This document shows, one piece after another, positions 1 to 32,015 of a DNA stretch of 32,015 nucleotides. The position numbers and the translations under genes are program-made. The stretch's first letter is position 1, and every line of letters starts with the position of its first letter. The DNA comes from an uncultured archaeon (GTDB lineage: Archaea; Aenigmatarchaeota; Aenigmatarchaeia; QMZP01; QMZT01). The stretch covers positions 2,935 through 34,949 of the forward strand of contig CAZKOV010000002.1 in NCBI GenBank assembly GCA_964554465.1, given 5' to 3'. The notes beneath the pieces are model-generated. The model saw only the letters and a program-made list of their open reading frames with translations. It was not told the DNA's origin and ran no database searches.

Positions 1-71
1 TTCGCTGTCCTTTTCGGAGGCACCCTAATAGTATGCATACTTTCGTTGTTCTGTTATGAAAGGATGGAAAA

Positions 72-266
72 ATGAGAACGCGTATAAAGGAACTGCGCGC
101 CAGACATGATTTAACACAGGAGGATCTGGCGCGTAAAGTGGGGGTCAGAAGGGAGACCATTGTTTTTCTGGAGAAAGGAAAATACAATCCTTCGCTTAAG
201 CTAGCCCATGATATTTCCAAAGTTTTGGAATCAAAAATAGATGAAGTTTTTATTTTTGAGGATTAA
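72..266 (+). CDS. XRE/Cro-C1 family helix-turn-helix transcriptional regulator (64 aa)
   Basis: The whole protein is one HTH domain ([39 protein letters not shown]). ATG start. Its stop overlaps the stop of the convergent radical SAM gene (TTAA at 263-266). Confidence 0.85.
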
Positions 267-1417
267 ATTGTCCTGTAAGCACCGACGGATTCTGCCAATT
301 TGTCGACTTCTTCCGGATGCGCGAACAATGCGCATGGCATCCCGTCTGTTTCCAGAAGATGTTCGTTGTCCCTTATCTCTTTAAAGAGCTGGCTTTCAAG
401 TGCTTCCCTCAGGCTTGATTTGGTAAGATTATGGGTTGCAACATTTGAAACAGGGCATGGAGTCAGATCACCCTCGGGTGTCACGTGTGCGAATCCTCTC
501 CCAGCTGAAACACACCCACCGAAGAACTCCTCGTCTCCGGGAGAGTGGATGATGTATATCGGTTTCTTTTCCCTGTATTCCAGCATTTTTGAACGGAATC
601 TCTCCCTCTCTTCCTTTGTCAACATAAGTTTATTCTCTTTCTTTGATATCGGGATGTATTCGATGAAAGTCCCGATTTTCAGGCCGTCTGAAATGAATTT
701 ATCGATCTTCGATTCGTCCATCCAGTAGCGGAAATTGTTCTTCGTGATTGTTACAGAAATTCCTGTCAACGTTCCGTTCTTGTTAAGACGTTCCAATGTA
801 TTGGTAACTTTCTCATACGTTCCCTTTCCGCGTCTGGTGTCTGTCATCAGTTTACCGCCTTCGGTACTGACAAGGACGACAACATTTGATAATCTTTTCA
901 GAATATCGAAATCCTTCTCCTGGATGGCTGTTCCGTTTGTTACGATGATAAAGAGCCTGTCCTTGAAATCTTCGCAAAGGCTGAGCAGGTCCGGGTAGAG
1001 GAACGGCTCTCCTCCCGCAATGACATAAGAGAAAACCCCGAGTTCGTTTGCCTCTTCAATTATCTTCTTCCACTGGGATATATCGAGGTTTTTCTTCTTA
1101 TGACTGACAGTTCCGGTAGCAGCTGCATAGCAGCCGGAACAAGCAAGGTTGCATTTTGATGTAATGCTGAGTATCAGAAAGGGCGGAACTTTCAGTCCGT
1201 TTCTCTTCTGTTCATCTCTTAATTTCTTGGTTTTCTTATGGGTTCTGCATAGAAGAAAGAATGCCCTCAGATATTTCGGATGGCGGATCGCCCATGGAAG
1301 AAAAACGCTCCCGAGTTTCGGGTCAAGCTTATTTACTGTATTTTTCAGTTCGGGCATCTTGCTAAGCATATAGCCTATTATAACGCTGAAATTATTTATA
1401 ATGAAATCTATTTTCAA
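263..1417 (-). CDS. Radical SAM enzyme with C-terminal twitch/SPASM-like auxiliary cluster region (384 aa)
   Basis: CX3CX2C motif in [11 protein letters not shown] (Cys 89/93/96) and IAGGEPFLY. The C-terminus has C-X13-G-X4-C ([22 protein letters not shown]) plus one distal Cys (MPCALF) but no CX2CX5CX3C block, so it is twitch-like rather than full SPASM. The track start is TTG; ATG alternatives lie at 1369 and 1357. Confidence 0.85.
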
Positions 1418-1424
1418 ATAAAAA

Positions 1425-1604
1425 TCAGGGACTGTTAGTGAAACCTGAATACACCTTTTTTTCTAACTGTCTTCCTACTTTGTTGACATAAGGAACGCCG
1501 TATCTGCAGGTTGCAAAAGCTGTTCCCAAAAGAAAAAGCCCAAGAAGCGTATAGCGTGTTATATCCCTGATTGTTCTGTTCCCGAAAACCTTAATTGCAG
1601 CCAT
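1425..1604 (-). CDS. Possible 59-aa small membrane protein (below the ORF-track size cutoff)
   Basis: Translated by hand: MAAIKVFGNRTIRDITRYTLLGLFLLGTAFATCRYGVPYVNKVGRQLEKKVYSGFTNSP. It has one hydrophobic helix, an ATG start and a TGA stop 7 nt before the radical SAM start. No clear SD, so it is weakly supported. Confidence 0.3.
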   Translation of the reverse strand: MAAIKVFGNRTIRDITRYTLLGLFLLGTAFATCRYGVPYVNKVGRQLEKKVYSGFTNSP

Positions 1605-1651
1605 GAGTCTGTTTTTAGGAAAAAGATTTTAAAGCAGTTATGTATCCAGAA

Positions 1652-1810
1652 TTATTCTTTCTTCAGTGGTTTGCCGCAGCACTCCAACCTGCAGCACTCC
1701 GAATCGTCTTCTGTACTGCAGCACTCACAGCCATGAATGACCTTGATCTCGAGTCCGCAGTCCTCGCACTCGTAGGTTTCTCCTTCTTTCATTTCATGAC
1801 ATGTTGTCAT
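1652..1810 (-). CDS. Cys-rich 52-aa desulforedoxin-like small protein (10 Cys, three CC pairs)
   Basis: The internal ATG (residue 32 of the 83-aa track ORF) follows a near-perfect SD (TTGAGGTGATTTTAATG on the minus strand). Sequence: MTTCHEMKEGETYECEDCGLEIKVIHGCECCSTEDDSECCRLECCGKPLKKE. The Y-x-C-E-x-C-G ... CCG-x-x-[LM]-K pattern matches the desulforedoxin module of the Dfx gene in this window (YKCEICGNVVSV...VCCGEEMKL), with an extra Cys/acid-rich insert. Confidence 0.6.
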   Translation of the reverse strand: MTTCHEMKEGETYECEDCGLEIKVIHGCECCSTEDDSECCRLECCGKPLKKE

Positions 1811-1924
1811 TAAAATCACCTCAATTAAATTGAGTATATAAAATATATCAACTATAGAGTTTCCAACAGGATACGAGGTTCCCTTTTTGGTATTTTTATT
1901 CAATCACTCTTTATATCAAACTAT

Positions 1925-1953
1925 GTGAACAACCGGAAATCTCCGTTGTTCAC
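1925..1953. promoter_or_regulatory. Perfect 9-bp inverted repeat GTGAACAAC-N11-GTTGTTCAC followed by T5, in a divergent intergenic region
   Basis: Read directly: arms 1925-1933 and 1945-1953, T-run 1954-1958. It lies between the minus-strand Cys-rich gene and the plus-strand 2009-2913 operon. It could be an operator or a hairpin; the function is unknown. Confidence 0.4.
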
Positions 1954-2020
1954 TTTTTAACAGCAGATATATATGACGTGAGCATCCATGAATGAAACAT
2001 AGAGAAATATGGTGATGAAT

Positions 2021-2293
2021 ATGGGAAAAGATGATATGCCCGATCCTGAGAAGCTGAAAGAAATCCTTTCAGCCGTGAGAAGCGAAGTTCCCGGGCTTGT
2101 GAGGGATATAGTCGACATACTCTACAGTGAGAAAGCGGCAAAGAGCATGGGAAAGGCAGTCGGTCTGTATTTTAAGACCTTAAAGGAAAATGGAATACCT
2201 GAAGATATAGCACTGGAGATGACAAAGGGTTACGTTATAAACATAGGAAAGATGTTCGACTTCAAGAAATGGAGTGACCTGAAGCATGACTAA
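2021..2293 (+). CDS. Hypothetical protein (90 aa from ATG 2021; track ORF starts at 2009)
   Basis: GGTGAT lies 4 nt upstream of ATG 2021. No family recognised. The stop overlaps the next ORF's start (ATGACTAA). Confidence 0.5.
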   Translation: MGKDDMPDPEKLKEILSAVRSEVPGLVRDIVDILYSEKAAKSMGKAVGLYFKTLKENGIPEDIALEMTKGYVINIGKMFDFKKWSDLKHD

Positions 2294-2498
2294 GCGTTCT
2301 TTGGAAAAGGTAGCAGCATATATCCAGATTATACCGTCCTTCGTACTAATCCTCTTTAGAATGATGGGGGTTTTCTTAAAATTCAGAAGCGCGTCCAGAA
2401 AATCCTCGAAGTATTTTGAGAAAGGTCTCATAGATAAAGGAATGACAAAGGAGCAGGCCAAGGAAATTGCCAAGGTGTACAAGCGTGGAAGAGATTGA
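2286..2498 (+). CDS. Hypothetical small protein with one hydrophobic segment (70 aa)
   Basis: Overlapping start/stop with both flanking genes suggests translational coupling. Contains a hydrophobic stretch (IQIIPSFVLILFRMMGVFL). No family recognised. Confidence 0.4.
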   Translation: MTKRSLEKVAAYIQIIPSFVLILFRMMGVFLKFRSASRKSSKYFEKGLIDKGMTKEQAKEIAKVYKRGRD

Positions 2499-2913
2499 AA
2501 AGATAGCAAAGAGGATGGAAGATCTCCAAAAAAGGCTTCAGACCATAGAGGATCTTATACCTTTGGCATCCGAACTTTTACAGTTGTCTGAAAGACTGAA
2601 CATCCCATTAAACCTGTATCGGGACCAGATAAAACGGATGGTTATATTGAACGGCTTAAAGGATAATGCGCCCCATATTGAAAAGGACGAGATATCAAAA
2701 CTGATAATTCAGGCCCTGCTTAAGAAAAAATCGTCAAACATTTCTGGAATAACTGCAACAGTTAAGAGTTTTAGAGGAAAAGCCAGCAGAAGGATAATTT
2801 CAGAAAGATTGTCAAAACTTGAGGAATTGGGGATAGTCGAATGCAAAACGGGGCAAAATAATGAGAAATTGTACAAACTAAGAACTTCTTCTAAAGAAAA
2901 TATTAACCAGTAA
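2467..2913 (+). CDS. Putative winged-helix DNA-binding protein (148 aa; the true start may be the internal ATG at 2515)
   Basis: N-terminal coiled-coil-like region. The C-terminal ISGITATVKSFRGKASRRIISERLSKLEELGIVECKTGQNNEKLYKL looks like an ArsR/MarR-type wHTH. A hairpin TTCGGG-TAAT-CCCGAA (2916-2931) follows the stop. Confidence 0.55.
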   Translation: MPRCTSVEEIEKIAKRMEDLQKRLQTIEDLIPLASELLQLSERLNIPLNLYRDQIKRMVILNGLKDNAPHIEKDEISKLIIQALLKKKSSNISGITATVKSFRGKASRRIISERLSKLEELGIVECKTGQNNEKLYKLRTSSKENINQ

Positions 2914-3019
2914 GTTTCGGGTAATCCCGAAGCAAACCGAAAGTCATTATTATTACCACGACAACAATTATTTAGCAGGATGAAAATAATCCTGTTTAAA
3001 ATCATTCAGGTGAGAGTTT

Positions 3020-5197
3020 ATGAGTGACAATAAGCCAAACACCGCGAGTCTTGGGCTGACAATATTTGCGGTGATATTATTAGCAATATCAGCATTCGTT
3101 CTGACAACACCCGATGTCAGCAACCGTATTTCGGCTGTTTTGCAGCAGGGAACGTATAGCTCGTCAACCTTTGATCCGGTTTCCGCCGTCAATACGAAGC
3201 AGTTCGCAACAGTCGAGGAGTTCACGGATTTTGTGAAATCGAATGAAGGTGATGGCGGATATTACGGAGTAGGAACTCTTTCGAGAAACTCCGTAGTTGC
3301 AGTTGAAGCTATGACAGATGAGGTGTTAGCTCCCGCGGCAGTTCCTTCAGTGGATACAATGCAGAAGGGCGGTGAAGATTTTGATTCTTCTGGATCTTCG
3401 GTGGATTTTTCCGAAACTAACGTCCAGGTTGCGGGAGTTGACGAAGCCGACATCATAAAGACTGACGGAAACTATATTTATACTATTACAAGGAATACCG
3501 TCTTTATCATAAAGGCGTATCCGGGAGAAGAAGCAGAGATTGTTTCAACAATAAAGTTTGACAACAATCCGAGCGACTTGTTTGTTAACGGAAACAAGCT
3601 TGCTGTCTTCGGGGACTATAGCAATGCAGAATTCTTCAGGAAGATCGACTTCCGTCCAAAATATGGAATGACTTTCTTCAACATTTACGATATTTCCGAC
3701 AAGGAAAACCCGGAACTGGAATACGAATACAAGTTTGAAGGAAGTTATTTCCGCGCAAGGATGAAGGGGGATTATGTATATTTCGTGGCAAGCACTCGGC
3801 CGGATTACAGGACAGATTTCCCGACACCTATAATAGTGAGAGGTGTTGAAAAGGTTGCAATGCCTGTATCTGACATCTATTACTTTGACATACCTTACAG
3901 TAACCCTCATCTCGTGACCGTTCATGCGATAAATCTGGCAAACCCGTCAAACGATATAAATTCAAAGGCCGTATTTGTGGAATACAACCAGAACATTTAC
4001 ATGTCCCACAATAACATCTACATAACATATACGGAATCCGTAAACGAGTGGGATATACAGAAGAAAATCATCATGCAGTTAATGGAACCGCACATTTCGG
4101 ATGCCGACAGAGTCGTCATAGAGAAGATAAAACAAACCGATAACGATGTCTTGTCACAGTATGAAAAGGATGCAAAGATTTTCGAGCTTTACCAGAGCTA
4201 TGTAAACTACCTGACGAGGGAAGAACAGGACGCAATGCAGGATCAGGCTGAAATCCTTCTCAAGCAGGAGCTTGCGAAATACGAATACTTCGAGTATACG
4301 GTTATCAACAGGCTTGGATATGACAACGGGCAGATTTCAGTCGATTCGAACGGAAAGGTTCCCGGGCACGTCATAAACCAGTTCTCGATGGACGAATATG
4401 AGAATGTCTTCAGGATAGCGACTTCCGTGTCCAGAAGATGGTCAACGTTTGGCAGCGAATCCATAGAATCAACGAATAATGTATACGCGCTTGATTCGGA
4501 TCTTAACATAATCGGAAAGCTTGAGGGACTTGCGAAGGGCGAAAGCATATATTCGACAAGGTTCATGGGCGACAGGTTGTATATGGTTACATACGAGCAG
4601 GTTGATCCGTTCTTCGTCATAGACCTCAGCAACCCGAGGAACATAGTAAATCTTGGCGAACTCAAGATTCCGGGATTCTCGAGATACCTGCATCCATATG
4701 ATGACAATCACATCATAGGGATAGGACAGGACACAACGGAAACCGGAAGAACCACAGGACTGAAAATCTCCATATTCGATGTGACCAACGTGGCAAGTCC
4801 TAGGGAAGTTGCCAAATTCGTGACAGAAGAAAGATATGCACAATCGACCGCTCTGTACAACCATCATGCATTCCTTTTCTCGAAAGAGAAGGAGTTGCTG
4901 GTAATTCCAGCATATTCGTACGAATACAAAGGATATGATGAAAGCGGTTATGAAGGGTACAATGGTGCGTTCGTCTTCAAGATAACGAAAGATGAGATAG
5001 AGCTTAGAGGTCTTATAGACCACTCCGATGGCGGTGGTAATTACTGGCAACCGGCCGTAGAGAGAAGCTTATATATCGAAGAACTGCTATACACGAAATC
5101 ACCGAACCTTCTGAGAATAAACAGGATTGAAGACCTCGAATCTGTCAAGAAAATAGAACTGAAAACGGGAACGATCGGAGACATTCCGGTTTATTAA
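3020..5197 (+). CDS. Membrane-anchored/secreted beta-propeller domain protein (PF09826/COG4880-like, 725 aa)
   Basis: N-terminal signal anchor (LGLTIFAVILLAISAFVLT). The motif ETNVQVAGVDEADIIKTDGNYIYT is the hallmark I recall for this family. AGGTGA SD at 3008-3013. Confidence 0.8.
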   Translation: MSDNKPNTASLGLTIFAVILLAISAFVLTTPDVSNRISAVLQQGTYSSSTFDPVSAVNTKQFATVEEFTDFVKSNEGDGGYYGVGTLSRNSVVAVEAMTDEVLAPAAVPSVDTMQKGGEDFDSSGSSVDFSETNVQVAGVDEADIIKTDGNYIYTITRNTVFIIKAYPGEEAEIVSTIKFDNNPSDLFVNGNKLAVFGDYSNAEFFRKIDFRPKYGMTFFNIYDISDKENPELEYEYKFEGSYFRARMKGDYVYFVASTRPDYRTDFPTPIIVRGVEKVAMPVSDIYYFDIPYSNPHLVTVHAINLANPSNDINSKAVFVEYNQNIYMSHNNIYITYTESVNEWDIQKKIIMQLMEPHISDADRVVIEKIKQTDNDVLSQYEKDAKIFELYQSYVNYLTREEQDAMQDQAEILLKQELAKYEYFEYTVINRLGYDNGQISVDSNGKVPGHVINQFSMDEYENVFRIATSVSRRWSTFGSESIESTNNVYALDSDLNIIGKLEGLAKGESIYSTRFMGDRLYMVTYEQVDPFFVIDLSNPRNIVNLGELKIPGFSRYLHPYDDNHIIGIGQDTTETGRTTGLKISIFDVTNVASPREVAKFVTEERYAQSTALYNHHAFLFSKEKELLVIPAYSYEYKGYDESGYEGYNGAFVFKITKDEIELRGLIDHSDGGGNYWQPAVERSLYIEELLYTKSPNLLRINRIEDLESVKKIELKTGTIGDIPVY

Positions 5198-5248
5198 CCC
5201 CTTTCTTTCTTTTTCTCTTTCTAACATTTTTAGTGTCGGATGCAAAGT

Positions 5249-5258
5249 TTTAAATATT
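5249..5258 (+). promoter_or_regulatory. Archaeal TATA-box candidate TTTAAATATT upstream of the Fur-family operon
   Basis: An A/T box 55 nt upstream of ATG 5313. The identical 10-mer recurs upstream of the PadR gene (6918-6927). Confidence 0.45.
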
Positions 5259-5263
5259 AGTAA

Positions 5264-5296
5264 TTCTTATTAATTAATAATCATTATTAATAAGAA
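5264..5296. promoter_or_regulatory. Perfect 11-bp inverted repeat TTCTTATTAAT-N11-ATTAATAAGAA (Fur/PerR-box-like operator candidate)
   Basis: Arms 5264-5274 and 5286-5296, read directly. It is AT-rich like Fur/PerR boxes and sits between the TATA candidate and the start of the Fur-family gene. Confidence 0.5.
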
Positions 5297-5312
5297 AATA
5301 TAAGTAGATTTT

Positions 5313-5702
5313 ATGAGTAAGACCCGTATGACCAGCCAGAGGCTGAAGATATTGGAATATCTGAGAAAAGTAAAGACCCATCCTACTGCTGAGATGGTTC
5401 ATAAAGCCGTTTCAAAGGACCTTCCTGCAATCACCCTGGCGACGGTGTACAGGAACCTTAACATTCTTGCCTTACAAGGTAAGATACTGAAATTCGAGGT
5501 AAACAAGGAATACAGGTTTGACGGCGACATATGCTGCCACCAGCATTGTATATGCAGTAATTGCGGAAAGATAATCGATATATTCGATAAGAAAATTTCG
5601 GAAAATGCTTTGAAAAAGGTCGATAAAAAGAAATTCTATGCTGACACAGTCGGTATAATATTCTACGGAAAATGTACCGACTGCATGAAAGGAGGTAGAT
5701 AA
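5313..5702 (+). CDS. Fur family metalloregulator, PerR-like by context (129 aa)
   Basis: N-terminal wHTH (TSQRLKILEYLRKVKTHPTAEMVHKAV...LATVYRNLNILALQG). Two CxxC pairs (CSNCGK, CTDC) form the structural Zn site. It leads an oxidative-stress operon. Confidence 0.85.
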   Translation: MSKTRMTSQRLKILEYLRKVKTHPTAEMVHKAVSKDLPAITLATVYRNLNILALQGKILKFEVNKEYRFDGDICCHQHCICSNCGKIIDIFDKKISENALKKVDKKKFYADTVGIIFYGKCTDCMKGGR

Positions 5703-5703
5703 A

Positions 5704-6219
5704 ATGGTAAAGTTATGGAGATGCGAGATATGCGGAGATCCGTACATTGGTGACGAAGCTCCCGCCAACTGTCCTTTTTGCGGTGCAAAAAGAAAATATA
5801 TAAAGGAATTCAACGACGCGGATGTTAACTTTGACGTGGAGCTTAATGAAAAGGATAAAGCAAATGCCGAGAGGGCTCTGCAGGTGGAGATAAGCAATGC
5901 AGCGTTCTATTTCTGTGCTGCGGAAAAAGTCAAGGAACTCGAAGGACAGAAAATGTTCAAAGCCCTTGGAAAGGTTGAGGCGGAACATGCATCCGTCTGG
6001 AAGAAGATATTGAAACTGGATTCGATTCCAAAGGGAACCGATACGTGTTCTGTTGAATATAAAGAAGATCTCGAAGATTCCCATGCAAGGGAAACGAGAG
6101 CGATAAACTTCTATAAACAGGCAGCCGAGGAATCAAATAACGATAGAATCAAACAAATATTCGAGGCCTTTGTGGAAGTGGAGACAGATCACCTGAAATT
6201 ATCGGAGGAGAGGTTATGA
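5704..6219 (+). CDS. Reverse-type rubrerythrin family protein (N-terminal rubredoxin-like ribbon plus ferritin-like di-iron domain, 171 aa)
   Basis: CEICG...CPFCG at the N-terminus. Di-iron ligand pattern E / ExxH / E / ExxH (ALQVEISNAA, VEAEHASV, ARETRAINFY, VETDHLKL). GGAGGT SD upstream. Confidence 0.75.
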   Translation: MVKLWRCEICGDPYIGDEAPANCPFCGAKRKYIKEFNDADVNFDVELNEKDKANAERALQVEISNAAFYFCAAEKVKELEGQKMFKALGKVEAEHASVWKKILKLDSIPKGTDTCSVEYKEDLEDSHARETRAINFYKQAAEESNNDRIKQIFEAFVEVETDHLKLSEERL

Positions 6220-6461
6220 CAGAAATAAAGGTCTACTCGACCCCAGTATGTCCATGGTGTCACACGCTAAAGCAATTCCTCACCGAAAAAGGCGTCGAAT
6301 TCACTGACATAAACGTAGCGGAAGATGTATCAGGCCGCGAGGAACTGCTTTCAAAATCTGGGCATATGGGAGTTCCTCAGATGGAAATAAACGGTAAAAT
6401 GATAGTAGGATTCGATCAATATGCAATTGAAGAGGAACTTGAAAAAATGAAAGATTCATAG
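6216..6461 (+). CDS. Glutaredoxin-like / NrdH-type small thioredoxin-fold protein (81 aa)
   Basis: CPWC active site in IKVYSTPVCPWCHTLKQFL and a typical GVPQMEINGKMIVGFD tail. ATGA overlap with the upstream gene. Confidence 0.8.
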   Translation: MTEIKVYSTPVCPWCHTLKQFLTEKGVEFTDINVAEDVSGREELLSKSGHMGVPQMEINGKMIVGFDQYAIEEELEKMKDS

Positions 6462-6472
6462 GAGGTTTTATT

Positions 6473-6856
6473 ATGGCAGAATTAGGTGGAATATACAAAT
6501 GCGAAATATGCGGGAACGTTGTTTCGGTAATTGAGGCTGGTGTAGGAGCATTAGTGTGCTGCGGGGAGGAAATGAAGCTTTTCCAAGAGAACCCTCCCGA
6601 AAAGGAGGGAAAAGAGAAGCATGTCCCGGTGATTGAAAAAGAAGGAGATAAGATAATTGTAAAAGTGGGTTCTGTTCCACATCCCATGGAAGGAGGACAT
6701 TACATAGAACTTATACAGCTGATGAAAGACGGTAAAGTTATTGCAGAAAAACGCCTTTATCCGGGTGAAGAACCGGTGGCCGAATTCTGTGGAATCGCGG
6801 GAGATGTCAAGGCACGAGAATACTGCAATATTCACGGGTTATGGGTAAGTCCTTAA
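6473..6856 (+). CDS. dfx: Desulfoferrodoxin (2Fe superoxide reductase, 127 aa)
   Basis: Desulforedoxin centre I (YKCEICGNVV...VCCGEEM). Centre II ligands EKHVPV, PHPMEGGHYI and YCNIHGLW. GGAGGT SD. Confidence 0.9.
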   Translation: MAELGGIYKCEICGNVVSVIEAGVGALVCCGEEMKLFQENPPEKEGKEKHVPVIEKEGDKIIVKVGSVPHPMEGGHYIELIQLMKDGKVIAEKRLYPGEEPVAEFCGIAGDVKAREYCNIHGLWVSP

Positions 6857-6884
6857 CTTCCCTTTTTATATCTATTATCGATAG

Positions 6885-6915
6885 TATCGGTTTTCGATTG
6901 TATCGAATACCGATA
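6885..6915. promoter_or_regulatory. 31-nt near-perfect nested palindrome TATCGGT-T-TTCGAT-TGT-ATCGAA-T-ACCGATA (operator candidate)
   Basis: Read directly. Preceded by another palindrome, TATCGATA (6876-6883). It lies immediately upstream of the TATA candidate 6918-6927 and the PadR gene. Confidence 0.45.
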
Positions 6916-6917
6916 TA

Positions 6918-6927
6918 TTTAAATATT
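6918..6927 (+). promoter_or_regulatory. TATA-box candidate TTTAAATATT, about 21 nt before the PadR ATG (probably a leaderless mRNA)
   Basis: Same 10-mer as 5249-5258. No SD before ATG 6948, and the spacing fits a transcription start at or near the ATG. Confidence 0.45.
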
Positions 6928-6947
6928 TTCTCGTTCTATAAATAATC

Positions 6948-7367
6948 ATGAAAAAATACTTAAGCAGTCATATTAAGGCTAACATACTTTCGGTGTTGGT
7001 TGCTAATGAGGCGTGTGGATATACAATACGCAAGGAAATATCAAAAAAAGCTGATATCTGTCCTCTTCCATCTTGGGGTTCATTATACCCTGCATTGAAA
7101 GAGCTGGAAACGGAAGGATATGTAAAATCTCATAAAAAGGGTAAGAAAATCTTATATAAAATCAACGATAAAGGAAAGGAATATTTCTTTAATTTCATGA
7201 AAATGCATTATAAAGACATGTTAGATAAAGTTCCTGTACTTGAAAAATTACCTATAAAAGATGACGCTTTGCTGCTTTTTCATGCAGCTTACCTATTTGA
7301 GAATTATAAAGATAAAAAATATGCGAGGAAATTGGTAAAAGAATTTATTTCAAAACTTTCAGGTTGA
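6948..7367 (+). CDS. PadR family transcriptional regulator (139 aa)
   Basis: ILSVLVANEACGYTIRKEI...WGSLYPALKELETEGYVKS is the typical PadR wHTH pattern. It is the first gene of the ABC operon. Confidence 0.75.
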   Translation: MKKYLSSHIKANILSVLVANEACGYTIRKEISKKADICPLPSWGSLYPALKELETEGYVKSHKKGKKILYKINDKGKEYFFNFMKMHYKDMLDKVPVLEKLPIKDDALLLFHAAYLFENYKDKKYARKLVKEFISKLSG

Positions 7368-7371
7368 TGTT

Positions 7372-8187
7372 ATGCCAAAGAAAAATGATTTTATAATAGA
7401 ACTTAAGAACGTTGCAAGAATATATCAGATGGATGAAGTGGAGGTTCCGGCGCTAAGGAACGTTTCCCTCAAAGTCAAAAGAGGGGAATTTTTGTCTATC
7501 GTGGGTAAATCCGGTTCAGGGAAATCAACCCTCGTAAACCAAGTAGGATGTATAGATACTCCTACAAGGGGTGAGATTTATCTTGATGGAGAAAACATAG
7601 CTGATATGTCTGAAAGCGAACTTGCCCAGATCAGGGGAAGAAAAGTAGGCTTTATTTTCCAGACATTCAATCTGATGCCGACCATGACTGTTTATGAAAA
7701 TGTTTCAATGCCTCTTGTTTTTCAGGGAGTTTCATTAGAAGAAACAAAAAAGAGGATTGATAAGGTATTAGAACTGGTGCAACTCTCTAACAGAAGAGAT
7801 CACAAACCGGGAGAATTGTCAGGGGGTGAGAGGCAAAGAGTTGCTATCGGGAGAGCTCTTGCGAATAACCCGGAAGTTATTTTAGCCGATGAACCTACCG
7901 GTAATCTTGACAGCAAAACAGGGAAACAGATTATGGATTTCATTATTGATCTGAACCAAAACAACGATGTCACAATTATTATAGTCACGCATGATGAAGA
8001 TCTCGCAAAACTTGCGGAAAGAACTATAGTATTATTTGATGGTCTCATAGTTGATGAAAAAATAAACACAGAAAAGGACAGACAGGAAGCTGTCAAGAGG
8101 CTTGAAGATGAAATAAAAACAAAGGAAAAGTGGGAAAAGGAAATGAATAACAATAAGGATAATTCTAAGATTGAGGTGAGGAAATGA
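7372..8187 (+). CDS. ABC transporter ATP-binding protein, MacB/LolD subfamily, with K/E-rich C-terminal tail (271 aa)
   Basis: Walker A GKSGSGKST, Q-loop FIFQ, signature LSGGERQRV, Walker B ILADEPT, H-loop VTHD. The last ~45 aa are low-complexity K/E-rich. Confidence 0.9.
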   Translation: MPKKNDFIIELKNVARIYQMDEVEVPALRNVSLKVKRGEFLSIVGKSGSGKSTLVNQVGCIDTPTRGEIYLDGENIADMSESELAQIRGRKVGFIFQTFNLMPTMTVYENVSMPLVFQGVSLEETKKRIDKVLELVQLSNRRDHKPGELSGGERQRVAIGRALANNPEVILADEPTGNLDSKTGKQIMDFIIDLNQNNDVTIIIVTHDEDLAKLAERTIVLFDGLIVDEKINTEKDRQEAVKRLEDEIKTKEKWEKEMNNNKDNSKIEVRK

Positions 8188-9431
8188 AAAGAGAATTAGT
8201 TTTAGTGACGGTTTTAGCAGTATTGGTTTTGTCAATGACATTACAGGTGAATGCTGCTGAAGACCCGAGGATAAGTGTAAGTTTCATAAGCCAGACTCCG
8301 GATCCTGTGGAACCTGGGGATTATGTAGAACTCAGATGGAAAATAGATAATCTGGCTTCGAAAAGCAATGATTATACATTCGAACTTGATTACAATTACC
8401 CGTTTAGTCTTGACGCCGGTGAAACTGCCCAAAGGAGTGTGGGTTCTCTTACAGGATATCAGACCCTTACAGACGGGGCAATAATATATTGGAAGATGAG
8501 AGTAGCCGAAGACGCCGTCGAAGGTGATATGAACAAGATTCAGGTAAAATATTGGAGAACCTCAGAACCCGGTTTTGTCGTAAGTTCTGGTGAACAGATA
8601 ATAAGAATCCAATCAAGGCAGGGACTTGCCGAAATTGGTCAGGTTAAAATAACACCAGAAGAAGTTGAACTTGGAAAAATGTTCGACATGAAAATAGAAA
8701 TAAACAATAAAGGTACAGGATTTATCAATAATGTAAAAGTGAAAGTAGATACAACAGGAACTGGATTTACTCCGGTAGGCACTACAAACCAGAAAATAAT
8801 AAAAAGAATTTCCGGACAAAGTTCACAGGAGATGACTTTCAAATTCTTTGTGGATGCTAACACGGAAATAAATGTGAACCAGCTTCCTATAAACCTCACG
8901 TATTATGACAAATTCTCAACAGCATACACGGATTCCGCTATAGTAGGCGTTCCCGTGTATGCGAAGCCAGCATACCTGACGAACCTTGAAGACAGCAATA
9001 TTTTCACGGCAGGTAAGAATGGTGAAATAGTTGTTAGTGTATCAAACATAGGAAAAGATATGATGAACTTTGTCGTTCTTGAACTGGTTCAGACAGATGA
9101 CTATGAAGTCGTAGGCTCGTCAAAAACATATCTTGGGAATCTTGAAAGTGATGACTTTGAAACAGGACAGTTCGATATATTCGTGTATCCAACAGAAAAG
9201 GAGTCGGTTCCGTTGGCCTTCAATCTGCACTACAGAGACAGTTATGACAAGGTTTACAGCGAATCGTTCACTGTGGAGAACAAGCTCTATACTACAGAAA
9301 AGGCAACCGAAATAGGTTTAATACAACAGGTCGATTACACTTCCGGTGCGATATTCTGGGTTATAGTAATTGCATTGGTAGCAATATGGTGGTACAGGCG
9401 CAGATGCAAGAAAAAGAACAAGAAAAAATAA
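8184..9431 (+). CDS. Secreted, C-terminally TM-anchored beta-sandwich repeat protein (COG1361 / CARDB-like accessory of archaeal MacB-type ABC systems, 415 aa)
   Basis: Signal peptide (LAVLVLSMTLQVNA-AE). Repeated x-N-x-G motifs (IEINNKGTGFINNVKV, VVSVSNIGKDMMNFVV). C-terminal TM plus basic tail (IFWVIVIALVAIWWYRRRCKKKNKKK). GAGGTGA SD and ATGA overlap with the ATPase gene. Confidence 0.55.
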   Translation: MKRELVLVTVLAVLVLSMTLQVNAAEDPRISVSFISQTPDPVEPGDYVELRWKIDNLASKSNDYTFELDYNYPFSLDAGETAQRSVGSLTGYQTLTDGAIIYWKMRVAEDAVEGDMNKIQVKYWRTSEPGFVVSSGEQIIRIQSRQGLAEIGQVKITPEEVELGKMFDMKIEINNKGTGFINNVKVKVDTTGTGFTPVGTTNQKIIKRISGQSSQEMTFKFFVDANTEINVNQLPINLTYYDKFSTAYTDSAIVGVPVYAKPAYLTNLEDSNIFTAGKNGEIVVSVSNIGKDMMNFVVLELVQTDDYEVVGSSKTYLGNLESDDFETGQFDIFVYPTEKESVPLAFNLHYRDSYDKVYSESFTVENKLYTTEKATEIGLIQQVDYTSGAIFWVIVIALVAIWWYRRRCKKKNKKK

Positions 9432-9464
9432 TCCACCCTCTTCCTTTATTTATTAAAATATTAA

Positions 9465-10688
9465 GTGGTCGAATTGATAAAACCGAGATATATTAAAATG
9501 GGACTGAAGTCTATTAGAGAAAGAAGTATTCGTAGCTGGCTTACTATTTTTGGTATAGTCATTTCCATTGCAGTCATTCTTACTTTATTGTCTTTGTCAG
9601 CAGGAGTCACTTATGCCGTAGAAGAGATGTTTGATGAATTTGGTAGGAACCGTATATTTGTCATTAGTGGGGGAGGCATGCAGGAAATGATGGGAGGATC
9701 ATTTCAGAATGGAATATCGAAAAAAGATATTGAAGCTATCGAATCTTTACCACAATTTAGATTTGTAGTGCCTGCTGTGGCAATACAGGCACAGAAAGTC
9801 GAATATGGGGGAACAGAATTATATCTCATGGTACAGGCATTTCCAAGTGATAACGCTGATATGGTAAATGAAGAATATAATATGAACGAATATGTAATCG
9901 AGGGCCGGCCATTTCAGGAAGACGAAAGAGGAGTCGTTGTGTTGGGATATAAAGTCGCAAAAAACACAGATGATTTCTTTGGTAAACCCATAGCATTGAA
10001 AAATTCAATATACGTCAACGATCGCAAGTTCCGTGTGATTGGCGTTATAAAAGAGTTCGGGAGTCCAGATGATAATTCTATTATGATACCCTTAGAGGAT
10101 GCAGAGGAGATTCTTGATCTGGGCGGTCAATATACAATGGTAGATGCTATAGTAAAGGACGGTGTCGATATCGATGTCGCTGAAGAAAGGCTTGTAAGAC
10201 TGCTTGAGCGGAGAAAGGGCGAGGACACGTTCACGGTTATGACTCCAGATTCCATAATAAGACAGTTCAATGATATGATATTTCTTGTGCAGGGCTTTCT
10301 TCTTGCAATCGCTTCGATAAGCCTTATTGTGGGTGCGGTCGGTATTGCAAATAATATGTTCACATCAGTTCTGGAACGGGAAAAAGAGATAGGCATCATG
10401 AAATCAGTGGGCGCCACAAATCACGATATCCTTCAGATTTTCCTTATTGAAAGCGGGTTGATAGGTTTTTTTGGTGGACTTGCGGGTGTCATCCTAGGTT
10501 CAGTTTTATCACTGATAATTGGAGAGATAGCCGCTGCCATGGGTTATGCTATGCTAAAAATATTAATATCACCCATCAACGTTATCGGTGTACTAGCATT
10601 CGCATTTTTTGTCGGCATGATATCGGGTTTAATACCCGCTTGGTCTGCATCAAGAAAGAAGATTATTGATACTTTGAGGGAGCACTAA
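9465..10688 (+). CDS. ABC transporter permease, FtsX/MacB type (407 aa; GTG at 9465 or ATG at 9498)
   Basis: N-terminal TM (RSWLTIFGIVISIAVIL), a large extracytoplasmic domain, and a C-terminal FtsX block (REKEIGIMKSVGATNHDILQIFLIES plus 3 TM). Confidence 0.85.
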   Translation: MVELIKPRYIKMGLKSIRERSIRSWLTIFGIVISIAVILTLLSLSAGVTYAVEEMFDEFGRNRIFVISGGGMQEMMGGSFQNGISKKDIEAIESLPQFRFVVPAVAIQAQKVEYGGTELYLMVQAFPSDNADMVNEEYNMNEYVIEGRPFQEDERGVVVLGYKVAKNTDDFFGKPIALKNSIYVNDRKFRVIGVIKEFGSPDDNSIMIPLEDAEEILDLGGQYTMVDAIVKDGVDIDVAEERLVRLLERRKGEDTFTVMTPDSIIRQFNDMIFLVQGFLLAIASISLIVGAVGIANNMFTSVLEREKEIGIMKSVGATNHDILQIFLIESGLIGFFGGLAGVILGSVLSLIIGEIAAAMGYAMLKILISPINVIGVLAFAFFVGMISGLIPAWSASRKKIIDTLREH

Positions 10689-11890
10689 TGGATCAACGTT
10701 TAATTAGAATGATCTGGGTAAGGTTCAGAGAAAGAAAACTTAGGTCTAGCCTCACGGTTCTTGGCATTTTAATAGGTATAACTGCACTAGTAGGTCTGAT
10801 ACTCCTCAGTTCCGGTCTCAAGGAAGGTGTCACCAAGCAGCTTGATGTGTTCGGTGCCGATGAGATACTTCTTTCTGCTAAATCGAATATAGGCTTCCAG
10901 GGTCCTTCTGGTTACGGTACCCTTACAACGGATGACGTAAGAACTCTGGACGCTATACCTCAAATACTGTCTGTTGACAGTCTGCTTCAGAGCAATATGG
11001 AAGTTCGATACGGACGTGAAAAGGTGCGTCTGTCAATAAGCGGTGTGGGTAATGATGCAGGAGACACCGACAGAACCGCAGAAGAGTATTTTGATCAGGA
11101 TATTCTTGCAGGGAGATATATGGAAGATTCTGATAGGTATGTTGCAAACATAGGTTATAGAATTGCATATGAGACTTTCGATAAAGATGTGTTGGTTGGA
11201 ACTAGTCTCGAAATAGGCGGAGATAAATACAGGGTCATTGGTATATTTGAAGAAGAAGGAGATATATCATCCGACAATATAATATATGTTCCCATAGAGT
11301 CGTTAAGAGATACAGTAGAAGATTCTAAAGCCATAACAGCGCTGATTGCAAAAATAGCTCCCGGAACAGATATAGATATGATGGTTGAACGTGTCAAATC
11401 TAAACTGGAAAGGAAGAGAGGAAGGGATGATATTGCAGTAACGACCCCGAAACAGATTAAAGAGCAGATAAACAGTCTTATTGGAGTTATAGATTTTGTT
11501 GTTATCGCAATTGCTTTGATAAGTTTATTCGTAGGAGCGCTCGGCATAATGAACTCGATGTACACAGCTGTTCTTCAGCGGGTGAGGGAGATAGGTATAA
11601 TGAAAGCAGTCGGTGCCAAAAACTCTCAGATATTAACATTGTTCCTCATTGAAAGTGCATTCCTTGGTTTTTTTGGAGGGGTGTTGGGGGTAATATTAGG
11701 ATTCATACTCGCATTTGGATTTATCGCAGTAATTAACACCTTTGGATTCATCAAGTTAGTGTTAGAGCCGGATCTTGTCCTTTTCGTTGGAGCTGTTGCC
11801 TTTAGTACAATATTAGGCATACTTTCTGGTTTCCTTCCGGCAGTCAGAGCATCAAAATTAAAGATAGTCGATGCACTGAGATATGAATAA
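10688..11890 (+). CDS. Second ABC transporter permease, FtsX/MacB type (400 aa)
   Basis: Paralogue of the preceding gene (RVREIGIMKAVGAKNSQILTLFLIES). TAATG stop/start overlap. Confidence 0.85.
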   Translation: MDQRLIRMIWVRFRERKLRSSLTVLGILIGITALVGLILLSSGLKEGVTKQLDVFGADEILLSAKSNIGFQGPSGYGTLTTDDVRTLDAIPQILSVDSLLQSNMEVRYGREKVRLSISGVGNDAGDTDRTAEEYFDQDILAGRYMEDSDRYVANIGYRIAYETFDKDVLVGTSLEIGGDKYRVIGIFEEEGDISSDNIIYVPIESLRDTVEDSKAITALIAKIAPGTDIDMMVERVKSKLERKRGRDDIAVTTPKQIKEQINSLIGVIDFVVIAIALISLFVGALGIMNSMYTAVLQRVREIGIMKAVGAKNSQILTLFLIESAFLGFFGGVLGVILGFILAFGFIAVINTFGFIKLVLEPDLVLFVGAVAFSTILGILSGFLPAVRASKLKIVDALRYE

Positions 11891-11891
11891 T

Positions 11892-12701
11892 TTAGCATAA
11901 AGAAACAGCAGCGCCTATTGCAGCGCAATATTCGGCATTTTCTGGAACGGTTGCCTTCCCTCCGAACATCTCCACAGTTTCAATCACGCGGTCTTTTATA
12001 ATTTCATTCAGAACGACCCTTCCGCATAACAAGATGTCATTTTTCAGCCTGCAGGATTTCGCGGCGAAGTACGTCATTACACCCAAAGTTTCCGCTATCA
12101 TATTAAGAAGACTTGATGCTATATCTTTTTTTTCATATTTTCCCTTTAGCTTTCCGAAATTTGATGCCGTGGCATCTCCCGGTATCCTGTATAAATCCGT
12201 CCCCATAATGTCATAGACGGATATATCCATATTACTCCTCCTGCCCATCTCAGCCATGGTCTCCGTTTCTTCGGCGGATGCATCCAGCATGAGTTTTGAT
12301 AAGCCTGTTATTGTTCCTCCACCGATTCCACTTCCTCCCAGATGTTCTATAACCTCGTTTTTTACTGAAACAAAAGCTGTTCCTGTTCCCATACTTACAA
12401 CAAAAATGGTCTTTTTTCCGGAAAGTTTTATTCCTCCAATTCCAAGCGAGATTATTTCATCTACACGGATGAAATTCTTTCCGAAAACGTTTTTTCCGAG
12501 CCTTCTCGATCTTCCACCAGTGACTGCGATTTTTTCTATGTCGTTTATTTGCATACTGCTTTTTTTCAGAAGTCGTTTCATGCATTCTTTCGCGACTTTT
12601 TCATCATTACCGTTTAGCATGACTTTTGATTTTATTTTGCCTCTATCCAGAATTACGCCCCGTGTGTTTGTCCCCCCGACATCGATCCCGGCCACAATCA
12701 T
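11892..12701 (-). CDS. coaW: Type II pantothenate kinase-like protein (CoaW/fumble family, ASKHA fold, 269 aa)
   Basis: Colinear, from memory, with Staphylococcus type II PanK (about 267 aa). Matching motifs: GIDVGGT, MGTGTAF, LGGSGIGGGTITGL, IPGDATASNFG and ENAEYCAAIGA. Confidence 0.7.
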   Translation of the reverse strand: MIVAGIDVGGTNTRGVILDRGKIKSKVMLNGNDEKVAKECMKRLLKKSSMQINDIEKIAVTGGRSRRLGKNVFGKNFIRVDEIISLGIGGIKLSGKKTIFVVSMGTGTAFVSVKNEVIEHLGGSGIGGGTITGLSKLMLDASAEETETMAEMGRRSNMDISVYDIMGTDLYRIPGDATASNFGKLKGKYEKKDIASSLLNMIAETLGVMTYFAAKSCRLKNDILLCGRVVLNEIIKDRVIETVEMFGGKATVPENAEYCAAIGAAVSLC

Positions 12702-12705
12702 ATTA

Positions 12706-14442
12706 TCATTTTCTTTTGCAGAAATAAAATGTTATTAGCAATATCGGGACGAACAACACCATCATTGACCACAAAGCTGTTCCCATTGGAACTCCTCCTA
12801 TGAACAGGGCTGCAGAACCGAATCCGGCAATGCCTTCACCGCCCATCATGCCGGCGGCGATGACAACACCGGCCGCATAAACATTGGCTTTCTTCCTGTC
12901 GAAATAGTATCTGATAAGGCCGCCGATTGCGAGAAGTATTCCGAGGACAGGTCCCAAGAACAATCCGATACCGAAGACCATCGGAAGGACTGGAGCTTTC
13001 CTTTTTGTCACGCTTTCAATGACTATCCAGAAGAATGCTATGGCAAAGCCCGCATAGAAAACCATCGGATTCGGAAAGCCGAAAATGCTTCCTGCAACGA
13101 GCTGGGCCTGCGGGGCCGGCATTGCCTGCGTGAAGAAGTCTGACCCGTAAGCCGTCGTTATTACATTGAGAACAACCGGGGCGAGTATTCCTGCAACAAT
13201 GACAGCAAGCATGTCGATTTTGATTATATCCTTTGCTTTTGTCCCTATGATTTGAGCTGACTTGTAGTCATGCCCTATGTCTCCTGCAATCGCCGCTGCA
13301 ATCGAGACGAAGCATACTATAAGGAAAGCCGGCAGGTATCCGAGAGGCGTGCTCATTATCGCGAATATGCCTAGAGACAGCAGTCCTACAATTATTCCGA
13401 ACTGCTCAAGCGGATTGATGTCGGTTTCGCCTGTCATCATCGATGCAACTGTAACCATTACCCATGTTCCTGCAACTGTTATTATCGATGCCAACAAGGG
13501 AATTCCTGCAAGCGTTAGAACAACAATGGCTATTACTGAGAATAGTGGTGTGTACTTTGTAAACCAGGGACTGTCCTTCCATCTGAACATCGGAGCGAAT
13601 ATCCTCTTTGCCCTCGGTATTATGTATGAGATGAAGAATCCTATTCCTCCCCCGAGGACGAATCCCATTCCAAGGTCTTTTGCAATTCCTGCTCCCGTTG
13701 CGGCGTCTATGCTATAGACTCCCGCAAGAATCGGTATCATCACGAACCAACCCAATACGGAACCGAGGAACCATGAATTGACCGAAGCCTTATGTCCTAA
13801 AATATATCCGATTCCAATCGCCATCGGCATCGGATAAAGGGTCAGTATGAGACCAAGTTCCGGCACAAACGGTATGGATAAACCTGCAGGGAAAAACAGA
13901 TCCCTCAGCAATACAAAAATGCCGGTCAGCGTCAGTGCGAATGCAATATAATATGTGTTTGTTCCTGTCTTTTCGCTTGCCTTCAGAACTTCGGCTCCCG
14001 CCGTTCCGCTCGGATAAGCAAGATTTTCTTCTTCAACAAATATTCTTCTTGTTGGCACGGATAACAACACTCCTAATATTCCTGCAACAACGCAGATAAT
14101 ACCGAGAATCCACGGATTCGGAAGAGCAACAGAAGATATACCTTGTTGCTGGAGATACAATATACCGGGTATCGTGAACACTAATCCTGAAGCCAATAAT
14201 CCTCCTATCGTCCCTCCGGCCTGCGCGACATTTATCTCATGAACATTTGTCGTCTTCATGAATTTTGAAAGGAACTTTAACAGCGCTCCTGCTACTATCA
14301 CAGCAAAAATGATAGGCCAGGGCAGAGCCCCTATTTTAAGGGCAATATACGATGACGTCGCCAAAAGAAAGACCGTCAGCAAAACAGCAATAATGCACGC
14401 TCTGAGCGTGAAACCGGAATTTCCTTTTTCCTCTGATAGCAT
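12706..14442 (-). CDS. OPT family oligopeptide transporter (about 578 aa from ATG 14442)
   Basis: Polytopic membrane protein. NVAQAGGTIGGLLASGLVFTIPG and AYPSGTAGAEVLKA resemble conserved OPT motifs. GGTGA SD 5 nt before ATG 14442 (the track start at 14445 is TTG). Confidence 0.75.
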   Translation of the reverse strand: MLSEEKGNSGFTLRACIIAVLLTVFLLATSSYIALKIGALPWPIIFAVIVAGALLKFLSKFMKTTNVHEINVAQAGGTIGGLLASGLVFTIPGILYLQQQGISSVALPNPWILGIICVVAGILGVLLSVPTRRIFVEEENLAYPSGTAGAEVLKASEKTGTNTYYIAFALTLTGIFVLLRDLFFPAGLSIPFVPELGLILTLYPMPMAIGIGYILGHKASVNSWFLGSVLGWFVMIPILAGVYSIDAATGAGIAKDLGMGFVLGGGIGFFISYIIPRAKRIFAPMFRWKDSPWFTKYTPLFSVIAIVVLTLAGIPLLASIITVAGTWVMVTVASMMTGETDINPLEQFGIIVGLLSLGIFAIMSTPLGYLPAFLIVCFVSIAAAIAGDIGHDYKSAQIIGTKAKDIIKIDMLAVIVAGILAPVVLNVITTAYGSDFFTQAMPAPQAQLVAGSIFGFPNPMVFYAGFAIAFFWIVIESVTKRKAPVLPMVFGIGLFLGPVLGILLAIGGLIRYYFDRKKANVYAAGVVIAAGMMGGEGIAGFGSAALFIGGVPMGTALWSMMVLFVPILLITFYFCKRK

Positions 14443-14513
14443 CAATTCACCAAATACAAAACAGCTAAGTATTAACTATTCTGGAAGGTCAATATATTAA
14501 AAGGTTTAGGTTC

Positions 14514-15164
14514 TTACTCGACAATTTGATATATTTTAACAGATTCGTCAGAATACACTTTCTTAAAACCTTCTACTTCTTTTCCGTCTGTCATTTGATA
14601 TAAAATAGTGATATTAGCCTTTTCCTTGGGTCTGAACCTGTCATCTACGTAATCATTAGGATCGTATCCAAGCGAAAGTGAAATTGCATATATCTTTTCC
14701 CTGTCGCTTTTTGTGACAAGTATGTATTTTGAATTATATTTATCCATGATTTCCTTTGTTTTACCAGGAACTTCGGTCATCAGCGCGATCGCAACATCCT
14801 GTATCTTTTCATGGGGAGTGCAATCCGGGCACTCGACTTTTTCTAATTCCTCTTCAGACATTCTGGCATATTTGGCAACAGTTCCCAGAATCTCTCTTGA
14901 GGGAGCAAATATGACAGCTTCTCTTTCTGCCATGCCTCTTATCATATGGCCGTAATCCCACCAGCTAAGGAAAACCGCATCTTTCGGTGTGCTGGCCCTT
15001 ATCCAGTCAAATGCATCGAAATAGCGCTCATCGACATAGCTGGTATAATTTTCGCCGTCCTTGGTGTAATTGAAATGTTCAACACGTTCTGGTTCGATTG
15101 GTGCCTCCTGAGTACAACCGCTTATCAGGATAATTAATAAAAATACCAGAATTGCACATTTCAT
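14514..15164 (-). CDS. Lipoprotein-like stand-alone STT3/AglB C-terminal (WWDYG) domain protein (216 aa)
   Basis: Lipobox-like signal MKCAILVFLLIILISGC. DAFDWIRASTPKDAVFLSWWDYGHMIRG carries the oligosaccharyltransferase WWDYG hallmark and its usual flanks. No multi-TM catalytic domain. Confidence 0.65.
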   Translation of the reverse strand: MKCAILVFLLIILISGCTQEAPIEPERVEHFNYTKDGENYTSYVDERYFDAFDWIRASTPKDAVFLSWWDYGHMIRGMAEREAVIFAPSREILGTVAKYARMSEEELEKVECPDCTPHEKIQDVAIALMTEVPGKTKEIMDKYNSKYILVTKSDREKIYAISLSLGYDPNDYVDDRFRPKEKANITILYQMTDGKEVEGFKKVYSDESVKIYQIVE

Positions 15165-15196
15165 TTTTTACGATTGTTTTGAGAAGTTAAATAAAT

Positions 15197-16066
15197 TCAA
15201 TCTCTCCATTTGTGGTTGGGGTTTCTGGGCATTATTATCCACATTATTATATACAATAAGATGCCTGCTCCCCATGATGCGAAGGATGCCACAATCCATA
15301 TGAATCTTATTATAACGGGATCAATGTTGAGATATTCAGCAATACCTCCACAGACCCCGCCCAAAATCTTATCTTTTCCCGACCTGTACAATCTGCGTGG
15401 TTTTGCTGTTTCTTTTGTTATGGATTTGAGTCTTTTCATTGAAGTTCCCCCTTCACAAAAAATCGATTTTCCCTTCCACGAGCACTCCAATATAAGAAAA
15501 AGGTATCCAAGAAGAATTATGATCCAGAAAATCCAAACAAGATTGATGTTAATGTAGAACGACAATTCACTCAGTCTGGGATTTGATAGTGATACGTTTG
15601 CAATGTTAATGCCTTCGGCCAAAAGCCAGAAAAAGACTGTCAGACCCAGAGCTATTATCAGGGGGGATATCGCTTTGTGTATTTTTGGCCTTATTTTTGA
15701 CAGGTATGAAGTATAAGAAAAGAACAGCATCAAAATGAAAAATGCTCCTATATTCACCGAAAGGAATACACGCAGGGTCATTAATACATTACTCCCGGTG
15801 ACCGGGCCCAAAAACCCGAGCACCCATATGAATATTGAAATTACGATAATGCCAAAAATAGTTGAAAGCAAAGGGCCTATAACGCCGAACGTTGAACGGA
15901 ACCAGATTTCCAGTTTATCACCGTGCTCCTCTATTTCATCTTCGAAACGTTCTCCAAGTTTTTCAACTTCCTCCGCAAAATGTTCTAACCTTTCGTCCAT
16001 AGGAGGGACTGATTCGGCTTTCTTTCTTGTTTTTCTTTTCACCGATTCCTTCTTTTTTGGAGGCAT
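15197..16066 (-). CDS. PspC domain-containing membrane protein (289 aa)
   Basis: The C-terminal LYRSGKDKILGGVCGGIAEYLNIDPVIIRFIWIVASF is a typical PspC domain. An acidic cytoplasmic N-terminus and several TM helices precede it. Confidence 0.75.
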   Translation of the reverse strand: MPPKKKESVKRKTRKKAESVPPMDERLEHFAEEVEKLGERFEDEIEEHGDKLEIWFRSTFGVIGPLLSTIFGIIVISIFIWVLGFLGPVTGSNVLMTLRVFLSVNIGAFFILMLFFSYTSYLSKIRPKIHKAISPLIIALGLTVFFWLLAEGINIANVSLSNPRLSELSFYININLVWIFWIIILLGYLFLILECSWKGKSIFCEGGTSMKRLKSITKETAKPRRLYRSGKDKILGGVCGGIAEYLNIDPVIIRFIWIVASFASWGAGILLYIIMWIIMPRNPNHKWRD

Positions 16067-16091
16067 ATTAATCTATTAATGAGTTTCCTAT

Positions 16092-16502
16092 TTATAACTC
16101 ATTTCCCAGAACTACTTCATTATCAGCATTCCATGCGGGTTCTACTATACACAAAAAGACTAGATCTTTATCTCCTGTGTTCTTTATTCTCTGGACAGAA
16201 TCGGGTGGGATATGTATTGCATCTCCAGATCCGACTTCTTTTGTTTCATCATCGATATACATCAGTCCGCTTCCTTCAAGAATGTAATAAACCTCTGAAG
16301 ATTGTTTCAGTTTATGTCTGTGCGTGATTTCTCCCGGCTTTACGGTTGCTTTTGCGAGGCTGTATCCTACCAGATTATCTTTCTTTCCAATTAATTCCCT
16401 CAAAATACAGTTGTCACCAGCAACAATTTCTTCACAATCTTTCAGGTTTCTGACAAACATAATATCACCTACTTCAATATCTTCTGCGTTTCGCTGTACC
16501 AC
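16092..16502 (-). CDS. Cupin domain protein (136 aa; alternative ATG at 16460 removes the overlap with ogg)
   Basis: Cupin motifs PGEITHRHKLKQSSEVYYILEGSG and GDAIHIPPDSVQRIKNTG. Confidence 0.7.
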   Translation of the reverse strand: MVQRNAEDIEVGDIMFVRNLKDCEEIVAGDNCILRELIGKKDNLVGYSLAKATVKPGEITHRHKLKQSSEVYYILEGSGLMYIDDETKEVGSGDAIHIPPDSVQRIKNTGDKDLVFLCIVEPAWNADNEVVLGNEL

Positions 16503-17092
16503 AGATAAAAATCAAGTTCTCCCTGACTCAGTCCTGTCTTTTTTGCGATCTTTCCGAGAAGTCCTTCTATTTCCAGATATTTCTTCTTGGATATCGTTTT
16601 GGGTCTTTCTATCAGGCCGTAATCAACCAGAACATCGATGATATGGAAATCTATTATTGCGAAGTTCTCATAACCGATGTTCCGGAGGAAATGGCTGGCC
16701 TCCTTGTAGCCGAGACCCTTTATGTTCTTAACTATCCAGTCTCTTAGCTCATTTCCATCCTTCGAGTCTATCAATTCTTTCAGGAAATCCCCGTATTTCC
16801 TGTTGCAGGCGATGTAATTGGCACGGGTGTTGGGAAAGCGATGACCAAGTTCTTTCAGTTTTTTTGCAAGCTTCTTTTCCTCCAGATTCAAAAAACAGTC
16901 ACCCATTTTTTCTTCTATTTCCATAGCGCGTTTTGCATCGAAATTGGCAGTCATTATACAGAAACACATCTGCTTGAATATTTCATGACTCGGTTTCTTT
17001 CTATTTTCCCTGAATTGTTTCATTTTTAAGTCTACAATATCTTTTACTTCGCTGTTCTTCAGTTTTTCAACTAATTCTATTAATTTTTCCAT
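16469..17092 (-). CDS. ogg: Archaeal-type 8-oxoguanine DNA glycosylase/AP lyase (Ogg2 class, HhH-GPD, 207 aa)
   Basis: HhH plus catalytic Asp region (IKGLGYKEASHFLRNIGYENFAIIDFHI). The size matches the short archaeal Ogg class. AGGGGA SD; the start lies 13 nt after the rubrerythrin stop. Confidence 0.8.
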   Translation of the reverse strand: MEKLIELVEKLKNSEVKDIVDLKMKQFRENRKKPSHEIFKQMCFCIMTANFDAKRAMEIEEKMGDCFLNLEEKKLAKKLKELGHRFPNTRANYIACNRKYGDFLKELIDSKDGNELRDWIVKNIKGLGYKEASHFLRNIGYENFAIIDFHIIDVLVDYGLIERPKTISKKKYLEIEGLLGKIAKKTGLSQGELDFYLWYSETQKILK

Positions 17093-17105
17093 GATTCCCC
17101 TTTAT

Positions 17106-17693
17106 TTAGTAATTCTCACATTTTATCTGGAAATAGCTTTTAGGATGGCTGCAAGAAGGACAGCTTTCCGGCGGCTCGCTTCCGTCGTGTATATAGCCGC
17201 ATTTCATGCACATCCAGTATCTTTTGTCCGGTTTCTTGAACACCGTTTTGTTTTCCAGAACTTCGAGGAGTTTTGTGTACCTTTCTTCATGGTGCTCTTC
17301 AGCCTTTGCAATGGCCCTTATTCTTGCAGCAATGGCAGAGAAGCCTTCGTCTGCAGCTGTTTTTGCGAATTCCGGATAAAGGCCGCTGTTTTCTTCATGC
17401 TCTCCTTTTATTGCTGCTATGAGGTTGGCTTTCGTGTCCCCGATAGTTATAACGGCTGACGTGTCAACCATAATATTTTCGATGTCTTCTGTTTCCTCTT
17501 TCTTTGCTTCCTGAAGCATCCTGAAAAACCATTTCGCGTGCTCTCTCTCGTTTTCTGCCGTGAGAAGGAATATCTCCGCAATCTGCATGAATCCTTCCTT
17601 CTCGGCAATTCTTGCGTACATCGTGTACCTGTTCCTTGCCTGGGATTCCCCCACAAAAGCCTTGGTTAAATTTTCAACTGTCTCCAACATCAT
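17106..17693 (-). CDS. rbr: Rubrerythrin (di-iron domain plus C-terminal rubredoxin domain, 195 aa)
   Basis: FVGESQARNRYTMYA, ENEREHAKWF, AKAEEHHEERY and C-terminal CMKCGY...CPSCSHP. AAGGTGG SD. Confidence 0.9.
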   Translation of the reverse strand: MMLETVENLTKAFVGESQARNRYTMYARIAEKEGFMQIAEIFLLTAENEREHAKWFFRMLQEAKKEETEDIENIMVDTSAVITIGDTKANLIAAIKGEHEENSGLYPEFAKTAADEGFSAIAARIRAIAKAEEHHEERYTKLLEVLENKTVFKKPDKRYWMCMKCGYIHDGSEPPESCPSCSHPKSYFQIKCENY

Positions 17694-17770
17694 AAACCAC
17701 CTTACTGTCTATTTGGATTTTCTATATTTATAGGTGAAGATATCCCAATAGATACCAAATTACAGAAAAG

Positions 17771-18358
17771 TTAAGAGGATTTTTCAGAATGTTTTTTGTC
17801 CTTCGGCTTTCTTATCTTATTCCTTGCTTTTGTTTTCAGTGATTTTATCCTTTCCCATTCCTCCTGAAGCTTCGATTTATGCTCTATCGTAAACGACAGG
17901 TGTGACCATAGATACATGAAAACGGCAAGCGCGAGAAGATATCCCATATACCTGAATAAATATAGATTTTCAGGCCTTCCCACAATCTTCAAAATAGTTA
18001 CTATGTCCCCGGAATCTGCAAAGAAGTAGAAAAGGGGATCAGATGCGAATCCTATCATTGCGAACATTAGAAGGTTGCTAAGAATCATGTGCTTCTTCAT
18101 TCGCGCGTATAATATCAATAATGCGAGGAAAATGGAGATAAAGATATTGCCCATAAGCCCTGCAGCAAGAAAAACCACGGCCTGAATATCGTTAAGATTG
18201 CATAACGGGGCCACTTCTGCAAAAATTCCGGCTTCGTATGTATGATGCATTGTGAATATGTAAGAGCAGTCAAATTCTTTCAGAATCATTATATGAAATG
18301 ACTCGTGTGTCAGGGGCGCAATAAAAACAGCTATTATAAGAAATACTATAAGACCCAA
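17771..18358 (-). CDS. Polytopic membrane protein with N-terminal HExxH motif (putative zincin, DUF3267-like, 195 aa)
   Basis: LTHESFHIM lies at the end of TM1, followed by about 5 hydrophobic helices and a basic C-terminal tail. TTG start (no in-frame ATG upstream). The family assignment is from memory only. Confidence 0.45.
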   Translation of the reverse strand: MGLIVFLIIAVFIAPLTHESFHIMILKEFDCSYIFTMHHTYEAGIFAEVAPLCNLNDIQAVVFLAAGLMGNIFISIFLALLILYARMKKHMILSNLLMFAMIGFASDPLFYFFADSGDIVTILKIVGRPENLYLFRYMGYLLALAVFMYLWSHLSFTIEHKSKLQEEWERIKSLKTKARNKIRKPKDKKHSEKSS

Positions 18359-18416
18359 GATTCCAGAGGAATAATAATTCTTATAATATCCCCTTGGCGT
18401 TGTTTTCTCGTAACCT

Positions 18417-18599
18417 TCAATTTTTATCCCCTTGGCTTATCTCTGATGGATTTGTATCGTTTACCAAATTCGCTAGATTCATAAGTTCCTGTCTCTGGCA
18501 TTCAAAAATATCCGGAATGGAGTATCTGTTTTTAACAATATAAATAATGAATGACATTATCGTCAGCATAAAGGAAATGAAAATAATTCTCTCTATCAT
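18417..18599 (-). CDS. Small single-TM protein (60 aa from ATG 18599)
   Basis: The hydrophobic helix begins right after the start (MIERIIFISFMLTIMSFIIYIV). The ATG follows the upstream stop after 1 nt (TGA-C-ATG), suggesting coupled translation. Confidence 0.4.
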   Translation of the reverse strand: MIERIIFISFMLTIMSFIIYIVKNRYSIPDIFECQRQELMNLANLVNDTNPSEISQGDKN

Positions 18600-18600
18600 G

Positions 18601-19899
18601 TCAGTCACTCATTTCCTCTATTATGCGACGGGCGCTTTTATAGAAGTCTGAAAAGTTCTCTCCTTCAAAACCTTTACCGGCATATTCACATTCGCTTACC
18701 CTCTGGAAAAATCCAATTATTTCTTTTTTAATGTCATCGTGAATTTCCTTCTTCTCCTTCAATATATCTATAAGTTCCCCGTACGTTGTGGAAAAATTAA
18801 TTTCAAGTTTAATCTCAAGGAAATCCTTAAGTACGTGAGCAACTTTTATTATTGCTTTCCTTCTGTCTGATATTTCTTTTATTTTCTCAAGATTTTCTTT
18901 TGCCAGTCTCTCAAGTTTTGCTTCCCTGTTTTCTTTTTTAGTCTGCTTGAAAATCTTGGTTACTCCCGTGATAAGTCCCCCTTCCTTCTTTTCCTCTGTC
19001 TTCTTTTTCTTTTTCTTTTTTTCTTCGGCTTTCTTTTCCTTGGGCGGAATTTCTTTTTTCATATCTATAAGTTTGATTTCCTCATCGGTTTTCTTTTCAA
19101 TCTGATCCTCTCCCTTTTTTGACTGAACAAATTCCACCCGACTGCCAAAGGGTTTAGCTGGTATATTAATATCAATCGCTTGCCTGGGGGGTTTTGGTTC
19201 CTCCGGTGGTTTCGGAGCCTCCGAAGGTGCCCTCTGTGAACTCTGCATTTCTATCTGATGTTTTTTCTCTTGATCCTCTTCAGGGGATTTTGGAATTTCC
19301 TGTACGTTTTGCTGGTTTAGGGGTTCTGGCTCTACATTTTGCTGCGGCTCTTCATTTACAGCCCGTTTTTCTTCTTTTATCGTCTCATCCTGTTTGAAGA
19401 CGTCATCTTTTCCTTCTTCGGCTTCTTCTCTATACCAGCTATCTGGTGATTCTTTTTTTTGCAATTGATCGGATTGGCCGGAAGAAAATCTAAGGTTAAT
19501 AGGTGTACCTTCACCTTCTGTTTGCGCTGGCATAAGCATGGGAGATATACCCGAGAAACCGAATCCTGCATAACGATTTCCCATTCTCAGTGCATCATAG
19601 AAAAGACTTGCAGGGAAGTTGACTTTGTCGGAATCGAAATTAAGCGGTACCTGTTCTTTTCCGGTATCAAAAACAACTCTCGGACCTTTTGCATCCTTTA
19701 TTATCTTTATTTCGCCCAGAACCATTTCCTTTTCGGGTATTCTTACAGTCTTGACTTTTGTAATCGTTTTCATTTTTCCATTCAATATTTCTTTCTGTCT
19801 CTTTATTTCTTTAATTCCGGACTCATATTCCTTTTTAGTTATAACACCCTTCATATAAGCCTTCTTCAATATATCTGATAGTTTTTGAGACATGAACAT
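18601..19899 (-). CDS. K/E/P-rich, largely low-complexity protein with ordered N- and C-terminal modules (about 432 aa)
   Basis: Long ORF in an operon position after the VWA gene. N-terminal AYMKGVITKKEYESGIKEI is SHOCT-like. The middle is E/K/P/Q-rich with KKKKKKK. The C-terminal ~90 aa is helical. Track start is TTG 19908; ATGs at 19899 and 19893. Confidence 0.6.
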   Translation of the reverse strand: MFMSQKLSDILKKAYMKGVITKKEYESGIKEIKRQKEILNGKMKTITKVKTVRIPEKEMVLGEIKIIKDAKGPRVVFDTGKEQVPLNFDSDKVNFPASLFYDALRMGNRYAGFGFSGISPMLMPAQTEGEGTPINLRFSSGQSDQLQKKESPDSWYREEAEEGKDDVFKQDETIKEEKRAVNEEPQQNVEPEPLNQQNVQEIPKSPEEDQEKKHQIEMQSSQRAPSEAPKPPEEPKPPRQAIDINIPAKPFGSRVEFVQSKKGEDQIEKKTDEEIKLIDMKKEIPPKEKKAEEKKKKKKKTEEKKEGGLITGVTKIFKQTKKENREAKLERLAKENLEKIKEISDRRKAIIKVAHVLKDFLEIKLEINFSTTYGELIDILKEKKEIHDDIKKEIIGFFQRVSECEYAGKGFEGENFSDFYKSARRIIEEMSD

Positions 19900-19979
19900 T
19901 ACCAACAATTATTAATGTAATTAATTATTATGGTTAATACTTTAATAAATCATAATTAACCGCAAACATGTGGCTTATA

Positions 19980-20930
19980 TTAGGGCAGCGGTCTGTATTT
20001 TGTTATTTCTAAACCCCACTCTATAAGAAGAACGAAACAGACGAGCAAAAGCAGGTAGAAGGTCGGGCTTATCTCGGCTTCCTTGTATTTTATTCCCGCC
20101 TTGAGGGCATCGCTAAGCGCCGTCTCGTTGGAAACCACGAAATACATACCATCAGTGTCTTCTGCTATTAATTTAAGTGCATCTTCATCCAGTTCGGGGA
20201 AACGTGCAATTGTCTTATTGGAATCAGTCGAGTTGTCATAAACGGTTACGTTTTCCTGCTTTGTACCTATGCCTATGACTATTACTTTTATGTTGTTTTC
20301 CTTCAATGTTTTGAGCGAATCGTTAATTGGTGTTCCCATGTTATTTATACCGTCTGTTGTCAGTATTATCGTTCTGTTTCTGTTTGAATCGTAAAGAAGG
20401 GACGTACTTGTTATAAGTGCATCACCTATCGCTGTTCCTGCGGGCTGCTCAAGTCTTACAGCTTTCATTATTTTTTTGAGTTCATTCTGGTCTTCAATCA
20501 GCTTCGTTTTTACGTAAGCCTTACCTGAAAAGGTCACTATGCCTATATTTGTTTTTTGTATATCATCGAGCCACTCAAGATACACCTCTTTCGCGGCCTC
20601 CAGCCTGTTTGGAGTGAAATCAGGAGTGAGCATGGAAGAAGACGTGTCTATTGCCATGACAAAGTCTGTATTAGCTATGTACTGACCGTATATAAGCCTC
20701 GGGTCGGATATTGTTATGACTATCAGGGCAAAGACCATTATCCTCAATATAAGCGGGACAAGACTTACGGAAAATATCTTTCTTCCCATTGTCCTTTCAA
20801 GTGTCTCGTAATTGCCGAAAACCATTGTTCTTTTTTTTGAAAATTTCTTCGAAAGGAGAAATAATATTACAACAACGCCTATCAAAATCAGAAGCATGTT
20901 CATATATTCGTATGAAAATATCAGTCTCAT
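19980..20930 (-). CDS. Membrane-anchored von Willebrand factor A domain protein (BatA-like, 316 aa)
   Basis: Two N-terminal TM helices. MIDAS DxSxS in VMAIDTSSSM, TDGINN, and a C-terminal TM. Confidence 0.85.
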   Translation of the reverse strand: MRLIFSYEYMNMLLILIGVVVILFLLSKKFSKKRTMVFGNYETLERTMGRKIFSVSLVPLILRIMVFALIVITISDPRLIYGQYIANTDFVMAIDTSSSMLTPDFTPNRLEAAKEVYLEWLDDIQKTNIGIVTFSGKAYVKTKLIEDQNELKKIMKAVRLEQPAGTAIGDALITSTSLLYDSNRNRTIILTTDGINNMGTPINDSLKTLKENNIKVIVIGIGTKQENVTVYDNSTDSNKTIARFPELDEDALKLIAEDTDGMYFVVSNETALSDALKAGIKYKEAEISPTFYLLLLVCFVLLIEWGLEITKYRPLP

Positions 20931-20942
20931 TTAATATAACAC

Positions 20943-21935
20943 CTAGTATTCTTCACTGAGTTCTATGTATTTAACCAGTTGCTTGACAAACGTATCGGTA
21001 GTGTATATCCTGAAAAAACCGGCATGAGTGTTTCTGAATTCAGATTCAATCATGTTAACCTGTTCCGCTGCAAGTTTTTCGTATTTTAAACGTGCAACAT
21101 CCGAATCGATTGTCATTATCCTATCGCTGAATGGATCTTTCACTCTCATATATCCTATATTTTTGGGAAGAACCTCGTCCCTTATATCTTTTACCATAAT
21201 TCCTATAATGCGATCGATCTTGCCTCCCAGCATTTTTAATGCATTCTTCCATTCTTCTCCTTTTATGCCAAGGAAATCGGAAATAATGAATAAAATAGTC
21301 CTCGGATCAGCTATGTTAAGAACATAAGACAAAACATCTTCCAGATTGCATGGACCCTGCTGATTTTTTGGATCTACAATCAGCCGGAGAGATTTATAAT
21401 ATTGCGTGTTTTCGTTCGAAGGTTCAAGATTTTTAACGACGCCATCATTGAAAATAGTAAATCCCGTATTATCTCCTGTTTCCACAGCCGCATATACTAT
21501 TGCACCAGCAACTATGCTTGCATATTCGTATTTTGTTCTATTCTGTGTCCCAAAAAACATGGAACTTGATGAATCCAGAAGCACTTGTACGAACAAGTCC
21601 CTTTCCTCTTCATATTGCTTTACATATAAAGATTTTGAACGGAGAGATGCTTTCCAGTCAATTTTAGTTGCATCATCCTGACCGGGGACGTATTCCCGAA
21701 GGCCTGCAAACTCTATACCGCTTCCCTTGAAAAGAATCTGATATTTCAGCATGAACCTGAAAACATCAATGAGTTTTTTTACTTCCTTATCAATCTCGTT
21801 TATCAGATTTTTCATTACAAGATTCGGATCGTCTGTGCTTCCTTCGCCCCTTATCTTAGTACTAAGGGCTTGGGACAGTCTCCTATACTTGGTTTTTTCC
21901 TTTTTTAAATTCCCGGTTTCTTCTTTTTCACTCAT
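20943..21935 (-). CDS. DUF58 family protein (330 aa)
   Basis: REYVPGQDDATKIDWKASLRSKSLYVKQYEEERD and VLLDSSSSM are classical DUF58 signatures. ATGA overlap with the upstream moxR. Confidence 0.8.
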   Translation of the reverse strand: MSEKEETGNLKKEKTKYRRLSQALSTKIRGEGSTDDPNLVMKNLINEIDKEVKKLIDVFRFMLKYQILFKGSGIEFAGLREYVPGQDDATKIDWKASLRSKSLYVKQYEEERDLFVQVLLDSSSSMFFGTQNRTKYEYASIVAGAIVYAAVETGDNTGFTIFNDGVVKNLEPSNENTQYYKSLRLIVDPKNQQGPCNLEDVLSYVLNIADPRTILFIISDFLGIKGEEWKNALKMLGGKIDRIIGIMVKDIRDEVLPKNIGYMRVKDPFSDRIMTIDSDVARLKYEKLAAEQVNMIESEFRNTHAGFFRIYTTDTFVKQLVKYIELSEEY

Positions 21936-23173
21936 AAAACAGGAACCCTCTTCATTATTTCTTCAATTAAATCATCTGTGCTTATTTCTTTGGCCTTCCC
22001 TTCATAGTTAAGAATTAACCTGTGACGGAGAACTTCTTTTGCAACCGATTTTATATCTTCAGGAGTTACAAACACTCTTCCGTTTAGAAGTGCTGTTGCT
22101 TTTGCCGAGAGACCCAAAAATATGCTTGCTCTCGGGGAAGCTCCGTACTGTATGTATTTTGCTTCTTCGCCAAGTCCGTGTTCCTTCGGATTTCTTGTTG
22201 CATCAACTATGTTGACTATATATTCCTTTAACTCCTGAGAAAGGTGAATATACTTTACAATCTCCTGCATCTCAATTATCTCGTAAGGGGATATCACTTT
22301 ACGGATACCGTATTCTTCTATTGTTTTCATGTTGCTGTTCTGATCCATGACAAGAAATTCGTTATCTTCATCAGGGTAATCGACAAAAACTTTGAATAAG
22401 AAACGGTCTATTTGGGCCGCTGACAATGGATAGACACCACGCTGTTCAAGCGGGTTCTGGGTTGCCATCACGAAGAAAGGTTTTGGAAGATCGTAAGTTT
22501 TTCTTCCTATAGTGACCTGATTCTCTTGCATTGCCTGAAGCATCGCGGACTGGACTTTAGGTGGTGTTCTGTTAAGTTCGTCGGCCAGTATAACATTTGC
22601 AAAAATAGGTCCTTTCATGACATAGAAACCTTTAATTTTATCATAAACAGTGACACCTGTAATGTCTGTTGGCAGAAGATCGGGAGTAAACTGTATCCTG
22701 TTAAAAGAACTGTTTTGCATTGCCTCGTTCAAAAGCATTGCGAGAAGTGTTTTTGCAAGTCCGGGCACCGATTCCAATAAGACATGACCTCCTGAAACCA
22801 TGCATTTCAGTACGGAATCTATAACCGTATCCTGTCCTATTATACCCTTTTTTACTTCGTTTTTTATTGTTTCTATCTTTTGCTTGTATTTTTTCACACA
22901 ATCCAGGAGTTCTTCTTCTGTTGGAGCGTGCCTTTCATAATCAGCTTTTGCTGTAAATCCTTTAGTGTCTTCTGAAACATTATCTATAACGGTCGATTTA
23001 ATTCCTCTTTCTGTTTCAGTCGTTTCTTCCTTTTTTGCCGGACTACTTGTCTTTTTCTTCTTATGTTTCCTTGAAGCCGTTTTTTTAACTTTTACAAGCC
23101 TTTTTTTTACAGTTCTTTTTTTGACTGGTTTTCTCTTTGGTGCTGTCTTCCTTGCCTTCTTTTTAGTCGTCAT
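21932..23173 (-). CDS. moxR: MoxR-type AAA+ ATPase paralogue with ~60-aa polybasic N-terminal extension (within ~85 extra N-terminal residues) and deviant Walker A (413 aa)
   Basis: MoxR core (FTPDLLPTDITGVT, ADELNRTPPKVQSAMLQAMQE, FFVMATQNP). The P-loop reads SVPGLAKT instead of GxPGxGKT. The N-terminus is MTTKKKARKTAPKRKPVKKRTVKKRLVKVKKTASRKHKKKK. Confidence 0.9.
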   Translation of the reverse strand: MTTKKKARKTAPKRKPVKKRTVKKRLVKVKKTASRKHKKKKTSSPAKKEETTETERGIKSTVIDNVSEDTKGFTAKADYERHAPTEEELLDCVKKYKQKIETIKNEVKKGIIGQDTVIDSVLKCMVSGGHVLLESVPGLAKTLLAMLLNEAMQNSSFNRIQFTPDLLPTDITGVTVYDKIKGFYVMKGPIFANVILADELNRTPPKVQSAMLQAMQENQVTIGRKTYDLPKPFFVMATQNPLEQRGVYPLSAAQIDRFLFKVFVDYPDEDNEFLVMDQNSNMKTIEEYGIRKVISPYEIIEMQEIVKYIHLSQELKEYIVNIVDATRNPKEHGLGEEAKYIQYGASPRASIFLGLSAKATALLNGRVFVTPEDIKSVAKEVLRHRLILNYEGKAKEISTDDLIEEIMKRVPVL

Positions 23174-24162
23174 AACACCGGCACCTTCTTTATTATCTCA
23201 TCAACAATGTCGTCTGTTACTATCTCCTTCGCCTTGCCTTCATAGTTAAGAATTATCCTGTGACGGAGAACTTCTTTTGCAACAACCCTTATATCTTCTG
23301 GTTTGACGTATGTCCTTCCATCAAGAAGTGCTGTTGCACGTGATGCCAGCCCAATATATATTGTAGCCCTTGGCGAGCCTCCCCATTGCATATAATGGGC
23401 GTTGTCAAGTTCATACTTTTTGGGATCTCTTGTAGCCGAAACCATATGGAGAATGTATCTTTTGAGTTCGTCAGAAATGTAAATATTTTTTACTATCTGC
23501 TGAACCTCTAGTATTTCACTGAGGGAAATTGCCGGCTCAATTCCGTAATCATCAAGGCTTTTATTGTCTGCGTTGTTTTCTACAATTTCAATTTCATGCT
23601 CCTTGTTGGGATATGTTATAGTCCCCTTGAACAGAAAACGGTCAACCTGCGCCTCAGGCAAAGGATAAACGCCTTTAGTTTCTACAGGATTTTGTGTAGC
23701 CATGACGAAGAAAGGTTTAGGAAGATCGAATGTTTCCTTACCTATAGTGACCTGACGTTCCTGCATTGCCTGAAGCATTGAAGATTGGACTTTTGGTGGC
23801 GTCCTGTTTATCTCATCGCCTATTACTATATTCCCGAAAATGGGTCCCTTGACGATATAGAATTCACCTTTCTTCTCATCATAAATGGTGACGCCTGTTA
23901 TATCTGTTGGCAGGAGATCTGGAGTGAACTGTATTCTCTGGAAAACGACATCTTTGACGGTTTTTGCTAGAATAGTTACTATTAAAGTTTTCCCAACACC
24001 AGGAACACCTTCAACAAGAACGTGACCGTTGCATATTAAAGCTCTAGAAAGAGTATTAACAATTGCATCCTGTCCTACTATGGCCTTTTTTATCTCTTTT
24101 TTGATGTTTTTGAATTTTTGACTATATAATTCCACTTTATTTTCAAGCTCCAGATTATTCAT
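23170..24162 (-). CDS. moxR: MoxR-type AAA+ ATPase (330 aa)
   Basis: Canonical Walker A GVPGVGKT, Walker B IGDEINR, PPKVQSSMLQAMQERQVTIG and FFVMATQNP. Its own TATA-like element and a T-rich tract lie upstream (24163-24302). Confidence 0.9.
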   Translation of the reverse strand: MNNLELENKVELYSQKFKNIKKEIKKAIVGQDAIVNTLSRALICNGHVLVEGVPGVGKTLIVTILAKTVKDVVFQRIQFTPDLLPTDITGVTIYDEKKGEFYIVKGPIFGNIVIGDEINRTPPKVQSSMLQAMQERQVTIGKETFDLPKPFFVMATQNPVETKGVYPLPEAQVDRFLFKGTITYPNKEHEIEIVENNADNKSLDDYGIEPAISLSEILEVQQIVKNIYISDELKRYILHMVSATRDPKKYELDNAHYMQWGGSPRATIYIGLASRATALLDGRTYVKPEDIRVVAKEVLRHRIILNYEGKAKEIVTDDIVDEIIKKVPVL

Positions 24163-24302
24163 GATTATATTATTATTTAAGACCCCATTTATAGTTTATA
24201 TTTTGTTTTCCAAAAAGCATTAGCCACATAGAAAAAATAATTATCACTAAAAGTAAAAAAGTAATAAAAGAAAAAGAGAATGGGTTTATTGGTTTATTTT
24301 AT

Positions 24303-25301
24303 TTATGTTGCCTGATCGCTCATAGCGATTATGGTCATTGTTCCTTCCTTAGCTATACCCATCATGACACCGTATGGTATACGGACATGTATATCTGCAA
24401 TGGTTGAATTACCTGGATACAGGTTTCCGTCAGTCGAGTTATCCCAGAAGTATTTGACATACGCTCCGGCTCCTCCGGTGTATGCAGCAGAAGCCCCTGG
24501 AGCATCCAAGTTCCATTTGTACAGCATCAGCTTTTCTCCGCAATCCCAGACAGCGACCGTGTAACTTGTCCACGGACCTGCATCTATGTTTACATATCCG
24601 ACATTCCCTGAAGGACTGCCTGTCCATCCAGCATCGTTCAGTGTAAATTCATTGAAATCTACACCATCTTGTGCATCCTCGTTTGTATCGAAGTTCAGTG
24701 AACCGTCAACCGTCTGCGAGTGATAGTTGATGCCGATTCTCAGTGTTGTTGTGTTGCAGTTTGCGGGCGTCGACTGGTTTTCGACCGTCCAGAAATACTC
24801 ATACGTCGTGTTCCTGATACGGCCATATCTCCAGTTCGCGGGCGTGTTCAAGTATACAAGTTCCTGGCTTTCGTTATATTCCATCCTGTTGACGAAATAG
24901 TATGTATCATCCTGATATTTGGATACCACAACGAAGTTTGCAGAGTCATAGTTTAATGGATCACCTGTACCGAACGGGTTTGAAGATTCATATGTTGTGT
25001 TAAACCATATATGGGTTATATTTGTTGAGCCTATGTTCTCGATCTGGATGCTGCCTGGCCTGTTGAAATGTGTTTTCTGATATAGGTTCTGACCTGTACC
25101 CACAGTACCCGGGTTTAAAGCGCTGTTGTTGAAAATCAGTTTTTCGGGTGCAGCATCAACCAACGTAAGCGCTGCTATCTCTACAGTTATGTTTGCCGTG
25201 TTTGTTGTATTGGTATTTGCTGCTTCGGTACCAGGGAAATTGGAAATTCCCACGATTCCGACAGCCAATATCGCTAAAAGAGCCACTAATTTCCTCATCA
25301 T
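24303..25301 (-). CDS. Secreted, N-glycosylation-sequon-rich protein, paralogue A (about 332 aa)
   Basis: Signal peptide (MMRKLVALLAILAVGIVGISNFPGTEA). At least 10 N-x-S/T sequons and no C-terminal TM. AAGGTGAAATGG precedes ATG 25301 (the track start at 25310 is GTG). Confidence 0.7.
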   Translation of the reverse strand: MMRKLVALLAILAVGIVGISNFPGTEAANTNTTNTANITVEIAALTLVDAAPEKLIFNNSALNPGTVGTGQNLYQKTHFNRPGSIQIENIGSTNITHIWFNTTYESSNPFGTGDPLNYDSANFVVVSKYQDDTYYFVNRMEYNESQELVYLNTPANWRYGRIRNTTYEYFWTVENQSTPANCNTTTLRIGINYHSQTVDGSLNFDTNEDAQDGVDFNEFTLNDAGWTGSPSGNVGYVNIDAGPWTSYTVAVWDCGEKLMLYKWNLDAPGASAAYTGGAGAYVKYFWDNSTDGNLYPGNSTIADIHVRIPYGVMMGIAKEGTMTIIAMSDQAT

Positions 25302-25390
25302 CCATTTCACCTTACCTAATATTTACTTACAACCTCCTTATAAGCATTGAGTTGATAATGACAACAATTCTACTCATATAGTTTTTTATT

Positions 25391-26326
25391 TTATGTTCCA
25401 TAGCTTGATTGTGCTATAACTGTCAATTTTCCCTGAACGCTTCCGATATCACCCCAGTGAACACCATATGGCACTCTTACCCTTACAGTCGCAAGAACCC
25501 ACGAACCCGGCGTGAGTGTGGTTGAAGTAAAGTTTTGAGCATACGCGCATTGCGTACCGCCAGGTGCATCAGTGTTCCATCTATAGAACATAACCGTATC
25601 GCAAGTATCCTCCACGGCAACGCACATCTGCCAATTGTTTGCACTCACGTTTATTGCTGCATACCCCCAACTATTGTTGTTTGATGCCTGGGTAAGCGTG
25701 TATTGATAATATCTGGTCCCTTGACCACCATCACTAAGATCAGAATCTCCCGTGACCGACTGGTTGTGTTCATCTATACCTATCCTGAATATCCTTCCAT
25801 TTAAGTTGCAGGCTCCCGAGCCGGCATCAACGCCCCAGAAATATTCATGTGAAGCATTCCTGAACCTACCGTAATAATATCCCGTCGGCACCGTCACATA
25901 AACTATCGTGTTTGATGCGTTATATTCAACCCTGTTGGGGAACATCCAAGCATTGTCTCCGCTTTCAGTATCACGTTTTATGACGACAAAATTTCCTGCA
26001 TTATAACTCGCATTAGTACCTGAACCGAACGGGTTTGATGAAGGATAAGTATTATTAAACCATACACCGGTTATGTTGGTTGAACCTATGTTCTCAATTT
26101 GGATAGATCCATATCCACCATCATCTATACCACTTTGTGAACCTGGATCAACATTTGACCATGTAAGACTTGCTGGTGTTATGTCAACGAGAGTTTTTTG
26201 GGCAACGGTTATTGTAATATCAACCTCATCGACCTGCGTTACAGCATATGTTTCTGGTAAAAAAACAATTGCCATTGAAAGTAAAGTCAAGCTAAAAAAT
26301 ACTAAAACGTAAATTCCTTTGCTCAT
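25391..26326 (-). CDS. Secreted, N-glycosylation-sequon-rich protein, paralogue B (311 aa)
   Basis: Signal peptide (VLVFFSLTLLSMAIVFLPETYA). Shares IQIENIGSTNIT-x-[VI]WFN-x-TY-x-SSNPFG, EYFW and R[VI]PYGV blocks with paralogue A. The same AAGGTGAAATGG leader precedes the ATG. Confidence 0.7.
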   Translation of the reverse strand: MSKGIYVLVFFSLTLLSMAIVFLPETYAVTQVDEVDITITVAQKTLVDITPASLTWSNVDPGSQSGIDDGGYGSIQIENIGSTNITGVWFNNTYPSSNPFGSGTNASYNAGNFVVIKRDTESGDNAWMFPNRVEYNASNTIVYVTVPTGYYYGRFRNASHEYFWGVDAGSGACNLNGRIFRIGIDEHNQSVTGDSDLSDGGQGTRYYQYTLTQASNNNSWGYAAINVSANNWQMCVAVEDTCDTVMFYRWNTDAPGGTQCAYAQNFTSTTLTPGSWVLATVRVRVPYGVHWGDIGSVQGKLTVIAQSSYGT

Positions 26327-26447
26327 CCCATTTCACCTTATGTATTATTATTGTGCAAATCCCTTATATATTTGTTGTTTATCTTTAACAGAAAATCTTA
26401 CTGAATGAACATTCTTTGAAAAACGGTAATATTTTATTCTTGTTAAC

Positions 26448-28037
26448 TCATTTGAAATCACTTATACGGAATTGCCTGGGTTTTTTCAGTTCCTTCTCCA
26501 ATTTCTCATCCTCAAAAACAGAATCCGTTTCCTGTTCCCCTCTTTTCATTCTGTGAAGAGTTCTTTTCATCACCTTTTCTTTTTTCCGGGAGGACCAGTA
26601 ATATCCCTCATCCCTTGTTCCTTTTGTTATTAAGAATATTACACGACCGACATCATGTCTTCCCACCCTTCCTCTTCTTTGTATAGAACGAATCTCGCTC
26701 GGAACCGGTTCATAAAATATTGCAAGGTCCATTGAGGGAATATCGAGTCCTTCTTCACCCACGGACGTAGCGACAATAGTATTATATTTGCCTTCCCTGA
26801 AATCTTTCAGTCTTGACAATTGTTCCTTCTGCGTCATACCTTCCTTCTGCCCGATGAATTCGACGGGTTTTACGCCATCTACTTTTTCGAGCAATTCGAC
26901 TATCTGTTTAACTGTACTCCTCAGATTAACAAAAATTATTATCTTTAATTCGGGATTTCCCCGGACAGCTGCCTCCACAAGCGATAACAGCTTGCCCATC
27001 TTCGGATGGTTGTATCCCTTTTCCAGCATTTCGTTTGTTATCTGCATCGCCCTGAGTATCTCGGCATCTTTTAAAATCATCTTTGATGCCCTGTTATTTT
27101 CTTCGGAACGTATCTTCTTCCAGTAGTCGGCAAGTGCTTTGACGCTCTGCGTTTCTATAAGGCTCAATGCATGGTCAAGTTTTATGGCCCTCGCGACAAG
27201 GAAGGACTGCCAGTATATTTTCTTTCCCTGCTTCGATTCACCGAATATTCTTCCCTGCATCGCGAGAAGATCCTTCTTGGTTACAAGGTTCAGGGGTTTT
27301 CTGAAACCTATTGCAGAAAGCTTGTAGAGGGAATTCCTGTATGATTTGCCGATTATGTCATGCAGTCTTTTGAAACTTGGCGGAAGTTCGACAACGACCC
27401 ATTCAAATTTCTTTTCCTTTGCCCATTCCTTTACATCAGCATCCTTTTCAGTTTTTATCTCGACCGCTTCTATTCCAAGATTCTTGCAGATTTCATCAAT
27501 CTTCTCTCTCGTTCCGCCGGGCGAAGCCGTAAGCGCCAGTATCTTCGGTTCTTCACACTGTTCAAAATATGTCATTGAAACAAAAGGATATGCGTATCCG
27601 CCGATAGCGTGATGTGCTTCATCAAAAACCGCCAGACTGAAATTCTTAAGTCCCAGACGTCCCGTTTTTATGTCATTCGAAATCGTTTGCGGCGTTGCAA
27701 AAATAATGTCATGTTCTTCGTAAAGAAGCCCTCTTTTTTTAGGGCTGATGTTTCCCGTAATGAATGCAAACCTGTCCTCTTCAACTTTCAGCTTGTTCAT
27801 GAAAGTCTCATAATGCTGGGCAACCAAAGGTTTCGTCGGCGCCATCACGAGTATCTTCTTGTCCGGTTTTTTCTCAAGCATTATTGCAACAAGCATTATC
27901 GCTATGGGGGTCTTTCCCATGCCTGTGGGCAGGACGCAGAGGACGTTCTTCTTGACGGCCTCAGCGAGCATCGTCTCCTGATAAACCCTTGACTGTAAAG
28001 CCTCTTCCTTTATGAGCGGATGATTGACAAAGGTCAT
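26448..28037 (-). CDS. Hef/FANCM/Mph1-like SF2 helicase (COG1111-type), no ERCC4 nuclease domain (529 aa)
   Basis: N-terminal ...RVYQETMLAEAVKKNVLCVLPTGMGKT, a DEAH box (VFDEAHHAIG), and helicase C motifs (ATSVGEEGLDIP, QRRGRVGR). Basic/acidic C-terminal tail. Confidence 0.85.
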   Translation of the reverse strand: MTFVNHPLIKEEALQSRVYQETMLAEAVKKNVLCVLPTGMGKTPIAIMLVAIMLEKKPDKKILVMAPTKPLVAQHYETFMNKLKVEEDRFAFITGNISPKKRGLLYEEHDIIFATPQTISNDIKTGRLGLKNFSLAVFDEAHHAIGGYAYPFVSMTYFEQCEEPKILALTASPGGTREKIDEICKNLGIEAVEIKTEKDADVKEWAKEKKFEWVVVELPPSFKRLHDIIGKSYRNSLYKLSAIGFRKPLNLVTKKDLLAMQGRIFGESKQGKKIYWQSFLVARAIKLDHALSLIETQSVKALADYWKKIRSEENNRASKMILKDAEILRAMQITNEMLEKGYNHPKMGKLLSLVEAAVRGNPELKIIIFVNLRSTVKQIVELLEKVDGVKPVEFIGQKEGMTQKEQLSRLKDFREGKYNTIVATSVGEEGLDIPSMDLAIFYEPVPSEIRSIQRRGRVGRHDVGRVIFLITKGTRDEGYYWSSRKKEKVMKRTLHRMKRGEQETDSVFEDEKLEKELKKPRQFRISDFK

Positions 28038-28092
28038 AATATGTAAATATATACATTCAATAAAAAACTGTCATATGCCCCTGAACAAACAC

Positions 28093-28100
28093 TTTAAAAA
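28093..28100 (+). promoter_or_regulatory. TATA-box candidate TTTAAAAA 26 nt upstream of the tRNA 5' end
   Basis: Position and composition fit an archaeal tRNA promoter. Confidence 0.4.
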
Positions 28101-28144
28101 TTAGTATATTAATACTATGGAATATGCCGAGGTGGCTCAGGGGT

Positions 28145-28170
28145 TATGTTCCGAATAAGGACGTACCTAA
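28145..28170 (+). other. tRNA intron 1 in the D loop (about 24-26 nt; junctions ambiguous by +/-2 nt)
   Basis: 33 nt lie between the D-stem strands, where 7-9 are expected. There is only a relaxed BHB (GGGT 28141-44 pairing with ACCT 28165-68; inner helix GTTC/GGAC). Confidence 0.5.
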
Positions 28171-28187
28171 AGAGCGCCAGACTCATG

Positions 28188-28306
28188 GAACCGAAAGGAC
28201 GTATACAAGATACGTCGAACTAGGAATTGAAATTAACTCTGCGAAAATACATTCATGAGTGATGATCGGAGCTAAAACTTCGAGATGACAAATAGGCGTT
28301 TGGGAC
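28188..28306 (+). other. tRNA intron 2 at canonical position 37/38 (119 nt)
   Basis: BHB motif: anticodon stem, then central helix CTCA 28182-85 / TGGG 28301-04, 3-nt bulges TGG (28186-88) and ACA (28305-07), and outer helix AAC/GTT. Contains a perfect hairpin GACGTAT-ACAAG-ATACGTC (28198-28216). Confidence 0.8.
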
Positions 28307-28328
28307 ATCTGGAGGTCGGGGGTTCAAA

Positions 28329-28394
28329 GGTCGGAGATGGTTCGCATGCACGAACAGAACTCAAATTGCCATTATCTGGGTTCAAGACTGAAAA
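28329..28394 (+). other. tRNA intron 3 in the T loop at position 59/60 (66 nt)
   Basis: BHB motif: T stem, then central helix TTCA 28323-26 / TGAA 28389-92, 3-nt bulges AAG (28327-29) and AAT (28393-95), and outer helix GTC 28330-32 / GAC 28386-88. Confidence 0.8.
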
Positions 28395-28409
28395 TCCCCC
28401 CCTCGGCAC

Positions 28410-28419
28410 TTTTATTTTT
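28410..28419 (+). terminator. Oligo-T tract TTTTATTTTT directly after the tRNA
   Basis: Archaeal RNA polymerase terminates at T-runs. The tract starts 2 nt after the discriminator base. Confidence 0.5.
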
Positions 28420-28437
28420 GGAATTTAATTTTTCTTC

Positions 28438-28821
28438 ATGCAACTGACAGCTTCGGGTATCATTATAAAGGATAAGAAAATTCTCCTTATGAAAAGAGGC
28501 GATGGTGCTCCAGACTGGCCTTCATGCTGGACTATGCCGGGTGGGAGAGGAGATCACGGAGAGGCTCCCGAAGAAATAGCAATCCGTGAAGTTAAAGAAG
28601 AGGTAAATCTGGATTTCGTTCCGAAGAAAGTTTTCAAGATAACTTATGCTGACGGAAAGAAAAAATATCGTTTCTTGGGTGAGTGGTCAGGAGAAATCAA
28701 GCCCCAGAAGAGGGAATCGTCTGAATGGGGCTGGTTTACATACGAAGAGACAAAAAATCTGAATTTTGCGTATGATTATAAGGATGTTGTTGAAAAGTTG
28801 CATGAAGAAGGACTGATTTAA
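28438..28821 (+). CDS. NUDIX hydrolase (MutT-like, 127 aa)
   Basis: Nudix box GGRGDHGEAPEEIAIREVKEEVNL. Confidence 0.85.
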   Translation: MQLTASGIIIKDKKILLMKRGDGAPDWPSCWTMPGGRGDHGEAPEEIAIREVKEEVNLDFVPKKVFKITYADGKKKYRFLGEWSGEIKPQKRESSEWGWFTYEETKNLNFAYDYKDVVEKLHEEGLI

Positions 28822-29762
28822 TACTCCAGACCCATCCTGACTTCTTTTAGATCCAATATTAGTTCTAAAAGTTCTTCCATTCTCATTAAAAGAACGAGTT
28901 CATAGGAAGGGATTGAGTCCAATTTTCTTTTTATAGATTTTTTAACATGATTTCTCTTTTCGTCTAATTCATCAGCCTTCTTCAAATCGAAATTGTAGAA
29001 GAAATTGTAATAAAGTTTCAAAGATTCATTCGCATCTTCCCAGATTTCGATTGTATCTTCGTTAAATTTATTTTTATAATCGAGAACATCTCTGGCATTA
29101 TATTTGATTATATCGATTATTTTATCAAGAGAGGCTATAACATGATAATAGAAGCATGTTTTTTTGACATCGGGATAACCATATTTATTGAGGAGACGAA
29201 GACAGTAACTTATAAATTTTGTAATATTATCATGTTTTTCTTCAATTGTTTTTACAATATCCATGTCTTTCTTTTTGATCCCTTCTAAAAGACTTTCAAC
29301 GGCTTCTTCTAATAAAATAAATATTCTTCTTAGAACAATTCTAAAATCTTCTTCTGATTCTTTTGTAAGATATTTTATCAGAACTTTGTTATTGGTTTGC
29401 TCTATTATTTCAACTCCAACCAATCTGTTTACAATGTAATGCAAAATTGAAGAAACGGTAATATCCTTTTCTAATCTATGATGTCTAGCTGTGAATTTGT
29501 TAAATTTAACTTCAATTTCATCGTAGCCGTATCTATAAAGGCTATGTATATAAAGAATAATTGATGTCCTATCCAAATCCGTGATATCAACACTTATTTT
29601 ACCGATTTTGATGGATTCATCAGTGCTTATTACAAGCTTGTTACCTTCTTCTTCTATAAAGATACTCTTCCCCTTAGAAAGGCCCCTATCCTTCGCCCAT
29701 CTAAGGGGAAGTGCCACTGTCAGGCTCGACATTCCATGCTGAATAAGCTTACGCTGTTCCAT
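28818..29762 (-). CDS. AbrB/SpoVT-domain plus PhoU-domain regulator (archaeal phosphate-uptake-regulator-like, 314 aa)
   Basis: N-terminal swapped-hairpin pattern (LIQHGMSSLTVALPLRWAKDRGLSKGKSIFIEEEGNKLVI) followed by long helical PhoU-like repeats. Visibly more A/T-rich than its neighbours. Confidence 0.75.
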   Translation of the reverse strand: MEQRKLIQHGMSSLTVALPLRWAKDRGLSKGKSIFIEEEGNKLVISTDESIKIGKISVDITDLDRTSIILYIHSLYRYGYDEIEVKFNKFTARHHRLEKDITVSSILHYIVNRLVGVEIIEQTNNKVLIKYLTKESEEDFRIVLRRIFILLEEAVESLLEGIKKKDMDIVKTIEEKHDNITKFISYCLRLLNKYGYPDVKKTCFYYHVIASLDKIIDIIKYNARDVLDYKNKFNEDTIEIWEDANESLKLYYNFFYNFDLKKADELDEKRNHVKKSIKRKLDSIPSYELVLLMRMEELLELILDLKEVRMGLEY

Positions 29763-29792
29763 TATCCAATTATTGAATTCAGGCTTTAAATA

Positions 29793-29810
29793 TGTATATA
29801 CTGTATATAC
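29793..29810. repeat. Tandem 9-nt repeat TGTATATAC x2 (each contains the palindrome GTATATAC), plus a third TGTATAC at 29822-29828
   Basis: Read directly, in the divergent intergenic region between the AbrB-PhoU gene and the 29894 operon. Candidate operator. Confidence 0.45.
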
Positions 29811-29893
29811 AAAATAAAAAATGTATACCTCATATATTTAATTATGTATTCTAAACTACTTATAGATAGTAAAAAAGTATTGGAGGTATATTT

Positions 29894-30238
29894 ATGAGCA
29901 AAAATTGTCAGTATTGTTGGTTTTGTGGAGAAACACCGACAGCGGGTTACTTAATACAAAAAATTACCGACCGTTATGGCCCTGCAAGAGGTGCTTTATT
30001 GCAGAAGCTTATCAATCGGTATGGCCCTGCAAAAAGGATTCAGGTCTGCACAAACGAATCTGGTATCAGAGAGTTTGGTATGAAAAAAAGATACACAATG
30101 CCAGGTTTAGGTGTAACAAAGGAAGCTCATTATCATGATAAGAATATAACCAGAATGGGTATTTTCAAAAGAGTCGGAGAGATAGAAGACAAGGACGCAA
30201 ATGTGCAATGTCAAGCATTGCTGGATGAGGTCGATTAA
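29894..30238 (+). CDS. Hypothetical protein with N-terminal CxxCxxC and duplicated RYGPA motif (114 aa)
   Basis: GGAGGT SD at 29882-29887. Sequence features: CQYCWFCGE and DRYGPARGALLQKLINRYGPAKR. No family recognised. Confidence 0.5.
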   Translation: MSKNCQYCWFCGETPTAGYLIQKITDRYGPARGALLQKLINRYGPAKRIQVCTNESGIREFGMKKRYTMPGLGVTKEAHYHDKNITRMGIFKRVGEIEDKDANVQCQALLDEVD

Positions 30239-30265
30239 GTTATAGAAAAATATGAGGTGATATTA

Positions 30266-30664
30266 ATGCCTGTAAAAATCAGTGATTTGAGAGAAAGGTA
30301 TGGTTCCAATTTACCTTTCCAAAAATTAACGAAGGCACAAAGAGAGCTTTTGCGTCTCCATGATATAAAAGAACATACGGCTAATCTGGGAGACACTACT
30401 GTAGAAGTTAGAGGAATAAATATAAGACAAGGCAATCCTGTATTGAGATTATCTGATGTATGTGAATACTTGAGAGCAGCGAATGTTCCAGGATTTGATC
30501 CAAGAAAGGGTAAGAATCGGAGTTATGCTGAACACAGATTACCTACTTATGAAGGAGCATTAGGTGTAAAAGGACGACATTATGGCAATCAGAGTTATAC
30601 ATTCGGACTTCCAGATTCATCCAGAATTTTGGTAAGTTTTTGTGCTGTAAAGGACAGACCATAA
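30266..30664 (+). CDS. Hypothetical protein (132 aa from ATG 30266)
   Basis: GAGGTGA SD at 30254-30260, 5 nt before ATG 30266 (the track start at 30257 is a GTG inside the SD). The N-terminal ERYGSNLPFQKL echoes the RYG...QKL motif of the upstream gene. No family recognised. Confidence 0.5.
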   Translation: MPVKISDLRERYGSNLPFQKLTKAQRELLRLHDIKEHTANLGDTTVEVRGINIRQGNPVLRLSDVCEYLRAANVPGFDPRKGKNRSYAEHRLPTYEGALGVKGRHYGNQSYTFGLPDSSRILVSFCAVKDRP

Positions 30665-30703
30665 TTTCTTTCTTTGGGTAACTACAAAATATATCCTTCC
30701 TTT

Positions 30704-31402
30704 CTAATTTTTCTTTTCCAGAATTATCACATTCCCCTTCCCTCTTTTGATCTTCTTTATTGCTCCTTTGTCCTCAAGTTCTGTCAGGACAAGACTTATC
30801 TTTGCCTCAGAGAGAGGGAACTGTTTTCTTATCTCTTTTTGCGTTGTCCTGCCGCCTTCCTTCTTTATGAATCCGATGACCTTTTCTGCGGGATCGTATT
30901 CTTCTTCCGTTACTGTTTTTTTCTTTTTCACTTTTCTTGACCTGTAAACCGTGTACAAGATCACTATGACTATCAGAATTATCGCAATAGTGAGGACTGA
31001 ATAAAACCAGTTCTCTTCCTGATTTTCTTCTTCCAGTATGTTGGAGAAATCTATATCTTCGTCGAGCAGGTGTTGTTCTTCCGATATATCCGGGAACAAT
31101 ATCAGATCAAGTATGAACTCACCGTCCCCCGTCACCGTTATGTTCTCCGCAGCAGTGCATTTTTTGTATCCTAAATCTTGGACGGCTTCGATCAGATAAT
31201 TTCCGTTCGGGATCTCAAATGAATATGAACCGTCTTTTGAGATGTATGTCTGCTGGGGAATCGTGTTTACCTTGAGCATCACGTCCTGTGCCGGCTCCAG
31301 TTCCATGTCATATACGATACCGCGTATAACCGCTGCATCCGTACTATGCATTAGAAGCAAAATAACCGAAAAAATAAAAACAACCAAGAATATCTTTTTC
31401 AT
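30704..31402 (-). CDS. Membrane-tethered winged-helix protein with an extracellular carboxypeptidase-regulatory-like beta-sandwich (COG2512-like architecture, 232 aa)
   Basis: Signal peptide. VIRGIVYDMELEPAQDVMLKVNT...DGSYSFEIPNGNYLIEA is a CarboxypepD_reg-like pattern. TM helix FYSVLTIAIILIVIVILYTVY. The cytoplasmic part is KVIGFIKKEGGRTTQKEIRKQFPLSEAKISLVLTELEDKGAIKKIKRGKGNVI (wHTH). Confidence 0.7.
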   Translation of the reverse strand: MKKIFLVVFIFSVILLLMHSTDAAVIRGIVYDMELEPAQDVMLKVNTIPQQTYISKDGSYSFEIPNGNYLIEAVQDLGYKKCTAAENITVTGDGEFILDLILFPDISEEQHLLDEDIDFSNILEEENQEENWFYSVLTIAIILIVIVILYTVYRSRKVKKKKTVTEEEYDPAEKVIGFIKKEGGRTTQKEIRKQFPLSEAKISLVLTELEDKGAIKKIKRGKGNVIILEKKN

Positions 31403-31442
31403 GTTTTTAGTTTGCTTTCCGGGAATTAAATATTTTCAGAAT

Positions 31443-31503
31443 CTAAAGTTACGTAAAGTATTGTAAAGTTTGTAAAGTGTTGGATTTACGGGTTTTGTAA
31501 AGT
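31443..31503. repeat. Array of five [C/G]TAAAGT direct repeats with 10, 10, 9 and 25 nt spacing
   Basis: Copies at 31443, 31453, 31463, 31472 and 31497. The last two are embedded in identical 10-mers TGTAAAGTGT. A TATA-like TTTATATA follows at 31507-31514. Confidence 0.5.
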
Positions 31504-31570
31504 GTGTTTATATACTAACCTCCCGAACTTGATTTTAAATGATTATAAAATCAAAGAAAGGGGTGAAAAA

Positions 31571-32015
31571 ATGAAACATATTTTAGCCGTTTTCGTGATG
31601 GCCGTTTTTGTACTTAGTGTTTTCTCTGTGAGTATACTGGCAGAAGGAAACAACGCACCTTATGGTGCAGGTAATCAGGATTCCGGACAACCTGGGCTTT
31701 ATAACGATTCTGGTGAAATGGGGTCAAACGAACCTGAAGTAACAGGAGTAAATACACAGAACCAAGTAATAGATACAAGATTAAGGGTCTGTGTGGATTT
31801 CATGCAGAAGAACAGGCTTTCAAGGACTCCTCTAGAGACATGTCAGAAGATGTTCAGGGAAGAGTTAAGATGCCAAGAATATCTTGAAGGTTTAGGTGTT
31901 GAGGAAGCTGAAGCTAAATGCGGCAGGCTTTTCCAAGAAGGAGCACAGATTATAAAAGAAAGAGCTTATGTGGCCCAACAGGTTACACAGGCAGTTGCGG
32001 AATGGAGATTGAAAA
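31571..32015 (+). CDS. Secreted hypothetical protein, 5' partial view (open to the window end; not in the ORF track)
   Basis: Translated by hand: MKHILAVFVMAVFVLSVFSVSILAEGNNAPYGAGNQDSGQPGLYND...CVDFMQKNRLSRTPLETCQKMFREELRCQEYLEG...KCGRLFQEG, with no stop up to 32015. GGGGTGA SD 6 nt upstream. Signal peptide and four spaced Cys. Confidence 0.6.
   Translation, partial: MKHILAVFVMAVFVLSVFSVSILAEGNNAPYGAGNQDSGQPGLYNDSGEMGSNEPEVTGVNTQNQVIDTRLRVCVDFMQKNRLSRTPLETCQKMFREELRCQEYLEGLGVEEAEAKCGRLFQEGAQIIKERAYVAQQVTQAVAEWRLK

Follow-up and report, generated by a model that had tools for sequence, protein, structure and literature searches.

Bat/MRP operons, exemplified by Borrelia BB0170–BB0176 and the Leptospira bat genes, have the layout MoxR–DUF58–BatA/BatB–BatC–BatD–BatE. 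For the Borrelia BatA homologue BB0173, the VWA domain was mapped experimentally to the periplasmic side of the membrane (PMC5700661). In mycobacteria, ripA and ripB lie upstream of moxR1, a DUF58 gene (Rv1480) and a gene for a VWA membrane protein; MoxR1 binds RipA, and M. tuberculosis MoxR1 has been reported as a RipA chaperone (PMC12067865). The bifidobacterial PFNA cluster has the order pkb2–fn3–MoxR-type AAA–DUF58–transglutaminase (PMC12067865).

We analysed a stretch of 32,015 nt from an uncultured archaeon of the Aenigmatarchaeota (hereafter the window). It contains a MoxR–DUF58–VWA core within a block of nine ORFs, all on the minus strand, at 17771-26326. The nine co-oriented ORFs, the two ATGA overlaps and the gap lengths given in the first-pass annotation were all confirmed. 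That annotation had assigned the core to the Bat/aerotolerance type and did not recognise its extra partners as described. Pfam, NCBIfam and PDB matches make the core a Bat/MRP-type module, and the extra partners fall in no Pfam or NCBIfam family. We propose, with moderate confidence, that the block represents a conserved DPANN surface cassette, whose Bat/MRP-type chaperone module has two secreted beta-rich glycoproteins, SEC-A and SEC-B, as its dedicated clients. The cassette thus offers a candidate client for the poorly understood MoxR/Bat module.

The gene block and its products

The block begins with the genes of two secreted paralogues, which share 37% identity (E 2e-61). SEC-A (25391..26326, 311 aa; this and all following features are on the minus strand) is an A-type secreted beta-rich protein and a probable glycoprotein. 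SEC-B (24303..25310) is the B-type paralogue, with 335 aa if counted from a GTG and 332 aa from ATG 25301. The ATG is the more likely start because both genes have a Shine-Dalgarno-like AAGGTGAAATGG motif directly 5′ of their ATG. SEC-A starts with a hydrophobic, signal-like stretch and lacks an anchor at its C-terminus. In the family, such a hydrophobic or signal segment was present in 112 of 114 members and a C-terminal TM segment in none of the 114. Both paralogues are richer in sequons than shuffled sequences of the same composition, as had been suggested from the letters alone (9 vs 4.7±2.0 in SEC-A and 11 vs 5.6±1.9 in SEC-B). The density of sequons was high in SEC and VWA proteins and low in MoxR, DUF58 and KEPC; the median was 3.4 per 100 aa in the SEC family, compared with 0-0.5 in the cytoplasmic members of the cassette.

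Searches of Pfam, NCBIfam and the PDB sequences gave no match to SEC-A. Its homologues (n = 111) all came from DPANN-type MAGs, and by sequence comparison SEC-A and SEC-B belong to a previously undescribed DPANN protein family. The A-type and B-type members formed separate clades in the tree, and the gene order was A-type then B-type in every lineage examined. The AF2 model of SEC-A is all-beta (pLDDT 92.9), with no strand assigned by DSSP to a conserved N-terminal segment of alternating pattern. Foldseek revealed no significant structural relative of this fold. The best match was the TasA fibre (E 0.011, probability 0.54); as it is not significant, it does not establish SEC as a polymer. Fourteen residues are invariant in the family (P51, P61, E78, N79, G81, S82, P99, R154, E161, P273, G274, P286, G288 and G299) and two, H187 and D253, are nearly so. 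Conservation across the family is very strong for secreted proteins.

Between SEC-B and moxR lies a spacer of 140 nt (24163..24302), in which the T-tract and TATA-like element reported earlier were seen again as oligo-T runs and an A/T-rich stretch. It is likely a terminator or attenuator plus an internal promoter that separates the secreted genes from moxR. In 26 other loci an HTH gene of 70-90 aa occupies the same position, which supports a regulatory boundary here. With its oligo-T runs, the spacer may split the SEC genes and moxR into separate transcripts, a point against the reading proposed here.

The first ATPase, MoxR1 (23170..24162, 330 aa), is an AAA+ protein of the MoxR-proper (MRP) type (AAA_3, E 6.5e-61; AAA_lid_2, E 1.6e-18), with P-loop GVPGVGKT and Walker B DE; it matches the solved structure PDB 2R44 (E 2e-94). 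Its gene overlaps that of MoxR2 (21932..23173, 413 aa; AAA_3, E 1.9e-56) by an ATGA of 4 nt at 23170-23173. The two are 59% identical (E 5e-152), and MoxR2 has a K-rich, lineage-specific N-terminal extension of ~85 aa. MoxR2 had been described as deviant, which proved to be overstated: its Walker A, SVPGLAKT, is one residue apart from the family norm GVPGLAKT seen in PDB 2R44 (only the first G is changed to S, and AKT is usual in the MoxR family), and Walker B, sensor 1, arginine finger and sensor 2 are all intact. In loci of the Aenigmat-, Micr- and Altiarchaeota type, the MoxR in second position keeps SVPGLAKT, with the sole exception of L008 (GVPGVAKT). In an NJ tree (without support values), most first- and second-position MoxRs split by position; L019 and L008 are among the exceptions. 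Like SEC-A and SEC-B, MoxR1 and MoxR2 are, judged from these comparisons, ancient, position-specific paralogues.

A second ATGA overlap of 4 nt (21932-21935) joins moxR2 to the DUF58 gene (20943..21935, 330 aa; PF01882, E 1.8e-38). Its product has no predicted TM segment and is predicted to be cytoplasmic. It has a VWA-like fold, and its DxSxS motif resembles a MIDAS; DxSx[ST] and SDF are kept in 28 orthologues. The structure search gave no solved relative.

After a gap of 12 nt follows the gene of the BatA-like VWA protein (19980..20930, 316 aa), which has three TM helices (9-27, 56-74 and 291-309). It matches VWA in Pfam (E 3.3e-17) and NF047508 (BatA) in NCBIfam (E 6e-27), and its match to the BatA N-terminal domain is sub-threshold (E 0.0024). 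The PDB entries nearest to it are 3IBS (BatB), 4RCK and 4JDU, and its VWA domain is most similar to solved Bacteroides BatB and aerotolerance proteins. Loop 28-55 has 8 K/R against 2 D/E, and the protein has 6 sequons against 2.5±1.4 expected. The VWA domain is predicted to face outward with an intact MIDAS, the residues of which (DxSxS, T, D) were kept in 29/29 orthologues. The layout is the same as in BB0173, which agrees with an outward-facing, surface-related role.

The next gene, preceded by a gap of 80 nt (71 nt counted to the TTG), encodes KEPC (18601..19908), a K/E/P-rich low-complexity protein of 435 aa from the TTG. Comparison with homologues makes ATG 19893 (MSQKLSDIL...) the likeliest start. 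KEPC has no Pfam or NCBIfam match and no TM segment, and is predicted to be cytoplasmic. Its C-terminal helical domain of ~100 aa, aligned across six cassettes and then 24, is conserved, and the N-terminal and central parts are variable. One nucleotide further comes the mini-TM gene (18417..18599; 60 aa from ATG 18599 in the ORF 18417-18608), which encodes one TM helix with its hydrophobic segment at residues 5-23.

The HExxH gene starts 58 nt after the mini-TM gene if its canonical ORF is taken (17771-18358, 195 aa). A conserved in-frame extension brings it to 17771..18433, and in the 24 codons 5′ of the canonical ORF there were 8 synonymous and 5 nonsynonymous changes relative to locus L001. 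In L009 the mini-TM gene is in the frame of the HExxH ORF with a single TAG between them; the mini-TM is thus possibly part of the HExxH gene product. By its TM and charge pattern, the HExxH protein has four predicted TM helices; the HExxH motif is predicted to lie where TM1 reaches the outer face, and TM3 is followed by a conserved GD. The AF2 secondary structure comes from a model of low confidence (pLDDT 59). Clustered at 50% identity, the family counts 107 representatives in a set of 1.84 billion proteins. Among 79 members, conservation is at least 90% for H18, E19, H22, G117 and D118; Pfam gave DUF3267 for 11 of these members (best E 7e-6), M50 for six and M50B for one. The orthologue in L008 reached 25.6 bits against M50B (cutoff 26), and the protein of the window matched DUF3267 with E 0.59 only. 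On these sub-threshold similarities, the HExxH protein would be a distant relative of DUF3267 and the site-2 protease (M50), and a putative membrane metalloprotease.

Conservation among DPANN archaea

One search was anchored on the SEC family, with 62 non-redundant loci, and another on the HExxH gene, with 13 loci from metagenomes. They led to one and the same cassette, which recurs in at least five DPANN phyla: Aenigmat-, Micr-, Woese-, Nanohalo- and Altiarchaeota. The usual order is SEC A-type, SEC B-type, MoxR (1-2 copies), DUF58, VWA, KEPC and the four-TM HExxH gene. Of the 62 SEC loci, 27 extended for 8 kb or more downstream; 21 of the 27 had MoxR–DUF58–VWA, and 19 of these 21 also had KEPC and HExxH. 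A further 11 partial cassettes were cut by contig ends. Against the proposed link, six of the loci that reach 8 kb or more had no MoxR genes, and most genomes have additional pairs of SEC genes, so that these proteins can also be encoded outside the cassette. Around the metagenome HExxH genes, KEPC was directly upstream in 9/10 informative loci, VWA–DUF58–MoxR was present in 6/6 and SEC in 4/4; KEPC adjoins the HExxH gene in all complete cassettes.

The gene set also survives rearrangement. Four loci (L017, L028, L029 and L041) have the order SEC SEC VWA DUF58 MoxR(-) KEPC HExxH, L052 has a further rearrangement of the same genes, and in L019 and L047 KEPC–HExxH is relocated upstream. The first-pass annotation had taken free variation of the other six genes between relatives, with only MoxR–DUF58–VWA co-occurring, as grounds against its reading. 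Instead, the secreted pair, KEPC and HExxH genes co-occur with the core across DPANN phyla, shuffled orders included. The mini-TM gene, which had been counted as a member of an expanded module, is present in the window; its homologues are confined to the closest Aenigmat- and Micrarchaeota relatives (L001, L002, L009, L010, L066 and L068).

The flanks are wholly different by lineage: a Hef-like helicase and rubrerythrin here, and TiaS, sugar-metabolism genes or RadA elsewhere. A second conserved operon, P362–P200–P274–MinD/ParA–CarboxypepD_reg, flanks SEC genes equally often and could be the true SEC assembly machinery. Genes for O2 defence are plentiful in the window (two rubrerythrins, desulfoferrodoxin and Fur), and a surface or stress role had been suggested. 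The surface side is backed by topology and sequon density. The O2-defence neighbourhood is common to the close relatives L001 and L002 only, and the cassettes of Altiarchaeota, Nanohaloarchaeota and others have no such genes around them; it therefore gives no argument for an oxygen-related function. These genes, and the similarity of the VWA protein to BatB/aerotolerance structures and NF047508, would fit a generic Bat-like envelope or oxygen-stress module, in which the secreted genes are mere neighbours and the targets are unrelated, as in Bacteroides aerotolerance. We consider this very unlikely, as the SEC linkage persists across phyla and through rearrangements, the O2-defence flank is conserved only in close relatives, and BatC/BatE (TPR) and BatD are absent from the cassette by Pfam and NCBIfam.

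The cassette is single-copy, syntenic and vertically conserved. This argues against a role in biological conflict or defence, as in the ternary MoxR–vWA systems reportedly described by Kaur et al. (2020). PF20030 (bpMoxR) does match both ATPases (E 7e-14 and E 2e-12), but the AAA_3 match is far stronger (E 1e-61), the cassette has no beta-propeller, effector or other conflict-type partner, and PADLOC found no system match. Such a role seems highly improbable.

A possible mechanism

The analysis shows which genes the cassette has, that they are conserved across phyla, where each protein is predicted to reside, and that the catalytic and MIDAS motifs are intact. From topology and precedent, the client-plus-chaperone system we favour would anchor, mature or remodel a secreted A/B assembly through the outward-facing VWA domain. 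SEC-A and SEC-B, as their signal peptides and sequon density suggest, would be exported by Sec and N-glycosylated. Outside the membrane, the MIDAS of the three-TM VWA protein may capture an acidic residue of SEC, and this capture might tether or nucleate an A/B hetero-assembly in the form of a lattice, fibre or adhesive layer. In the cytoplasm, a MoxR1/MoxR2 hetero-hexamer would dock on the soluble, VWA-like DUF58 adaptor, by analogy with known MoxR–VWA partnerships. Together with the disordered KEPC scaffold, MoxR and DUF58 may spend ATP on switching the membrane VWA protein or resetting it, a form of inside-out control like that of integrin I-domains. To our knowledge, MoxR-driven coupling across the membrane has been demonstrated in no Bat-type system. 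The HExxH protein, with its active site presumably at the outer leaflet, might trim or release SEC proteins or the VWA ectodomain.

SEC-A and SEC-B might instead be secreted enzymes or host-interaction effectors, which MoxR–VWA matures, for example by metal insertion or activation, and HExxH cleaves from a pro-form. NorQ/D, CoxD/E and CbbQ/O are MoxR–VWA pairs that act as cofactor-insertion or activation chaperones, and RipA/B are enzymes activated by proteolysis. The invariant residues of SEC are unusually many for secreted proteins, and lectin-like and GH16 jelly rolls are among the weak matches in Foldseek. However, Pfam, NCBIfam and PDB sequence searches gave no catalytic-family signature, and the cassette is also found in free-living Altiarchaeota, so a host-attack role cannot be general. 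We regard this explanation as quite unlikely.

Comparison with known systems

The mycobacterial locus resembles the cassette in having tandem secreted paralogues directly upstream of MoxR–DUF58–membrane VWA, clade-wide, and so sets a precedent for the proposed placement of clients upstream of this module. This likeness, and the predicted cytoplasmic location of MoxR, DUF58 and KEPC, would suit a pre-export chaperone, in which MoxR1/2–DUF58 binds SEC-A/B precursors and passes them to the export machinery, with VWA, KEPC and HExxH acting downstream or independently. RipA, however, is exported by Tat as folded cargo, whereas the SEC signals look Sec-type, with a twin-arginine-like motif in only 3/114 proteins; a cytoplasmic foldase is thus less obviously needed. 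The model would also leave unexplained why a MIDAS domain and a protease, both facing outward, are constantly retained, and we hold pre-export chaperoning to be unlikely. In addition, RipA/B are Tat-exported NlpC/P60 peptidoglycan hydrolases, whereas SEC-A/B have no recognisable enzyme domain, and the mycobacterial locus lacks KEPC, an HExxH partner and a second MoxR.

The dedicated surface module that we propose shares with Bat/MRP operons the MoxR-proper ATPase, DUF58, and a VWA protein with the three-TM layout of BatA and the outward topology of BB0173. It differs in lacking TPR proteins (BatC/BatE) and BatD, in having a single VWA membrane protein, in the two ancient MoxR paralogues of many lineages, in its DPANN hosts, and in the addition of SEC-A/B, KEPC and the HExxH membrane protein. 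We know of no such partners described in Bat operons. In the PFNA cluster, too, MoxR–DUF58 is immediately preceded by a gene for a surface protein, here a beta-sandwich, but a kinase and a transglutaminase replace the BatA-like VWA, KEPC and HExxH proteins, and the surface protein is unrelated to SEC.

TasA and the archaeal donor-strand fibres (AbpA bundling pili, threads, cannulae and tafi) are likewise secreted, beta-rich and, as SEC probably is, glycosylated, with subunits of similar size, and the TasA fibre is the top, non-significant PDB match of SEC (TM about 0.2-0.3). The conserved N-terminal segment of alternating pattern in SEC is a further likeness. In contrast to TasA and tafi, no SipW-type or TafD-type signal peptidase lies near the cassette, and the tafi papers searched make no mention of MoxR or VWA genes. 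Finally, the HExxH protein has the arrangement of the M50/M50B/DUF3267 zincins, in which HExxH lies within the first TM helix and an Asp that follows a later helix is conserved, but with 160-230 aa it is far smaller, lacks PDZ and CBS domains and forms a small family of its own.

Organization and conservation of the gene cluster

The nine genes of the cassette lie between 17771 and 26326. All of the co-oriented ORFs proposed in the first-pass annotation were present on the minus strand: two secreted paralogues, SEC-A (25391..26326) and SEC-B (24303..25310), followed by MoxR1 (23170..24162), MoxR2 (21932..23173), DUF58 (20943..21935), VWA (19980..20930), the K/E/P-rich KEPC (18601..19908), a mini-TM gene (18417..18599) and a HExxH gene (17771..18433). 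Its reading of the junctions also held. The ATGA sequences at 23170-23173 and 21932-21935 are both 4-nt overlaps, and VWA, KEPC, the 60-aa TM gene and the HExxH gene are preceded by gaps of 12, 71/80, 1 and 58 nt, respectively. The secreted proteins are paralogous, as had been claimed (37% identity, E 2e-61), and MoxR1 and MoxR2 are 59% identical. A Shine-Dalgarno-like 12-mer, AAGGTGAAATGG, precedes both secreted genes (window 25298-25320 and 26320-26345, minus strand); therefore, the ATG at 25301 is a better start for SEC-B than the GTG at 25310. The T-tract and TATA-like element described upstream of moxR correspond to a 140-nt spacer that holds oligo-T runs and an A/T-rich, TATA-like stretch. 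Nucleotide composition was uniform along the window, and no tRNA genes or Rfam elements were found within it.

An HTH protein of 70-90 aa (motif PLSTYxIAKxxxxSWSTxNxHCYKLK) is encoded between the SEC genes and/or just before moxR in 26 loci from other genomes, for example at 12065-12289 and 8527-8814 in locus L003 and at 12102-12323 in L004. It occurs in most lineages; the window and its closest relatives lack it and retain the oligo-T/TATA spacer alone.

Neighborhood analysis upheld the cluster as a unit: the secreted pair, KEPC and HExxH recurred with MoxR–DUF58–VWA among unrelated flanks. Six contigs encoding SEC homologues, among them an Aenigmarchaeota genome, Altiarchaeales contigs and a 1.56-Mb JGI contig, showed the same downstream gene series with unrelated flanks. 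A SEC profile scan of one genome per GTDB species gave 57 loci, and all loci were annotated with HMMs made from proteins of the window together with orthologous sequences. MoxR, DUF58, VWA, KEPC and HExxH were all present in 20 of 62 non-redundant SEC loci. Twelve others held part of the set, 11 of them being cut by a contig end; six lacked all five genes over at least 8 kb of downstream sequence, and 24 were too short to judge. Among the 27 SEC loci with at least 8 kb downstream, the core was found in 21, and 19 of these also carried KEPC and HExxH. An independent anchor, the HExxH gene in JGI metagenomes, retrieved 13 loci, in which KEPC was directly upstream in 9/10 informative cases, VWA–DUF58–MoxR was present in 6/6 and SEC in 4/4.

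The gene set outlives rearrangement. Four loci (L017, L028, L029 and L041) have the order SEC SEC VWA DUF58 MoxR(-) KEPC HExxH, the core is inverted in L052, and KEPC–HExxH has been relocated upstream in L019 and L047. The proposal that six partners belong to the module stood for the secreted pair, KEPC and HExxH, which travel with the core, but not for the mini-TM gene, which is limited to the closest relatives.

The window is also dense in oxidative-stress genes: a Fur-family gene (5313-5702), rubrerythrin genes (5704-6219 and 17106-17693), and genes for desulfoferrodoxin (6473-6856), a cupin (16092-16502) and an Ogg-type glycosylase (16469-17092). The first-pass annotation was right about this density. 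That the cassette is a generic Bat-like stress module with hitch-hiking neighbors is a reading to which these genes lend some color; against the recurrence of the non-core genes among unrelated flanks, we regard it as highly unlikely.

Two other gene groups in the window are envelope-associated and unrelated to the cassette. One (7372-11890) encodes an ABC ATPase, a 415-aa CARDB-like protein and two MacB/FtsX permeases in tandem; upstream of it, at 3020-5197, lies the gene of a 725-aa secreted beta-propeller (PF09826, E 2e-152).

The MoxR, DUF58 and VWA proteins

Both ATPases are, judged by their sequences, MoxR-proper (MRP) AAA+ proteins. MoxR1 scored 204.4 bits for AAA_3 (E 6.5e-61) and 66.6 bits for AAA_lid_2, and MoxR2 scored 189.9 (E 1.9e-56) and 71.9 bits, all above the Pfam gathering cutoffs of 27 and 22.7 bits. 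PDB 2R44 was matched by both (E 2e-94 and 9e-96, respectively). The motifs of MoxR1 are GVPGVGKT / DE / TQNP / DRF / SPRA, and those of MoxR2 are identical except for S at the first G of the P-loop; both proteins retain an intact Walker B, sensor 1, arginine finger and sensor 2. The second ATPase had been called deviant, a description that did not survive comparison with 45 cassette MoxRs and 2R44. The P-loop of 2R44 is GVPGLAKT; therefore, 'AKT' is the family norm and MoxR2 deviates by the first-position G→S only. SVPGLAKT is the P-loop of the second-position MoxR in Aenigmat-, Micr- and Altiarchaeota-type cassettes, with one exception (L008, GVPGVAKT), and first-position and single MoxRs have G[VA]PG.[AG]K[TS].

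In a neighbor-joining tree without support values, most first- and second-position MoxRs fell into separate clades across phyla (exceptions include L019 and L008), which points to an old duplication. This suggests that MoxR1 and MoxR2 may form a hetero-hexamer. A single MoxR is present in Nanohaloarchaeota and some others.

A K-rich N-terminal extension of about 85 aa in MoxR2 is confined to the window and its close relatives L001 and L009. In the window, these codons (about 22925-23173) encode a lysine-rich, histone-tail-like tail (KKKARKTAPKRKPVKKRTVKKRLVKVKKTASRKHKKKKT); in the same lineage, lysines are also abundant in a C-terminal tail of the HExxH protein and in a poly-K tract of KEPC. 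The second MoxR of some loci occurs as two ORFs, owing to a frameshift or as a pseudogene, and one HExxH orthologue has YExxH instead. These variants (L006 12086-13071, L027 9622-10616 and L052 6981-7538) suggest decay of cassette parts in some lineages.

We also considered whether the cassette is a conflict (defense) system. PADLOC gave a weak DolB match for MoxR1 (E 6e-5, 20 bits) and nothing else, and bpMoxR scored far below AAA_3. On the PADLOC result we rejected the defense reading, which seems to us extremely improbable.

The MoxR–MoxR–DUF58–VWA gene order was retained in 31 loci. The DUF58 protein matched Pfam DUF58 (E 1.8e-38), a search of the PDB for a solved relative found none, and its DxSx[ST]/SDF pattern was retained in 28 orthologues. 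The VWA protein has the BatA architecture, with two N-terminal TM helices and one C-terminal (residues 9-27, 56-74 and 291-309), although its score for the BatA N-terminal domain PF07584 was 18.7 bits against a cutoff of 25.9. The nearest PDB entries of its VWA domain were 3IBS (Bacteroides BatB), 4RCK and 4JDU ('aerotolerance-related'), and the MIDAS residues (DxSxS, T, D) were retained in 29/29 orthologues. The loop at 28-55 is strongly basic; from this and the TM layout, the VWA domain is predicted to lie outside. BB0173, a BatA homologue of Borrelia, shares this three-TM layout (7-25, 57-77 and 310-328), and its VWA domain was experimentally shown to face the periplasm (PMC5700661). No convincing TM segment was seen in MoxR1/2, DUF58 or KEPC; the only hydrophobic stretch of MoxR1 (residues 48-66) covers its P-loop. 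These four proteins would suit a purely cytoplasmic, pre-export chaperone role of the module, the predicted exposure of the VWA domain would not, and we think such a role unlikely.

The non-core proteins and their neighbors

The five non-core proteins, which the first-pass annotation had not recognized as described, indeed matched no Pfam or NCBIfam family. We found 111 SEC homologues in a collection of 5.8 billion proteins, and those with a named source all came from DPANN-type MAGs (Aenigmat-, Micr-, Nanohalo- and Altiarchaeota). SEC proteins are of two types, A and B, and paired genes are always in the order A then B. The family shares a conserved N-terminal 'I-x-V-x-V...TMVDIxP' segment; the acidic residues E78 and E161 are invariant, and D253 is nearly so. 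An N-terminal hydrophobic, signal-like segment was found in 112 of 114 full-length SEC proteins and a C-terminal TM in none of the 114. Sequon density was 3.4 per 100 aa in SEC, compared with 1.9 in the VWA protein and 0-0.5 in MoxR, DUF58, KEPC and HExxH. SEC-A and SEC-B are thus predicted to be two exported, glycoprotein-like paralogues.

The AF2 model of SEC-A is all-beta (pLDDT 92.9, pTM 0.84). Foldseek searches of this model against PDB and BFVD gave no match at E<=0.001. The top PDB entry, the TasA fiber 8AUR, was marginal (E 0.011, probability 0.54, TM 0.22-0.27) and was followed by assorted jelly rolls; a SEC profile search of PDB sequences also gave no matches. Because Foldseek gave nothing at E<=0.001, we do not call SEC a TasA homologue. 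The hamus subunit is a 97-kDa protein (Perras et al.), which rules out SEC, at about 33 kDa, as that subunit.

A SHOCT-like N-terminus was considered for KEPC, for which Pfam gave no support. Its C-terminal domain may be DUF4129/DUF4381-like, and no match appeared; a profile of this domain found one close homologue only among 5.8 billion proteins. The variable region bears lineage-specific repeats. Altiarchaeota-type KEPC (L003, 16342-17895; L004; L032; L040, 5372-6688) has 2-5 copies of a '[SD]x[IF]FK[ND]xF' motif. Nanohaloarchaeal versions are very acidic proteins of 520-660 aa with repeated helical modules, and such variable regions were also seen in L036, L044 and L049.

The HExxH family is small: a collection of 1.84 billion proteins held 107 representatives at 50% identity. 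Conservation across 79 members reaches at least 90% at H18, E19, H22, G67, G117 and D118. The motif (residues 18-22) overlaps the end of predicted TM1 (residues 3-21), so that the protein appears to combine a HExxH within a TM helix with a downstream acidic ligand, as in intramembrane zincins. Pfam matches were below the gathering threshold: the window protein scored 11 bits for DUF3267 (E 0.59, cutoff 27.1), and the best orthologue scored 25.6 bits for M50B (cutoff 26). Across the family, sub-threshold matches were seen to DUF3267 in 11/79 and Peptidase_M50 in 6/79 (both at E<0.01), and to M50B in 1/79. From these scattered matches, we take the protein to be a distant, miniature relative of the intramembrane zincins. 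Its AF2 model, from a 7-sequence alignment, was too poor for a fold search (pLDDT 59). Judged by loop charges, the outer face is predicted to hold the conserved GD and the end of TM1 that bears HExxH, with the K-rich tail inside, and the low-confidence secondary structure of the model is compatible with this orientation. Another view is that SEC proteins are enzymes or effectors that mature with the help of the module; Pfam searches of SEC found neither NlpC/P60 nor any other domain, and we consider this view distinctly unlikely.

No canonical start of the HExxH gene covers its conserved N-terminal 24 codons (window 18358-18433, minus strand), which are open and in frame; compared with L001, they show eight synonymous and five nonsynonymous differences and are, by these counts, under purifying selection. 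At the position of an ATG in L001 (17861-17944), the window reads TAA-GCC. In L009 (11502-12329), the mini-TM and HExxH ORFs form a single reading frame broken by one TAG; in the window, HExxH is in the +1 frame relative to the mini-TM, across an A5 run (GAT AAA AAT TGA). Candidate explanations are near-cognate initiation, assembly errors, and recoding, by a +1 slip on the A5 run or by stop read-through, that would join the mini-TM to the protease.

In 22 loci, a second conserved operon flanks the SEC genes divergently (for example, L003 3070-7275, L007 2290-5873 and L011 1-2270). None of its genes is in the window. The operon encodes proteins labeled P362, P200 and P274; a MinD/ParA-like ATPase and a CarboxypepD_reg protein of about 824 aa are present in all loci, and a KaiC-like ATPase in some. 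P362 has a signal peptide, a beta ectodomain and C-terminal TMs. P200 has an N-terminal TM and a membrane-anchored PapD-like/ASH Ig domain (Pfam E 1.6e-7 in the L011 member), and P274 aligned with the 'IENxGS' region of SEC at an HHalign probability of 87%. Downstream of the cassette, many loci carry convergent genes absent from the window (P804, P264 and giant DUF2341/Laminin_G_3 proteins; L003 18607-21023, L004 18176-20981, L006 16552-21002 and L008 8434-13102). Their products include a sequon-rich protein of 742-1084 aa with C-terminal TMs (19 loci), an anchored protein of about 264 aa (9 loci) and a giant surface protein of 4000-6000 aa (10 loci). SEC genes adjoin both the second operon and the MoxR cassette and are thus a hub joining two machineries. 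This position supports a surface-structure role for SEC, and it may mean that the MoxR cassette is not the assembly machine itself. Through SEC, the cassette, the second operon and the giant surface proteins outline a larger envelope-biogenesis neighborhood, of which we found no description in the searchable literature.

Possible function and comparison with known systems

MoxR–DUF58–VWA (Bat/MRP) modules rank with the most widespread AAA+ systems of prokaryotes, and we know of no agreed mechanism or client for them. The core module is already known; full-text literature searches found no account of its expanded form in DPANN, of a MoxR1/MoxR2 pair or of SEC, KEPC and HExxH as families. Small DPANN genomes retain little that is dispensable. 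The module is genetically tied to one specific secreted pair and to two further uncharacterized families across at least five DPANN phyla. The conserved cassette combines the exported paralogues with a MIDAS domain and a putative zincin, both predicted to face outward, and with a cytoplasmic set, MoxR(1/2)–DUF58–KEPC. It thereby offers the module a candidate client and defined partners. The candidate pairs are the VWA ectodomain (residues 75-290) with SEC-A/B, MoxR1/2 with DUF58 and KEPC, and the HExxH protease with SEC.

In the best-supported reading, which we infer from these features and hold to be about as probable as its negation, SEC-A and SEC-B would be dedicated clients of the module. 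The VWA ectodomain would tether or nucleate them via its MIDAS, the cytoplasmic AAA+/DUF58/KEPC complex would control or reset the membrane VWA protein, and the HExxH protein would process a component. The four uncharacterized families are probably components of the DPANN cell surface, which for many of these archaea is the interface of host attachment. A bolder version, which we regard as doubtful, is that SEC-A/B form a hitherto unrecognized extracellular polymer or lattice in DPANN and Altiarchaeota whose nucleation, anchoring or release is driven from the cytoplasm by a MoxR1/MoxR2 hetero-hexamer via DUF58 and the transmembrane VWA protein. If true, this would be the first AAA+/VWA 'inside-out' machine controlling an archaeal surface structure, and it would give the Bat/MRP MoxR–DUF58–VWA module its first defined client.

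The cassette differs from several known systems. Bat operons include the TPR proteins BatC/BatE and BatD, and no such family was found among the nine cassette proteins in Pfam or NCBIfam searches. TasA-like and donor-strand fibers have a SipW/TafD-type signal peptidase, whereas the same searches found no signal peptidase family in the window cassette. Clients encoded upstream have their nearest precedent in the mycobacterial locus of ripA–ripB, moxR1, DUF58 and a VWA membrane protein, in which MoxR1 binds RipA (PMC12067865). The mycobacterial clients are NlpC/P60 hydrolases with Tat signals; in contrast, SEC has no NlpC/P60 domain, and a twin-arginine-like motif occurs in only 3 of the 114 full-length SEC proteins. 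What the two loci have in common is a clade-conserved pair of tandem secreted paralogues directly upstream of MoxR–DUF58–VWA.

Follow-up and report, generated by a model that had tools for sequence, protein, structure and literature searches.

The window analysed here, a 32,015-nt stretch of archaeal DNA, contains a tRNA-Met(CAU) gene with three introns, flanked on one side by a divergently transcribed DEAD/DEAH helicase gene and on the other by a NUDIX hydrolase gene. The flanking helicase is 87% identical to a protein of an Aenigmarchaeota MAG, which is the basis for assigning the host to the DPANN archaea, and an exact look-up of the NUDIX hydrolase protein gave no match. Searches of the 32-kb window found no T arm of another tRNA and no genes for the splicing endonuclease (endA), the ligase (rtcB), L7Ae, Nop5, fibrillarin or other RNA-processing functions. 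The features of the locus are listed below; the stems were read directly from the sequence.

28092..28102, + strand: TATA-box-like promoter element CTTTAAAAATT, its A-run ending 25 nt upstream of tRNA position 1
28126-28408, + strand: tRNA-Met(CAU) gene with three introns, 283 nt, all four stems perfect
28126..28146, + strand: exon 1a, positions 1 to ~20b, comprising the acceptor 5' strand, U8, G9, the D-stem 5' strand and the D loop (AGGGGUUA)
28147..28170, + strand: intron 1, in the D loop before A21, 24 nt by symmetric bulge-helix-bulge (BHB) cleavage, relaxed motif
28171..28187, + strand: exon 1b, comprising A21, the D-stem 3' strand, G26, the anticodon-stem 5' strand and C32 U33 C34 A35 U36 G37
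28188..28306, + strand: intron 2, canonical 37/38 position, 119 nt, strict hBHBh' motif
28252..28288, + strand: antisense and K-turn element of C'/D' type, inside intron 2
28307..28328, + strand: exon 2, comprising A38, the anticodon-stem 3' strand, the variable loop AGGUC, the T-stem 5' strand and U54 U55 C56 A57 A58 A59
28329..28394, + strand: intron 3, in the T loop at 59/60, 66 nt, strict hBHBh' motif
28395..28408, + strand: exon 3, comprising U60, the T-stem 3' strand, the acceptor 3' strand and discriminator A73, with CCA not encoded
28410..28419, + strand: T-run TTTTATTTTT, a likely transcription stop
28126-32 and 28401-07, + strand: acceptor stem, GCCGAGG/CCTCGGC, followed by A73 at 28408
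28135-38 and 28172-75, + strand: D stem, GCTC/GAGC
28177-81 and 28308-12, + strand: anticodon stem, CCAGA/TCTGG
28318-22 and 28396-400, + strand: T stem, GGGGG/CCCCC

Product, conservation and identity of the tRNA gene

The stem coordinates given in an initial annotation of this DNA all hold. Direct reading also agrees with it that deletion of 28188-28306 leaves the anticodon loop CUCAUGA and deletion of 28329-28394 the T loop UUCAAAU, and removal of a further 24-26 nt from the D loop yields, as proposed there, a 72-74-nt product with a normal D loop. ARAGORN recognized the spliced sequence as tRNA-Met(cat) for the 24- and 25-nt D-loop removals (74 and 73 nt, respectively), with a cloverleaf of 7/4/5/5 bp in which 21/21 stem pairs are Watson-Crick. 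The product contains U8, A14, G18G19, A21, U33, G53, U54-U55-C56, A58, C61 and G15/C48, and spliced alignment with an intron-less homologue independently placed three insertions, one of 25 nt in the D loop, one of 119 nt at position 37 and one of 66 nt near position 60. On the unspliced DNA, no tRNA was detected by ARAGORN or Rfam (at the gathering threshold and at E<=10, with chance-level matches only), and when just two introns were removed ARAGORN returned a wrong model in which the remaining insert was forced into the anticodon loop.

Three syntenic orthologues from Aenigmarchaeota-type DPANN archaea were available for comparison: L128 (a metagenome contig), L140 (GCA_016932735.1, 'Ca. Aenigmarchaeota') and L141 (GCA_013151465.1). 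Compared with the window, they are 93-97% identical in the exons, 41-63% in introns 2 and 3 and 67-79% in the flanks. Exon 1a is almost invariant across the four genes and exon 1b, including G37, is identical in 4/4. In structure counts over the four genes, 93% of cells are paired, as against 33-52% when the partners are slid. The covariation includes pair 2-71, which alternates between C-G and U-A, each in two genes (C2 to U and G71 to A in L128 and L140), and a compensatory change of pair 50-64 from G-C to U-G. Upstream, C(T)TTAAAAA occurs at equal distance in all three orthologues, and archaeal promoter architecture suggests that the TATA-like box would serve as a promoter element; downstream, the T-run is present in L128 and L140, and L141 is T-rich there. 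A 15-mer genome scan yielded mostly bacterial chance matches, none of at least 120 loci being syntenic with the window by tblastn among the matches listed.

The failure of tRNA finders and Rfam on the unspliced DNA, together with the atypical G37, might be taken as signs of a decaying pseudogene that carries unrelated insertions and yields no expressed tRNA. However, the 21/21 stem pairs are intact, the exons are 93-97% identical where the flanking genes are 67-79% identical, two stems carry compensatory changes, and the BHB nucleotides, the TATA-like box and the T-run are retained while the intron interiors have diverged. Given the exon conservation, the compensatory pairs, the intron divergence and the absence of an intron from L140, we consider a pseudogene very unlikely.

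With anticodon C34 A35 U36, a G1-C72 pair and the anticodon stem CCAGA/UCUGG, the tRNA is not of the initiator type; archaeal initiator tRNAs have A1-U72 and three G-C pairs at 29-31/39-41. The CAU anticodon is also common to elongator tRNA-Met and tRNA-Ile2, the latter reading AUA once its C34 has become agmatidine, and Ile2-like genes of Bathyarchaeota, which have a GGGCCC acceptor stem, share the 5' half of the anticodon arm with the present gene. The nearest sequences are nevertheless genes with GCCGAGG or GCCGGGG acceptors, and GGGCCC-acceptor genes are unlike it: the spliced sequence has four differences (G9, two D-loop bases and G37) from a Met-type gene of Micrarchaeota with a GCCGAGG acceptor (L047) and is also near a second such gene (L070). 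Moreover, an element in intron 2, described below, predicts that C34 is ribose-methylated, as is known for elongator tRNA-Met (PMC6601510, PMC4033218), and a tRNA-Ile2 product is in our judgement improbable. The locus is very probably a functional elongator-type tRNA-Met(CAU) gene with three introns in an Aenigmarchaeota-like DPANN archaeon.

One trait of elongator tRNA-Met, A37 (the t6A site), is replaced here by G37, which the initial annotation had rightly called atypical: G37 occurs in the window and the three orthologues, and A37 in all 27 other distinct homologues surveyed. As judged from these sequences, G37 is real and limited to this clade.

Bulge-helix-bulge motifs of the three introns

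The region 28100-28430 was scanned for strict hBHBh' motifs, defined as an outer helix of at least 5 bp, a 3-nt bulge, a 4-bp helix, a second 3-nt bulge and an inner helix of at least 3 bp. Exactly two matches were obtained, corresponding to introns 28188-28306 (CUCA/UGGG) and 28329-28394 (UUCA/UGAA); shuffled sequences gave 0.36 strict matches per region, with two or more in 5% of shuffles. The textbook BHB motifs ascribed earlier to the two larger introns are therefore the sole strict motifs of the region, and they lie at the required junctions. In intron 2, the central helix (CUCA 28182-85/UGGG 28301-04) is flanked by the bulges UG/G and AC/A (the slash marking the junction) and an inner helix of AAC 28189-91 with GUU 28298-300; the central helix is paired in 16/16 cells across the orthologues, in which the intron ranges from 96 to 137 nt. 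A 6-bp match between GGCGUU (28295-300) and exon sequence AGCGCC (28173-78) was dismissed as chance because it is not conserved in L128. In intron 3, the central helix (UUCA 28323-26/UGAA 28389-92) is flanked by the bulges AA/G and AA/U and an inner helix of GUC 28330-32 with GAC 28386-88. This central helix is paired in 14/16 cells, L140 and L141 each having a U.U mismatch there, and L128 and L141 have a weak inner helix. Position 59/60 is a documented intron site at which the EndA of ARMAN-2 cleaves in vitro (PMC3239211).

The D-loop insert has, as initially described, only a relaxed motif. Its 4-bp helix (GGGU 28141-44/ACCU 28165-68) is accompanied by an inner helix (GUUC 28148-51/GGAC 28159-62) and by two triplets, AAA (28169-71, bulged beside the D stem) and UAU (28145-47). 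Because each triplet faces two unpaired nucleotides, rather than none, the structure is not a clean BHB. Symmetric cleavage would remove 24 nt; introns of 25 nt (28146/47-28170/71) or 26 nt (28145-28170) are equally compatible with a normal D loop, so that the predicted intron is delimited to 24, 25 or 26 nt and its splicing is itself a prediction. The broad-specificity endonuclease that had been held necessary for this gene is argued for by the relaxed D-loop motif and not by the strict motifs at 37/38 and 59/60.

Such a motif might instead mean that the insert is retained in the mature tRNA as an extra hairpin within the D loop's variable part, or is cut elsewhere, leaving a gene with two BHB introns and an expansion. 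The two opposed nucleotides at AAA and at UAU would fit this reading, as would the acceptable D loop left by loss of 24, 25 or 26 nt alike and the variable fold of the 5' site, which forms a 2x1 internal loop in L128 and is different again in L141. The geometry, on the other hand, is kept, with a 4-bp helix between 3-nt triplets and the AAA bulge against the D stem, and the substitutions preserve pairing (the L128 insert has four, located in loops or changing G.U to A-U). L140, which keeps introns 2 and 3, has no insert and reads GCTCAGGGGTAGAGC, a normal 7-nt D loop, indicating that the insert is dispensable. To our knowledge, no functional tRNA has a 33-nt D loop. Finally, relaxed HBh' introns that end before A21 of the D loop are known and are cleaved in vitro (PMC5829648). 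We regard retention of the insert, or its cleavage at other positions, as unlikely and favor a D-loop intron. The three-intron reading of the gene thus stands on its cloverleaf product, two strict BHB motifs, exon conservation with compensatory changes and an allele free of the D-loop intron.

An antisense and K-turn element in the canonical intron

Within intron 2, the segment UUCAUGAGU (28252-60) can form a 9-bp duplex with A31-G37 and the first two intron bases. Downstream of this segment come, in order, one spacer G (28261), AUGA as a D'-like box (28262-65), a hairpin of 6 bp (28266-83), the 3-nt bulge GAU (28284-86) and GA (28287-88). These parts correspond to a K-turn as judged from the sequence (NUGA, a canonical stem, a 3-nt bulge and GA) and to a box D/D' guide, with the antisense directly upstream of the box and the target opposite its fifth base: G28257, the fifth base upstream of AUGA, pairs with C34, which would be the methylation position. 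When the anticodon arm is folded together with the intron, the most stable structure contains the antisense pairing (-27.8 kcal/mol, against -23.1 kcal/mol for the BHB fold).

The same architecture is present in 23 of the 30 distinct tRNA-Met introns surveyed. The K-turn stem has at least 3 bp in 20/23 of these elements (mean 4.8 bp, compared with 1.0 in shuffled tails) although all stem sequences differ, and the spacing is constant in 23/23, with one spacer base and the fifth base upstream of NUGA opposite C34. Full-motif matches in 1.95 Mb were located inside tRNA-Met introns in 15/16 cases, and the element is the sole sequence of at least 11 nt common to the orthologous introns. The intron base opposite position 37 is C in 2/4 G37 genes and in none of the A37 genes. 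Taken together, these sequence features make it likely that the 119-nt intron carries a signal for methylating the tRNA's own anticodon, making it a candidate guide.

Paired C/D and C'/D' motifs were not found: on reading of the sequence, the part upstream of the guide lacks a box C (RUGAUGA), intron 2 lacks CUGA and its ends contain no K-turn, and Rfam C/D families gave no match even at E<=10. GUGAUGA (28259-65) was rejected as a box C because the hairpin stem directly abuts its GA, as expected of a D'-type (non-bulged) strand, and because relatives have CUGA, UUGA or UCGA at this place. CUGA at 28388-91 in intron 3 was likewise rejected as a box D, being accounted for by the BHB strand UGAA. 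Efficient archaeal C/D methylation reportedly needs paired C/D and C'/D' RNPs, and the single K-turn, with no pair of boxes C and D and no Rfam match, would accord with an L7Ae-binding folding or timing device that, for example, masks the anticodon loop or stabilizes the long precursor until splicing. In short-intron relatives, the bulged K-turn strand (GGU-GA-GAA) and the BHB strand UGAG overlap, which would make the two folds mutually exclusive switches with or without methylation. A purely structural role is possible but less likely, since the spacing matches a D' guide exactly and is identical in 23/23 elements, and archaeal C/D RNPs are known to methylate C34 of elongator tRNA-Met (PMC6601510, PMC4033218).

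We tentatively propose, with somewhat less than even confidence, that the canonical elongator tRNA-Met intron of many DPANN archaea, and of at least one Hadesarchaeon, is a self-targeting Cm34 guide with a single K-turn (C'/D' only) and that modification precedes splicing. The same proposal includes a change from A37 to G37 with a co-evolving guide in this Aenigmarchaeota-like clade, which would imply AUG decoding without t6A37. The literature searched yielded no description of an intron-borne tRNA-Met guide or of a G37 switch with a co-evolving guide.

Known systems, proposed maturation and significance

Multi-intron tRNAs with up to three introns, at 37/38, at 59/60 and in the D loop, are already documented, and this locus adds another; three introns per gene and both the 59/60 and D-loop sites have been published (PMC3239211, PMC5829648). 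The initial description of such a gene as rare was overstated for the family, as DPANN genomes repeatedly contain elongator tRNA-Met genes interrupted at these positions by two or three introns. The multi-intron tRNAs of Thermoproteales and ARMAN-2/Micrarchaeum are alike in having up to three introns, the 37/38 and 59/60 sites, strict and relaxed BHB motifs and a cloverleaf on removal (PMC3239211), whereas the present host is Aenigmarchaeota-like and the canonical intron is long (119 nt) and bears the K-turn/antisense element. Pre-tRNA-Glu(UUC) of Methanopyrus kandleri has a relaxed D-loop intron that ends just before A21, beside a canonical 37/38 intron (PMC5829648). That case (HBh') concerns another tRNA and lineage, and differs from the predicted intron described here, in which both triplets are present and each is opposed by 2 nt.

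A close parallel to the element's pairing is found in euryarchaeal pre-tRNA-Trp, whose intron serves as a box C/D guide for Cm34 and Um39. There too a 37/38 intron forms base pairs with the anticodon loop of the same tRNA, spanning the exon-intron junction, C34 lies five bases upstream of a D'-type box, and the guide pairing and BHB fold are alternatives (PMC7994747, PMC4033218). The tRNA-Trp intron, however, has a full C/D plus C'/D' structure with two guides; here there is one K-turn, one guide and no box C/D, in tRNA-Met. Cm34 of elongator tRNA-Met is the target of the haloarchaeal sR-tMet and a Pyrococcus sRNA (PMC6601510, PMC4033218, PMC7994747), but these are separate genes acting in trans, whereas the guide-like element described here lies within the intron of its own target.

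In the maturation pathway that we infer, transcription would start from the TATA-like box ~25 nt upstream and stop at the T-run. The 283-nt precursor would fold into a cloverleaf in which the D, anticodon and T loops are each enlarged by one intron, with the junction pairs displayed in BHB motifs, of the strict form at 37/38 and 59/60 and of the relaxed form in the D loop. Before removal of the 37/38 intron, the antisense segment would pair with A31-G37, and the single K-turn (NUGA, hairpin, GAU-GA) would recruit L7Ae, Nop5 and fibrillarin, the spacing putting C34 at the ribose-methylation position. The BHB fold cannot form while this pairing persists, so modification would necessarily come first, giving the order methylation, refolding, splicing. 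The archaeal splicing endonuclease would then cut past the second base of each 3-nt bulge, an RNA ligase would join the four exons into a 72-74-nt tRNA, and CCA addition would come last.

This locus adds an Aenigmarchaeota-like lineage to those with three-intron tRNAs. In DPANN archaea, disrupted tRNA genes have been connected with endonucleases that possess an extra loop (PMC5829648). Since ARAGORN and Rfam miss this gene before splicing, automatically annotated DPANN genomes can seem to be without an elongator tRNA-Met, and the four orthologues provide a ready comparative set for tuning detectors of multi-intron tRNAs. The D-loop intron, present or absent among close relatives, offers a natural case of recent gain or loss. 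Finally, G37 raises the question of how a CAU tRNA functions with this base, and the element, together with the clade-specific G37, raises the questions of whether one K-turn can guide methylation and whether a structural switch may order modification before splicing.

The tRNA-Met gene and its splice motifs

The locus (28126-28408, + strand) lies in a 400-nt gap between a DEAD/DEAH helicase gene (26448-28037, − strand) and a NUDIX gene (28438-28821, + strand). Direct reading of the sequence confirmed the four perfect stems claimed in the initial annotation, at the following positions:

28126-32 / 28401-07, + strand: acceptor stem, perfect helix, with A73 at 28408
28135-38 / 28172-75, + strand: D stem, perfect helix
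28177-81 / 28308-12, + strand: anticodon stem, perfect helix
28318-22 / 28396-400, + strand: T stem, perfect helix

Neither ARAGORN nor Rfam recognized a tRNA in the unspliced DNA of the locus. The spliced check that had been proposed succeeded: with 28188-28306, 28329-28394 and 24 or 25 nt of the D loop removed, ARAGORN reported tRNA-Met(cat) with a normal 7/4/5/5-bp cloverleaf in which all pairs are Watson-Crick, a call based on ARAGORN and homology in place of covariance-model scoring. The spliced tRNA contains the tertiary-interaction bases U8, A14, G15/C48, G18G19, A21, U33, G53, U54 U55 C56, A58 and C61. Initiator identity was ruled out because G1-C72 is present and the G29-G31 run is absent. 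A spliced alignment against an intron-less homologue, which uses no bulge-helix-bulge (BHB) reasoning and is independent of splice-motif placement, located insertions of 25, 119 and 66 nt in the D loop, at position 37 and at about position 60.

Loose BHB-like patterns were as frequent in the region (20) as in shuffles (18 ± 5). When the outer helix was required to have at least 5 bp and the inner helix at least 3 bp, exactly two strict (hBHBh') motifs remained, compared with a mean of 0.36 in shuffles (at least two in 5% of trials):

28188-28306, + strand: intron 2 (37/38), strict BHB, UG↓G and AC↓A around CUCA/UGGG
28329-28394, + strand: intron 3 (59/60), strict BHB, AA↓G and AA↓U around UUCA/UGAA

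Excision at these motifs gives a 7-nt anticodon loop and the 7-nt T loop UUCAAAU, both between perfect stems, a decisive coincidence against chance. In both introns the predicted cuts fall between bases 2 and 3 of each 3-nt bulge, consistent with the common cleavage geometry previously proposed.

The D-loop insert has the following predicted fold:

D stem, outermost, + strand: then A14 G15 opposite A28169-71
28141-44 / 28165-68, + strand: 4-bp helix GGGU / ACCU
28145-47 / 28163-64, + strand: UAU opposite GU
28148-51 / 28159-62, + strand: 4-bp helix GUUC / GGAC, then a 7-nt loop

Since both triplets of this 3-4-3 layout face two unpaired bases, the modeled motif is relaxed, as had been suspected. 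Symmetric cleavage would release a 24-nt intron 1 (28147-28170) and leave the D loop AGGGGUUAA; removal of 25 nt gives AGGGGUUA, and removal of 26 nt gives AGGGGUA, the D loop of an orthologue with no intron there (L140). Each length falls in the range of 24-26 nt initially estimated, and the sequence fits all three equally. Introns 1 and 2 also share a 9-mer, AAGGACGTA (28158-28165 and 28196-28204), a weakly unexpected repeat within 283 nt (by our own estimate, a chance of roughly 0.15).

Orthologues, selection and G37

Among the matches listed in a first genome scan with an anticodon-arm 15-mer, bacterial chance matches were mixed with many tRNA(CAU) genes from DPANN, Hadesarchaea and Bathyarchaeota. 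Several of these homologues carry two or three introns at sites used by the window gene, for example at 37/38 and in the T loop (L008, L066, L100 and L102) or in the D loop and at 37/38 (L017, L054 and L090). Immediately upstream of tRNA-Met in two homologous loci (L126 and L132) is the 3' end of another tRNA (...GGGCCCACCA-type acceptor) with its T loop broken by a short insert, e.g., GGTTCAAAGCCGCGAAATTCCCG; T-loop introns seem common in these lineages. An Undinarchaeota contig (L044, CAZJUS010000020.1) carries, in the stretch about 60-430 nt past the pattern match, an intron-less tRNA-Met whose last ~21 nt (TTCGAATCCCGCCCTCGCCA) recur some 330 nt after the gene, an arrangement typical of an element that has inserted into a tRNA 3' end.

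A more specific metagenome scan identified the syntenic locus L128, and two others were reached through the helicase protein: L140 (GCA_016932735.1, Candidatus Aenigmarchaeota; helicase 87% identical) and L141 (GCA_013151465.1; helicase 79% identical). The NUDIX gene adjoins the tRNA in all three, and the helicase lies on its other side, as a called gene in L140 and L141 and by flank alignment in L128.

Intron lengths (nt) in the D loop, at 37/38 and at 59/60; the D-loop segment takes in one base that may be exonic.
Window: 25, 119, 66
L128: 25, 115, 66
L140: 0, 96, 38
L141: 29, 137, 70

L140 shows that the D-loop insert, which it lacks, is dispensable and was recently gained or lost. Identity of the orthologues to the window is 93-97% in exons, 41-63% in introns 2 and 3 and 67-79% in flanks. 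When cloverleaf and BHB helices were counted on the four-gene alignment, 93% of cells were paired, versus 33-52% with partners slid. At pair 2-71, two genes have C-G and the other two U-A; at pair 50-64, three have G-C and the fourth U-G. Paired cells of the central BHB helix number 16/16 for intron 2 and 14/16 for intron 3. A TATA-like C(T)TTAAAAA upstream and a T-run downstream are also retained. This pattern of conserved exons, covarying pairs, kept BHB helices and flanking signals indicates probable selection for the spliced product, and the pseudogene reading was therefore rejected.

The G37 next to CAU, flagged as atypical, proved genuine. With a 3' exon that starts A-UCUGG and a G before the 5' cut, the BHB geometry of intron 2 cannot yield A37. 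G37 is present in the window gene and its three orthologues, and A37 in each of the 27 other distinct homologues surveyed; G37 is thus a real, clade-specific trait, and this tRNA would lack t6A37.

Several further features of these loci were observed. The 37/38 and 59/60 introns of the L141 gene (1169-1478, − strand) share a ~27-nt hairpin-bearing segment (GTTTCAATGTTCACGCATGCGAACTGT, GTTTCATGTTCGCGTATGCGAACTGT), and window intron 3 has a similar hairpin (28341-28357, GGTTCGCATGCACGAAC), which suggests either that sequence has been copied from one intron to another or that the hairpin is a small mobile one. Towards its 3' end, intron 3 includes a segment (28371-28388, ATCTGGGTTCAAGAC) that resembles exon 2 (ATCTGGAGGTCGGGGGTTCAAAGGTC) lacking its middle and may be a degenerate copy, in sense orientation, of the 5' half of the T arm; since it is not conserved in L128, the likeness may be chance. 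Elsewhere in the window, two tandem MoxR-type AAA+ ATPase genes (21932-23173 and 23170-24162) are followed by DUF58 and von Willebrand A genes in a MoxR-VWA-type cluster (19980-24162, − strand), and a MoxR gene also lies at the edge of L140. An oxidative-stress-type set (5313-6219 and 16469-17693: a Fur-family regulator, two rubrerythrin genes and an archaeal-type 8-oxoguanine glycosylase) and a PadR regulator with an ABC/MacB-FtsX exporter (6948-11890) are not related to the tRNA.

A guide-like element in intron 2

Free folding of the anticodon arm with intron 2 produced a 9-bp duplex rather than the BHB (−27.8 kcal/mol, versus −23.1 for the BHB-constrained fold), in which A31-G37 and two intron bases pair with an intron segment. 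The sequence there reads:

28252-60, + strand: antisense segment UUCAUGAGU, then one spacer base
28262-65, + strand: AUGA
28266-83, + strand: 6-bp hairpin
28284-88, + strand: GAU-GA

In a box C'/D' K-turn, GA directly precedes the canonical stem and the return strand continues into a 3-nt bulge and GA; the element is thus a predicted C'/D'-type K-turn. The methylated position is the nucleotide paired with the fifth base upstream of the D'-type box; relative to the NUGA box that base is G28257, which pairs with C34. Of 30 distinct tRNA-Met genes with introns, all with the anticodon-arm sequence on which the scans were based, 23 have this layout (YRUGAGU, N, NNGA, stem, 3 nt, GA). The stem has at least 3 bp in 20 of the 23 (two of the remainder resemble K-loops), averages 4.8 bp versus 1.0 in shuffled tails, and no two stem sequences are alike. 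In 1.95 Mb of sequence, 15 of 16 matches to the full motif fall just downstream of a tRNA-Met anticodon. The element is the sole stretch of at least 11 bases common to the orthologous introns, and the base facing position 37 is C only in G37 genes (window and L140).

C34 of archaeal elongator tRNA-Met is ribose-methylated by C/D RNPs with trans-acting guides, whereas the guide-like element here lies inside its target's own intron, as in the known cis-acting guide, the tRNA-Trp intron (PMC6601510, PMC4033218, PMC7994747). We lean slightly towards intron 2 being a self-directed guide, in which the antisense would pair with its own anticodon loop and direct 2'-O-methylation of C34 (Cm34); because this pairing competes with the BHB, methylation would precede splicing. 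The main rival explanation, an L7Ae-dependent folding switch with no methylation, would fit the single K-turn, the failure to find box C or box D in intron 2 and the lack of a C/D match among Rfam families on the locus; the pairing of G28257 with C34 is the position that a self-directed guide would use. In the shortest 37/38 introns (L138, L129, L131, L132, L136 and L137), the BHB strand that pairs with C32-A35 (UGAG) overlaps the bulged strand of the K-turn (GGU-GA-GAA), so the two structures are predicted to be mutually exclusive, which would make a built-in structural switch.

Relation to known disrupted tRNA genes

One to three introns per gene, the 59/60 site and relaxed D-loop introns ending before A21 have all been documented in archaeal tRNA genes, and in vitro cleavage has been shown for some of them (PMC3239211, PMC5829648). 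In DPANN lineages with an extra endonuclease loop, Kaneta et al. noted more tRNA gene disruption, and they took incomplete predicted tRNA sets in some DPANN and Asgard genomes to reflect unidentified disrupted tRNA genes (PMC5829648). The rarity initially ascribed to a three-intron gene was therefore overstated for tRNA-Met in DPANN, given the homologues with two or three introns at these sites, and the supposed need for a broad-specificity enzyme holds for the relaxed D-loop motif only, not for the strict motifs of introns 2 and 3. The three-intron tRNA-Met is thus well supported as a gene of an already documented type. Neither an intron-borne single-K-turn guide nor a G37 clade was found in the literature searched, and both may be new.
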